From NCBI GenBank assembly GCA_046757525.1, contig JBHHYI010000008.1, positions 1 to 51,429 of the forward strand: DNA of 51,429 nucleotides, read 5' to 3'. The notes beneath the pieces were generated by a model that made no database searches, had not been told where the DNA came from, and saw only the letters and a program-made list of their open reading frames with translations. Each line of letters starts with the position of its first letter. The first letter of the stretch is position 1. The DNA is from a bacterium (GTDB lineage: Bacteria > Zhuqueibacterota > Zhuqueibacteria > Oceanimicrobiales > Oceanimicrobiaceae). Made by a program: the position numbers and the translations under genes. Positions 1 to 51,429 of the stretch are shown piece after piece.

Positions 1-404
1 GTCACGGACCGGTCGATGGCTTGCAACGCGTCGATCAGCGCCTGGATTTGTTCGTCTAACCCTTGTCTGGAGGCTTCTGGGACTTCCCCGTAGCCGCGCA
101 TCTGCTCAGACTTACAGTCTTCCAGCACCTCCCAAAGCCGAGAAACGCCCACACGAATTACCCACACAGGATCTACTCTCTTCTTGTCGCTGACCCCCAG
201 TACTGATCGCGCTTTCTGCAGAACCTGCCGGGCCAGCTCAATGCTTTGGACTAATGCCAGGACCTTGCCGGCGTCAAGCGCTTCCGTTGCACGCTCTGCA
301 CGTGCACTTTCCACCAGGTGCTCAAATCCGTCAATCGAGCGTTCCACCTCTCTCAAGGCACTGCTCAGCGCCCGGCGATGATTTTCATTCAGTTCGATTG
401 TCAT
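1..404 (-). CDS. Helical protein of the type found next to or fused to bacterial dynamin-like GTPases (3' end runs off window)
   Basis: Not in ORF track. Hand translation from ATG at 404: MTIELNENHRRALSSALREVERSI...LWEVLEDCKSEQMRGYGEVPEASRQGLDEQIQAL, open to the window edge. The LNENHRR and MRGYGEVPE motifs recall dynamin-associated proteins. Confidence 0.6.
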   Translation of the reverse strand, partial: MTIELNENHRRALSSALREVERSIDGFEHLVESARAERATEALDAGKVLALVQSIELARQVLQKARSVLGVSDKKRVDPVWVIRVGVSRLWEVLEDCKSEQMRGYGEVPEASRQGLDEQIQALIDALQAIDRSV

Positions 405-729
405 GGATCGTGTTGTCCAAGCAGTGACCAACCGAGAATTGTTGTTTAAGTTTTGCCAGATGTTGCAATGTCTTGTTCAAGTCTTCGCACCTTCGCGTCA
501 CCGGCTGCTCATTCTCATCGTGTTTGCGCACGGCGCGTTGTGTCACCCTGTCGATTTCAGCGAAAGCCTGATCGATGCGTTCGCGCAGCCTGCCAGAGAA
601 GGCGAATCCGCTTTCTCGTAGCCGGTTGAGGAAATCGGCCCGGGTGCAGCCGCACTGTTTGTCGAATTGTTTCGGGAGTTCGCCCAGGGTCTTGCTGAGC
701 AGGACTTTTTTGGAAATCAAAGAGGCCAC
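385..729 (-). pseudogene. C-terminal fragment of a dynamin-family protein, no GTPase domain
   Basis: 114 aa FDKQCGCTRADFLNRLRES...RERIDQAFAEI resembles the C-terminal helical region of bacterial dynamin-like proteins. No P-loop. Starts immediately after the riboswitch terminator. Confidence 0.45.
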
Positions 730-740
730 GGTGTCCTAAA

Positions 741-780
741 AATGAAAAACTCCTACCTCAAGAATCGCAAAGGTAGGAGT
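741..780 (-). terminator. Intrinsic terminator forming the riboswitch expression platform
   Basis: Minus strand ACTCCTACCT-N12-AGGTAGGAGT followed by TTTTCATTTTT. The 5' arm overlaps the 3' end of the aptamer. Confidence 0.8.
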
Positions 781-825
781 CAATAGCTCTAAACAAATGC
801 AGAACACTTAGCGAACTCCATCGCT
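772..825 (-). ncRNA. Fluoride (crcB-motif) riboswitch aptamer
   Basis: Minus strand AGCGATGGAGTTCGCT-AAGT-GTTCTG..TAGAGC-TATTGACTCCTAC: P1 AGCGA/TCGCT, pseudoknot GGAGT/ACTCC, P2 stem. One deviation from consensus (GCTATTGA vs GCTRATGA). Confidence 0.85.
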
Positions 826-839
826 TTTTTTTGTTTTTC

Positions 840-868
840 AATATAAGGAATTTACGCCTCTAATTCAA
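840..868 (-). promoter_or_regulatory. sigma70-type promoter for the riboswitch transcript
   Basis: Minus strand TTGAAT-N17-TATATT, ~15 nt upstream of the aptamer. Confidence 0.6.
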
Positions 869-903
869 GACCTTTTTGTGAACCCGGTGCCCCAAGTTTT
901 TGC

Positions 904-932
904 TTGACCAGGAGGAACTTTTTCCTTATATT
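904..932 (+). promoter_or_regulatory. sigma70-type promoter of csoR-copA
   Basis: TTGACC-N17-TATATT. Confidence 0.65.
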
Positions 933-936
933 TCCA

Positions 937-953
937 ATACCCACTACCGGTAT
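937..953 (+). promoter_or_regulatory. CsoR operator
   Basis: ATACC-CACTACC-GGTAT inverted repeat with C-rich core, just downstream of the -10 and upstream of csoR; matches the ATACC...GGTAT form of CsoR operators. Confidence 0.7.
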
Positions 954-979
954 CCAGTAATAACCTCAAGAGGTGGACA

Positions 980-1258
980 ATGGTTGACGAGAAGACTAAG
1001 CGTGATTCCAGCCGCAGGCTGCGACTCATCAAAGGGCAGATCGAGGGCGTGGAGCGCATGATTCAGAATGAAAAGTATTGCATCGACATCATCAATCAAC
1101 TCTCTGCCGTTCGTAATGCCCTCGAAAAAGTTTCCCTCATGATCATGAAACGGCATATCGAAAGCTGCGTCGCGGAAAGCATCCAATTGGGGGATGAAAG
1201 GCAAAAGGAACAAAAAATCAATGAGTTGATGGAGACGGTGTACAAGTTCGTGACCTGA
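980..1258 (+). CDS. csoR: Copper-sensing repressor, CsoR/RcnR family
   Basis: [28 protein letters not shown]...HIESCV with Cys/His/Cys Cu(I) ligands; SD GAGG; directly upstream of a Cu ATPase. Confidence 0.9.
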
Positions 1259-1305
1259 TGCATTTAGTTCACAAGCGTGCGTCTAACCTTGAAAGGAGAC
1301 AATGC

Positions 1306-3945
1306 ATGACTATCGACCCGGTTTGTGGCATGACCGTAGACGAGAACTCTGCCAAATGGGTGAGCGAGCACCAGGGGCAGGTGTTTTCGTTTTGTGCAGA
1401 AGGGTGCAAGAAAGCATTTGAAGAGAATCCGGAGCAGTTCCTCAACGGGAAAGAACCTGTCGAAAAGCAACACAATGGCCATGGCGAGGCCCCCTGCAAG
1501 AAGCGGGAATTGCAGAACATTACACTGCCAGTTGCCGGCATGCACTGCGCTGGCTGTGCCAGCAGCATCGAACGAAAATTGCGGGCGACGGCGGGCGTGG
1601 CTGAAGCACTTGTGAATCTGACCACTGAAAACGCTCATGTCCGCTACAACCCTGAGATAGCTAACCGCACCGATCTTGTCAAGGCCGTGCAGGAGGCCGG
1701 GTATGACGTGAGGGAGGAGGAGGCAACAACCGTATTGCAGATTGAAGGGATGCACTGCACGGGCTGCGCCAACACGGTTGCAAGGTTCATCAGAAATGTT
1801 ACCGGCGTCAAGGAGGCTGCCGTCACTTTCGCCACGGAAAAGGCTGTGATTACACACGATTCCTCTGTCGCACCTCCGGAGGCTTTGGTGCAGGCCGTGC
1901 GCGCAGCAGGATATGATGTAATTGAGAAGACCTCCGCAAATAAGTCGACTCTTGTAGGTGAGCAGCTTGCCCGCGCGGCCAGGTACCGCCAGCTCATGAG
2001 CTGGGCCTGGAGCATCACGGCTCCAATCATGTTGCTCATGCTGGCAGAAATGCTGTTTGGTTGGACGCTTCCCTATCTGGATGTGATCTTCCTCGTGGCG
2101 GCCTTTCCCGTGGTTTTTTGGGTCGGTGCAGAGACCCACAAAAGCGCGGTGAACGTGGTACGCCACGGCGGAACCAACATGGACGTGCTCATTTCGTTGG
2201 GCTCGCTGGCAGCTTTTGCCACCGGGGTTGCGGCATTTTTCCTGCCGGTTGCCAGTTACGCTGCGGTTGCTGCCATGATTATCTGTTTCCATGTGACCGG
2301 TCGCTTTTTGGAGTTTCGGGCCAAGGGTCGCACCTCCAAGGCCATCCAAGAGCTGCTAACGCTGGAAGCCAGGACGGCGCGTATTCTGGTGAACGGTAGA
2401 GAACAGGAGGTGGCAGTAGAAGACTTGAACCCCGGCGATCTCATGCTTGTCCGGCCTGGGGAAAAAATTCCAACCGATGGGATAGTCGTCAAAGGCCAGA
2501 GTTCGGTGGACGAATCACTGGCCACCGGAGAATCCTTGCCAGTTGAAAAAGCCGCCGGGAATGAGGTGATCGGAGCTACTTTAAACAAGCAAGGTGTGCT
2601 GCACGTGAGAGCCACGCGGGTAGGGAAGGACACCTTCCTCTCGCAAGTCATTCGGTTGGTGGAAGAATGCCAGGCCACCAGGGTGCCGATTCAAGAGTTT
2701 GCCGACCGCGTTACTGCGGTTTTTGTGCCTGCCATTTTGGTGTTGGCCGCCGCAACCTTTGCCGTTTGGCTAATCTTTCGCGCAGCGTTTGACTCCGTGG
2801 CCTTGTGGGCCGCTCAATTCGTTCCCTGGATTAATCCGGAGTTGGGCGCTGTTTCCCTGGCCATTTTTGCGGCCGTAGCGGTTCTGGTGATTGCCTGTCC
2901 GTGTGCACTGGGACTTGCAACCCCAACGGTGCTTATGGTGGCCTCTGGACTGGGGGCACAGAACGGCATCCTAATCCGCAATGGGGCCGCCATCCAAACC
3001 ATGCAGGAAGTGGATACCGTCGTGCTGGACAAGACCGGTACGGTCACCAAGGGGCGTCCTGAGGTGACTGAAATCGTTACCGCCGGGAAGATTTCGGAAA
3101 AGGAATTCCTGCGTTTCGCGGCCAGCGCTGAGCAGAACTCCGAGCACCCCCTGGCTCAGGCCGCGGTAAAAAAAGCCCGGGAACAGGGATTGGATTTGCT
3201 GGAAGCACAAGGATTCGAAGCTGTCCCCGGTAAGGGGCTCCAGTGCAAGATCGAGAACGTTGAGGTGCTCCTGGGAAACCAGCGCTGGCTGGCAACAAGA
3301 GGCATTCGGACAGGAAGCTTGCAAGGCGCCATGGCAAAGTTGGAGGGGGAAGGCAAGACCGTGGTTCTGGCCGCCATCGACAAGCAGTTGGTTGGGTTGC
3401 TTGCCATCGCAGACACGCTGAAAGAGGACTCCGTGGAGGCAGTGGCAAAACTCAAGGCGTTGGGACTGAAAACGGTGATGATTACCGGTGACAATGCCCG
3501 CACGGCTCAGGCGGTGGCCAGGTTGGTTAAGATAGATCAGGTGATCGCAGAGGTTCTCCCTCAAGACAAGTCCAACGAAATCAAACGCCTGCAAATGCAA
3601 GGCAGGCGGGTGCTCATGGTTGGCGACGGCATCAACGATGCGCCGGCGCTGACCCAGGCCGATGTGGGCATGGCTATCGGCACCGGCACTGACATTGCCA
3701 TTGAATCGTCAGACATCACGCTGGTCCGAGGCGATCTCAGCAGCATCGTCACGGCCCTTACTCTTTCGCGGGCTACCTTCCGCAAGATCAAGCAAAACCT
3801 GTTTTGGGCATTCTTCTACAACCTGGTCATGATTCCCATTGCGGCTGTTGGGTTGCTGCATCCAGCGCTGGCGGAAGCGGCCATGGCCGCAAGCTCGGTC
3901 AACGTGGTGACAAATGCCTTGCGCCTTAAACGGGTTCAGCTTTAA
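1306..3945 (+). CDS. copA: Cu(I)-exporting P1B-1 ATPase with N-terminal YHS domain and two HMA domains
   Basis: DPVCGM..FCAEGC (YHS), [42 protein letters not shown] and MAASS. Start moved to ATG 1306 (SD AAGGAG). Confidence 0.95.
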
Positions 3946-4013
3946 GCCACAAAGTCGTAGCCGAAAGGCCTATTCAAACCAAAACGGAGCAGCCTTGAGT
4001 CCACAACGCTATG

Positions 4014-4038
4014 GGCTTCCCGATGGGGGGCCTTGTTT
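4014..4038 (+). terminator. Possible intrinsic terminator after copA
   Basis: GGCTTCCC-GAT-GGGGGGCC then TTGTTT. Confidence 0.4.
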
Positions 4039-4346
4039 CCTCTCGAAGTGGACCAGGTTTTTGCGCAAGGAATCCCATTTTCTTTGGTTTGAGGCAAGCT
4101 CCTTCTCCTGAACCAAAGCGTCCTGGTGCCAGTGTGGAGGCGTGAAAGCGCACCACCTCTCACCGTCTCAATCAGAACACTCCACGAATGCCGGATTTGC
4201 TTGTTTTTTTGTGAAAATATTGATAGATTGTATTCTTCCGGTTTAGATTTGGTTGGCCAGGTCCATCACTGACCATTTTTGATCGGAAGAAGGTCGCTTT
4301 TTGCTGTCTTAGTTTATTCAATATTCTGAAAATTAAAAGGAAGAAA

Positions 4347-5594
4347 ATGGGTATCGCAAATGGGTACGAAAATATCAAGGATTTGCGCAATCTGATTGTG
4401 CAGATTCCCAAAACGGATCTGCATTTGCACTTAGACGGCTCTGTAAGATTAGAAACCATCATTGAAGTCGCCAAAAAAGAAAAACTGAAACTTCCGAGTT
4501 TCACGGTTGCGGGGTTGAATGAGCTTGTCTTCAAAGAGAAATACGCCAATCTGGAAGAGTACCTAAAAACTTTTGGTTACACGTGTGCCGTCATGCAAAA
4601 GCCAGAATATTTGGAGCAGATTGCCTACGAATTGGCTCTGGACAACCAGGCTGAAGGGGTGCGCTACATCGAGGTGCGCTTTGCGCCACAGTTGCACGTC
4701 AATCGGTTCTTAGACATGAAAACGGTGCTGGTTAGTGTCAACAATGGCTTGTTAAAGGCGCAAAAGGAATTCAATCAAAAAGAAAGCGTGGTTCAGGGCT
4801 CCGAACCGCCATTTTATTTCGGAATCATCGTGTGTGCCCTGCGTTCGTTTGGCCGGTATTCTGAATATTATGAGAATTTTATTAATGCGTTGACCTATTC
4901 GGATATGAAGAAAATCTTTAGTCTGGGCTCCCTGGAACTGGCTCGTGGGGCCGTCCAAATACGCGATGAAGCTGGCATTCCCATCGTTGGTTTTGATCTG
5001 GCGGGCGCAGAGAAAGGCAATCCGGCCAAAGACCACCGACGCGCCTTTCAATATGTTCACGAAAATTTCATGGCGAAAACTGTGCACGCTGGTGAAGCCT
5101 ACGGACCGCCATCCATATTTCAGGCCATAACCGAGTTGCATGCGGATCGCATCGGTCATGGCTTCTACCTGTTCGATACGAGTAAGGTTGACGATTCGAT
5201 CAAGGACAAGGCAAGGTACATTGAGGCGTTGTGCCAGTACGTAGCAGACCGCAGAGTCACTATTGAAGTTTGTTTGACCAGCAACATGCAGACCATACCC
5301 ACGCTCAAGCGGCTGGAGGATCACACCTTTGGCAAAATGCTCGATTATGAACTGAGTGCCACCATTTGTACGGACAACCGAACCGTTAGTAAAACTGCGG
5401 TCACGGACGAAATTCTATTGGCGCTGCGAAAATTCTATTTCACGCCCAAGAAATTAAAGAACACGATTGTTTACGGATTCAAGCGCAGCTTTTTTCCTGC
5501 TGCCTACGCCAGGAAGCGGCAGTACGTTCGACAGTGCATCGATTACTACGAGAAGCTGGTTGAGGGTACGCCCCTGGAGGCGCACAAGGATTAG
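4347..5594 (+). CDS. add: Adenosine/adenine deaminase family protein
   Basis: PKTDLHLHLDGS, YIEVRFAP, GFDLAG.E, HAGE, RIGHG, EVCLTSN, TDN. Confidence 0.85.
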   Translation: MGIANGYENIKDLRNLIVQIPKTDLHLHLDGSVRLETIIEVAKKEKLKLPSFTVAGLNELVFKEKYANLEEYLKTFGYTCAVMQKPEYLEQIAYELALDNQAEGVRYIEVRFAPQLHVNRFLDMKTVLVSVNNGLLKAQKEFNQKESVVQGSEPPFYFGIIVCALRSFGRYSEYYENFINALTYSDMKKIFSLGSLELARGAVQIRDEAGIPIVGFDLAGAEKGNPAKDHRRAFQYVHENFMAKTVHAGEAYGPPSIFQAITELHADRIGHGFYLFDTSKVDDSIKDKARYIEALCQYVADRRVTIEVCLTSNMQTIPTLKRLEDHTFGKMLDYELSATICTDNRTVSKTAVTDEILLALRKFYFTPKKLKNTIVYGFKRSFFPAAYARKRQYVRQCIDYYEKLVEGTPLEAHKD

Positions 5595-5933
5595 GGGTGC
5601 GTGGGTTCTGTCCCGAACCCATCGAGAAACAGCAAAAGGGCTTCCCTTAAATTAAGCTTTACTTAATCTATTACTTTAATTTATGCTAATTTGTTGTGGT
5701 TATGCTGTCTATTGCAAGGTTTTTTATTGGGGCTACGCTTAGCTTGTCAAAGGTATGTTTAATTTTCTGTAAGGTATCCTATTTATCTTGCAACTTTGTT
5801 TAGATGAAATCCAGTATGCCTGGTCTTTTGCTTGCGTTGTTCCACCAGGCCTGGTTAGAGAATGAAGAGCGGCCTGAATCCTGTTTTTGTCTTAGTCTGG
5901 CTCTGAGTGGCTGCGTTTCTGTGAGTAAATCTC

Positions 5934-6584
5934 ATGACGGCTCTTACATTTCCGCCGGTCGAAATGGCGGACGAATCCGGCTTGCTGGCAGTTGGGGGCC
6001 AACTCGACGTGGCAAATTTGGAAACCGCTTACAGAAGTGGTATCTTTCCCTGGCCGGTTGAAGGTTACCCGGTGCTCTGGTTTGCGCCGCCGAAACGTGC
6101 AATCCTTGAGTTTAGCGAGCTTAGAGTGTCCGAACGTCTACGACGCTACCTCCGAAAAAGCAATTTTAGCTTTCGCGTCGACGCCGATTTTGAGGGTGTG
6201 ATTCGGGCGTGTGCAAACAGCAGCAATCGCAAAAGCCAGACGGGCACCTGGATCACCGAGGACATGATTCGAGGTTACATTGAATTCCACAAGGCCGGAT
6301 TTGCACACAGCTTTGAAACCGTCGATGCTGACAACCAACTAATTGGCGGTCTCTATGGCGTCTTGATGGACAACTACTTTGCTGGCGAGAGCATGTTTTT
6401 TAAAGAGGCGAATGCTTCAAAATTCGCTTTAATCCAAACAGTGCAGCATTTGCAGGGGCTTGGGCTTAGCTGGATGGATGTTCAAGTCATGACGCCATTA
6501 TTGAAAAGCTTTGGCGCCAGAGAAATTCATCGGGAACATTTCATGCAGAAGATGAAGGAAGCCTTGTTAGCCTGGAAGACTTGA
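5934..6584 (+). CDS. aat: Leucyl/phenylalanyl-tRNA--protein transferase
   Basis: GLLAVGGQL, AYRSGIFPW, GTWIT, AHSFE, GGLYGV, FAGESMF, ASK. Confidence 0.95.
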   Translation: MTALTFPPVEMADESGLLAVGGQLDVANLETAYRSGIFPWPVEGYPVLWFAPPKRAILEFSELRVSERLRRYLRKSNFSFRVDADFEGVIRACANSSNRKSQTGTWITEDMIRGYIEFHKAGFAHSFETVDADNQLIGGLYGVLMDNYFAGESMFFKEANASKFALIQTVQHLQGLGLSWMDVQVMTPLLKSFGAREIHREHFMQKMKEALLAWKT

Positions 6585-6688
6585 AAGAAGCGGGACGAAC
6601 ATCATCCCTTGAATTTCATTGCAGTTGTCTCGTGTGATCGGTCTGTTGTCAGTTCGAATGAAATGAGAAATCTTATGGAGGACGGCCC

Positions 6689-7846
6689 ATGAACAACAAA
6701 AAGGTAGCCATTGAGACCAAATTAATACATGCCGGGGAACCGGAGCCACGCATCCAGGGGGCGGTGTCGTTGCCAATCTTTCAATCAGCTATGTTTGAGT
6801 ATGCCGGTGAAAGCAGTTATCACGACCTTAAATACATTCGCCTCAACAATACTCCAAATCATGTCGCGCTGCACCAAAAGCTGGCGGCGTTGGAGAATGC
6901 TGAGGCGGCGCTGGTGACGGCAAGTGGCATGGCTGCCATCTCCACGGCGCTTCTGAGCTTGCTGGCGCATGGCGACCACCTGCTGGTGCAGGATTGTCTT
7001 TATGGCGGAACCCATGATTTCATCACCCATGACTTTGCTGACTTTGGCATATCGTACGACTTCATCGATGCCGACGCGCCGGAACGCTGGGAGAGCCAGT
7101 TGCGCCCAAACACCAGGGCTATTTACGTGGAAAGCATGACCAATCCGTTGCTGCAAGTAGGCGATCTGCCGGCCGTCGTGGCTTTCGCAAAAGAGCATTC
7201 CCTGGTTTCTTTGATCGACAACACGTTTCCAAGCCCCATCAATTTTCGTCCAACAGAATGGGGCTTCGACCTGTCGCTGCACAGTTGTACCAAGTACCTC
7301 AACGGTCATTCGGACATCGTCGCCGGGGCCGTCGTTGGACGGGCTGATCTGATCGAAAGAATTACCCACAAGCTGAATCATTTCGGCGGGGCATTGGATC
7401 CGCACGCGTGTTTTCTGCTGCATCGCGGCATGAAAACCCTGGCCGTCCGAATGCGGCAACAGAATGAAAGCGCTCTGGAGATTGCCCGGTTTCTGGAGCA
7501 GCACCCGGCCGTGGGCAAAGTCAACTATCCAGGTCTCGAAAGTCATCCGCGCCACCAGCGCGCCCGTGAACTCTTCGATGGTTTTAGCGGCATGCTCAGC
7601 TTTGAATTAACCGGTGGCTTGCAGGCAGCCGAACGATTCATGAAAAACACCACCCTGCCGGTGATAGCGCCAAGCCTCGGTGGCATCGAGACCCTGTTGA
7701 CCAGACCAGCCACCACTTCCCATTCCGGCATGTCTCCGAAAGATCGGGAGAAGCTGGGGATCACCGACAGCTTGATTCGTGTTTCCGTGGGCATCGAGTC
7801 TACACAGGACCTATTGACTGACTTCGAGCAAGCGTTGCAGGCTTAA
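6689..7846 (+). CDS. PLP-dependent Cys/Met metabolism enzyme (cystathionine gamma-lyase/synthase family)
   Basis: SGMAAI, YGGT, ESMTNP, DNTF, HSCTKYLNGHSD (PLP lysine), SLGG, RVSVGIE. Confidence 0.9.
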   Translation: MNNKKVAIETKLIHAGEPEPRIQGAVSLPIFQSAMFEYAGESSYHDLKYIRLNNTPNHVALHQKLAALENAEAALVTASGMAAISTALLSLLAHGDHLLVQDCLYGGTHDFITHDFADFGISYDFIDADAPERWESQLRPNTRAIYVESMTNPLLQVGDLPAVVAFAKEHSLVSLIDNTFPSPINFRPTEWGFDLSLHSCTKYLNGHSDIVAGAVVGRADLIERITHKLNHFGGALDPHACFLLHRGMKTLAVRMRQQNESALEIARFLEQHPAVGKVNYPGLESHPRHQRARELFDGFSGMLSFELTGGLQAAERFMKNTTLPVIAPSLGGIETLLTRPATTSHSGMSPKDREKLGITDSLIRVSVGIESTQDLLTDFEQALQA

Positions 7847-8145
7847 TCGAAGAGGAGCTTGTGTGGCGAGTTGTGCTTTGTTCTTGAAGCGGTCTTGTCC
7901 AGTCTTCTGTTGGAGCGTCCTGAACCAGTGGAGCCTGCTGTTACGGTTTTAGGCTGTCAGCCCTGATTGCCTGCGTCCTCCGTGTTCCGCGGTGGCGCCA
8001 CGGTTGCGATCCTTTTGCCCGAGTGGCCTTAACCTCTTTGCCGTGGTTATTCAACCACACCTGTCGGTTAAATTCACACCTCAGTCCTTTCCAGGAATCT
8101 TCCTAAGTTTTTAAATAACAAATAACTGAGATCTTCATCGGTGTT

Positions 8146-8161
8146 TGGCATGGGCTTTGTC
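8146..8161 (+). promoter_or_regulatory. Putative sigma54 -24/-12 promoter
   Basis: TGGCAT-GGGCT-TTGTC; AT-rich IHF-like tract at ~8105-8128 and palindrome GTGGTT-ATTC-AACCAC (8043-8058) upstream. Confidence 0.5.
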
Positions 8162-8221
8162 GTACGGGGGATCGAACAGCTAATCCGCGTTGCAGCAATT
8201 CGGTAAATCGAGGAGGTAAAG

Positions 8222-8857
8222 ATGAAGTCCAAGAACATAGGAACTCTCTGGTTGACCCTTTCGTTGGGCCTATTTGCAGTTTCTACAGGTTTAGCTCAGA
8301 CTGAGAAGCCAGCTTCGAGGTTTTCTCCCAAAGGGATCAAGGTGGCTGTTGGAGCAGGGAGCTTGCAGCCAAATTCCGATCAGGCGCTCAATGAAGGAGA
8401 CGCCGGATTTTTGAGCCTCGGGTATGGATTCACCGACCACATTTCCCTGTGGTTGGCCGTCGTGGGGGCCGATCACACGCTTAAGAATGCGGCTACTGGC
8501 CAACAAGACAAAGCCTCGGACGAATCGACATCCAGTTTTGCTGGCATTGAGTTGAATCTCCAGCACAAGTTTGCCACCCGTTCCCGATTTCAGCCGTATG
8601 GCAAAATCGGGGTCGGTTTCTACGGCCTGGAAGACAAGCTTAGCGACGAAACGCTGCTGGGGGCTGGATTGAATCTGGGCCTTGGCCTTGATTTTTTCTT
8701 TGCAAAACATTTCGGAGTCGGGGCAGAGTTTACCTTCAAGAAGCTGAATTATTCGCACAAAAGCATGAAAGTGGCAGGCGGAGACCTGGTATCTGAATTA
8801 GATCGCAAACTGGACGGCGACACCTCGGGTTTCATGATTACGCTTACGATACAATGA
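8222..8857 (+). CDS. Small outer-membrane beta-barrel protein (OmpA/OmpW-like fold)
   Basis: Signal peptide ending GLA-Q, amphipathic strands, FQPYGKIGVG and FGVGAEF; SD GAGGAGG. Confidence 0.75.
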   Translation: MKSKNIGTLWLTLSLGLFAVSTGLAQTEKPASRFSPKGIKVAVGAGSLQPNSDQALNEGDAGFLSLGYGFTDHISLWLAVVGADHTLKNAATGQQDKASDESTSSFAGIELNLQHKFATRSRFQPYGKIGVGFYGLEDKLSDETLLGAGLNLGLGLDFFFAKHFGVGAEFTFKKLNYSHKSMKVAGGDLVSELDRKLDGDTSGFMITLTIQ

Positions 8858-8934
8858 GCACGCGTTCCGTTGTGTCTTATAAGACTCCTGCTGAGGTGTT
8901 TCGGCAGGAGTTTTGTGTCGATACCAGGGAGTAT

Positions 8935-9894
8935 TCAGGCGCGCCCCATGAAGTCGGGTTCCTTTTGAGAGGGCGTTTGCGCCGTGTCCGACTCCAGGAT
9001 TTTGGATTCGCGCGACCTGGCAGTTTTGACCAGGACGACACCAATCAGAACCACCGCAGTGGCGGTCAATACTTGCCAATCGAGACGTTCGTCCAGAACC
9101 AACCAACCCAAAATGACGGCGATCACGGGATTGACATAGGCATACATGGAGACCTTCGAAGCTGGCAGTTTTGCCAAGGCATAAATGTAGGAAACGTACC
9201 CCACAATCGATCCGAAGATGGCCAAATAAACGAGAGCTGCAATGGATTCGGGGGCGAACCTTAGTCGGCTGAATTCTCCAGCAAAGAATCCTACAACCAC
9301 CAGGACGCCACCAGCGATGATCAATTGCAGGGAGGCTGCCATGAATGGATTGCTTCTGATCGTTCGGTATTTGGAGTAGATGGAGCCAGCCGCCCAGGCG
9401 ACAGGGGCCCAAATGATGGCCAGCAGTCCTCGCAGATACGCTGAATCCAAAGCTTTTGAGAAATCCGGGCCTAACAGAATGACCAGTCCTGCGAATCCAA
9501 CCAGTATGCCAATTGTTTTTCTCACAGTCAGCCGGTCCCCGTGTGGGATGAGTGCCTCGATACCAACTATCCAGAAGGGCAAGGTCGCAACAATCAAAGC
9601 TGCGATGCTGCTGGGCACCCACTGTTCCGACCACACGACCACACCGTTGGCGAAAACCAAAAGCAGAACGCCTACAACGGCGATGTCCAGCAATTCGCCC
9701 CGAGTGGGCAAAGAATAGCCGCGCATTCTCAGGACTGCAAAAAAGATCAGGCCGGCAAGGCCGAAGCGCAATCCCGCAAACAAGGCAGGAGGAAAAGATG
9801 CCACGCCTATTCTAATTGCCAAATAGGTCGTCCCCCAGAAAATGCAAACCGCACTCCAGGCCGAATACGCCCGGATCATTTCTTTTTTATTCAT
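8935..9894 (-). CDS. EamA/DMT family transporter
   Basis: WGTTYLAIR, YLAIFGSIVGY, YAYVNPVIAVILGW, ~10 TM; start taken at ATG 9894. Confidence 0.9.
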   Translation of the reverse strand: MNKKEMIRAYSAWSAVCIFWGTTYLAIRIGVASFPPALFAGLRFGLAGLIFFAVLRMRGYSLPTRGELLDIAVVGVLLLVFANGVVVWSEQWVPSSIAALIVATLPFWIVGIEALIPHGDRLTVRKTIGILVGFAGLVILLGPDFSKALDSAYLRGLLAIIWAPVAWAAGSIYSKYRTIRSNPFMAASLQLIIAGGVLVVVGFFAGEFSRLRFAPESIAALVYLAIFGSIVGYVSYIYALAKLPASKVSMYAYVNPVIAVILGWLVLDERLDWQVLTATAVVLIGVVLVKTARSRESKILESDTAQTPSQKEPDFMGRA

Positions 9895-10130
9895 CGCCTG
9901 GTTCGATTTCAAGCAAGGTAGGCATTTCAGTCGTCATAGTCCACCCGATTCTTGCTGAATGCGGCAATTTGGCAAGCTTGTCTGTCGGCAATTGATAGGC
10001 ACAACAACGGGGTCACGGAAACCGTTTGCGCCCAACGAAAAACTTGAATGTTTCGGTGCCAAGTATTATATTGTCTTGCAAAACCACGCATGCCGGCGCC
10101 CAGGCCGATCCAAACAATTGGGAGGGAATT

Positions 10131-10868
10131 GTGAAATGTAAACTTTGCTTTTCCGAGGTACAACCTGATTTCAAATTCTGTCCAATTTGTAGCCACTCTC
10201 TAAAAGAACGACCGCACGACGAGAATCTACTGATCGCTTTCAAGAACTTAGCCCACGGCCATGAGGAATTGGCCGAAAAACAGTTACGAGAGATCATCAA
10301 ACGAGATGCCGACAATCTGATCGCCCTGAAAAGTTTGGGCAATATCTATTTCCATGCCAGCAAGTTAGACGAAGCGATTCAATGCTACAAAGCGGTCCTG
10401 GACAGAAATCCCGAGTACCCTGACGTGCTTTACGATCTTGGGGTTTCCTACTACTACTGCGGAGATTTGAACGAAGCGGTGCAAGTATTTAACATTCTGT
10501 TGCGCATTGAGCCACACTACAAAGCAGCCCTGTATCGCATTGGGCTGGCCTACTTTCATTTAGGGCGTCTGGATGACTGCATTAGTAACCTGTCTCACTT
10601 TGTGAAGCTGGCTCCCAAAAACGTTATGGCAAGATACCATTTAGCCATTGCCTACTTTACCAGCGGGGATTCAAAAAACGCTGCCAGGGAATTCAAAACC
10701 ATCACGCTCATTATTCCAGAGAACTCCGCCTCTCACTACTTTTTGGGGCTGTCCTACAAAGAGGACGGAAAAACCGACAAAGCTATTGAGTGTTTCAAGA
10801 GAGCGCTGGAGTTGGAACCTCAAAATCAAAGGGTCAAGAATGAACTGGCACAGCTCGAAAGTAGATGA
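10131..10868 (+). CDS. Zinc-ribbon + TPR protein
   Basis: CKLC..CPIC followed by multiple TPRs; start at GTG 10131 after SD GGAGG. Confidence 0.8.
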   Translation: MKCKLCFSEVQPDFKFCPICSHSLKERPHDENLLIAFKNLAHGHEELAEKQLREIIKRDADNLIALKSLGNIYFHASKLDEAIQCYKAVLDRNPEYPDVLYDLGVSYYYCGDLNEAVQVFNILLRIEPHYKAALYRIGLAYFHLGRLDDCISNLSHFVKLAPKNVMARYHLAIAYFTSGDSKNAAREFKTITLIIPENSASHYFLGLSYKEDGKTDKAIECFKRALELEPQNQRVKNELAQLESR

Positions 10869-10884
10869 TGCTTGATCGAGTCGC

Positions 10885-11331
10885 TCAGCCCTTGTCGTAT
10901 TCTAAAAAGGCACCAATGATCACGCCGTACAGCAGGTGAGCTATCAGGAGGCTAAATATTCCGGTTGTCACAATCAAGTGCGATTGTCCTATGAGGATCA
11001 AAAAAACCAGCGATGCCAGGTAAGCCAGCAAGGACCAGACAGTGCCATAGACCAATCCCAACTGGTAACTGGGATTCTTGATTCTCACGGCGATCCAATT
11101 CCTCCCAAACAAATGATACGCCACGGCCAGAAGCGTACCCGTGCAATAATGGAGGGCATGACCAATGAGATACAATCGTTGGGCTTCACCAAACAGGCGC
11201 TTGGCAATTTCTTTGGACAGGTCGATCTTGGTGAACCCCAGGAGCGGTATCGTGTGCACAGCGATAGTGAAGACGATGGTGGCAAAGACCCCGATCACCA
11301 TGCCCGGGGAGATCTGTTGGGTAGTTTTCAT
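10885..11331 (-). CDS. 4-TM membrane protein with paired His (DUF6789/DUF2938-like)
   Basis: GHALHY..G in TM2, GLVYG in TM3, AHLLYG in TM4; resembles 12257..12877. Confidence 0.65.
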   Translation of the reverse strand: MKTTQQISPGMVIGVFATIVFTIAVHTIPLLGFTKIDLSKEIAKRLFGEAQRLYLIGHALHYCTGTLLAVAYHLFGRNWIAVRIKNPSYQLGLVYGTVWSLLAYLASLVFLILIGQSHLIVTTGIFSLLIAHLLYGVIIGAFLEYDKG

Positions 11332-11417
11332 TATGACAACTGATATCGGTTTTCCGTTTCTGTGCGCAATTCAAATACCGCGAAATTAGCAAAATTCGAA
11401 CAAGAAGTCAATGATTA

Positions 11418-12200
11418 ATGGCTGAGTATTTTCTATATTTTTTGACCGGGCTTTTGGGCAGCGCCCATTGTGTGGGAATGTGCGGACCGATTGTGCTGGC
11501 GTATGCAGTCAATTTGAAAGGATCGGCACCCACGGCTCCGCGTTTTGCTTTTCAACTGCTCTATCATCTGAGTTATAATCTTGGCCGGGTGTTGATGTGG
11601 ACTTTCCTTGGCATGGTGTTCGCCCTGGCTGGCGCCGTGATCGACTCCATGAGCCGGTTTGAGCATGGGTTCGCGGTGGCCGGTGGTGTCCTCATGCTCC
11701 TGTTTGGACTCTGGAAATGGATGCGTCTCCCGGTCTTCGAGTTTAGCAAGGAGAGCAGAAGTCGAGTGTTCAGTTATTACCAGAAGGCCTTTCGATTTCT
11801 AATTGCGGAACCTGGTGTCAATGGAAAACTCGCGTTAGGCTTGTTAAACGGGCTGTTGCCGTGTGGCTTCTCTTACGCGATTTTGGTGCGGGCAGCCGTG
11901 TCCGGCTCACCCATAATTGGCGGGTTTACCATGCTTTCGTTTGGGTTGGGGACCGTGCCGGCCCTTTTTCTAACCGGCTTGTTTTCAACCCACTTAAGCG
12001 TCAGGTTGCGGGCCTGGGGGGAAAGGGTCGCCGCGATTTTGGTGGTGCTTTTGGGCGGTCTCCTCATTTTGCGAGGATTGGGACTTCACCTGTCCATGTT
12101 TCATCCCGGTCTCTTGTCAGTGACGTCTCATGGCCACCAATTCCCGATCGGCAAAAAAAAACTTGACTTTTTTGAAATAAACACTATTTTGTCGTTTTAG
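11418..12200 (+). CDS. DsbD_2 / TauE-SafE-like membrane protein typical of cbb3 assembly clusters
   Basis: HCVGMCGP, YNLGR, GLLNGLLPCG, FGLGTVP. Confidence 0.85.
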   Translation: MAEYFLYFLTGLLGSAHCVGMCGPIVLAYAVNLKGSAPTAPRFAFQLLYHLSYNLGRVLMWTFLGMVFALAGAVIDSMSRFEHGFAVAGGVLMLLFGLWKWMRLPVFEFSKESRSRVFSYYQKAFRFLIAEPGVNGKLALGLLNGLLPCGFSYAILVRAAVSGSPIIGGFTMLSFGLGTVPALFLTGLFSTHLSVRLRAWGERVAAILVVLLGGLLILRGLGLHLSMFHPGLLSVTSHGHQFPIGKKKLDFFEINTILSF

Positions 12201-12256
12201 GGAGAGAGAACCCCGCCTGATGATTCTTTGATACAATCCTACCCTGGGAGGAGAGA

Positions 12257-12877
12257 ATGTCTAACGAGATGAGAAGGGAAGATCTTCTTCGAGAGATCGC
12301 AAAGCACCGCCAGGCCATTGAAGAGCTTGAAAACAAACTGGTCGGTGAGGTTGCATCCCCCCCGAAACAGTGGCCGCCAAAAGGTTTTTATTACACCTAT
12401 TACATCGTAGCGGGAATGTTGATTGGCTTAATTGGTTCCATGGCAAGCTTCATCTTCAACGTCGTGGGGTCCCGGCTGGTGGCGCAAGATACCATGCAAG
12501 TTCTGCGGGTTTTTGGTACTTTATTTATCGGATCAGACGCTTTGCACACACAAGACCTCACCTTTCTGATGCTCGTGCTGATGGTACATTTTTCGGTGGG
12601 AGCCGTGGCTGGTGCCATATTTCATGTCCTGGTTAATCGATTTTTTGCGGACCGTTCGCACGGCATGAAAATTCTGTTTGGTGCCATATTTGGCGTCGCA
12701 CTTTGGATAACCAATTTTTATTTGGTCTTATCCTGGTTGCAACCCATGGCCGTCGGCGCGGCACTGATTCTGAAAATGATGCCTATTTGGGTGGCTGCAC
12801 TCACCCATCTTGTATACGGCTTGACTTTGGGAATCTTGCAGCCAATCGGGAAATTCATAGCTTATCAACCGGCATAA
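12257..12877 (+). CDS. Membrane protein with N-terminal coiled coil, 4 TM and paired His
   Basis: VHFSVG, GAIFGVALW, THLVYG; SD GGAGG; possible promoter TTGACT-N16-TATTTT at 12163-12190. Confidence 0.7.
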   Translation: MSNEMRREDLLREIAKHRQAIEELENKLVGEVASPPKQWPPKGFYYTYYIVAGMLIGLIGSMASFIFNVVGSRLVAQDTMQVLRVFGTLFIGSDALHTQDLTFLMLVLMVHFSVGAVAGAIFHVLVNRFFADRSHGMKILFGAIFGVALWITNFYLVLSWLQPMAVGAALILKMMPIWVAALTHLVYGLTLGILQPIGKFIAYQPA

Positions 12878-12950
12878 GGCTATTCTCTCGATGGAAAACT
12901 ACATTTCAATGATCCACCATGGTGACTAATCTAAGGGAGTCGAAAAAAGC

Positions 12951-13757
12951 ATGGGCAGAATGGAGAAGTTTGTCGGAGTTCTGTGGTTGCTCTTGTGCTG
13001 TACGATCCTGCACGGGATAGCCCTGGGGCAGGCGGAACGCACACAATATGAGAAGTTGACCCAGGACGGCAGGAAAGTGTACAGAACTTATTGTGTTGGA
13101 TGTCATGGCGTCAGGGGAGATGGGAACGGACCTGCTGCCAGATTCCTGAACCCAAAGCCGCGGGACTTTACCAAGGGAATCTTTAAGTTTCGTACCACGC
13201 CTTCCGGCTCGTTGCCGAAAGATGAGGACCTCTACAAAACCATTACCAGGGGGCTGCATCGGACTGCGATGCCGCAGTTCTCGTTGCTTTCCGAACACAA
13301 AAGATTGGCCCTGGTCGCGTACATCAAGACGTTCTCCAAGCTCTGGCAGAGGAGAACCCCTGAACCCGCCATTTACCTGCCGGATCCGCCACGCTGGTTG
13401 GGCTCCCCCGAGTCGGCGAAGCGGGGCAAAGAGGTTTACACTCTCCTGGGGTGTTACAACTGCCACGGGGAAACCGGCAAAGGGGACGGTTCTTCAGCCG
13501 CGACCTTAGAGCCTGATGCGTGGGGGCATCACCAAAAACCGTTTGATTTCACCAAAGGCACCCTCAAAAGCGGACCCACGGTCAAAGACATCTACCGAAC
13601 CTTTATGACCGGATTGAACGGAACCGCTATGCCGTCTTACGCGGACTTCTTCATGGAACCCCCTGAAAATAGCCCTATCAAGAAGGATGACATCTGGAAC
13701 CTGATCTCTTTTATCCTTTCTCTCCGGGGAAGCGGCATCGCCACAGGGCAGAAATAG
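12951..13757 (+). CDS. Periplasmic diheme cytochrome c
   Basis: Signal peptide; CVGCH and CYNCH, each domain with a distal Met (AMPQF, AMPSY). Confidence 0.9.
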   Translation: MGRMEKFVGVLWLLLCCTILHGIALGQAERTQYEKLTQDGRKVYRTYCVGCHGVRGDGNGPAARFLNPKPRDFTKGIFKFRTTPSGSLPKDEDLYKTITRGLHRTAMPQFSLLSEHKRLALVAYIKTFSKLWQRRTPEPAIYLPDPPRWLGSPESAKRGKEVYTLLGCYNCHGETGKGDGSSAATLEPDAWGHHQKPFDFTKGTLKSGPTVKDIYRTFMTGLNGTAMPSYADFFMEPPENSPIKKDDIWNLISFILSLRGSGIATGQK

Positions 13758-13825
13758 CCAGTCACGCAACTGGAATGAGAATTAAATTCAGCGATATGCG
13801 AATTCAAAAATCAGGAGAAATGTAG

Positions 13826-15226
13826 ATGATGACAGAGACACACCCGGAACGGCCATTAGTCAACATGGGATTGGTAAAAGCACATTTGATCGCCAGCATG
13901 GTCTATTTTGCGGCCTTGCTGCTTGCGGGCCTGTCATTTTCGCTGGTGTTGGACCGACTCAATCCGTTTCCAGGGGTGGAGTTGCTTTCCCCGGGCCGCC
14001 TCAGGATGGTTCACACCAACATGGCCGCCTACGGCTTCATCGTAAACGCTTTTCTGGCCGGCATGATCTGGTCCATTCCAAGGCTCACCAAGCGTCCGAT
14101 CCTCAGCGACAAGCTGGGCTGGGTCATCTTCTGGACCTGGCAATTTATCGTGACGGCCACTCTGGTGGGCATCTTGATGGGGTATGCCCAGGCGATTGAA
14201 TGGGGAGAAACCCCGATTTTCGTAGATCCGCTGGTTGTCGTGGGTTGGGTGCTGGTGGTGATAAACCTGATTGCACCCATCATCAAGACCCAGGAAAGAG
14301 GGCTTTATGTGACGAGCTGGTACTTTTTGGCGGGTTTCATCTGGACTGCCCTCACCTATGTCATGGGAAATTACTTCCCACAGTTTTTTACCCCGGGCAC
14401 CGCAGGAGCAGCAATCACCGGATTGTTTATTCACGACCTGGTGGGACTGCTGGTTACGCCCATAGGTTGGGGCCTGATGTACTATTTTGTTCCCCTCATA
14501 TTGAAGAAGCCCATCTGGAGCCATGCGCTCTCTTTGATCGGCTTCTGGGGCATTGCGTTTTTTTACCCCATGCAGGGCGTACACCACTTTTTGCTCAGCC
14601 CTATCCCCATGTACGCACAGTATTCCGCGATTGTGGCTACCATAGCCATTGAAATCACCGTCACTACGGTCATCATCAACTTTTTTGGCACTTTGTTTGG
14701 GAGAACCGAAGCCGTGCGTACCAGTATGCCGATTCGCTGGTTTTACACCGGCATGCTGTGCTACTTCACGACTTGTTTGCAATGCGCCTTTCAAGTGACT
14801 TTGACTTTTCAGAAAATAATTCACTTCACCGACTGGGTTGTGGGACATGCGCATTTGGTCATGTTTGGTGTCTTCGGGTTCTGGATTCTGGGCATGATTG
14901 TTTACTTGTGGCCCCGTGTGGTCGGGCAACAGGAATGGCACTCGGCGCGGTTGTTGACCTGGCACTACTGGCTTACCCTGGTAGGCATGGCCGTGATGTT
15001 CGTCGATTTAGGCGCTGCTGGTTTGGTGCAGGGTTTCTCCTGGAAAAGCCTGGCGCCCTGGGCCGATTCGATCAATTTCTCCATGCCCTTTTGGATTGCC
15101 AGAACCATCACCGGATTGATGATCTTTTTGGGGCAGGTGTTGTTGTTCTACAATATGTGGATGACGGCCAAGAAGCCAAGCTTCTCCCAGGCGACCGAAA
15201 CGGCACTGGTGACGGAACCTGCTTAG
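13826..15226 (+). CDS. ccoN: cbb3-type (C-family) heme-copper oxidase subunit I, divergent clade
   Basis: GRLRMVHTN, HDLVG, FFYPMQGVHH (helix VII Tyr kept), HFTDWVVGHAH; all six His ligands present. Confidence 0.9.
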   Translation: MMTETHPERPLVNMGLVKAHLIASMVYFAALLLAGLSFSLVLDRLNPFPGVELLSPGRLRMVHTNMAAYGFIVNAFLAGMIWSIPRLTKRPILSDKLGWVIFWTWQFIVTATLVGILMGYAQAIEWGETPIFVDPLVVVGWVLVVINLIAPIIKTQERGLYVTSWYFLAGFIWTALTYVMGNYFPQFFTPGTAGAAITGLFIHDLVGLLVTPIGWGLMYYFVPLILKKPIWSHALSLIGFWGIAFFYPMQGVHHFLLSPIPMYAQYSAIVATIAIEITVTTVIINFFGTLFGRTEAVRTSMPIRWFYTGMLCYFTTCLQCAFQVTLTFQKIIHFTDWVVGHAHLVMFGVFGFWILGMIVYLWPRVVGQQEWHSARLLTWHYWLTLVGMAVMFVDLGAAGLVQGFSWKSLAPWADSINFSMPFWIARTITGLMIFLGQVLLFYNMWMTAKKPSFSQATETALVTEPA

Positions 15227-15272
15227 GAGTACCGCACTTCCAAGCAAAGCTTATTAACCAAGGAGTTAACCA

Positions 15273-16046
15273 ATGGAGCGATTCGGGGCTATTTTTCTGA
15301 TTGCCGGTTTAATCACTTTTGTGTTCGGATTTTTCATTCAGGGATTCTTGCCGATTCTGACCTTGCGAGACATACCGATGAAATCCATGGAGGAGATCAC
15401 CCAGACCATCCCGCTGGAATTTTTTGATTTGGCGGAACAGTATCCCGAGCAGTTCAAGAAGTATTACGGTGAGCCGAATCAGCAGTCCTTCATTGAAGCC
15501 TTGAAAGTGGGCAAGGCTGTTTACATTGCCGAAGGATGCTGGCATTGTCATTCTCAGTTCATTCGTCCGGTTTCCAACGAAGACTTGCGCTTTGGCCCGG
15601 TTTCTACTGCGGCAGAATACGAGAACGCCATGAACCTGCCCCATCTGTTTGGCACGCGACGCGTGGGCCCCGACTTGATCCGGGAGTCTGGCCGGCATTC
15701 CAACGATTGGCACGTGGCGCATTTTTACGAACCCAGGTTCACGTCGCCCTATTCCGTCATGCCAAGCTATCGCTGGTTTTTCGAAGATGGCAAGAAATGG
15801 CTGGTCATCGACGCAGACGGCGCCAGCGATGGCAAGACTTACGATTCGCGTGAGGCTGCGCGGGCGCAAGCGCAAAACCTCGCGTCGCAAGGCAAAGGCA
15901 TTTATCAGGTTGAGCCAGCAAAACTGCCAAACAAACGCGGGCTTGGCATAGTTGCCTACGTGCAGTGGCTGGGAAGCTGGGTGCCCCAGGTGCCGGAGAC
16001 TATTTACAACATGGAAGCACTAAAAGAAAAACAAAAGGTTAGATGA
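15273..16046 (+). CDS. ccoO: cbb3-type oxidase subunit II (monoheme)
   Basis: N-terminal TM, YIAEGCWHCHSQFIRP, GTRRVGPDL, SVMPSY. Confidence 0.92.
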   Translation: MERFGAIFLIAGLITFVFGFFIQGFLPILTLRDIPMKSMEEITQTIPLEFFDLAEQYPEQFKKYYGEPNQQSFIEALKVGKAVYIAEGCWHCHSQFIRPVSNEDLRFGPVSTAAEYENAMNLPHLFGTRRVGPDLIRESGRHSNDWHVAHFYEPRFTSPYSVMPSYRWFFEDGKKWLVIDADGASDGKTYDSREAARAQAQNLASQGKGIYQVEPAKLPNKRGLGIVAYVQWLGSWVPQVPETIYNMEALKEKQKVR

Positions 16047-16390
16047 TGAAGAAAAAAAGCATGAAGTGGGTGGCAATCCTCTCGGTTTCTATTTTTGTGG
16101 TGGTGATTGGCGGTGTTGCGTTTTTGTACAAAATCACTGAATTTGCAGAAACCTATCTAAAGGACGACCTCAAAAGTTTTGGCGCTATTTCCGTCGTTTC
16201 CTATCTTGTGGGATTTTTTGGTATTCTATTCTTTACCCTCTGGGGTGTGTTTAAGGGCCATTTCAGAGACATTGAACGCCCCAAGTACAGAATGCTCGAG
16301 TTAGACGAAGAGATCGAACGGATGGGAAATGTCTACCGTGAAGAGTCAAAGTCAGAACCCTCTGAGTTGGATGAGCTTTCCCTTAACTGA
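16043..16390 (+). CDS. Small cbb3-associated 2-TM protein (CcoS-like motif)
   Basis: W..KGHFRDIE.PKYRML resembles the CcoS GQFDD.E motif; overlaps the ccoO stop. Confidence 0.6.
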   Translation: MMKKKSMKWVAILSVSIFVVVIGGVAFLYKITEFAETYLKDDLKSFGAISVVSYLVGFFGILFFTLWGVFKGHFRDIERPKYRMLELDEEIERMGNVYREESKSEPSELDELSLN

Positions 16391-16410
16391 AAATTTTGGA
16401 GAAAAATTTC

Positions 16411-16587
16411 ATGCCCGAAGAGAAAGAAAAAAAAGAAGAAAAAGAGAAAAGCCAGGAACAGGAACAACCGGTTAAAGAGCCCAATTACCACACCTACGAA
16501 CCCAATGCCGTGCCCTGGTGGTTGGCCCTCCTGTGGCTTGGCTATTTCATATTCGGGGTCGTTTACTTGCTGAGAAACCTGTTGTGA
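16411..16587 (+). CDS. Stand-alone CcoP N-terminal-like membrane anchor
   Basis: YEPNAVPWWLALLW..FIFGVVYL resembles CcoP_N (EYDNPLPRWW..F..Y); no heme motif; SD GGAG. Confidence 0.55.
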   Translation: MPEEKEKKEEKEKSQEQEQPVKEPNYHTYEPNAVPWWLALLWLGYFIFGVVYLLRNLL

Positions 16588-16627
16588 AGGTGGTTGACAA
16601 GAGGTTGTTGGCCTCTGTTTTTACTTC

Positions 16628-18718
16628 ATGAGCGAGATTTGCACGCAATGTGGTCTGCCGTTATCGACAGGTTCGTTAGGCGGTAAGCGCAAACCCCTCC
16701 ACCAACATTTCTGCTGTTACGGCTGCAAACTCACCTACCAAATCACTCAAGAACAAGGGGAACAAGGCAAAGCCCAGGGAATCTTAATCCGGCTGGGTTT
16801 GGGCATTTTTTTTGCGATGAACGTCATGCTGTTCAGCCTGCCCACCTACGCCCCTTTCTTTTTTGACTTTGAGAGCGACGCTACTTTTCTGCTTCTGCTG
16901 CGCGTCGTCCTGATTGTGTTTTCAGCCCCGGTGCTCTTACTGCTGGGTCTGCCGATTCTGTTGAATTCCTTGAAGGAGATCGCGCGGATTTATTTCAGTT
17001 TGGACACCCTCATCGCCCTGGGCACTTTTGCTGCCTACGGTCTTTCCATTTACAACACGGTGAACCAGGCTGATAATGTTTACTTTGACACCGCAACCAT
17101 GCTGCTGGTTCTGGTGACCACGGGGCGCTACCTGGAGGCCCGGGCCAAGGCCAAAACCGCTGAGAAGCTCAGTGCCCTGGCGCACGGCACACCTGGGATG
17201 TCAGTGATTGCCGAAGGCAGCGTAGAAAGGGAGATTGAAACCGCGAACATTCGAGTGGATGATGTGGTCAAGATCGTTCCCGGACAAATGTTTCCCGTGG
17301 ACGGCGTGGTGACCGCTGGCAGCGGCGGCGTAAACGAATCCTCGTTGACGGGTGAGAGTGACATCGTTTTCAAAGACGCTGGCGACCGAGTCTTCTCGGG
17401 GACCATCAGCGTGGACGGCAGCTTTCACGTTCGAGCAACAAGAGTCGAGTCGGAGAGCACCCTTGCACGGATCGCTAAGATGTTAGAGGAGGCCAGAAGA
17501 TTGAAGGCCCCCATCGAACGCCTGGCCAATCGCGTGGCTTCGATTTTTGTGCCCGCCGTCATTTCGCTGGCTGCGGTTGTTTTCGGCATTTGGAGCTGGC
17601 AGCAAAACTTCGGCACGGGATTGCTCAACGCTCTGTCTGTTTTGGTTGTTTCGTGCCCCTGTGCTTTGGGAATTGCAACGCCTCTGGCCATTTGGATCGC
17701 CTTCAACCGGGCAGCGCGGCGAGGAATTTTGCTGGCAAACGGAGAAGTTTTGGAGCGCTTGACCAAAGTCAGGGAAATCTTTTTTGACAAAACCGGGACC
17801 CTCACCACCGGAAACCTCAGATTCAACCAGATTATGCTCAATCCAAAGGCAAACCTCACGGAAAGTGAATTGGCTGGACATTTGACTTCTCTTGCTGCGT
17901 ATTCGTCTCATCCCGTCACAAAAGGCATCTTGAGCGCAAGGCTCCATTCAAATTGCCAACGCCAAAAGGTCTACGATTTCAAAACACATCCAGGATTGGG
18001 CATCGAGGGGAGAGTGGGCAGTCCGGACAGTCCTGTAGATTTTCTGGGCAGCCGACGGTTTATGCTCCGGGTCGGCCAGGAAATAGATTCAGATTTTGAG
18101 GCGCTGGTTTCGCCGTCTCAACAGCGTGGCGACAAGCTGGTTTTTTGGGGCAGGCAGAAATGCGTTGTGGCCGTCATCTCTTTTGTCGAACACCTACGAC
18201 CAGAGGCGCCGGTGGCCGCGGAACAACTCCGCAAGCTGGGGCTGCGCGTGCACGTCTTGACCGGGGACTCGGAGTGTGCCGCGCAAACCATTCAACAGGA
18301 ATTCAAAGAAGTTGACTTCTACGCCGAACTCTTGCCCGAGGACAAAGTTCGGATTGTTACTGAAGGTGGAAACTATCGAGGCTGCACCACGGCCATGGTG
18401 GGCGATGGCATCAATGACGCCGCGGCGCTGGCAGCCGCAGACGCAGGCATCGCCATGGGCACGGGGACAGATCTGGCCAGGGAGGCGGCTTCTGTTAACA
18501 TTCTGAGCTCCGATTTGACCACCATACCCTGGCTGATTTCCTACGCCAGGCGGGTGAGGAAAAGGATCATTGGGAATCTTTTTTGGGCTTTCGTTTACAA
18601 TCTGGCTGCCATTGCCCTGGCCGCTTTGGGTTGGCTCAACCCTCTGTTCGCTGCGTTGGCCATGATTTTTAGCAGTCTGTTTGTCATTTGGAATTCTCAG
18701 CGGCCCAAAAAAGAATAG
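16628..18718 (+). CDS. ccoI: CcoI/FixI-type copper P1B ATPase for cbb3 assembly
   Basis: CTQC..FCCYGC, AMNVM, YFDT, TGES, CPC, DKTGT, HP, GDGIND, YN, M..SS; follows ccoNO. Confidence 0.85.
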   Translation: MSEICTQCGLPLSTGSLGGKRKPLHQHFCCYGCKLTYQITQEQGEQGKAQGILIRLGLGIFFAMNVMLFSLPTYAPFFFDFESDATFLLLLRVVLIVFSAPVLLLLGLPILLNSLKEIARIYFSLDTLIALGTFAAYGLSIYNTVNQADNVYFDTATMLLVLVTTGRYLEARAKAKTAEKLSALAHGTPGMSVIAEGSVEREIETANIRVDDVVKIVPGQMFPVDGVVTAGSGGVNESSLTGESDIVFKDAGDRVFSGTISVDGSFHVRATRVESESTLARIAKMLEEARRLKAPIERLANRVASIFVPAVISLAAVVFGIWSWQQNFGTGLLNALSVLVVSCPCALGIATPLAIWIAFNRAARRGILLANGEVLERLTKVREIFFDKTGTLTTGNLRFNQIMLNPKANLTESELAGHLTSLAAYSSHPVTKGILSARLHSNCQRQKVYDFKTHPGLGIEGRVGSPDSPVDFLGSRRFMLRVGQEIDSDFEALVSPSQQRGDKLVFWGRQKCVVAVISFVEHLRPEAPVAAEQLRKLGLRVHVLTGDSECAAQTIQQEFKEVDFYAELLPEDKVRIVTEGGNYRGCTTAMVGDGINDAAALAAADAGIAMGTGTDLAREAASVNILSSDLTTIPWLISYARRVRKRIIGNLFWAFVYNLAAIALAALGWLNPLFAALAMIFSSLFVIWNSQRPKKE

Positions 18719-18839
18719 CCCGCTGCGATTTGAGCGCCCGGTGCCTGGGCTTGGCCTACGTTCTGTTTTTCCCCTTGTTTTTTGTGGCAATATTGTTTAT
18801 TTTTTGAATATTCCCAGCGCGGCACAGCCGCAAATGAAT

Positions 18840-18949
18840 GGAACACGGCTTTTACGGTTCATGAGCCATTCGGTTCGGAGTCACTGCCTCAAGCAGATTT
18901 AGTCTGGCCAATCCGTTCGGATCAGTTAAATCCGTGCAATCCGCGTTCC
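18840..18949. repeat. Degenerate REP-like inverted repeat element
   Basis: GGAACACGGCTTTTACGG pairs imperfectly with CCGTGCAATCCGCGTTCC; the 18-mer TCGGATCAGTTAAATCCG (18917-18934) recurs at 31187-31204. Confidence 0.55.
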
Positions 18950-19024
18950 GATTCTTTTTGCACTTTGGTGCAAGCAATGAGACATAATACTATAAAGTCG
19001 GTTGTGAATCGTAAAACCAGCGTG

Positions 19025-20842
19025 ATGGCTTATTCGAGTCAAAAACGCGAGAAGCCCGGCATCAGATTAATCCTGCTATGCCTCCTATTGGCCGTTTGGA
19101 TATTTGCCTTGGACTTGCAGGCCCCGTTGGTCATTGCTGGAGGCATCCCTTACATCATCGTGGTATTGGTTTCTCTGTGGTCTCCAAAGCGTGGCTACCT
19201 GCTGGCGGTGGCATCTGTTTGCTCGGTGCTCACGGTGCTTGGATTCTTATTCTCTTTCCATGGCAGCCAACTCTGGATCATCCTGGTCAACTGTTTCCTG
19301 GCCCTGGTGGCCATTTGGATTACCGTCGGTCTAACCCTGAAGCGGACTCAAGCGGTAGAAACGCTGTTTGTGGAGCGGGATCGGGCGCAAAAATATCTGC
19401 AAATTGCTGGCGTCATGTTCGTTGCTTTGGACCGGGATGGTATGATAACCATGATCAATCAGAAGGGATGCGCTATTTTGGGATACCGGGAGGAGGAGTT
19501 GCTTGGCCGGGATTGGTTTCGCACCTGCGTCCCGGTCCGGCTCAGATCCGAGACGATTGCAGTGTTTCAACGCCTCATGGCCGGAAAAGAACAACTCGTA
19601 GAATACTACGACAATCCTGTGCTGACAAAATCTGGAGAGGAACGCTTCATTTCCTGGCACAACACGGTGCTGAGAGATCTTTCGGAAATCCCGACTGGAA
19701 CGCTGAGTTCGGGCCTGGACATCACCGAGAGGCTGCAGGCGGAAAAGGTCATCCACGAAAGCGAGGCGAGACTGCGGGCCATTCTCGACACCGCAGTCGA
19801 GGGCATCATCACCATTGACAAACAGGGCATTGTGCAGTCGTTTAACAAAGGGGCCGAACAGATTTTTGGATACCGGGCGGACGAAATGGTAGGCAAGAAC
19901 GTTAGTCTAATCATCCCAGCGCCGCATCATGACAAGCACGACAGCTACATTATGAACTATTTAGAGACCGGGGTAAAAAGGATCATAGGAATTGGGCGGG
20001 AGATAACCGGAATGCGCAAAGACGGCACACTGTTTCCTCTTGCCATCGCGGTAAGTGAGGTCAAGTTAGGAGACCGAAGTCTTTTTACTGGCATTCTGCA
20101 CGACATCACCGAACAAAAAATCCTGGAGAAGCAGGTGGTTCGAGCAGAGCGTCTGGCAATGATCGGCAAGATGGCTGCAAAAGTCGCCCACGAGGTGAGG
20201 AACCCACTGTCTTCTATCAGCCTGAATGCTGAGCTCCTGGAAGACGAGCTGGAACGGTATGAGTCAGTCGACGCCAGAGAGGCAAAATCCCTTCTGAACT
20301 CCATGATCCGCGAAATCGATCGTGTCACCTCGTTGACCGACGAGTATTTACAATACTCACGTTTGCCAGAATCTCTGCTGGTAAAACGCAATTTCCAGCA
20401 GTTGATCAACGAGATCGAAGCATTCCTCGGCAATGAACTGAAACAGAAGAATATCGAGCTGCAGTTGAACGGGACCAATCAGCCACTGGAGCTCCGGTTC
20501 GACCGCACGCAGTTCCGGCGGGTCTTGCTGAATATCATTCGCAACGCGATCGAAGCCATGCCTGACGGTGGCCAACTCAAGATATGGTCGGAGAGAAAAG
20601 ACAACAAGGCTTTAATAAATATTCAAGATACGGGTATTGGGATTCCGGCGGAGCAGGTGGAAAACATTTTTGACCCTTTTTTTACCACTAAAGACTTCGG
20701 CACCGGACTGGGATTAGCCATTACGCAACAAATCGTCCATGAACACGGGGGCGAAATCTATTGCAACAGCAAACAGGGTCAAGGAACGACTTTTTGCATC
20801 AGCCTGCCTCTGGATGACCATGAACGCGAGGACTCACTTTGA
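19025..20842 (+). CDS. Membrane-bound sensor histidine kinase with two PAS domains, the second a FixL-type heme PAS
   Basis: TM region; second PAS IPAPHHDKHDSY..IIGIGREITGMRKDG; H-box AHEVRNPL; N, G1, F, G2 boxes. Start uncertain (18977 or 19025). Confidence 0.9.
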   Translation: MAYSSQKREKPGIRLILLCLLLAVWIFALDLQAPLVIAGGIPYIIVVLVSLWSPKRGYLLAVASVCSVLTVLGFLFSFHGSQLWIILVNCFLALVAIWITVGLTLKRTQAVETLFVERDRAQKYLQIAGVMFVALDRDGMITMINQKGCAILGYREEELLGRDWFRTCVPVRLRSETIAVFQRLMAGKEQLVEYYDNPVLTKSGEERFISWHNTVLRDLSEIPTGTLSSGLDITERLQAEKVIHESEARLRAILDTAVEGIITIDKQGIVQSFNKGAEQIFGYRADEMVGKNVSLIIPAPHHDKHDSYIMNYLETGVKRIIGIGREITGMRKDGTLFPLAIAVSEVKLGDRSLFTGILHDITEQKILEKQVVRAERLAMIGKMAAKVAHEVRNPLSSISLNAELLEDELERYESVDAREAKSLLNSMIREIDRVTSLTDEYLQYSRLPESLLVKRNFQQLINEIEAFLGNELKQKNIELQLNGTNQPLELRFDRTQFRRVLLNIIRNAIEAMPDGGQLKIWSERKDNKALINIQDTGIGIPAEQVENIFDPFFTTKDFGTGLGLAITQQIVHEHGGEIYCNSKQGQGTTFCISLPLDDHEREDSL

Positions 20843-22197
20843 AAACCAAATCTATTCTAATTGTCGACGATGAAGCCAGCGTCCGTGAATCGCTCGACAA
20901 GGCTTTGAGCAAAGCTGGCTATGCAACAAGAACGGCAAAATCCGGTAAGGAGGCCCTGGCTGTGCTTGCGGAAAGTTCGGTAGACCTGATTCTTTCGGAT
21001 GTGAGGATGCCGGATGTGGATGGGATCGAGCTGCTGAAGAGCATCAAGGAGCGATTCGAGAACATCGAGGTGATCTTGATCACCGGTTACGGTACCATCG
21101 AGACCGCTGTTGAAGCCATGAAAGAGGGCGCTTATGATTTCATTAGCAAACCATTCAAGAAAACGGTCATTCTGAGTACTATCGAACGCGCCATTGAAAG
21201 GCAGAATTTGGCCCAGGAAAACAAATACTTGAAATCGCAATTGGGCAAGGTTTCCATGAATTCTGAGCTCATTGGCAAGAGTCAGGCCTTTCAAACGGTG
21301 CTGAGATTGGTGGATCGTGTGGCGCCGTTGGTTTCAACGGTGCTCATCACCGGCGAAAGTGGAACCGGTAAAGAGCTGATCGCGCAGACGATTCACAAAA
21401 GAAGCCCCCGGGCCAACAAGAAGTTCATTCCAATCAATTGTGCGGCCATTCCTGAGAATCTGATCGAAAGTGAGCTTTTCGGGCACATGAGAGGGGCCTT
21501 TACCGGGGCCATGCGCGACAAGCAAGGGCTGTTTAAAGTCGCAAGCGGTGGCACCATATTGCTGGACGAAATTCCCAGCGTTCCGTTAAACTTGCAGGTC
21601 AAACTTTTGAGAGCGATCGAGCAGAAGGAGATCATGCCCGTTGGGAGCACAAATCCCGAAATCATCGATGTGCGCATCATTGCAGCGACAAACAAGAATC
21701 TGGAAGAGGAGGTGGGGAAAGGCAACTTTCGTGAAGATTTGTACTACCGCCTGAATGTGTTTGGCATCAACATTCCGCCACTCAGGGAACATATTGAAGA
21801 CATCCCGCTTCTGATCGACCATTTCATAAGAATACACAATGCCCAATTAAACAAGAACATCAAAGGAGTCGATGACGAAGTTCTGCAAACGTGTTTGAAC
21901 TATTCCTGGAAGGGGAATGTCAGGGAATTAGAAAACGTTGTGGAACGCGCCATGATTTTGTGCGACGGCAACGTCTTGAGGTTGGAACATTTTTCGCAGA
22001 TTTCAATTCGAAAGGGTCCGGCGGAGCGGTTGGATAGCCATTTGAAGGAATCTGTTCGAAATTTCGAAAAAGAGGCCATACTCAAAGCGTTGCGATTAGC
22101 CAACAATGACAAGAGTATTGCAGCCGAAAAGTTAGGCATGAGCCAGTCTTCCCTGTACAGGAAAATGAGCGAACTCGGCATTAATAACAAGGATTAA
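20839..22197 (+). CDS. sigma54-dependent response regulator (NtrC family) no. 1
   Basis: REC, GESGTGKE, ESELFGH, GAFTGA, GNVREL, Fis-type HTH. Confidence 0.95.
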   Translation: MKTKSILIVDDEASVRESLDKALSKAGYATRTAKSGKEALAVLAESSVDLILSDVRMPDVDGIELLKSIKERFENIEVILITGYGTIETAVEAMKEGAYDFISKPFKKTVILSTIERAIERQNLAQENKYLKSQLGKVSMNSELIGKSQAFQTVLRLVDRVAPLVSTVLITGESGTGKELIAQTIHKRSPRANKKFIPINCAAIPENLIESELFGHMRGAFTGAMRDKQGLFKVASGGTILLDEIPSVPLNLQVKLLRAIEQKEIMPVGSTNPEIIDVRIIAATNKNLEEEVGKGNFREDLYYRLNVFGINIPPLREHIEDIPLLIDHFIRIHNAQLNKNIKGVDDEVLQTCLNYSWKGNVRELENVVERAMILCDGNVLRLEHFSQISIRKGPAERLDSHLKESVRNFEKEAILKALRLANNDKSIAAEKLGMSQSSLYRKMSELGINNKD

Positions 22198-22350
22198 TCT
22201 TAAAAATAAGAAAATTAGTGACAGGTTTTACTAAATTTGGGAATTTTAGGCTGATGGTTTCTTGAGTACGGTTGGGCTTGAAATAGCTTAAGCTCCTGTT
22301 TTAAAGCTGCTTGCGGAATTACGAGCAGCTTTTTTGCTTTACGGAAAGTC

Positions 22351-22366
22351 TGGCACGATGTTTTCA
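22351..22366 (+). promoter_or_regulatory. Putative sigma54 promoter with degenerate -12
   Basis: TGGCAC-GATGT-TTTCA, 36 nt upstream of ATG 22403. Confidence 0.4.
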
Positions 22367-22402
22367 AACATTCTACCAATAATGTAAACTGGAAAGGCAA
22401 AA

Positions 22403-23434
22403 ATGCTACCTGAACTTGGAAAAATCCGGCGAAAATTCTTCGATGAAGTCATTTATCCCAGGCTTGGCGCTGAGGATTCATCGGTTCTAATGGGTCCCCA
22501 ACATGGTGTGGATTTTGGCGTCATCGAGATCGGTGAAAATGTCTTGGTCCATTCAACAGATCCTGTATTCATTATGCCTTCATTGGGTTGGGACAAGGCG
22601 GCGTGGTTTGCCTTGCACATCCTGGCCAGCGATGTGGCTGTGAGCGGTATTCCGCCCCGATTCCTTTCTATTGACCTGAATCTTCCTCCGGAAATGGACG
22701 AAGCCACCCTGAAAACCGTTTGGTCTACCCTGGACTCCGAGGCAAAAAAGCTGGGCATCGCTATCATAAGCGGACATACGGCTCGCTATGCGGGATGCAA
22801 TTTTCCCATGGTCGGGGGGGCCACGATTCTCGGGTTGGGCAAAAAGGAAAAACTAATCGATCCGCGCAACATGCAGCCCGGCGACAAGATCATCATCACC
22901 AAAGGTCCTGCAGTCGAAACCACGGGTCTCATGGCCACTCAGTTTGGCGATTTCCTGGAGCGTGCGTTTGACGCCGTCTTCGTCGACAGGGCCCGATCGA
23001 TTTTTTACCAAATGACAGTTGTCCAGGATGCTGCTGTGGCCGCTGCCACCGGCGGGGTCACCGCCATGCACGATGCCACCGAATACGGCCTGTGGGGCGG
23101 CCTTTATGAGATGGTGGTAAGCCAGGGTCTGGGGCTAAGAGTCGAGAAGGATCGAATTCCCATTCAGGCCGATGTGGAAAAATGCTGCGAGTTCTTCGAC
23201 ATCGATCCCTTTGCTGCAATCAGTGAAGGGACCTTGATCATTGCTTGCAAGCCGGATTACACAACCAAAGTGCTGCAGGCGCTGGAGGACGCAAGCATTC
23301 TTGCCGCCGAAATTGGTGAGATCCTTCCGGCCGATGCTGGAAAAATCCTGGTCGACAACGGACGAGAGCGCAATCTGGAGCATCCCCAAATTGACCCTTT
23401 TTGGGCCAAGTTCGAAGAGTATTTACGGCGATGA
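22403..23434 (+). CDS. AIR synthase / HypE-like family protein without the C-terminal Cys
   Basis: GP.HGVD, STDP, ASDVAVSG, GHT, AMHDATEYG, SEGTL. Confidence 0.85.
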   Translation: MLPELGKIRRKFFDEVIYPRLGAEDSSVLMGPQHGVDFGVIEIGENVLVHSTDPVFIMPSLGWDKAAWFALHILASDVAVSGIPPRFLSIDLNLPPEMDEATLKTVWSTLDSEAKKLGIAIISGHTARYAGCNFPMVGGATILGLGKKEKLIDPRNMQPGDKIIITKGPAVETTGLMATQFGDFLERAFDAVFVDRARSIFYQMTVVQDAAVAAATGGVTAMHDATEYGLWGGLYEMVVSQGLGLRVEKDRIPIQADVEKCCEFFDIDPFAAISEGTLIIACKPDYTTKVLQALEDASILAAEIGEILPADAGKILVDNGRERNLEHPQIDPFWAKFEEYLRR

Positions 23435-24195
23435 ACAAGTTGGAACTTCAAAAACAAATCATCTACGGGCCGGTCAGGTCCAGAAGGCTGGGTCGCTCCC
23501 TGGGGGTTAATTTGCTGCCCACGTCGACAAAGGTCTGTTCCCTAAACTGCGCTTACTGCCAATATGGTTGGACTCAAAAGCTAACCAATCGAGGTGCCGA
23601 TTACAGAGACCTGTTTCCAAGCTTTCAGGCGGTGGCTCTGGCACTGCGCGAAGCCATGTCCGGACGGGCTCATTTTGACTACATCACCTTTTCCGGCAGC
23701 GGCGAACCTACATTGCATCCCGACTTCCCGAAAATCGTAGATTACGTCCTGGCCATGCGGGCTTATTCCAAACGGGACATCAGATTTGCCATCTTGTCCA
23801 ACAGCACCACCTGTGGCGAGACTGCGATTCGCAACGCCATAGAAAAGTTAGACCTTCCGATCCTCAAGCTGGATACCGGTAACGAGAAGGCTTTTCGGAG
23901 TATGAATCATGGTGCGCCGCCGATTACGTTAGAAGAGATTGTGGAGGGACTGAGTTTGATGAAAGATTTCGTCATCCAGGCCATGTTTGTGCAGGGTGAG
24001 ATCAACAACTCTACCGACGCCGAGGTGGGCAGTTGGATCGCACAGCTAAAACGGCTGAATCCGTTAAAGGTCCAGATATACTCTTTGGACCGCGGCACCG
24101 CAAGCGATCAAGTAGAAAGAGTGGAGCCCGCGCGGCTGAGAGAAATCGCTAAACGAACTAAAAAGTTGACCGGATTGACGGTTCAAGTGTTTTAA
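23431..24195 (+). CDS. Radical SAM protein (YGPVxSRRLGxSLG family)
   Basis: CSLNCAYC, SGSGEPTLHP; ATGA overlap with the upstream gene. Confidence 0.9.
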   Translation: MNKLELQKQIIYGPVRSRRLGRSLGVNLLPTSTKVCSLNCAYCQYGWTQKLTNRGADYRDLFPSFQAVALALREAMSGRAHFDYITFSGSGEPTLHPDFPKIVDYVLAMRAYSKRDIRFAILSNSTTCGETAIRNAIEKLDLPILKLDTGNEKAFRSMNHGAPPITLEEIVEGLSLMKDFVIQAMFVQGEINNSTDAEVGSWIAQLKRLNPLKVQIYSLDRGTASDQVERVEPARLREIAKRTKKLTGLTVQVF

Positions 24196-24218
24196 TCAGT
24201 GGATTATGAGGAGAGACA

Positions 24219-24893
24219 ATGCAACCTGATGCCGAGCTTGGATGTCCACAATGCCAAATGAAAATCGACAAATCATTGCAGTCTTGCCCAAACTGCGGGT
24301 TCAATTTGGGTGAGAAGGTCTTCGATTTTCGTATGAAAGAAGTCTTGAACTATCAACGCCAGGGAAACAACTGGCGCGCCATGGAGGAACTCAAAGAGTT
24401 AACCACGCTTTATCCGGAGGACCCCTATATTCACAAATTGTTGGGCAATATTTATTTCCACATGGGCCTGTTGGATTGGGCGATCGAAGCCTACGAACGG
24501 GCAATCGGGTTAGACTCGGATTTTATCGATTCCCACTATGACCTGGGGGTTGCGCTCTACCATCGTGCGCGCGTGTCTGATGCCATTGCAGAGTTTCAAA
24601 AGGTGCTGCAGCTCGACCCGCATTATCATGCCGCCCATTATCGTATCGGCCTGTGCTACCACCACGTGGGCAAATTCAATGCTGCGATTCACCATTTACT
24701 CGAATCCTCCGTCGTCACCCCTGAGTACGTGATGGCCCACTACCACCTGGGGGTGTTGTACTTCAAGCAAGAGGAATTCGACAAAGCAGCAGTGGCCTTT
24801 CGAAGGGTGTTAGATGCGGATCCTGAAGACCTGATGAGCGCACGTTACCTGGACATGATCGCCAGGAAACTGGAAGAGCACCTGCAAACATAG
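24219..24893 (+). CDS. Zinc-ribbon + His-rich TPR protein
   Basis: CPQC..CPNC, then TPRs (LGNIYFH, YDLGV, YRIGL, YHLG). Confidence 0.85.
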   Translation: MQPDAELGCPQCQMKIDKSLQSCPNCGFNLGEKVFDFRMKEVLNYQRQGNNWRAMEELKELTTLYPEDPYIHKLLGNIYFHMGLLDWAIEAYERAIGLDSDFIDSHYDLGVALYHRARVSDAIAEFQKVLQLDPHYHAAHYRIGLCYHHVGKFNAAIHHLLESSVVTPEYVMAHYHLGVLYFKQEEFDKAAVAFRRVLDADPEDLMSARYLDMIARKLEEHLQT

Positions 24894-24962
24894 CCGAGGG
24901 CTGTGGAGATGTTGGTTGGCCTGTTGTAGCCCCTCATCACACGTAAAAAGTCAGTCTTTCCC

Positions 24963-25283
24963 ATGAACCATTTTAGCAAAAGCTTTGCCAGGCGAGTGGT
25001 TTGGGTGTTCATCTTGACAGTTCTGTTTGGCTACCGCTTTCTTTATGCCCAGGATGGATGCTTTGAGTGCCATGGCGACCCTGATTTAACTGCAAGATAT
25101 GCGGCGGGTTCGGAAGTTTCTCTGTACGTGGACTCCACAAAATTTGTTGCGTCGGTACACGGGGACCTGGAGTGTGTTGATTGCCACGAAGATGCCGCAG
25201 ACCTCCCGCACGCCAAAGTGCTGCAAACAGTGGAATCAATAAGGAGCAGTCTTCTTGCTAAGCAAAGAAGTATTTGGGTGTGA
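24963..25283 (+). pseudogene. Probable N-terminal fragment of a multiheme cytochrome c
   Basis: Signal peptide, CFECH, SLYVD..F..SVHG.L.CVDCH..LPH..L..V, then similarity stops where the next CxxCH would be expected. Confidence 0.55.
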
Positions 25284-25339
25284 GCAAAAAGGCCGCGTGG
25301 TTGTCGGTCTTCTTCAACAATAATGCAGCGGAGAAACCT

Positions 25340-26743
25340 ATGAATGGCAAAGCAAGAATTCTAATCGTGGACGATGACAAAGAGTTGCTTCTGAGTTGCT
25401 CTAAGATACTCAAGAACAACGGCAATTACGTGTTAGAAACGGTACACGATAGTACCCAGGCAGTTGCCGAAATCGAGTCTGGAAGCTACGACCTCATCAT
25501 CAGCGATTTGGCGATGCCCAAGATAAACGGAATGGACTTATTGCACGCCGCAAAACTGCACGCCCCGGAAACGCCGTTTGTGATTTTCAGTGCCTACGGC
25601 AATGTGGAGAAGGTTGTGGAAGCCATGCGGGCAGGTGCTTTCGATTTCATCGAGAAGCCGTTCAAAGCCGAACGCCTGCGCGTGGTGGTAGAAAAATCTC
25701 TGCAGTACAGAACCTTGCGCAAAGAAAAACGTGCGCTGGAGAACCAGTTGAAACAACGCTTCCATTTTGACAACATCATCGGCAAGAGTCAGGCCATGCA
25801 GGAAGTGTTTGACCTCATAGGCCGCATTGCCGACGGCGAGTCCAACATTACGCTCATCGGCGAAAGTGGCACTGGCAAAGAGTTGGTGGCGCGCAGCATT
25901 CATGCCCACAGCGGAAGAAAAAACAAGGCGTTTGTGCCGGTGAACTGTGGTGCTTTTCCAGAGAATCTGTTCGAAAGCGAGCTGTTTGGCTATGAAAAGG
26001 GAGCTTTTACGGGGGCCTACCGTCGTAAGCCAGGGCTGTTGGAATTTGCCGAGGGCGGCACATTTTTTCTGGACGAGGTGTGCGAATTGAGCCCGGCCTT
26101 GCAGGTGAAGCTCTTGCGCATGCTCCAGGACCGAAAAATTCGCAGGGTCGGAGGCACTGAGCTTATCGATGTGGATGTTCGAATCATTGCCGCGTCTAAT
26201 CGCAATCTGGAACAAGCGGTAGAAAACGGTCATTTGCGGGAAGACCTCTATTATCGGTTAAACGTGATCTCCATCGAGCTGCCGCCTTTGCGGGACAGAC
26301 GGGAGGACATAGCCTTGCTGTTGCAGCATTTTGTTGAAAAATATTCAAAACGCAGTCCCAAAGACGTGAAAGGCATCTCTGCCGACGCTTTGAAATGTTT
26401 GGAAGAGTACGGCTGGCCGGGAAATGTAAGGGAATTAGAGAACGTCATCGAACGTGCCATTACCCTGTTCCAGGGAGAATGGATTCAAATCGAGGATTTG
26501 CCCCTGAACATTGTTTGCGCACAGAACGGTTTCGGTTATGCCCAGACCGATTTGCCGTTCAGGAAAGCCCGGGAGCATGTCTTGAGCCGGTTTGAAAAAG
26601 ACTATCTGGTAAAGATGTTAAAGCGTCACAGTGGCAACGTTTCCCGCGCGGCCAAAGAGAGTGGGGTGGACCGCAAGACCTTCCATCGCCTCTTGAACCG
26701 ATACCGAATTTATTCCAAAGATTGGAAAGCAAGCAATGCATGA
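25340..26743 (+). CDS. sigma54-dependent response regulator (NtrC family) no. 2
   Basis: REC, GESGTGKE, GAFTGA, GNVREL, HTH; start ATG 25340 (SD GGAG). Confidence 0.93.
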   Translation: MNGKARILIVDDDKELLLSCSKILKNNGNYVLETVHDSTQAVAEIESGSYDLIISDLAMPKINGMDLLHAAKLHAPETPFVIFSAYGNVEKVVEAMRAGAFDFIEKPFKAERLRVVVEKSLQYRTLRKEKRALENQLKQRFHFDNIIGKSQAMQEVFDLIGRIADGESNITLIGESGTGKELVARSIHAHSGRKNKAFVPVNCGAFPENLFESELFGYEKGAFTGAYRRKPGLLEFAEGGTFFLDEVCELSPALQVKLLRMLQDRKIRRVGGTELIDVDVRIIAASNRNLEQAVENGHLREDLYYRLNVISIELPPLRDRREDIALLLQHFVEKYSKRSPKDVKGISADALKCLEEYGWPGNVRELENVIERAITLFQGEWIQIEDLPLNIVCAQNGFGYAQTDLPFRKAREHVLSRFEKDYLVKMLKRHSGNVSRAAKESGVDRKTFHRLLNRYRIYSKDWKASNA

Positions 26744-26825
26744 GCTCTCCATCGCAAATTCAATCGTGACGACCGTGTCGCCGAGCACGTGGAACCCTGG
26801 AGCTACATCAAATTCTGCTGTCTGA
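26736..26825 (+). pseudogene. hypA: hypA 5' remnant (first ~14 codons)
   Basis: Hand translation MHELSIANSIVTTV (HypA Ni-binding MHE start), then unrelated sequence to TGA 26823-26825; overlaps the regulator stop. Confidence 0.8.
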
Positions 26826-26863
26826 AGCCTGTGGGCTGGAAGGGATTCGAAGAAGGCTTGGAC
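26777..26863 (+). pseudogene. Internal fragment of a group 3 (MvhA/HoxH-like) [NiFe]-hydrogenase large subunit
   Basis: Hand translation VAEHVEPWSYIKFCCLKPVGWKGFEEGLD matches the IAEHVEPWSYLKFPYLK.VGWKG segment of group 3 large subunits. Confidence 0.75.
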
Positions 26864-27330
26864 TTGGAAATACCCTCCTAAAAGACGACGGCGTCGGCAT
26901 TCAAGTCGTGCGGGAAGTTCAAAGGTCGCTGGAAAAGCCGGGCGGCCTGACCACAAAAGAGGGCGCTTTGTCCGGCCTGCCTTTACTGGACTTGATAATC
27001 GGCTACGACCGCCTGGTCATTGTCGACGCCATCGTGACGACCACCAAACCCGCCGGGTATGTGCACAAGTTGGAAATGAGCCAGATAGGGGAGACCGCCA
27101 TGGCCTGTTCGCCGCATTTCACCGGGTTGCCTTCGATGATCAAGTTTGGCGAAGCCTGTGGTTACCGGATGCCGACCCGGGTACAGGTGTTTGCCATCGA
27201 AGTGAAGGAGCCCTACACCTTTGGCGAACGACTCAGTCCAGAGGTGGAAGAGGCGGTGCCCCGGGTTGCGCGAGACATTCAAAGGGAGCTGTGGGTTTCT
27301 CGTTGCAACGGGCGACGCAGATTGGCCTGA
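26857..27330 (+). pseudogene. Hydrogenase maturation endopeptidase lacking its start
   Basis: In frame LGLGNTLLKDDGVGIQVV..IVDAI..SPH..LSPEVEEAV; no ATG/GTG/TTG in frame between stop 26767 and the GLGN..DDG motif. Confidence 0.75.
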
Positions 27331-27344
27331 GACCCGAAAATGCC

Positions 27345-27373
27345 TTGCTTTTCGAAAGTTTTATTGCTATAAT
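27345..27373 (+). promoter_or_regulatory. sigma70 promoter of hypF
   Basis: TTGCTT-N17-TATAAT with extended -10 TG; TTTCGAAA palindrome inside and again at ~27390. Confidence 0.7.
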
Positions 27374-27434
27374 TTTCAATGTGTGTGATTTTCGAAATGA
27401 GCTGTTGTTGCAATTTTCTGGAAAGCAGAGAGCA

Positions 27435-29714
27435 TTGAAGGATTATTACCGGAACAGAATCCGACTCAATGGCATCGTACAGGGCGTGGGTTTTCGACCG
27501 TTCGTTTATCGGCTGGCACGGGAGTGCGGACTCAGTGGTTTCGTCAACAACAACAGCGACGGCGTGCTCATCGAGGTAGAAGGTGCGCCGGAGCGGTTGT
27601 CGGCCTTTCGTCAGCGGTTGCAAGTGGAGGCGCCGCCGCTGGCGCGCATCGTGGAGATGCGTTTTGAAGAGATCAAACCGCAGGGTCAGGACGGATTCAC
27701 CATCAGAACCAGTCAGCGCGACAGCACGCCCAGCACCCTGATCTCGCCAGACATCTCCATCTGCAGCGATTGTCTGCGAGAGCTGTTTGACCCCACGGAG
27801 CGTCGTTACCGCTATCCGTTCATCAACTGCACCAATTGTGGCCCGCGGTATACCATCGTGCGGGGCATTCCGTATGATCGGCCCTTGACTTCAATGAGCA
27901 TTTTCCCCATGTGTCCCGAATGCTCAAGGGAATACGACGATCCCACCAACCGCCGCTTTCATGCTCAACCCAATGCTTGTCCAGAATGTGGCCCGCAAGT
28001 GAGTCTTTATGACACGGATGGGCAAGTAGTCTCAACAAGCGATGCGCTCGCGGAGACCATTCGACTACTGCACGCTGGCAGAATTGTTGCCATTCGCGGT
28101 TTAGGTGGGTTCCATTTAGCCGTCAATGCCTTGAACGATGCTGCGGTCCGGGAATTGCGTCGCCGAAAGGGGCGAGCTGAGAAGCCCTTCGCCATGATGG
28201 CGCCCGATTTGAGAAGCATTGAAAAGTTTTGCCAGGTGTCGGCCAACGAAGCCGGAGTACTACAAAGTTCGAGGCGGCCCATCGTGTTGCTGCAGGCACA
28301 TCCGGGCAATGGAATCGCCCCCACCGTTGCTCCAAACAACAGCTATCTCGGATTCATGTTGCCCTACACGCCGTTGCATCATTTGATTCTCCGCGACCAC
28401 TTCGACGCCCTGGTGATGACCAGCGGCAACCACAGCGAAGAGCCCATCGCCATCGGCAACCGGGAAGCCTTGGAACGACTGACCCCGCTGGCCGACTACC
28501 TTCTACTGCACGACCGGGAGATTCTTCAGCGCTGCGACGATTCCATTGTGCGGGTTACATGCGGCGCGGCGCGGTTAATCAGGCGATCCCGGGGCTTTGT
28601 GCCCGAACCCGTGTTTTTGTCATTCTCGACACGCAGGCGCATTCTTGCTTGTGGCGCAGAGTTGAAAAACACCATCGCCCTTTCGCGCAAAAATACGGTT
28701 TTTCTCAGTCAACACATCGGTGACCTTGACAACCCAGCAGCTTTGGATTTTTTTGAAAATAGTGTTGCACATTTGCAAAAAATTTTGGAAATTACCCCAG
28801 AAGTCATCGCCTACGATTTGCATCCCGAATATCTTTCCACAAAGTGGGCTTTGCGCCAGCAAGGTGCAGGCAAAATTGCCGTGCAGCATCACCACGCGCA
28901 TCTGGCGTCGGTGTTGGCCGAAAATGGCGTGGCCGAACCCACAATCGGCGTGATTTTAGACGGCACAGGCTATGGTACGGACGGCACGATTTGGGGCGGA
29001 GAGGTATTGGTTGGAGACACCCACAGCTTTGAGCGTTTCGCCTGGCTCGCGCCCGTGGCGTTGCCAGGTGGTGCAGCCGCGATTCGTCAGCCCTGGCGCA
29101 TGGCGCTGAGTCATCTTTCTGCGGCCTACGGAGCCGAGTTGTTGGAGCTTCAGTTGCCGTTCATGCAATATCTTAGCCTTGAACAGATGAGCATTATTTT
29201 GCAGATGATTGAACGGAAAGTGAATACGCCGTTGACCTCGAGCTGTGGCCGCCTCTTTGATGCCATTGCCGCCATCCTGAACATTCGCACTGAGATCACT
29301 TACGAGGCCCAGGCGGCCGTCGAACTTGAAATGACGGTTGACGAATCTGAACAAGAGTGTTACCATGAGGCCATTCCGTCGGCGCAGGTGCGTGGTCCTT
29401 TGCCCGTAGTGCCTATGATTCGCGCCGTGGTCGACGACGTTCGGCAAGGGGTAGCCAACAGTCGGATTGCTGCTCGCTTTCACCAGACGGTGGCGCAATT
29501 GTTTCTACAAGCCGCCGTTAGTGCTCGCAACGTCACCACAATCAACCGGGTTGGTCTTAGCGGGGGCGTGTTTCAAAATGTCTATTTCTTTAACGATCTG
29601 TTGAGAAGGCTTCAAGCGGCAGGTTTTGAAGTGCTCACACACAGGCAAGTGCCAACGAATGACGGCGGACTGGCCCTGGGCCAACTGATGATTGCGGATT
29701 CAAGCTTAGAGTAA
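27435..29714 (+). CDS. hypF: Carbamoyltransferase HypF
   Basis: GIVQGVGFRPFVY, two zinc fingers, RRFHAQP, HHHAH, DGTGYG, NDGGLALGQ; start probably TTG 27435. Confidence 0.95.
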   Translation: MKDYYRNRIRLNGIVQGVGFRPFVYRLARECGLSGFVNNNSDGVLIEVEGAPERLSAFRQRLQVEAPPLARIVEMRFEEIKPQGQDGFTIRTSQRDSTPSTLISPDISICSDCLRELFDPTERRYRYPFINCTNCGPRYTIVRGIPYDRPLTSMSIFPMCPECSREYDDPTNRRFHAQPNACPECGPQVSLYDTDGQVVSTSDALAETIRLLHAGRIVAIRGLGGFHLAVNALNDAAVRELRRRKGRAEKPFAMMAPDLRSIEKFCQVSANEAGVLQSSRRPIVLLQAHPGNGIAPTVAPNNSYLGFMLPYTPLHHLILRDHFDALVMTSGNHSEEPIAIGNREALERLTPLADYLLLHDREILQRCDDSIVRVTCGAARLIRRSRGFVPEPVFLSFSTRRRILACGAELKNTIALSRKNTVFLSQHIGDLDNPAALDFFENSVAHLQKILEITPEVIAYDLHPEYLSTKWALRQQGAGKIAVQHHHAHLASVLAENGVAEPTIGVILDGTGYGTDGTIWGGEVLVGDTHSFERFAWLAPVALPGGAAAIRQPWRMALSHLSAAYGAELLELQLPFMQYLSLEQMSIILQMIERKVNTPLTSSCGRLFDAIAAILNIRTEITYEAQAAVELEMTVDESEQECYHEAIPSAQVRGPLPVVPMIRAVVDDVRQGVANSRIAARFHQTVAQLFLQAAVSARNVTTINRVGLSGGVFQNVYFFNDLLRRLQAAGFEVLTHRQVPTNDGGLALGQLMIADSSLE

Positions 29715-29789
29715 GTCTTGCAGAATACGCGGCAATACCTGATATGGATAAGTAACAGAAAGGGTTAACAAGACGAGAAGAGGTGCAAT

Positions 29790-30095
29790 ATGTGTTTAGC
29801 CATTCCAGGCAAGGTTCTCGAGATCTACGAGGAAAAAGGATTGAAGATGGGGCGGATCGATTATTCTGGAACTGTGAATAAGGCTTGTTTAGAATGTGTA
29901 CCGGAGATAAGGCCGGGACAATATGCTATTGTACATGCCGGATTCGCCATCAGCATTATCGATGAAGAGGAAGCCAGGAAGACTTATGCCGTTTGGCAGG
30001 AAATAGTGAAAGCCGCCGCCCAACAAGGCACCGACATCTTTGGCATACCCCTGGATGAAAAAAACGAAGAGAGCAAACCAGGAGAAACGTCATGA
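29790..30095 (+). CDS. hypC: Hydrogenase chaperone HypC
   Basis: [15 protein letters not shown]. Confidence 0.95.
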
Positions 30096-31186
30096 GATAC
30101 CTGGACGAGTATCGCGATCCAGAAATTGCGCGAGGAATTCTGGACGAAATACGCACCACCACCACGCGAGATTGGGTCATCATGGAAGTCTGCGGCGGCC
30201 AGACTCATTCCATCATCAAGAACGGTATCGACCAATTGCTGCCAGAACAAATTGAGCTGGTGCACGGCCCGGGCTGCCCTGTGTGTGTGACGCCTTTGGA
30301 GCAAATCGACAAAGCCATACGGATTGCGGCCGAACCAAATGTGATTCTTACCTCCTTTGGCGACATGCTGCGTGTACCAGGTTCAGAAAAAGACCTGTTT
30401 GTGGTGAAGTCCGAAGGGGCCGATGTGCGCATTGTTTACTCCCCACTGGACGCGGTTGGGATTGCCCGTGAGAATCCAACGAAAAAAGTGGTGTTCTTTG
30501 CTGTCGGTTTCGAGACCACTGCTCCTAACAACGCCATGGCGGTCTGGCAAGCACACCGCGAAGGGCTGAAGAATTTCTCGATACTGGTTTCACACGTGCT
30601 GGTTCCGCCAGCCATGAAAGCGTTGCTGTCCTCAACCAGAAACCGCGTACAAGGCTATCTCGCTGCGGGTCACGTGTGTACGGTCATGGGCTGGAACGAA
30701 TACGAGCCTATCGCTGAACAGTACCACGTACCTATCGTGGTGACGGGTTTCGAGCCAGTGGACATTCTGGAAGGCATTCTCATGGTTGTGCGGCAGCTCG
30801 AACGTGGGGATGCCAGCGTTGAAAACCAGTATTCGCGAGTGGTGCGAAGAGAAGGCAATCGGCCGGCGCAGGCCCTGATCAAACGTATCTTTCAAGTGTC
30901 CGACCGCAAGTGGCGCGGCATTGGTGAAATTCCCGCCAGCGGTCTTTCCTTGCGGCAAGAGTTCTCGGAGCACGACGCCGAGAGAGTTTTTCAGCTTGGC
31001 GACTTGGCGGTAGAAGAACCGTCCGAGTGCATCAGTGGCCTGGTCCTGCAAGGCCTGAAAAAGCCTTTCGAATGTGAAGCCTTTGGTAAACAGTGTACGC
31101 CGCAGACGCCACTGGGGGCCACCATGGTCTCCTCAGAGGGGGCCTGTGCGGCCTATTATACTTACAGCCGACACCACCGGGGATGA
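30092..31186 (+). CDS. hypD: Hydrogenase formation protein HypD
   Basis: [31 protein letters not shown]. Confidence 0.97.
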
Positions 31187-31204
31187 TCGGATCAGTTAAA
31201 TCCG
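31187..31204 (+). repeat. Second copy of the REP-like 18-mer
   Basis: TCGGATCAGTTAAATCCG identical to 18917-18934; similar flanks (CGCGTT, TTGCACTT). Confidence 0.65.
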
Positions 31205-31334
31205 CGTTGTATTTTGTTCTTGCACTTCTGTCAGTGGGGTGCCTGACCGGTGCAAGAAATGAAACGTAATATTACGAAAACGTACTGCGTGTCTCTGAAA
31301 TTATTCTGGTTAGATGAAAAAAGGAGAGGAAACA

Positions 31335-31532
31335 ATGAAACATGAACTCGCCACCTTAGTTCTCTGGTTCATTGCAATTGTTGCGACCATGCTTCTCGTG
31401 CGTGAAAAGACCCTGTTCACATATCTCGGGCCTCTTTATGCCATCTGCACCATTGGATCTCTGCTCATTGTGAGGCAGGCACGCGCAAGAGATGGAGAAT
31501 CAAAAAACCGACACGAGAAAGTTACAAACTAA
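31335..31532 (+). CDS. Small 2-TM membrane protein
   Basis: SD AGGAGAGG, two hydrophobic segments, stop overlaps hypE ATG (TAATG). Confidence 0.6.
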   Translation: MKHELATLVLWFIAIVATMLLVREKTLFTYLGPLYAICTIGSLLIVRQARARDGESKNRHEKVTN

Positions 31533-32608
31533 TGAAGGATTCTATGAAAGAGGCCTTGACTCCGGAAGAATTCGCTCATTGTCCGCTACCCATTGCCCGG
31601 CACGACACGATCCAGCTCAGCCACGGTAGTGGCGGCAAGATGATGAACGACCTCATCAGCAAGCTGTTTCTCTGGGCGTTTGATAACGAGAAGCTCCGCC
31701 GGCTGGACGATCAGGCGGTGCTGGACATCAACGGCCAGCGTGTGGCTTTCAGCACCGATTCCTTTGTGGTGGACCCCATTTTTTTCCCTGGTGGCGACAT
31801 CGGCGAACTCGCGGTCAACGGCACCATCAACGACGTCTGCATGAGTGGCGCGCGGCCGCTTTTCTTGAGTGCGGCTTTCATCATCGAAGAGGGGTTCCCG
31901 CTGGCTGACTTGAAGCGCATCGTAGAGTCGATGCAACGCGCGGCGCAGCGGGCCGGCGTGCTGGTGGTAACTGGCGACACCAAGGTGGTGAACAAAGGCA
32001 AAGGGGACAAAGTGTTTATTAACACCGCTGGCCTGGGCGTGCTGGAGCACGAACGGGAGATCAGCGCTGGCAATCTGCAACCGGGAGATAATCTCCTGAT
32101 CAACGGTTCCATTGCAGCTCACGGCATGGCCATTCTTTCGCGCCGCGAGGGGTTGGCGTTTCAGTCCCCTATTAAAAGCGACACCGCTGCTCTCAATGGC
32201 CTGGTTGCGGCCACCCTGAAAGCCGGTGGTGGTGGAGTGCACGCGATGCGCGATCCAACCCGCGGCGGTTTGGCAGCGACTCTCAATGAATTTGCCCTGG
32301 CTGCCCAGGTGGGCATCCGCGTCAGAGAGGATCGGATACCGGTCACAGCACCGGTGAGGGGCGCATGCGAAATCCTCGGCTTGGACCCCTTGTATGTGGC
32401 AAACGAAGGCAAGTTGGTGGTGGCTGTTGCTCAAGAGAAGGCTGAAGCCGTGCTAAGGGCCATGCAGGCGCACCCGCTCGGCCACGATGCGGCTATGATT
32501 GGCGATGTGGTTGCCGACCGGCCAGGCCTGGTGTCGCTGCAAACGCGCATTGGTGCCTGGCGTATTGTGGATATGCTGGTAGGAGAGCAGTTGCCGCGAA
32601 TCTGCTGA
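31532..32608 (+). CDS. hypE: Carbamoyl dehydratase HypE
   Basis: HGSGG, TDSFVVDP, GDTKVV, RDPTRGG, ANEG, C-terminal PRIC. Confidence 0.97.
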   Translation: MKDSMKEALTPEEFAHCPLPIARHDTIQLSHGSGGKMMNDLISKLFLWAFDNEKLRRLDDQAVLDINGQRVAFSTDSFVVDPIFFPGGDIGELAVNGTINDVCMSGARPLFLSAAFIIEEGFPLADLKRIVESMQRAAQRAGVLVVTGDTKVVNKGKGDKVFINTAGLGVLEHEREISAGNLQPGDNLLINGSIAAHGMAILSRREGLAFQSPIKSDTAALNGLVAATLKAGGGGVHAMRDPTRGGLAATLNEFALAAQVGIRVREDRIPVTAPVRGACEILGLDPLYVANEGKLVVAVAQEKAEAVLRAMQAHPLGHDAAMIGDVVADRPGLVSLQTRIGAWRIVDMLVGEQLPRIC

Positions 32609-32824
32609 GCATCGCAGGAGGGGTGGCCAAGACAAGTGAAGCGTGCGGTCATCGCATTCACCGGTGCAATGGTAGTGGCCTTGGGCGTTTAGTTACGGCT
32701 GGACCGCAGACCATCGTTTCTCATACCTACCTCTAATCTTCAGTTCTCGCTTGCATCTGAGTTCAGAATTTCTTATACAATAGGATGTTGTTTACATTTG
32801 AATGTTGCGGTTAACGCTGGATTC

Positions 32825-35209
32825 ATGAAGTTCAACATCGATAAAAGGCTCAGGCTCCAAATCCGGGGCAAGTTGGTCATTGCATTTGCGGGTTTTTCCA
32901 TTCTGCCGGTTTTGATTGTGGGGATTCTGGGAATTTCATGGAACGTGCAGACATTGCGTCGAGTGGCCATAGAGGATTTAAACCACGACTTGATTGCGAT
33001 CAAGGAGAGAATTGGGTCATTTTTGCAAAACACCGAAGAAAACATCGAATTACTCACGGCCACCTCTTCCTTTCAACGGTTTGTCAGCGCTGCAAAAGCC
33101 GGAGACGACGCCAGAGTGGCCAAAGCCCAGGCAGCCTTGTTGCCGGAGCTCTTGAGCTTCGCCCGACGCAAGGGAATCTTCTACCAAATTAAGTACATCG
33201 GTGCCGATGGCAACGAGCTTTTTGTGATCGAGCACGATGGGCAGGAGTATCACCCCTTGAATCCGAACCAGTTGAACGTTTCAGGGACGAGTTTTTACCT
33301 GTACCTTGCAAACAAAATGCCGCCCAACGCATTCACTTTTATTCCGGTTGAACTGATTGGCAGGGGTTCCAAAGCACTTCTTCCCGGTATTAGCTGCCTT
33401 TACCCGGTCTACTCGGGGAAGTTTTCCGGTCTTCTGGTGTTTCAGATCTACGCCCAGGCGTTTTTTAGAATCATGGAGCAAAAGACCCCACACACGCCCA
33501 CTGGCATTGTCATGCTGGTAAACTCCGAAGGCTATTACCTGTACCATTCAGAAAAAAAGAAGGCCTGGAATCGGCTTTTGGCGTCCAAAGACGTTTCGAA
33601 TCTCGAGGCAGATTATGGGGAAGAGGTCGCGGTGCGGTTGCTGGGGTCGTCATCCCCGTCCATACAAGAAGTCGGCGATGAACTGGTCGCACATGCTCCT
33701 CTATTTCCCGATTACCGGGGACTGGAAAACGATTACACCATCCTGAAGAGTGTCTCGAAAAAGGAAATATTCGCTCCTGCAAACACATTTAAGAAGCTTT
33801 TCTACGGGTTGTTGGGAATTTTTTTGTTGATTTCGCTGCTGTTCGCTTACCTCGGCACTCAGCAATTCACCGGACCTATCCAGAAGCTTCGACGAGAAGC
33901 AGAGGTCATTGCCCGCGGGGACTATCATTCCCGGGTCGACGTGGAAACCTACGATGAAATCGGGGAACTGGCTCGGCAATTCAACGTTATGGCTGAGTCG
34001 TTGGAGCAGCGGGAAACAGAGATTGCCCAGCACCAGCAGCATTTGGAACAGGTAGTCCGGCAACGCACCCGTGAATTGGAAAAGGAGAAGAACAAACTAC
34101 AAGTCATCCTGGACAACGTGCCCAGCGGTTTCATGCTGGTGGACAAAGACCTCAGGGTCATTTCAGCCAGCGCGGCCATCGAATCCATCATCGGCAAACC
34201 ACTGCGGGACATCCTCGGTCATTTTTGCTTTGAAGCCACCCGCTGCCACGAGAACGAAGACGACTGTCCCAGCCGATGCGTCTTTCAATCAGGCAGGCCA
34301 GAGTCTTATTTACTGCAGCGCCTTGGCCCGGAGGGCGAAGAGCAATATTTGGAACAGATAGCCATACCGTTGAAAAAGGATGGCAAGGTGGAGACCATCT
34401 TAGAAATTCTGACCGATGTTACCAAGCGTAAGAGGCTTCAGCAGCAATTAATTCGTTCAGAAAGGCTGGCTGCAACGGGTGAAATTGCAGCGGTGATCGC
34501 TCACGAGATGCGCAACTCCTTGACTTCTGTGCGCATGATCCTGCAGTTGTTGCGGGAGGCAGACCGGCTAATGCCTTCGGACACTGACTCTTTAAACGTG
34601 GCCCTGGACTCCATTGGTCGCATGGAAAACGTGGTCAAGGACCTTCTGCAACTGGCACGTCCGTCACCGCTGGAGAAACGCCCGGGTAACATCATTACCA
34701 TCCTCAAGGAAAGCATTGAATTCACGCGGCACCAAATTCTGCGCCAGGGCATTGAGTTGGAGGTGGATCTAACGCCGGATTTGCCAGAAGTTGAGTTGGA
34801 CCACCATCATTTGAAAGAAGCTGTGGTTAACTTGATTCTGAACGCTTCGCAAGCCATCGAAACCACTGGCAAGATTCACATTCGTTCCCGATTGACCACA
34901 TTATCCCAAAACCTACGTGATCTGGGTGAAGTCCGGATCGCTGAAGACGAAAAAGTAGGCGTGGGCGTTCAGGAAGTAGTGCTGAGGAAGGGCCAGCGCA
35001 CCATTAAAGTCGATATCATGGATTCAGGAATCGGGATGTCCGATGAAGAGATGCAACGAATCTTCAATCCTTTTTACACCACTAAACCTAAAGGAACTGG
35101 CCTGGGACTCTCTTTTGTGAAGAGAGTGGTAAATGCTCACGGTGGGCTGGTGAAGGTTGCGAGTCAGGTGGGCAAAGGCAGTCAGTTTTCGATCTTTATT
35201 CCAGCGTGA
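32825..35209 (+). CDS. Sensor histidine kinase (periplasmic Cache-like, HAMP, PAS, HisKA, HATPase)
   Basis: Two TM flanking a periplasmic domain, DEIGELA..FN.MA, Cys-containing PAS, AHEMRNSL, GTGLGL. Confidence 0.92.
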   Translation: MKFNIDKRLRLQIRGKLVIAFAGFSILPVLIVGILGISWNVQTLRRVAIEDLNHDLIAIKERIGSFLQNTEENIELLTATSSFQRFVSAAKAGDDARVAKAQAALLPELLSFARRKGIFYQIKYIGADGNELFVIEHDGQEYHPLNPNQLNVSGTSFYLYLANKMPPNAFTFIPVELIGRGSKALLPGISCLYPVYSGKFSGLLVFQIYAQAFFRIMEQKTPHTPTGIVMLVNSEGYYLYHSEKKKAWNRLLASKDVSNLEADYGEEVAVRLLGSSSPSIQEVGDELVAHAPLFPDYRGLENDYTILKSVSKKEIFAPANTFKKLFYGLLGIFLLISLLFAYLGTQQFTGPIQKLRREAEVIARGDYHSRVDVETYDEIGELARQFNVMAESLEQRETEIAQHQQHLEQVVRQRTRELEKEKNKLQVILDNVPSGFMLVDKDLRVISASAAIESIIGKPLRDILGHFCFEATRCHENEDDCPSRCVFQSGRPESYLLQRLGPEGEEQYLEQIAIPLKKDGKVETILEILTDVTKRKRLQQQLIRSERLAATGEIAAVIAHEMRNSLTSVRMILQLLREADRLMPSDTDSLNVALDSIGRMENVVKDLLQLARPSPLEKRPGNIITILKESIEFTRHQILRQGIELEVDLTPDLPEVELDHHHLKEAVVNLILNASQAIETTGKIHIRSRLTTLSQNLRDLGEVRIAEDEKVGVGVQEVVLRKGQRTIKVDIMDSGIGMSDEEMQRIFNPFYTTKPKGTGLGLSFVKRVVNAHGGLVKVASQVGKGSQFSIFIPA

Positions 35210-36612
35210 AGAAAATGAGCAAGACAAAAATCTTGATCGCTGACGATGATAAGAATATTCGCTTCGCCTTCCGCAAGACCTTCGAGCAAGACGGTTTTGT
35301 GGTCCTGTTAGCAGGCGACGGTAACGAGGCCCTGGACAAAGTGGCCACTGAGAAACCGACGCTGGTTTTCTTAGACATCACCATGCCCGTGAAATCGGGA
35401 CTCGAGGTTTTGCAGGAAATGAGGGAGAAGGGATTGAACATCCCGGTGGTGGTCATCACCGGATATGGTACCATGCAAACGGCGGTCAAGGCTGTGCAAC
35501 TGGGGGCCTACGAATATCTCACCAAACCGCTGGACGTGGACAAGGTACGCGTGGTGGCCCGCCGAGTTTTGGAGATGGTCAGGCTCCGAAAAGAAGTTGA
35601 AGACCTGAAGGCACAGCTTCATCGTCCCGTGCGGGAATTTGAGCTCATTGGTAACGACCCACAAATGCAAGAAGTTTACAAGAAGATTGGGTCCGTCACC
35701 ACTACGCCTAACGCCACCAATGTCCTGATCGTTGGGGAGAGTGGCACAGGCAAAGAATTGGTTGCCAGGGCCATTCACAACAGCGGCACCTTTTCCCGTG
35801 AACCCTTTGTGGCCATCAATTGTACGGTTTTGCCGGAAACCTTGTTGGAAAGTGAACTGTTTGGCCATGAGAAGGGGGCTTTCACCGGCGCCGACAAACG
35901 CAAGTTGGGTAAATTCGAAGTCGCCAAGCAGGGAACGATCTATCTGGATGAAATCGGCGATATGTCGCCAAAACTGCAACAAAAATTGCTACGAGTCTTG
36001 CAGGAACGCGTTTTCGAACGGCTCGGGGGCAATGAACCCATTGAAGTGAAAGCCCGATTTATCGCTTCTACCAACAGAGATTTAGAGAGGGAGATCCGAT
36101 TGGGCTGTTTCAGGGAAGACCTGTTTTTCAGATTGAACGTCATCAACATCGAACTGCCGCCGTTGCGGGTTCGTCGCGCGGATATTCCTGTTTTGGCCAA
36201 TCATTTTCTGGTTAAGTACAACCGGCGACTGCACAAAGATCTAAAAGGGATCTCCCAGGAAGCGATGGCCTTGCTGAATCGCTATCCTTTCCCGGGTAAT
36301 GTGAGGGAGCTGGAGAATGCCATCGAGCACAGCGTTGCCCTTGAAAAAGGCGAAGTGCTTCTGCCTGAGTCGTTGCCGCCGCAGCTCAGGACTCAACCAA
36401 ATGACCAGGTCCTGGACATTCCCGTTACCAGCCCCATTTTGCACGAAGCCAGAAAAGCCGTGGTTGAGGCATTCGAAAAGAAGTTTCTGGTAGAACGATT
36501 GCGTTGCCACAGAGGCAATGTCACCGCCGCAGCAAAAGAAGCACAAATACAGCGCCAGAGCTTCCAGCGGTTGATGAAGAAGTACGACATCGATTCCAGC
36601 GAGTTCCGCTAA
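35206..36612 (+). CDS. sigma54-dependent response regulator (NtrC family) no. 3
   Basis: REC, GESGTGKE, GAFTGA, GNVREL, HTH; GTGA overlap with the kinase. Confidence 0.95.
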   Translation: MKKMSKTKILIADDDKNIRFAFRKTFEQDGFVVLLAGDGNEALDKVATEKPTLVFLDITMPVKSGLEVLQEMREKGLNIPVVVITGYGTMQTAVKAVQLGAYEYLTKPLDVDKVRVVARRVLEMVRLRKEVEDLKAQLHRPVREFELIGNDPQMQEVYKKIGSVTTTPNATNVLIVGESGTGKELVARAIHNSGTFSREPFVAINCTVLPETLLESELFGHEKGAFTGADKRKLGKFEVAKQGTIYLDEIGDMSPKLQQKLLRVLQERVFERLGGNEPIEVKARFIASTNRDLEREIRLGCFREDLFFRLNVINIELPPLRVRRADIPVLANHFLVKYNRRLHKDLKGISQEAMALLNRYPFPGNVRELENAIEHSVALEKGEVLLPESLPPQLRTQPNDQVLDIPVTSPILHEARKAVVEAFEKKFLVERLRCHRGNVTAAAKEAQIQRQSFQRLMKKYDIDSSEFR

Positions 36613-36656
36613 AATGATGACCGTTATACCTGTTGTTCCGTCAACGCGCAAACTCG

Positions 36657-36697
36657 TGCCACCTAACGGGTGGCACCCTGTCACCGATGCGGTGACA
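36657..36697. promoter_or_regulatory. Tandem palindromic upstream activator sites
   Basis: TGCCACC-N5-GGTGGCA (36657-36675) and TGTCACC-N5-GGTGACA (36679-36697), 22 bp apart, ~100 bp upstream of a -24/-12 site. Confidence 0.75.
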
Positions 36698-36792
36698 TTT
36701 CAGGACTGTTCGAGCCATACAGTTTGGCGGTGAATGATTCTAATCCTATTAAAAACAAAGGTTAGTACCACAGATGCGATTTCGATTTTTCA

Positions 36793-36808
36793 TGGCACGT
36801 TGTTTGTC
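36793..36808 (+). promoter_or_regulatory. sigma54 promoter of the cyc2-like operon
   Basis: TGGCAC-GTTGT-TTGTC; AT-rich IHF-like tract at ~36741-36765 between it and the palindromes. Confidence 0.65.
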
Positions 36809-36873
36809 TCCTGGCACAGCACAGAGACAAGAAATCCTTTTAATTTACAACAAACAAATGAGGAGAAATTGCC

Positions 36874-38127
36874 ATGAAGAAGTCCATTCTATGGAGCACT
36901 GGTCTGGCGTTTGTTTTCGTGATCACAATTATTTCAGTTAAGGAGGCTCGGGCCATTCCGGTGTTTGCGCGCAAGTATAAAACCAGTTGCGCCACCTGCC
37001 ATTACGCCTACCCGAAGCTCAACGGGTTTGGCAAGGCCTTCAAAAACAATGGCTACCGTTACCCGGGCGGCGATGAAAACTACCGCAAGGAAGAACCGGT
37101 AAGCATGGGATCTGAAAGCTACAAGAAGGTATGGCCCGATGCCATTTGGCCTTCCGACATCCCAGGTTTCTTGCCAATCGCCATTCAGCCGGTGGGGCGG
37201 ATTAACTACAAACCCGATGGTGCGGTTAAATCGGAGTTTGAATTTCCCCATGAAGTGGAGGTGCTTTACGGCGGCACGTTAGGGGAACACGCTTCCTTCA
37301 TTGGGGAAATTGAAATCGAAAATGAAGACAACGAGCCAGAATTTGCTTTTCCTTTCACCTTTCAATGGGATTTCAATCCCAAGTGGCACATTCAGGCAGG
37401 CACGGTGAAACCAGACCCGACGCCAGAACATCATCGCCTCACACGAAATCACTACAATGTCGCCAGTTTCCGCAGCCGCAGCCGATGGCGTTTTCGGGAT
37501 CAACATACCGGACTTGAACTCTGGGGTACCAACAACGGTCCCAATGGACGCGGCGGCTACCGCTTTCAAGTCGGGATTGACAACGGACAGGGCATCAGCG
37601 ATGCTAACAGCAGCAAAGACGTTTACGCCATCTTTAAATACAAGATTGGCGGCCTGGGCCAAATTGGCGGCACCGAAGGCGGAGCAAGTCAAAGCTCGGC
37701 ATTTTATGAGGACAACAATTTTACGCTTGGTGGTTATGTTTACCACGGCACTGCCTCAGATGCTGCCGGCGTCAAAGAAAATTTTACTGTGGGTGGCGGT
37801 ACCGTGGATTGGTGGTACAATCGTTTTATATTGAATAGTACCTTCATGTACATGCACTCGGAACTGCCGAATACACCCAACCGGAATTCAGTGGTGTGGT
37901 ACGCTCAAAGCAACTACGTCATCTATCCGTGGCTTATCGGGCTGGTTAGATTTGAATATACGGACAAAGACGTTGACGACACCCTGGACGCAGAGTCGTT
38001 TCTGATTCCGGCCGTCACTGTGGTCCTCCGCGCCAATGTTCGCTTAACCTTCGAGTATTTTCGTCCTTTAGATGATGTCAACAAAAACAACGACTTGTTT
38101 GACATACAAGTTCAATTTGGAATCTAA
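36874..38127 (+). CDS. cyc2: Cyc2-like fused monoheme cytochrome c / outer-membrane porin
   Basis: Signal peptide ending ARA, then IPVFARKY..SCATCH..YPKLNGFGKAFK.NGY (Cyc2 N-terminal signature), followed by a ~350 aa beta-strand-rich region ending QVQFGI. Confidence 0.75.
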   Translation: MKKSILWSTGLAFVFVITIISVKEARAIPVFARKYKTSCATCHYAYPKLNGFGKAFKNNGYRYPGGDENYRKEEPVSMGSESYKKVWPDAIWPSDIPGFLPIAIQPVGRINYKPDGAVKSEFEFPHEVEVLYGGTLGEHASFIGEIEIENEDNEPEFAFPFTFQWDFNPKWHIQAGTVKPDPTPEHHRLTRNHYNVASFRSRSRWRFRDQHTGLELWGTNNGPNGRGGYRFQVGIDNGQGISDANSSKDVYAIFKYKIGGLGQIGGTEGGASQSSAFYEDNNFTLGGYVYHGTASDAAGVKENFTVGGGTVDWWYNRFILNSTFMYMHSELPNTPNRNSVVWYAQSNYVIYPWLIGLVRFEYTDKDVDDTLDAESFLIPAVTVVLRANVRLTFEYFRPLDDVNKNNDLFDIQVQFGI

Positions 38128-38160
38128 ACCCATGAAAGTCTGTGCAAAAGGAGTTAACTC

Positions 38161-38769
38161 ATGAAAGCACTAAAATCTAAATCAACCTGGTACATCGTCT
38201 TAGCCTCGGTCCTCATTTGGTGCGGCAACAGCGCTGTAGCCGGCACCATCAAAGGCAAGATCAAGGTGAGAGGGGCTCGTGATGCCAGAGACGTGGTGGT
38301 CTATATCGACAAAGCGCCAGGCGAGTTCAAGCCACCGAAAGAACATCCAGTCATGGACCAGAAAAACCTGACATTTATTCCGCACGTGCTGCCTGTTTTG
38401 GCGGGTACCACTGTGGACTACAAGAATGATGACGACGTCCTGCACAATGTGTTTACGCCGGATAAATGCGCTGAAAAGTTTAATCTGGGTACCTGGCCGA
38501 AAGGAGAAGTCCGTTCCTATACTTACAAAAAACCGGGCTGTGTGGCAGTTATGCTGTGCAACGTGCATCCGGAAATGGAAGCCTGGGTCGTGGTGCTACA
38601 AAATCCTTACTTCTTCAAAACCGACAAAGACGGGGTCTTTACCATAGAAAACGTACCCACCGGAAAATACACCTTGAAAGTGTGGCACCAGAAACTCAAG
38701 GGCAAACCTCAGGAAATCGAAGTCCCGAAAGAAGGGGAGATTACGGTCGACTTCTCCATGAAAAGATAA
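38161..38769 (+). CDS. Periplasmic cupredoxin-domain protein with C-terminal beta-sandwich
   Basis: Signal peptide; HNVF and CNVHPEM (type 1 Cu His/Cys/His/Met); DG.FTIENVP.GKYTLKVWH. Confidence 0.8.
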   Translation: MKALKSKSTWYIVLASVLIWCGNSAVAGTIKGKIKVRGARDARDVVVYIDKAPGEFKPPKEHPVMDQKNLTFIPHVLPVLAGTTVDYKNDDDVLHNVFTPDKCAEKFNLGTWPKGEVRSYTYKKPGCVAVMLCNVHPEMEAWVVVLQNPYFFKTDKDGVFTIENVPTGKYTLKVWHQKLKGKPQEIEVPKEGEITVDFSMKR

Positions 38770-38776
38770 AGCCCAA

Positions 38777-38881
38777 AAGCTGACCTTCCGCTGCAGAATT
38801 CTGCTTTGGCGTATGTGATTAGGGAAATAGCTGGTGTGGATCAAGGGAAAGATGATTTAGCCCTTTCAGGAAGGTCAGCTT
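38777..38881. repeat. 13-bp perfect inverted repeat enclosing a structured 79-nt intergenic segment
   Basis: AAGCTGACCTTCC ... GGAAGGTCAGCTT; inner GCAGAATTCTGC and AAGGG..CCCTT. Confidence 0.7.
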
Positions 38882-38918
38882 CTCATTTTCCCATTAATTA
38901 AAAAGAAGGAGACATGAA

Positions 38919-39725
38919 ATGATCAAGAGAATGGTCATCTCCTTAGGGTTGGCGATCTTCTGCTTCTTTTTCCTCTTTGGGCAAAGTACATTTGCCCAGG
39001 TGTCAAAGAAGGGCTATCGTTCCATTGAGCTGCTGCATAAAGGCCACATTCGGGGCAAGGTGCGTTATACCGGACCTGCAATGGAGCTGCCAGAGATCGA
39101 AATAACGAAGGATCCGAACGTCTGCGGTTCCCAACCACGCAAGCTCAAAGCCATCGACATCAGCGGCGACGGTGCGCTGAGAAATGCCGTTGTTTACATT
39201 GCTGACATCACGAGAGGGAAGCCCTTCAGCCCGGTGGCCGGGCCGCCTGTGCTGGAGCAAAAGGGGTGTGCCTACTACCCACATGTTCAAGTAGTACCAG
39301 GACGTTCTACCCTGAAGATTGTCAACGAGGATAAGCTCTGGCATAACGTGCACGCTTATCTTTTTCCTTATGATACCCAATTCGTGCTCTATCCAAGCAG
39401 TCTACCCGGCGGAGGCAGGACTTTATTCAATGCGGCTATGCTGAAGTTCGTAAAAAAGATTTTCCGGGATTTGCCTGAGAAAGGAATTGTTAAATTCATG
39501 TGTGATGCCGGCCACACCTGGATGACTGCCTACATAGTCCTTGCCGAACACCCGTACTTCGCAAAAGTGGACCAGGACGGTCGTTTTGAGCTCAAGGACG
39601 TCCCGGTGGGTACCTATGAATTGGCTGTGTGGCACGAATACTTCGGCACCAAGACCAAAGACATTGAAATCTTCGATAACACGTATACGAGGGTTGATTT
39701 TGTGTACAAGCAAGGTAGCGAGTAA
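38919..39725 (+). CDS. Second periplasmic cupredoxin-like protein
   Basis: Signal peptide; HNVH and CDAGHTWM; same C-terminal DG.F.L.DVP.G.Y.L.VWH. Confidence 0.75.
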   Translation: MIKRMVISLGLAIFCFFFLFGQSTFAQVSKKGYRSIELLHKGHIRGKVRYTGPAMELPEIEITKDPNVCGSQPRKLKAIDISGDGALRNAVVYIADITRGKPFSPVAGPPVLEQKGCAYYPHVQVVPGRSTLKIVNEDKLWHNVHAYLFPYDTQFVLYPSSLPGGGRTLFNAAMLKFVKKIFRDLPEKGIVKFMCDAGHTWMTAYIVLAEHPYFAKVDQDGRFELKDVPVGTYELAVWHEYFGTKTKDIEIFDNTYTRVDFVYKQGSE

Positions 39726-41590
39726 TGACGACACAACCCGTCAACGCCGAGTGGCTCAAGAAGAACTTCCCCTGCTACTGGGCCTGTCCAGTGCACACGG
39801 AGGCTGGACGATATGTGAATCTGATTGCTCAAGGACGGTTTGAGGAGGCTTACCGGGTTGCCAGGGCGCCCAATCCCTTTGCCTCCATTTGCGGAAGGAT
39901 TTGCGCGGCGCCATGTGAAACCGCCTGCCGCCGGGGTGAGTTGGACAAGCCCATCTCTATTCGCGCGTTGAAACGCTTTGTCTGCGAACGCTATGGCGTC
40001 GAGAGCATGATCGACATCACCAGGATTTATGAAGCGCTGGGACCCAGAATCAAGCCAAAGAACAAGTGGGTGGCAGTCATCGGCGCGGGACCGGGCGGCA
40101 TGTCCTGTGCTCACGATCTTGCGCTTCTGGGATACAAGGTCACCGTGTTCGAAAAGCAAGCTATCCCGGGTGGCATGCTGACGCTGGGTGTGCCAGAGTA
40201 TCGATTGCCGCGGGAGCTGGTACGCATGGAAATCAATGCCATTCTCAGCCTCGGTGTGGAGCTCAAACTGGGGAAAGCGCTGGGCCGCGACTTTACCTTG
40301 CAGGACTTGAAAGACAATGGCTACGAAGCCATTTTTCTGGCAATCGGTGCACACAAGAGTCGCGACCTGCAAATAGAAGGGGTCGGGCTCGACGGCGTTC
40401 TGCGGGCTGTGGATTTTCTCCTGAACATCAACATGGGCTACAAAGCCGATTTGGGTGAAAAGATCGTGGTCATCGGCGGAGGCAACGTAGCCATCGACGT
40501 GGCGCGCACAGCAGCACGGCAGGAGCGAATCGAAGAGGTGGCTTCTGACATCACCGCGGCGTTGGACGTGGCCCGGTCTGCTGTGCGGTTTGGAGCCAAA
40601 GAAGTGCACATGGTGGTCTTGGAGTCGCGCGAAGAGATGCCGGCTTCCGAGGAAGAAATTGACGAGGCCCTGGAGGAACGCATTCACATTCACAACTCTT
40701 TAGGGCCTAACCGAATACTGGGCGCAAACGGCCAGGTCACGGGACTGGAGACGGTCAGATGTGTCTCGGTGTTTGATGAGAACGGCCGCTTCAATCCGAA
40801 ATTTGCCCCGGGAACTGAAGAAGTCATAGAGGCAGATTCCATCATCATGGCCACCGGTCAGACTTCCGATCTGTCGTTCTTGCGACCGGAAGACGGCGTC
40901 GAGGTGACGCCACGCAACACCATAAAAGTCGAACGAGGCACATTAGCGACCACCGCACCGGGCATCTATGCAGGAGGTGATGTCAGCTTCGGCCCACGGA
41001 TCGCCATCGATGCCGTCGCAGACGGCAGACGTGCTGCCCGCTCCATCGACGAATATCTTACTGGAAGAAAACAGGAGGAGAAAAGAGTCTCGATCACGAA
41101 GTACGACTCCTTTGAGTACGAACAACAACCCGAGTTTGAAAAAGTAGATCGCGTTCCAATCCCGACTCTGCCAATCGACCGAAGGGTTGGCGTGGCACAG
41201 GTAGAATTAGGATATTCTGAAGCAGAGGCGGTCCTGGAAGCCAAACGCTGTTTGCGCTGCTGGATTAACACGGTGTTTGAGGGACGGGAGGCCACGGGTT
41301 CCGAATGCATTCTCTGTGGGGGTTGTGCCGACATTTGTCCCGAGAACTGCATCGAGCTGGTCTCTTTGCGGCGCCTGGTTTCCGACCCAGAAGCCATGCG
41401 CGCGTTAGAACAGTCAGAAGATTTCTTGTTAGGCCGCGGCCAAACGAGCAGCGGTGAAGCCTTCGAAGGCGCCGTCATGTTGAAGGATGAAACCATTTGC
41501 ATTCGCTGCGGGCTTTGTGCGAAACGTTGTCCCGTCCAGTGCATTTCAATGCAAGGATTTGAAATTGAGGAAAGAGTGGCTTATGAGTAA
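39725..41590 (+). CDS. Cytoplasmic FAD/[4Fe-4S] NAD(P)H oxidoreductase (GltD/NfnB/DsrL-like) with C-terminal 2x[4Fe-4S] ferredoxin
   Basis: CYWACP, CGRIC..PCE.AC, GAGPGG, GGGNVAID, GGD, RCLRC, CILCGGCADICP, CIRCGLCAKRCP; no signal peptide. Confidence 0.9.
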   Translation: MTTQPVNAEWLKKNFPCYWACPVHTEAGRYVNLIAQGRFEEAYRVARAPNPFASICGRICAAPCETACRRGELDKPISIRALKRFVCERYGVESMIDITRIYEALGPRIKPKNKWVAVIGAGPGGMSCAHDLALLGYKVTVFEKQAIPGGMLTLGVPEYRLPRELVRMEINAILSLGVELKLGKALGRDFTLQDLKDNGYEAIFLAIGAHKSRDLQIEGVGLDGVLRAVDFLLNINMGYKADLGEKIVVIGGGNVAIDVARTAARQERIEEVASDITAALDVARSAVRFGAKEVHMVVLESREEMPASEEEIDEALEERIHIHNSLGPNRILGANGQVTGLETVRCVSVFDENGRFNPKFAPGTEEVIEADSIIMATGQTSDLSFLRPEDGVEVTPRNTIKVERGTLATTAPGIYAGGDVSFGPRIAIDAVADGRRAARSIDEYLTGRKQEEKRVSITKYDSFEYEQQPEFEKVDRVPIPTLPIDRRVGVAQVELGYSEAEAVLEAKRCLRCWINTVFEGREATGSECILCGGCADICPENCIELVSLRRLVSDPEAMRALEQSEDFLLGRGQTSSGEAFEGAVMLKDETICIRCGLCAKRCPVQCISMQGFEIEERVAYE

Positions 41591-42077
41591 GAACAAAAAG
41601 GACGACAAGTCGGGCCCGAGCAAACGGGTCACGCGACGAGAATTCTTAAACACTCTGGGTACCGGTGCGCTGGTTGTCAGCGGATTGGGGGCGGCGGGCG
41701 TGACCTGGGATTATCTTTCCCCAAATGTGTTGTTCGAGCCACCGTTGAGGTTTAGAGTTGGCAAGCCAGAAGATTACACGCCAGGTACGGTGACTTTAAA
41801 TGCAGAAAGGAAGGTTTTCGTCGTGCGGGATGCGCAGGGTTTCTTTTATTGCCTGACTGCGGTGTGCACCCACTTGGGTTGCCTGACCTTCTGGAAAGGC
41901 GATGAGAACCGTATTGCTTGTCCCTGTCACGGCAGCCGCTTCTCGCGACACGGGGATGTGATTCGCGGACCTGCACCAAGAGCCTTGCCGCACTTTCGCA
42001 TCAAGCTGGACGATCGAGGGGAGTTGATTGTCGACAAAAACGAAATCGTTAGCGAAGATTACATCTTGAAGGTGTGA
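41583..42077 (+). CDS. qcrA: Rieske [2Fe-2S] subunit of a Rieske/cytochrome b complex
   Basis: Tat signal TRREFL plus TM, CTHLGC, CPCHGS, GPAPRAL; start ATG 41583. Confidence 0.93.
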
Positions 42078-42841
42078 ATGTCATGGCAAACCACATTAAG
42101 AACTTATTCGTTCAATCCAAGGCCTGGAAATCGATTTTCAGAACCGGTGTCCCAAGGTCCAACCTGGACCGGTCGTATTTGATATTCAACAATCTATTCT
42201 TACACATTTTTCCGGTTAAGGTCAAGCGAACTTCCCTGGCTTTCAAAGCAACATATTTCCTGGGGGTTACCGCTTTTGCCTTGTTTGTCATCCTCGTGGT
42301 CACGGGAATTTACTTGATGCTCTATTACCACCCCTCGATCCCGCAGGCTTACCAAGACATGAAGGATTTGGAGTTTGTCGTGTCCAGTGGCCGCTTCATT
42401 CGCAATATGCACCGTTGGGCAGCCCACGGCATGGTCGCAGTGGTTTTTCTCCATCTCTTGCGGGTTTTCTACGCTGGAGCTTACCGGCCTCCCAAACAGT
42501 TTAACTGGGTCGTTGGCGTGGTGTTGTTTCTACTAACCTTGTTGCTTAGTTACACCGGCTACTTGCTGCCATGGGATCAGTTGGCCTTGTGGGGCATATC
42601 GGTAGGTACGAACATGCTGGGCTACGCGCCTTTGATCGGAAAAAAGTTCAGGTTTCTACTTCTGGGAGGAAACATTGTTTCCGAAAACGCCTTGCTGCGA
42701 TTCTACGTTCTCCATGTTCTGGTCTTACCTTTGTTTATGACGATTCTAATTGGCATCCATTTCTGGCGGGTGCGAAAAGACGGCGGAATCACACCTTTGG
42801 CCAAAAGCGAGACGGAAGTGCACAAAAAAGAAGGTCGATAA
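42074..42841 (+). CDS. qcrB: Cytochrome b, N-terminal b6-like half
   Basis: [27 protein letters not shown]14-H. Confidence 0.93.
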
Positions 42842-42844
42842 ACC

Positions 42845-43549
42845 ATGAATCAAAACCCGGATTTTAAACTCGAAGAAATCGTTGAGCCTGCAAAAGTGCC
42901 AAAGCGGGTAGCATTCATAAAAAAGGACACCAGCGCCCTGGTTAAGGAGACGGAAGAAGACTTGGTGATGAGTTACCCGGATCTCCTGCTGCGGCTGCTC
43001 ATCGGTTTTGAGATTCTGTTAATTGTTTTAGCGATCATTTCTCTTTTACTTAATGCGCCGTTGGAAGAGCTGGCCAATCCTCAACATACGCCCAATCCGG
43101 CGAAGGCGCCCTGGTATTTTCTCGGTCTCCAGGAAATGTTGCACCTGTTTCCACCACTGGTGGCAGGGGTGCTGATTCCCACTCTTGTGGTCATTGCCCT
43201 CATCGTGATTCCTTACTTTGAGATCAACCTCAAGCGCGAGGGGCTTTGGCGCGAGAATCAACGGACTACCCTGACCTGGCTGACTGCCATCACCCTGGTC
43301 ATGATTGTGGTGCTGTCGTTTTTCGAGGCTTTTGCGATCATCATTCCGACGGCTGTCCTCTATGCCTTCATGATCTTGCCCTATGTCACTGGGAAAGAAA
43401 CGGGTTTTATAGGCAGGTTAGGCCGTCTTTCCCTGGCAGAGTGGATCATGACCTGGTTCGTTCTGGTCGCCACTATCTTGACAATCATTGGAACCTTATT
43501 TCGCGGTCCGGGCTGGGAATGGACCTGGCCCTGGCAAGGAATCTATTAA
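42845..43549 (+). CDS. Cytochrome b subunit IV-like half
   Basis: ANP..TPNPAKAPWYFLGLQE (PEWY-equivalent), LTIIGT.FRGPGW. Confidence 0.88.
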   Translation: MNQNPDFKLEEIVEPAKVPKRVAFIKKDTSALVKETEEDLVMSYPDLLLRLLIGFEILLIVLAIISLLLNAPLEELANPQHTPNPAKAPWYFLGLQEMLHLFPPLVAGVLIPTLVVIALIVIPYFEINLKREGLWRENQRTTLTWLTAITLVMIVVLSFFEAFAIIIPTAVLYAFMILPYVTGKETGFIGRLGRLSLAEWIMTWFVLVATILTIIGTLFRGPGWEWTWPWQGIY

Positions 43550-43560
43550 ACGCAAATGGA

Positions 43561-45525
43561 ATGACGATGGAGACAGGCGAATTAAACAAATGGTACGGAA
43601 TTGCGAGTCTGGTTTTCTTAGTGGTGCTGGCAATCTCACCTGCCAAAGACTACTTCAGGCAGTGGCGGCACTATCAGAAAGAATACAACAAACTGTTGTT
43701 GGCCCAACCCAAACGGAAGAAACCCGTGCCCATTGGCATTAAGCAGATTTGGAATAAGAAATTGGATCGGGTAGACCGCTGTACCTCCTGCCACCTGGGC
43801 GTTGAGGAAAGGGATTTGGTTGGAGCTAAGCAGCCGTACACGCCGCATCCGCGCGTCTACCACGATTTGAATGAGTTCGGGTGTACGATTTGTCACGACG
43901 GGCAAGGGCTTGCAACGAGCAAAGAAAAGGCCCACGACGGGCGGCCTTATTGGGAGGAACCGTTGTTGCCGCGAGAATACCTGGAAGCCTCTTGCGGAAA
44001 ATGCCACAAAGAAGAAGTTGTGCCCCGAGCACCCGTGCTGACTTTGGGTCGAACGCTGATCAAAAAATATAATTGCGCGGGCTGCCACAGAATTGGAGAG
44101 GTAACCAAAGAATACGCTCCCCGCCTGGACGGCATCGGTGACAAAACGAATCGAAGCTGGTTGGTGCGCTGGCTAAAAGATCCCAAGGCTTTTCGACCGG
44201 AAACCAGGATGCCCGACTTTAAACTCAGTGACGAAGAGGCAAATCTTCTGGCTGATTTTCTTATGACCTTCAAAAGCTACCCCAACGGGAAAAAGCTCAG
44301 CACGGTACCGGCTGAGTTGCAGCAAGAATATCCTCCCGACGATTGGGTTGATGCCGGAAAAGCTAAGTTCAGGCAAGCACGTTGCATTAGTTGCCACTTG
44401 GTGGAAGGCAAAGGTGGGCCGCTGGCACCGGATTTAGCGAAAATAGCAAGCAAGGCCCGGCCAGCCTGGTTGGTTGCTTATCTACTGGACCCAAAAGGAT
44501 TTCAGCCCGAAGTGAAGATGCCTCAGTACGGGTTTACACGAGAAGAAGCCCAGAGGGTCACGGCCTACATGAAGAGCGAATTCGTGGACTGGGATGCCCC
44601 GGAGGACACCACCGAACACATCCCGGAAGCGAACTTTTATGAAAAGGGACTCAAGCTGTTCAACCAGTACAATTGCGGCGGTTGCCACCAGCTAACCGGC
44701 ATTCCAAAGGTGGAAAACATGGGTCCGGATCTCTCCGACATTGGAGACCGGCATCTGTACCAATTGGAGTTCGGCAGTACGGACATTCCCCGTACTCTGC
44801 CTAATTACATTTATAACAAATTGGCCAATCCGCGCCAGTTTGTGCAGACGGCGAGAATGCCGCAGTTCAATTTCAGTGAAGAACAATTACAGGCCATTAC
44901 CACCGCGTTGCTGGCTGTTACCCAGGAAAAGTTGCCATCGCAGTTCACGGTTCAACCAGAGCCTCAAAGCCCCTTCGACCCGCAGGGCGACTTTGGGCGT
45001 ATTGTTGACAAGTATTCTTGCTTTTCCTGCCATGTCATCAATGGTCGCGGATTTCGCCTGGCGACGGACCTGACGAAAGAAGGGAGTCAAACCCAGAGGG
45101 ACTGGCTGAAGCAATATTTTAGGATACCCTACTCCATGCGTCCCATTCTTACCGAACGCATGCCTAATCTGTTCATGCCCGAGAAGGACATCACAACTGT
45201 GGTGGACTATTTCAACCTGGCGCTGCGTGATGATGAAATTGACTCGGTGGCGATTCCCTTAAACGACGCCCGGTTGGTCGACAGAGGTCGTGACCTGTTT
45301 TTCGAAAAATATGGTTGTCAAGCCTGCCATCAGGTGCAAGGTAAGGGGGGGTACGTGGGACCGTTGCTGGACCGCACCGGAGATCGACTCACGGCAGGCT
45401 GGGTTTATCGCTGGATCAAGAATCCCCAAGAGTACAAAGCCGATACCATCGATCCCACTTCCGGCATGTCCGACGACGAGGCCCGTGCGGTCACCGCTTA
45501 CTTAATGAGTTTGAAGGGAGAATGA
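43561..45525 (+). CDS. Membrane-anchored octaheme cytochrome c
   Basis: CTSCH, CTICH, CGKCH, CAGCH, CISCH, CGGCH, CFSCH, CQACH; N-terminal TM; start 43561 or 43567. Confidence 0.9.
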   Translation: MTMETGELNKWYGIASLVFLVVLAISPAKDYFRQWRHYQKEYNKLLLAQPKRKKPVPIGIKQIWNKKLDRVDRCTSCHLGVEERDLVGAKQPYTPHPRVYHDLNEFGCTICHDGQGLATSKEKAHDGRPYWEEPLLPREYLEASCGKCHKEEVVPRAPVLTLGRTLIKKYNCAGCHRIGEVTKEYAPRLDGIGDKTNRSWLVRWLKDPKAFRPETRMPDFKLSDEEANLLADFLMTFKSYPNGKKLSTVPAELQQEYPPDDWVDAGKAKFRQARCISCHLVEGKGGPLAPDLAKIASKARPAWLVAYLLDPKGFQPEVKMPQYGFTREEAQRVTAYMKSEFVDWDAPEDTTEHIPEANFYEKGLKLFNQYNCGGCHQLTGIPKVENMGPDLSDIGDRHLYQLEFGSTDIPRTLPNYIYNKLANPRQFVQTARMPQFNFSEEQLQAITTALLAVTQEKLPSQFTVQPEPQSPFDPQGDFGRIVDKYSCFSCHVINGRGFRLATDLTKEGSQTQRDWLKQYFRIPYSMRPILTERMPNLFMPEKDITTVVDYFNLALRDDEIDSVAIPLNDARLVDRGRDLFFEKYGCQACHQVQGKGGYVGPLLDRTGDRLTAGWVYRWIKNPQEYKADTIDPTSGMSDDEARAVTAYLMSLKGE

Positions 45526-45531
45526 AAAACC

Positions 45532-45981
45532 ATGCCAAAGCTCTGGAATTTAGCACTATTTACTTCTTTAACCCTCGCTTTATCCTGTGGTGGAAAGGAG
45601 GCATTGGTTTCGGGCAAGAATGCACCGGTGGACACTGTGACCGTGGCGCAAGAAGAAGTTCAAACCAAGGAGGTTACTCCGTTGTTGGACTTGACTTACG
45701 CCGAACGTAAAGGCAAACGCCTGTACGACAAGTATTGTGCCATCTGTCATGGCAGTAAGGGCGAAGGGGACGGATTTAATGCCTACAATTTGAATCCGCG
45801 TCCAAAAGATTTTACTCAGGAGGGGTACTTTTCCGGCATAACCGACGCCTGGCTCTTCGAGGTCATTAGCCAGGGAGGGCGCGGTGTGAAGCGCTCCATT
45901 CTGATGCCTTCCTACGAGAACACGTTGAGCAGGCAGCAAATCGAAGATATCGTAGCCTACGTTAGATTTCTTGCGAAGTAG
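45532..45981 (+). CDS. Lipoprotein monoheme cytochrome c
   Basis: Lipobox LALS-C, CAICH, GEGDG..LNPRPKDFT, LMPSY. Confidence 0.88.
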   Translation: MPKLWNLALFTSLTLALSCGGKEALVSGKNAPVDTVTVAQEEVQTKEVTPLLDLTYAERKGKRLYDKYCAICHGSKGEGDGFNAYNLNPRPKDFTQEGYFSGITDAWLFEVISQGGRGVKRSILMPSYENTLSRQQIEDIVAYVRFLAK

Positions 45982-46396
45982 CACGCCGCCAAAGGGTGCG
46001 TAGCTACCTGGCCAACCTTTTGCATCTCCCGCACCACTTCGCTTCTCTTAAGCTGCCCCGATCCCAATCCACATTTGCCATTCCCATAATCAAGAAAAAT
46101 CGCCTATCTTTTCTCAAAAATAGGAAAAGAAGCCAGGCTGGGTCCACAACATAAAAGCTCAATTCGTGCACAGTCAGACCAGGGTGCCCCATCGAACGCG
46201 CTTTTGTGCCTTTCACAACTGCCATCCTCTTGTGCATGAAAAGCAGGTTAGGAGTCTTAACTTCAATAAAAGCAGACCGTAATTCCGAAGTGACAACGCG
46301 GGCAACATCTCAATTCCTCGGGGGGCACGACGCTTCGCGAAACAAACCGGGCTGCTGGAGTCTGGGTTGCCGAGTTGAGGCGTGGTTGGATTTATT

Positions 46397-46412
46397 TGGC
46401 ACGCAGATTGAA
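46397..46412 (+). promoter_or_regulatory. Putative sigma54 promoter
   Basis: TGGCAC-GCAGA-TTGAA, 34 nt upstream of ATG 46447. Confidence 0.55.
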
Positions 46413-46446
46413 CACACTCTAAGGATTAGAGGGGCTTTACCTAATC

Positions 46447-46596
46447 ATGAAATTCTTTTTCAGAAACTGCGCTATCGTCGTACGTCATGGCGGCAGGATC
46501 ACTGTGGCCAGCGAAGTCAGGCAAGGCACCGCCTTCAGTGTGTTTATCCCAAACAACTGCCATGCGCAAAGGGGCCTGAGATGGCGGAGATCTTGA
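46447..46596 (+). pseudogene. Internally deleted histidine kinase (start joined to last HATPase strands)
   Basis: Hand translation MKFFFRNCA-IVVRHGGRITVASEVRQGTAFSVFIP..., 49 aa; overlaps the regulator start. Confidence 0.75.
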
Positions 46597-47966
46597 TAAT
46601 TGATGACGAAGAGAGAATGTTGACCGGTTGTGTCGATATTCTAAAAGGGCTTGGTCATCGTCCGGTTCCAATTGGCAGTGCAGTTCAGGCCATTCGATGC
46701 TTAGAGACGCAGGAATTCGATCTGATTCTTTGTGATCTGTTTATGCCCGACATGGACGGCCTCGAGTTTCTCGAACAAGTCCACCAATTGGTGCCTTTTA
46801 CACCGGTGATCATTCTTACTGCTTACGGTTCCATAGATCGGGCAGTTGCGGCTATGCGCTCCGGCGCCTTTGACTTCATTGAAAAACCGTTTGAAATTGA
46901 GCATCTTAAAATCGCACTGGGCAAGGGACTTCGGCAGCGTGAGTTGTTCCGGGAACGCAAACACCTGCTGCAACAGTTAGAAGACAAATACAGTTTTGAC
47001 CGAATCATAGGTCGCAGTGCGGCCATGCAAAAGGTGTTCGACATGATTTCCAGCGTGGCCCCTACGGATGCAAATGTCGTGATCACGGGGGACAGCGGAA
47101 CCGGCAAAGAGTTGGTTGCTCGCAGCATCCATGCCCATAGTAGGCGCTCTGCCAGACCCTTCATGCCGGTCAACTGCGGCGCCTTGCCCGAACCTCTTTT
47201 CGAAAGCGAGATCTTTGGCTACGAAAAGGGTGCTTTTACCGGAGCAACCGGTCGCCGGGCCGGCCTGCTGGAGCTGGCCAATAGCGGCACTTTTTTTCTG
47301 GACGAAGTTTGTGAGCTTTCAGAAGCGCTCCAGGTAAAACTCTTGCGTGTGCTTCAGGATGGTCAGATCAGAAGGCTATCTGGCGATGAACTCATCGGCG
47401 TGGACGTGCGTTTCATTGCCGCCTCCAACCAAGACCTGGAGTCAGCGGTGAAACTGGGCCGGCTGCGGGAGGACTTCTTCTACCGGCTCAATGTTGTCAG
47501 CATTCATTTGCCGCCTTTGCGCCAACGGCGAGAGGACATCCGATTGCTGGCGGAGCATTTTCTACAGCGCCTTCTAAAAGCGACGCCCAAGAAGATCGTG
47601 GGGTTCCATGAAGAGGTCTTACATTGCTTGGAGAATTACGACTGGCCCGGAAACGTACGAGAACTGGAGAATACGGTCGAACGGGCGGTGGCGCTGACCA
47701 AGACAGAGGAAATCAACCTGTCGGCGTTGCCACCACTAATGCGGCATGACAGGGACAAACCGTGGCCCGGCACAGGGCTTTCACTGGTAGAAGCCAAAAA
47801 CCAGGCGGTCGAGGAAGTCGAGCGCACCTATCTCCTTTCCCTTCTGAAGAAACACCATGGTCACGTCACCCACATGGCTGCGGAAGCCGGCATGACGCGC
47901 CGCAGCTTGCACCGCCTGTTGGCGCGCCACGGACTGTCGGCCGATGCCTGGCGCAGACCCCAGTAG
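46581..47966 (+). CDS. sigma54-dependent response regulator (NtrC family) no. 4
   Basis: MAEILIIDDE REC, GDSGTGKE, GAFTGA, GNVREL, HTH; true start ATG 46581. Confidence 0.93.
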   Translation: MAEILIIDDEERMLTGCVDILKGLGHRPVPIGSAVQAIRCLETQEFDLILCDLFMPDMDGLEFLEQVHQLVPFTPVIILTAYGSIDRAVAAMRSGAFDFIEKPFEIEHLKIALGKGLRQRELFRERKHLLQQLEDKYSFDRIIGRSAAMQKVFDMISSVAPTDANVVITGDSGTGKELVARSIHAHSRRSARPFMPVNCGALPEPLFESEIFGYEKGAFTGATGRRAGLLELANSGTFFLDEVCELSEALQVKLLRVLQDGQIRRLSGDELIGVDVRFIAASNQDLESAVKLGRLREDFFYRLNVVSIHLPPLRQRREDIRLLAEHFLQRLLKATPKKIVGFHEEVLHCLENYDWPGNVRELENTVERAVALTKTEEINLSALPPLMRHDRDKPWPGTGLSLVEAKNQAVEEVERTYLLSLLKKHHGHVTHMAAEAGMTRRSLHRLLARHGLSADAWRRPQ

Positions 47967-48247
47967 TGGTGCGTGGCTTGTTCACAACCAGGTCCTATCC
48001 TGACACCTCATACTCTTAACGAGAAATCGATGTCTCACTGTGGCCTCTTTGCCACAACGGAAATAAGTCACCAAAAAACAAATTGATAAGGCGACACGGA
48101 AGGAATTATTGAGCCTTGAATGTCTCATTGTTGCGCCGGAGATGTCCTTGCACAGGAAACTGTCGGAAGCCTGATGCGACAATGCACTGTTGTTAAGAGA
48201 GTTAACTCAAGAAAAATTGTTGGCATCGTCCAAACATTTCGCAATGG

Positions 48248-48263
48248 TGGAATGTGATTTGCA
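48248..48263 (+). promoter_or_regulatory. sigma54 promoter
   Basis: TGGAAT-GTGAT-TTGCA (GG-N10-GC), 31 nt upstream of ATG 48295. Confidence 0.6.
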
Positions 48264-48294
48264 AGGTAATGCAGCAAAAAGGGCAGAGGTCATC

Positions 48295-48720
48295 ATGGAC
48301 ACCCATCTGGGCATCATCAAAAGTAAGGACCCCAAAACAATCTCTGTGCTTCGGGATGCGGGCAACGCCATTGGTTTGAAGCTGACTGTTGATGGAAGAG
48401 CCGCGGAGTTCTTGCTGCACCTGCAAGAAAATGACTACCGTGTTAGCATTTTTGACTATGGCGGAGTCGATTCCGATAGTTTGACCTGGGTACGCTTGAT
48501 TAGACGTTTGCGGCCCAAGCTTCCCCTCATCCTCGTTGGCGACCATCTGGACAAAAGTGTTGGTGCGCAAATGTACCAGGAAGGAATCTTCTATCTCGGC
48601 TTACGTCCACTGGACGCTAAGGTGTTAGTCGACGTGTTGCAGGCAGCCGTCCGGTCGTCAAATTCAACACGCCGAAAAGAAACCAAAGGCACTACATCCC
48701 GGACTTCAGAGCAGCGTTAA
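48295..48720 (+). CDS. Atypical stand-alone receiver-like protein
   Basis: SIFDY, IRRLRPKLPLILV, GIFYLGLRPLD; lacks the acidic pair and has R for the conserved K; SD GAGG. Confidence 0.6.
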   Translation: MDTHLGIIKSKDPKTISVLRDAGNAIGLKLTVDGRAAEFLLHLQENDYRVSIFDYGGVDSDSLTWVRLIRRLRPKLPLILVGDHLDKSVGAQMYQEGIFYLGLRPLDAKVLVDVLQAAVRSSNSTRRKETKGTTSRTSEQR

Positions 48721-48759
48721 GAGGTTCATTCTCAAGCTTACTAAAGGAGGTGACTAAAG

Positions 48760-49065
48760 ATGTGGCAAGGATGGGTCAATGGCATCATCGGGTTGTGGCT
48801 TATCCTATCCGGCATCGTTGGTGCAGGGTTAAACGCACCGTGGAACTACATCATCACCGGCGTGGTGGTAGCGATCCTGGGTTTCTGGATGATCAAGGTG
48901 TGGCAAAGCTTAATCTCTGGCATTCTTGGTCTCTGGATGATCGTCTGTGGGATCGTTGGTACCGCACTCATGCACCCGGCGAATCTGATCATCGTGGGCG
49001 TGGTAGTAGCCGGACTGAGCTTCTGGGAAAGCGTGACCAGGAAGCCACAAACCAGGATGGCTTGA
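48760..49065 (+). CDS. SPW-repeat-like 4-TM membrane protein
   Basis: Duplicated WQ..(V/I).GI(I/L)GLW...GIVG..N.II.GVVVA; SD AAGGAGG. Confidence 0.75.
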   Translation: MWQGWVNGIIGLWLILSGIVGAGLNAPWNYIITGVVVAILGFWMIKVWQSLISGILGLWMIVCGIVGTALMHPANLIIVGVVVAGLSFWESVTRKPQTRMA

Positions 49066-49074
49066 GTTGCTCAT

Positions 49075-49108
49075 GCGGCCTGGTTCTCTGAACCCGGCCG
49101 CGTTTCTT
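49075..49108 (+). terminator. Intrinsic terminator
   Basis: GCGGCC-T-GGTTC-TCT-GAACC-C-GGCCGC then GTTTCTT. Confidence 0.6.
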
Positions 49109-49285
49109 CCACCTCTTGGGCTAATGCATTGACCAGAGACGCCAGAGGTGCACTTTAAACACATTACCAGCCTTTCCAACAAAGTATCCTACCCCGAATT
49201 CATTTTGACCAATCTTCCCAAGCGCGGTTCGTAGCGAATTTTCTTTCCAGGAGGTCGTCCGGTTAGGTGGCATGAAGGGTCGGTG

Positions 49286-49312
49286 GCAAGGGAGCGCCCA
49301 CCGTGTCGATAA
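49286..49312 (+). promoter_or_regulatory. Putative sigma28 (FliA) promoter of flagellin
   Basis: GCAAG-N14-GTCGATAA. Confidence 0.5.
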
Positions 49313-49436
49313 TACAAACAGAGCCACGAAAATTTGCAACAAATTTCAGGCAAACGGAAAATCCCTTAATTCCTAACGTCTCGTGCGCATCCACAGACCG
49401 TATGTAAACAGTCATCATACAACAAGGAGAATTATT

Positions 49437-50279
49437 ATGGGAGCATTTGGTGATCTTAACCGGATCGGCACTAACATCCAGGCCTTGCAATCCCTGAATT
49501 CGCTCAACAAGATCAACAATCAGCTTGGCGTTCGCCAGTTGCGTTTGGCTACTGGCAAGCGAATCAACAGTGCTGAGGATGATGCGGCTGGCTTTGTCAT
49601 CGGCCGAAACTTGCAAGCGAGGTCGAAGGGTCTTGCGACGGCATTGAACAATGTTGGGGATGCCAAGTCTTTATTGTCCATTGCAGAAGGTGGCTTGAAC
49701 AACATCCTGGATATTTTGGAGACCATGAAGGAGAAGGCAACCCAGGCAGCCAGCGATACCCTTGGCAGTAGTGAACGAAATGCCATCGAAGACGAATTGG
49801 ACGCGTTAGCGGCGGAAATCGATGATATCGTGACCGAAACCACTTTCAACGGTGCGAGCTTGCTGACCTCCGTCAACAAGACCATCCAGACCGGTGCAGA
49901 GACTACCGACACTCTGGTGATTTCTGTTACCAGTCAAAGTCACACGGCGGGTGCCTTAACCGTGGACGACGCCAACATCACCGTGAGCTCGTCCTCTTTT
50001 GCCTCCGATGCCTTGAGCAAAATCAACACCGCCATTACCACCGTGAAGAACAGCATCGCTTCAATCGGCTCCTATCAGTCGCGACTGACGACCAAAGAAT
50101 CAACTTTGTCGACGGCTATAACCAACACGGAGGCCTCGCGTAGTCGGATCGTTGATGCTGACTTTGCCAAAGAGCAGCTCGAGTCGCTGAAACTGCAGAT
50201 ATTGCAACAAACGGCTTCGGCTTCGTTGACGCAGGCAAATGCTGCCCCGCAGGTAGTGTTGTCTCTATTCGGCGGTTAG
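49437..50279 (+). CDS. fliC: Flagellin, copy 1
   Basis: RLATGKRINSAEDDAAG, SRIVDADFA.E, QAN..PQ.VLSL; start ATG 49437 (SD AAGGAG). Confidence 0.97.
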   Translation: MGAFGDLNRIGTNIQALQSLNSLNKINNQLGVRQLRLATGKRINSAEDDAAGFVIGRNLQARSKGLATALNNVGDAKSLLSIAEGGLNNILDILETMKEKATQAASDTLGSSERNAIEDELDALAAEIDDIVTETTFNGASLLTSVNKTIQTGAETTDTLVISVTSQSHTAGALTVDDANITVSSSSFASDALSKINTAITTVKNSIASIGSYQSRLTTKESTLSTAITNTEASRSRIVDADFAKEQLESLKLQILQQTASASLTQANAAPQVVLSLFGG

Positions 50280-50397
50280 ACCAAGAGTACATTCCGCAAT
50301 TCTAATTAACCGGTAAAGACCGGAGAGCAAGGGAGGTGCTTTCTCAAATGTCAAGTGAGTACCACTACAATATCAAAGAACATTAAGGAGAACTATT

Positions 50398-51237
50398 ATG
50401 GGAGCATTTGGTGATCTTAGTCGAATCGGCACTAACATCCAGGCCTTGCAATCGTTGAATTCGCTCAACAAGATCAACAACCAGCTTGGCATTCGCCAGT
50501 TGCGTTTGGCGACTGGCAAGCGAATCAACAGTGCTGAGGACGACGCAGCGGGCTTTGTAATTGGCAGAAACTTGCAGGCGAGGTCCAAAGGTCTTGCGAC
50601 AGCATTGAACAATGTTGGGGATGCCAAGTCTTTGTTGTCCATTGCAGAAGGCGGCTTGAACAACATACTCGATATCTTGGAGACGATGAAAGAGAAAACA
50701 ACCCAGGCCGCCAGCGACACCCTTGGCACTTCAGAGCGGAATGCCATCGAGGATGAACTGGATGCCCTGGGCGATGAAATTGATGACATCGTCAGTGAAA
50801 CCACCTTCAACGGGATTTCCCTCTTGAGTGGCGTGACGAAAAGCTTTCAAACCGGGGCTGAAACAACCGACACCCTGACCGTAACCGTAACTTCCGCTAA
50901 CCACGACTCCGCTGCGCTGGGCGTTGCCGACGCAAGCATCCAGGTGGACTCTGCGGCGAACGCTTCCACCGCGCTCAGTCGGGTAAATTCGGCCATTACC
51001 ACGGTAAAAAACAGCATTGCTTCGATTGGCTCTTATCAGGCACGACTGGCAACCAAAGAATCCACTTTGTCCACAGCCATCACCAACACCGATGCCTCGC
51101 GAAGTCGGATTCTGGATGCCGATTTCGCCAAAGAGCAGCTCGAGTCCCTGAAACTGCAAATATTGCAGCAAACGGCCTCGGCGTCTTTAACCCAAGCAAA
51201 CGCGGCTCCGCAGATTGTGCTTTCGCTATTCCGTTAA
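50398..51237 (+). CDS. fliC: Flagellin, copy 2
   Basis: Same D0/D1 motifs; termini near-identical to copy 1. Confidence 0.97.
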   Translation: MGAFGDLSRIGTNIQALQSLNSLNKINNQLGIRQLRLATGKRINSAEDDAAGFVIGRNLQARSKGLATALNNVGDAKSLLSIAEGGLNNILDILETMKEKTTQAASDTLGTSERNAIEDELDALGDEIDDIVSETTFNGISLLSGVTKSFQTGAETTDTLTVTVTSANHDSAALGVADASIQVDSAANASTALSRVNSAITTVKNSIASIGSYQARLATKESTLSTAITNTDASRSRILDADFAKEQLESLKLQILQQTASASLTQANAAPQIVLSLFR

Positions 51238-51259
51238 TCTCTACCGAAGTCGATCAATT

Positions 51260-51291
51260 AAGGGGTTTTCAAATATGAAGACCCCTTTTTT
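51260..51291 (+). terminator. Intrinsic terminator after the flagellins
   Basis: AAGGGGTTTTCA-AATA-TGAAGACCCCTT plus T tract. Confidence 0.85.
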
Positions 51292-51348
51292 GTTATTAAC
51301 CGGTCTTCAGCACTTTTTGGGAGCCAGGAAACTGCAAACGATGAGTAC

Positions 51349-51375
51349 TTTAGTCCCTTTCCAATATGCCGATAT
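51349..51375 (+). promoter_or_regulatory. Putative sigma28 promoter for the next (off-window) gene
   Basis: TTTAG-N14-GCCGATAT. Confidence 0.55.
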
Positions 51376-51429
51376 GCTTTTAGGAAACGCTCTGTTGTAT
51401 GTAACGCAATCGTCGCGATTGCGAGGGCG

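Follow-up and report, generated by a model that had tools for sequence, protein, structure and literature searches.

A conserved Cyc2 operon with an anammox-like Rieske/cytochrome b complex as a candidate conduit between the cell surface and the quinone pool

The gene for the haem-porin Cyc2 is used as a marker of iron oxidation, and genes of this type are the basis on which Ignavibacteriales and Zixibacteria were classed as iron-oxidising (PMC8478452). According to PMC8406198, the biochemically tested Cyc2 proteins are all Fe(II) oxidases, the monohaem design is argued to be suited to dissolved Fe2+, a validated neutrophilic Cyc2 lies at +208 mV and the function of Cyc2 cluster 3 is termed most uncertain. 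The A. ferrooxidans protein has also been proposed as a terminal Fe(III) reductase (PMC8790237). For the Rieske/cytochrome b complexes of the anammox bacterium Kuenenia, the Rieske protein Kustd1480 was measured at +335 mV, bifurcation to NAD(P)+ is favoured as a proposal and an N-side quinone route via haem cN is flagged as a competing problem (PMC12954380). In Geobacter, a cluster combining a porin with Rieske/cytochrome b genes affects selenite and tellurite rather than Fe(III) reduction (PMC5877670). Our literature searches for a unit of Cyc2, cupredoxin and NAD-linked Rieske/cytochrome b found no description.

The window, meaning the whole stretch of DNA analysed (51,429 nt; positions 1 to 51,429 of contig JBHHYI010000008.1, assembly GCA_046757525.1, genome 5.09 Mb), contains nine co-oriented + strand ORFs from 36874 to 45981, with sensor kinase and activator genes directly 5':

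32798..35209, + strand: sensor histidine kinase (dCache, HAMP, PAS, HisKA, HATPase; Pfam; start codon approximate)
35206..36612, + strand: sigma54-dependent response regulator (receiver, AAA+, HTH; Pfam)
36657..36697, no strand: two tandem palindromes TGYCAC-N7-GTGRCA starting at 36657 and 36679 (genome pattern search)
36793..36807, + strand: sigma54-type -24/-12 promoter, -24 perfect, -12 imperfect (motif scan)
36874..38127, + strand: 417-aa fusion of a Cyc2-type monohaem cytochrome and a beta-barrel porin (motif, model, fold search)
38161..38769, + strand: cupredoxin 1, a type-1 copper domain inside a CarboxypepD_reg-like beta-sandwich (ligands, synteny)
38919..39725, + strand: cupredoxin 2, built like cupredoxin 1 and about 30% identical to it (ligands, comparison)
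39725..41590, + strand: GltD/NfnB/DsrL-like flavo-FeS oxidoreductase (domain search, alignment)
41583..42077, + strand: Rieske [2Fe-2S] protein with Ser118, Phe120 and a leader of twin-arginine type (alignment, structure search)
42074..42841, + strand: split (b6-type) cytochrome b, GTG start at 42074 or ATG at 42083 (domains, alignment)
42845..43549, + strand: extended subunit IV with APWY replacing PEWY (domains, alignment)
43561..45525, + strand: membrane-anchored octahaem cytochrome c, an N-terminal part with three haems followed by five class I domains (motifs, alignment)
45532..45981, + strand: lipoprotein monohaem class I cytochrome c (lipobox-like signal, one haem motif)
46397..46411, + strand: a further candidate sigma54-type site, preceding the next regulator gene (motif, inference)

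An earlier note had described nine co-oriented genes behind a single sigma54 promoter with overlapping stops and starts. We found the ORFs and a sigma54-type site at 36793, and the overlaps lie where it had placed them (39725, 41583-41590 and 42074-42077); the remaining gaps are 33, 149, 3, 11 and 6 nt. The 149-nt gap between the cupredoxin genes contains a 13-bp inverted repeat that folds no better than shuffled sequences (z -1.04). Haem motifs number one in the Cyc2-like protein, eight in the large cytochrome and one in the lipoprotein. We infer that the nine genes form one operon, co-transcribed from a single promoter.

The region has the features of a sigma54-dependent operon: a -24/-12 site (with an imperfect -12), upstream activator-type sites and an adjacent enhancer-binding protein gene. 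The kinase gene is kept upstream in relatives and likely encodes the cognate sensor. The regulator is likely the operon's activator; where enough upstream DNA was available (64 loci), its gene lies no more than 1.5 kb before cyc2 in 45. The tandem-palindrome pattern has two matches in the 5.09 Mb genome, both at 36657..36697, and these palindromes are probable activator binding sites; a looser pattern, set post hoc, occurs upstream of cyc2 in 8/72 loci as compared to 1.4% of random windows. The strict sigma54 motif is found upstream of cyc2 in only 5/75 loci, and a relaxed motif, loosened after inspection, in 11 of the 24 loci where the regulator gene is the immediate upstream neighbour (control, 0.6%). 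The site at 46397..46411 probably marks the operon's end.

The Cyc2-like protein has a signal peptide, exceeds 365 aa (417 aa) and ends in a 16-strand porin in the predicted model (pLDDT 76.5), for which the best fold-search matches are general porins. It carries AxPxFAR[Q/K][T/Y] before its single CxxCH and PxL after it, the N-terminal signature given in PMC8406198. The protein has 846 homologues and matched nothing in Pfam or NCBIfam.

Cyc2 has a conserved partner gene for a cupredoxin, which lies no more than 700 nt away in 70 of 74 loci. Both cupredoxins have the type-1 blue copper His/Cys/His/Met ligand set and match cupredoxin domains of solved structures weakly; in cupredoxin 1, with the window counted in, H95 is present in 71/73 sequences and C133, H136 and M139 in 73/73. 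Two cupredoxins had been taken as part of the design, but a second one ahead of the flavoprotein was found in 0/43 loci with a flavoprotein downstream, and one relative (G064:C313) has a 75% orthologue of cupredoxin 2 directly before the flavoprotein. Cupredoxin 2 is a lineage-specific, local extra. Rusticyanin, the blue-copper carrier that had been invoked, is a single-domain cupredoxin with a long C-x4-H-x4-M loop. We rejected this identity because the window proteins have C-x2-H-x2-M and C-x3-H-x2-M loops and an extra beta-sandwich domain; rusticyanin was not among the 12 solved matches to the cupredoxins, and the genome encodes ten such cupredoxin-plus-beta-sandwich proteins.

We scored 47 genome loci as informative, 7 kb or more of downstream DNA being available. 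In 27 of them, from about nine labelled phyla, the order running from Cyc2 and cupredoxin through flavo-FeS protein, Rieske, cytochrome b, subunit IV and octahaem to lipoprotein cytochrome is complete, and a further 4 loci miss only the last gene inside the fetched DNA; the synteny that the earlier note proposed to check is therefore present across genomes. In metagenome loci anchored on the octahaem gene, Cyc2 is found in 17/20. These loci include a very different Cyc2 type (N-terminal match only, 23-32%), so it is Cyc2 as such that is retained. The inner module also exists without Cyc2, in 3/20 octahaem-anchored loci and in genomes G027 and G023. Behind cyc2-cupredoxin, the same slot is taken by three unrelated quinone-facing modules, including a Qrc/ACIII-like module (10/79 loci), gained or lost repeatedly, and a CuA-NapH-like module (6/79). 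In the Cyc2 tree, a single clade of Qrc-like loci is rejected (p-AU 7.8e-8); all four Qrc-like subunits score under the Qrc cut-offs, and the large subunit has no Mo-ligand Cys at the ArrA-aligned position, which we take to be the reference site. The Qrc of sulfate reducers passes electrons from the periplasm to menaquinone, and NapH-like modules normally oxidise quinol. Variants lacking the flavoprotein (6/79 loci) are natural built-in controls.

The flavoprotein has 16 invariant Cys in the alignment and neither a signal peptide nor a membrane segment. Glu300 is present in 37/37 and 29/29 sequences and the phosphate-binding YRR motif is absent. YRR is the rule for NADP(H), and V/C/S-L-E occurs as in the NAD(H)-using DsrL-1 (PMC7596348). 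We rejected an NADP(H)-specific GltD/NfnB/DsrL-2 identity on this ground; the protein looks NAD(H)-specific, and the NADP(H) option of the earlier note would fall away.

The cluster joins a split cytochrome b and subunit IV, a multihaem cytochrome c and an NAD(P) oxidoreductase, as do the anammox-type NAD(P)-linked complexes, and the comparison with anammox genomes is borne out by the Rieske protein, for which the closest two solved proteins are Kuenenia Kuste4569 (E 3e-26) and Kustd1480 (E 1e-20). The Rieske Ser is conserved in 45/46 and 49/51 sequences, and Ser118 and Phe120 are the residues of the high-potential Kustd1480. Cytochrome b has the four haem-b His; His41 is present in 42/42 and 52/56 sequences (the remaining 4 are gaps) and fits, together with an Arg-Lys pair, the interface-haem site predicted for the Kuenenia complexes, the equivalence being drawn from position and not from an alignment to Kuenenia cytochrome b. 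At the haem cN position, which we assign from the b6 motif, Cys occurs in 0/42 and 1/56 sequences, and a covalent haem cN was rejected on its absence in 42/42 and 55/56. Without this Cys, the N-side quinone route would no longer compete. None of the three features (His41, the Arg-Lys pair, the missing Cys) is diagnostic, since they also occur in flavoprotein-less loci and paralogues.

In the octahaem cytochrome, haems 4-7 have His/Met ligands and haem 8 lacks Met: its distal position is Glu in 38, Cys in 7, Gln in 3 and Met in 2 of 54 sequences, and Met in 0/38 in a separate alignment. Searches against solved structures gave neither a whole-protein nor a catalytic fold match.

The host is of menaquinone type (MenB above cut-off), and neither RuBisCO nor acetyl-CoA synthase was found in its genome. 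Carbon-fixation markers are almost absent from carriers (RuBisCO 1/33, acetyl-CoA synthase 1/33), which are incomplete MAGs, the citrate-lyase search having had no positive control. A haem-copper oxidase-family gene is present in 32/33 carriers and in 93/167 genomes of the window's phylum; the host has aa3- and cbb3-type oxidase genes, the cbb3-type inside the window. The host genome also encodes a paralogous cupredoxin-flavoprotein-Rieske cassette after an idrABP1P2-like (iodate-reductase-like) reductase cluster; the cassette probably has a gene for a periplasmic Nxr/Nar-like enzyme, a type that can run in either direction, as another neighbour.

The most economical reading of the operon is a surface-to-quinone conduit. 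Our leading account, held at somewhat less than even confidence, is that menaquinol is split to NAD+ and, via Cyc2, to a high-potential outside acceptor, with flow mainly outward; we favour it over Fe(II) uptake because carriers are almost without carbon fixation and the paralogous cassette lies beside iodate-reductase-like genes. The complex would then be a quinol-bifurcating branch point and not a straight wire. Presumed protein contacts would let the sigma54-controlled conduit link the menaquinone pool to Cyc2: menaquinol would be oxidised at the Qp site of the anammox-type complex, and the high-potential electron would pass through Rieske, octahaem, lipoprotein cytochrome, cupredoxin and Cyc2 to a dissolved acceptor, perhaps ligand-bound Fe(III) or a Mn(III/IV) species, and could also reach periplasmic oxidases. 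The low-potential electron would run from bP to bN, then over the interface haem on His41 into the flavoprotein, whose FeS chain and FAD would deliver it to NAD+; complex I could recycle the NADH. Consistent with this are the conserved order, the retained Cyc2, the swappable modules, the Kustd1480-like Rieske, His41 and haem cN loss, as well as the menaquinone host without carbon fixation, the paralogous cassette, the proposed Fe(III)-reducing Cyc2 and genome G007 (95% complete, with Cyc2 and the Qrc-like form), in which haem-copper oxidase, bd oxidase and NapA were not found. Against it stand the tested Cyc2 oxidases, the oxidase genes of carriers, the direction of Qrc, the Cyc2-less inner modules, the non-diagnostic character of His41, the Arg-Lys pair and the missing Cys, the probable Nxr/Nar-like neighbour of the paralogous cassette and the incompleteness of the MAGs. 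A blue-copper carrier also limits export to high-potential acceptors, not ferrihydrite.

Mixotrophic Fe(II) uptake is a possible but less probable alternative. Here Cyc2 would act as an oxidase of dissolved Fe(II), whose electrons would pass by way of the cupredoxin and the lipoprotein cytochrome mainly to cbb3/aa3 oxidases or periplasmic reductases. The Rieske/cytochrome b or Qrc-like module would share this periplasmic chain or run in reverse, NADH then supplying the low-potential electron and Fe(II) the electrons that reach the menaquinone pool. The validated Cyc2 proteins, which are oxidases (the neutrophilic one at +208 mV), agree with this, some soil loci have an RQTG-type Cyc2, presumably typical of validated clusters 1 and 2, and the sink that uptake needs is present, given the haem-copper oxidases of carriers and the host's aa3- and cbb3-type genes. 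The full operon also occurs in G087, which has only quinol-fed sinks (bd oxidase and NapA-like genes, no haem-copper oxidase found), and bc1 and ACIII serve reverse-transport models in Zetaproteobacteria (PMC7029218). However, reverse transport is little needed without carbon fixation, G007 has no oxygen or nitrate sink that we could find, and the NapH-like module is normally quinol-oxidising. Menaquinone reduction paid for by NADH would moreover bypass complex I, and a related refill route was called an enormous loss (PMC12954380).

It is unlikely that the outside partner is not iron at all, the porin admitting or sensing a soluble high-potential substrate (oxyanion, peroxide, NO or Mn species) whose periplasmic turnover might take place at haem 8. 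The mostly Met-less haem 8, the inner modules without Cyc2, the related cassettes beside iodate-reductase-like and Nxr-like genes, the selenite/tellurite phenotype in Geobacter and the uncertain function of cluster 3 point this way. However, unrelated Cyc2 types kept at the same position suggest a redox role of the haem-porin itself, the octahaem has no catalytic fold match, and a Glu, Asp or Cys ligand of haem 8 may just tune its potential.

By Q-cycle logic, both Qp branches would run from quinol or both towards it, so NAD+ reduction would go with outward cytochrome flow and uptake with NADH consumption. The self-contained wire of the earlier note, lifting extracellular electrons to NAD(P)+ against the potential or sending those of NAD(P)H directly out of the cell, covers every compartment, is conserved as a unit and has the A. 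ferrooxidans precedent for uphill flow, but we consider it improbable, since Qp-site chemistry would tie NAD+ reduction to outward Rieske-side flow (PMC12954380), so that uphill uptake would not be a single-turnover reaction and could operate only if forward and reverse turnovers alternate, driven by proton-motive force, in carriers without carbon-fixation markers and with a flavoprotein lacking the NADP(H) motif. What endures of that interpretation is a real, conserved and anammox-like unit, while the second cupredoxin as part of the conserved design, rusticyanin, NADP(H) and uphill uptake in a single turnover are not supported.

Returning to the outward reading, we tentatively propose that many bacteria of groundwater, sediment and soil that are not autotrophs have an electron-bifurcating complex III without an N-side quinone step, for which Cyc2 serves as terminal reductase. 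It would make NADH from menaquinol while the partner electron goes to a high-potential metal species, with the quinone-facing module as a plug-in repeatedly replaced by Qrc/ACIII-like or CuA-NapH-like units. If flow is outward, iron-oxidiser calls on Ignavibacteriales and Zixibacteria need revision. The proposed NAD(P)H-making design of anammox bacteria would extend to many further hosts, where it takes a simpler shape, lacking haem cN and predicted to be NAD-specific. In either direction, the operon would be a first case outside the classical iron oxidisers in which the path linking Cyc2 to the quinone and NAD pools is defined.

Among known systems, A. ferrooxidans Cyc2, Mariprofundus Cyc2 PV-1 and Leptospirillum Cyt572 share the signature motif, single haem and porin barrel with the window protein. 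The Acidithiobacillus Cyc2-rusticyanin-bc1 chain likewise has Cyc2, a blue-copper protein and a bc-type complex. Hosts of the window-type operon are mostly without carbon fixation, which weakens the rationale drawn from that chain; their copper protein is two-domain with a short C-x2-H-x2-M loop, and their bc complex, of menaquinone/b6 type and with its own flavoprotein, is encoded within the operon itself. DsrL, NfnB and GltD share the N-terminal FeS, FAD and NAD(P) Rossmann and C-terminal 2[4Fe-4S] domains; in contrast, the window flavoprotein has V/C/S-L-E in place of YRR, has no dsr or glt context and scores under all curated cut-offs. QrcABCD/alternative complex III occupies the slot in other loci and is absent from the window operon. 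Geobacter extHIJKLMNOPQS also combines a porin, Rieske, split cytochrome b and c-type cytochromes; however, ExtI is described as porin-like, not as a haem-porin, and cupredoxin and NAD flavoprotein are not among the listed genes. ExtP, ExtQ and ExtS are best or near-best NCBIfam matches, but we rejected Ext membership, which calls for ExtP and ExtQ above their curated cut-offs together with ExtH, ExtKL, ExtM and ExtN: ExtP scores 264 bits (cut-off 290) and ExtQ 56 (150). The Kuenenia complexes Kuste4569-4574 and Kustd1480-1485 share the split b6-type cytochrome b, extended subunit IV, NAD(P) oxidoreductase subunit and a hexa/octahaem cytochrome c replacing cytochrome f. In contrast to the window family, which lacks the Cys, they are modelled with haem cN; the window has no HAO-like subunit, and its complex is joined to Cyc2, cupredoxin and lipoprotein cytochrome under a sigma54 system, whereas the text of the Kuenenia paper (PMC12954380) never mentions 'Cyc2' or 'outer membrane'.

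The nine co-oriented genes with overlapping stops and starts claimed in the earlier note are present on the plus strand of the window, overlaps included, and a dCache-HAMP-PAS histidine kinase and a sigma54 response regulator (Pfam) directly adjoin the operon upstream. The features of the operon and its surroundings in the window are as follows.

980–3945: second copper ATPase with a CsoR/RicR-like repressor
12951–18718: divergent cbb3-type oxidase genes (COX1, 213 bits), 20 kb upstream, together with a multihaem cytochrome and a heavy-metal ATPase
26908–32608: hydrogenase maturation genes (protease, hypF, hypC, hypD, hypE), adjoining the sensor kinase, directly upstream
36657 and 36679: two tandem palindromes, TGYCAC-N7-GTGRCA, between the regulator and the first gene
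36793: sigma54-type –24/–12 site with an imperfect –12
36874–45981, plus strand: cyc2, cup1, cup2 and the genes for the flavo-FeS protein, Rieske protein, cytochrome b, subunit IV, octahaem cytochrome and lipoprotein cytochrome
38777–38881: perfect 13-bp inverted repeat between cup1 and cup2, single copy in the genome
49383–51237: tandem pair of nearly identical flagellin genes

The palindrome has just two matches genome-wide, both at this locus (5.09 Mb genome, 97% complete). Of the 24 relatives' loci with the regulator directly upstream, 11 have a relaxed –24/–12 pattern no more than 200 nt from the start, as compared to 0.6% of random windows (this pattern, like a looser palindrome pattern, was defined after sequence inspection); the strict sigma54 pattern is found in only 5 of 75 loci of relatives, and enrichment is limited to the relaxed pattern. 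We infer that one transcript runs across the nine genes. An Rfam scan of window positions 31000–51429 gave no match, and a scan for sigma70 promoters and terminators gave a result at chance level. The inverted repeat folds no better than shuffles; since it occupies the position where relatives carry the CuA-NapH block, one of the alternative quinone-facing gene sets, it is possibly a deletion scar or a stabilising stem. The relatives' maps hold no hyp genes at the position seen here.

A Cyc2 alignment of 43 rows, used to scan a genome collection, gave 79 loci (from the best 80 of the 576 stretches confirmed), and the conserved synteny that the earlier note had proposed to check was borne out among them: a cupredoxin lies within 700 nt behind cyc2 in 70 of the 74 loci with enough DNA, and the full order through to the lipoprotein is kept in 27 of the 47 loci that extend 7 kb or more downstream. 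Of the other 20 in this best-80 set, 4 are complete but for the lipoprotein within the DNA retrieved, 1 has a cupredoxin below threshold, the flavoprotein is missing from 3, and 12 are otherwise arranged. Submitters label these loci, again from the best 80 of 576, as Ignavibacteriota, Bacteroidota, Calditrichota, Zixibacteria, Glassbacteria, Gemmatimonadota, Fidelibacterota, Acidobacteriota and Deferrimicrobium, although some labels look wrong on the Cyc2 tree. For the reverse test we anchored on the octahaem, searched metagenome contigs (best 80 of 582) and judged the maps by eye. In the 20 loci of that set with at least 7.5 kb upstream, one of which (L123) appears to duplicate L069, a Cyc2-type gene is upstream in 16 (once on the opposite strand), downstream in 1 and absent in 3; in 8 of the 20, Cyc2 matches that of the window only in its N-terminal part (23–32%). 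Within the window's phylum, the octahaem is present in 18 of 167 genomes. Two relatives' loci, L059 (4599–12077) and L193, carry a paralogous flavoprotein-Rieske-fused cytochrome b-penta/hexahaem cassette upstream of Cyc2 in reversed order, which is probably an independent joining of the two halves.

The first protein has one haem motif and the Cyc2 signature as given in the accessible part of PMC8406198; modelling and fold search give a predicted barrel that matches general porins, and there is no match in Pfam or NCBIfam. In both cupredoxins the His/Cys/His/Met set sits inside a CarboxypepD_reg-like sandwich, a design found in ten proteins of the window's genome. Atlas searches yielded no function name. 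A complex prediction for Cyc2 with cupredoxin 1 gave a score of 0.17 (mark 0.32), which counts neither for nor against a contact. The pair of cupredoxins described in the earlier note is indeed present here, but the second is not part of the conserved unit: a second cupredoxin occurs in 0 of 43 flavoprotein-bearing loci (best 80 of 576 stretches), and cupredoxin 2 has one close orthologue, positioned before the flavoprotein in contig C313 of a relative, G064. The window's genome also holds a second, distant Cyc2-like haem-porin (C67, 1367–3951; L200), with a cupredoxin behind it, a kinase and sigma54 regulator of its own in front, and no quinone module.

In the flavoprotein, which is of GltD/NfnB/DsrL-like type, 16 cysteines are unchanged across all 37 aligned rows (window counted). 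At the YRR position of NADP(H) enzymes the protein has V/C/S-L-E, the Glu being present in 37/37 rows and in 29/29 of an independent set; by the rule measured on DsrL (available text of PMC7596348), this replacement predicts an NAD(H)-specific enzyme. The octahaem keeps invariant methionines at haems 4–7, while at haem 8 Glu, Cys, Gln or Asp replaces Met (Met in 0 of 38 rows and 2 of 54 in another set); a fold search gave no match at E 0.001. In acidobacterial-type loci, L050 and L189 among them, the haem 8 distal residue is Cys (7 of 54 octahaems), which suggests for that branch a His/Cys-ligated haem of very low potential.

The anammox likeness seen in the earlier note holds, the closest solved Rieske proteins being Kuste4569 and Kustd1480 of Kuenenia. 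Cytochrome b keeps its four haem-b histidines, and Cys at the haem cN position, which we take from b6, occurs in 0 of 42 sequences and 1 of 56 in a second set. Its N-terminal His41 (42/42) and C-terminal Arg-Lys pair match, by position, the predicted interface haem of the Kuenenia complexes, and the Rieske Ser/Phe pair (45/46 and 44/46; 49/51 and 48/51 in a second set) is the one found in Kustd1480, whose measured potential is +335 mV (both from the available portion of PMC12954380). Neither His41 nor the missing cN Cys marks flavoprotein-bearing complexes; both occur in flavoprotein-free loci.

Behind cyc2-cupredoxin, we found that the quinone-facing module varies. Among the 79 loci (best 80 of 576 stretches), 34 have the flavoprotein with Rieske/cytochrome b, 6 the flavoprotein alone (5 truncated by contig ends), 6 Rieske/cytochrome b without the flavoprotein, 10 a Qrc/ACIII-like module, 6 a CuA-NapH-like module (3 of these preceding the Rieske module) and 17, mostly short loci, no module. 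The Qrc/ACIII-like form is a four-gene module with tetrahaem, octahaem and lipoprotein (L033, 7369–16227; L009, L046, L110), and in L110 a single Cyc2 is followed by both modules, Qrc-like and Rieske, in tandem; a similar module without Cyc2 lies on C1 of the window's genome (165325–171963). In a quick Cyc2 tree whose 29 rows were picked after a 60-row quick tree, the 8 Qrc-type rows (intact Cyc2 frame; group set by gene content before the trees) need 6 changes, and a single clade is rejected (p-AU 7.8e-8); the same scatter would arise if an ancestor with tandem modules had repeatedly lost one of them. Because modules are swapped, the constant element is the link of Cyc2-cupredoxin to a quinone-facing enzyme. 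CuA-like, NapH-like polyferredoxin membrane and CuA-plus-dihaem proteins recur in L001 (8705–12056), L002, L003, L045, L072 and L079, a set that resembles clade II nos accessory genes; no NosZ was found in these loci. The 317-aa dihaem gene present as an insertion in some loci encodes a CuA-like plus dihaem protein, not a peroxidase.

The window's genome contains a paralogous cupredoxin-flavoprotein-Rieske cassette on contig C33, preceded by two dihaem peroxidase-like genes and an AioBA-like pair, an arrangement that defines iodate reductase clusters in the accessible text of PMC8692401.

C33, 17608–29287 (L198): porin, cupredoxin, two dihaem peroxidase-like, AioB/IdrB-like, AioA/IdrA-like, cupredoxin, lipoprotein, flavoprotein, Rieske
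C27, 14–10874 (L199): fused cytochrome b/IV, pentahaem, periplasmic NxrC/A/B-like (Nxr/Nar-like enzyme)

The end of C33 and the start of C27 overlap by 55 nt and the contigs are likely joined, giving a candidate iodate-reductase plus Nxr super-cluster that would share the Rieske cassette. The same genome has at least 7 Rieske genes, at least 7 cytochrome b genes and 31 frames with at least 3 haem motifs (up to 20).

We tentatively place the host in an FCB lineage of the KSB1/JdFR-76 kind, its relatives bearing a mixture of submitter labels. The window's genome encodes MenB, aa3- and cbb3-type oxidases, a NuoF-like protein and at least 9 molybdopterin-family proteins; RuBisCO, acetyl-CoA synthase and the futalosine marker MqnC were not found in it, and a 28-bit citrate-binding match was too weak to be accepted as ATP citrate lyase. 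Across 33 carrier genomes (completeness not given), we found one RuBisCO-like fragment, one acetyl-CoA synthase and, in a search without positive control, no strong citrate-lyase match. A haem-copper oxidase-family gene is present in 32 of the 33, and in 93 of 167 genomes of the window's phylum, where six octahaem carriers are without one. Two of these six are G087, where the full operon occurs together with bd oxidase and NapA-like genes, and G007, which carries the Qrc-like form and in which none of the searched electron sinks was found.

By Q-cycle chemistry, the quinol's two electrons would both leave or both arrive at the quinol-oxidising site. In forward turnover, with a high-potential Rieske protein and menaquinone, one electron would pass to the octahaem side and the other, at low potential, through the flavoprotein to NAD+. 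Such bifurcation is proposed for the Kuenenia complexes, with competing N-side quinone reduction as the larger problem (PMC12954380, accessible portion); loss of haem cN would abolish that competition. NAD+ reduction would thus go together with export, and uptake with consumption of NADH; the straight wire of the earlier note, uptake with uphill NAD(P)+ reduction or its reverse, is therefore quite improbable. Our tentative preference for the main direction is electron export through Cyc2. Export via a blue-copper protein would need a high-potential acceptor, ligand-bound Fe(III) or manganese species and not ferrihydrite, with a threshold of about +0.35 V or more by our estimate. Fe(II) uptake into oxidases is a possible reading that we hold less probable. 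The strongest point against export is that every Cyc2 tested so far is an oxidase and that almost every carrier has an oxidase sink. Reverse turnover would spend NADH to move Cyc2-side electrons into the quinone pool, at an energetic cost for a host with complex I. A non-iron soluble substrate as the outside partner is unlikely. Export as the main direction aside, the system may well run in both directions.

The earlier note knew of no description of this combination as one unit, and neither did our literature search, which covered mainly open-access main texts, find one. Older subscription papers on multiple Rieske/cytochrome b complexes, and figshare Cyc2 trees, may bear on novelty. The joined unit is not described in the accessible portions of PMC10732223, PMC5317091, PMC10654088, PMC7399161, PMC8478452, PMC11683472, PMC13741234, PMC7029218 and bioRxiv 2022.05.06.490989. 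From the available text of each source, Cyc2-rusticyanin-bc1 is known in Acidithiobacillus, with reverse use proposed for Fe(III) reduction (PMC8790237), and a porin plus Rieske/cytochrome b cluster is known in Geobacter (PMC5877670). The unit is real and conserved, assembled from known kinds and, as a unit, apparently so far undescribed; the Kuenenia Rieske/cytochrome b complexes are one known half of it, and the Acidithiobacillus Cyc2 chain is the other.
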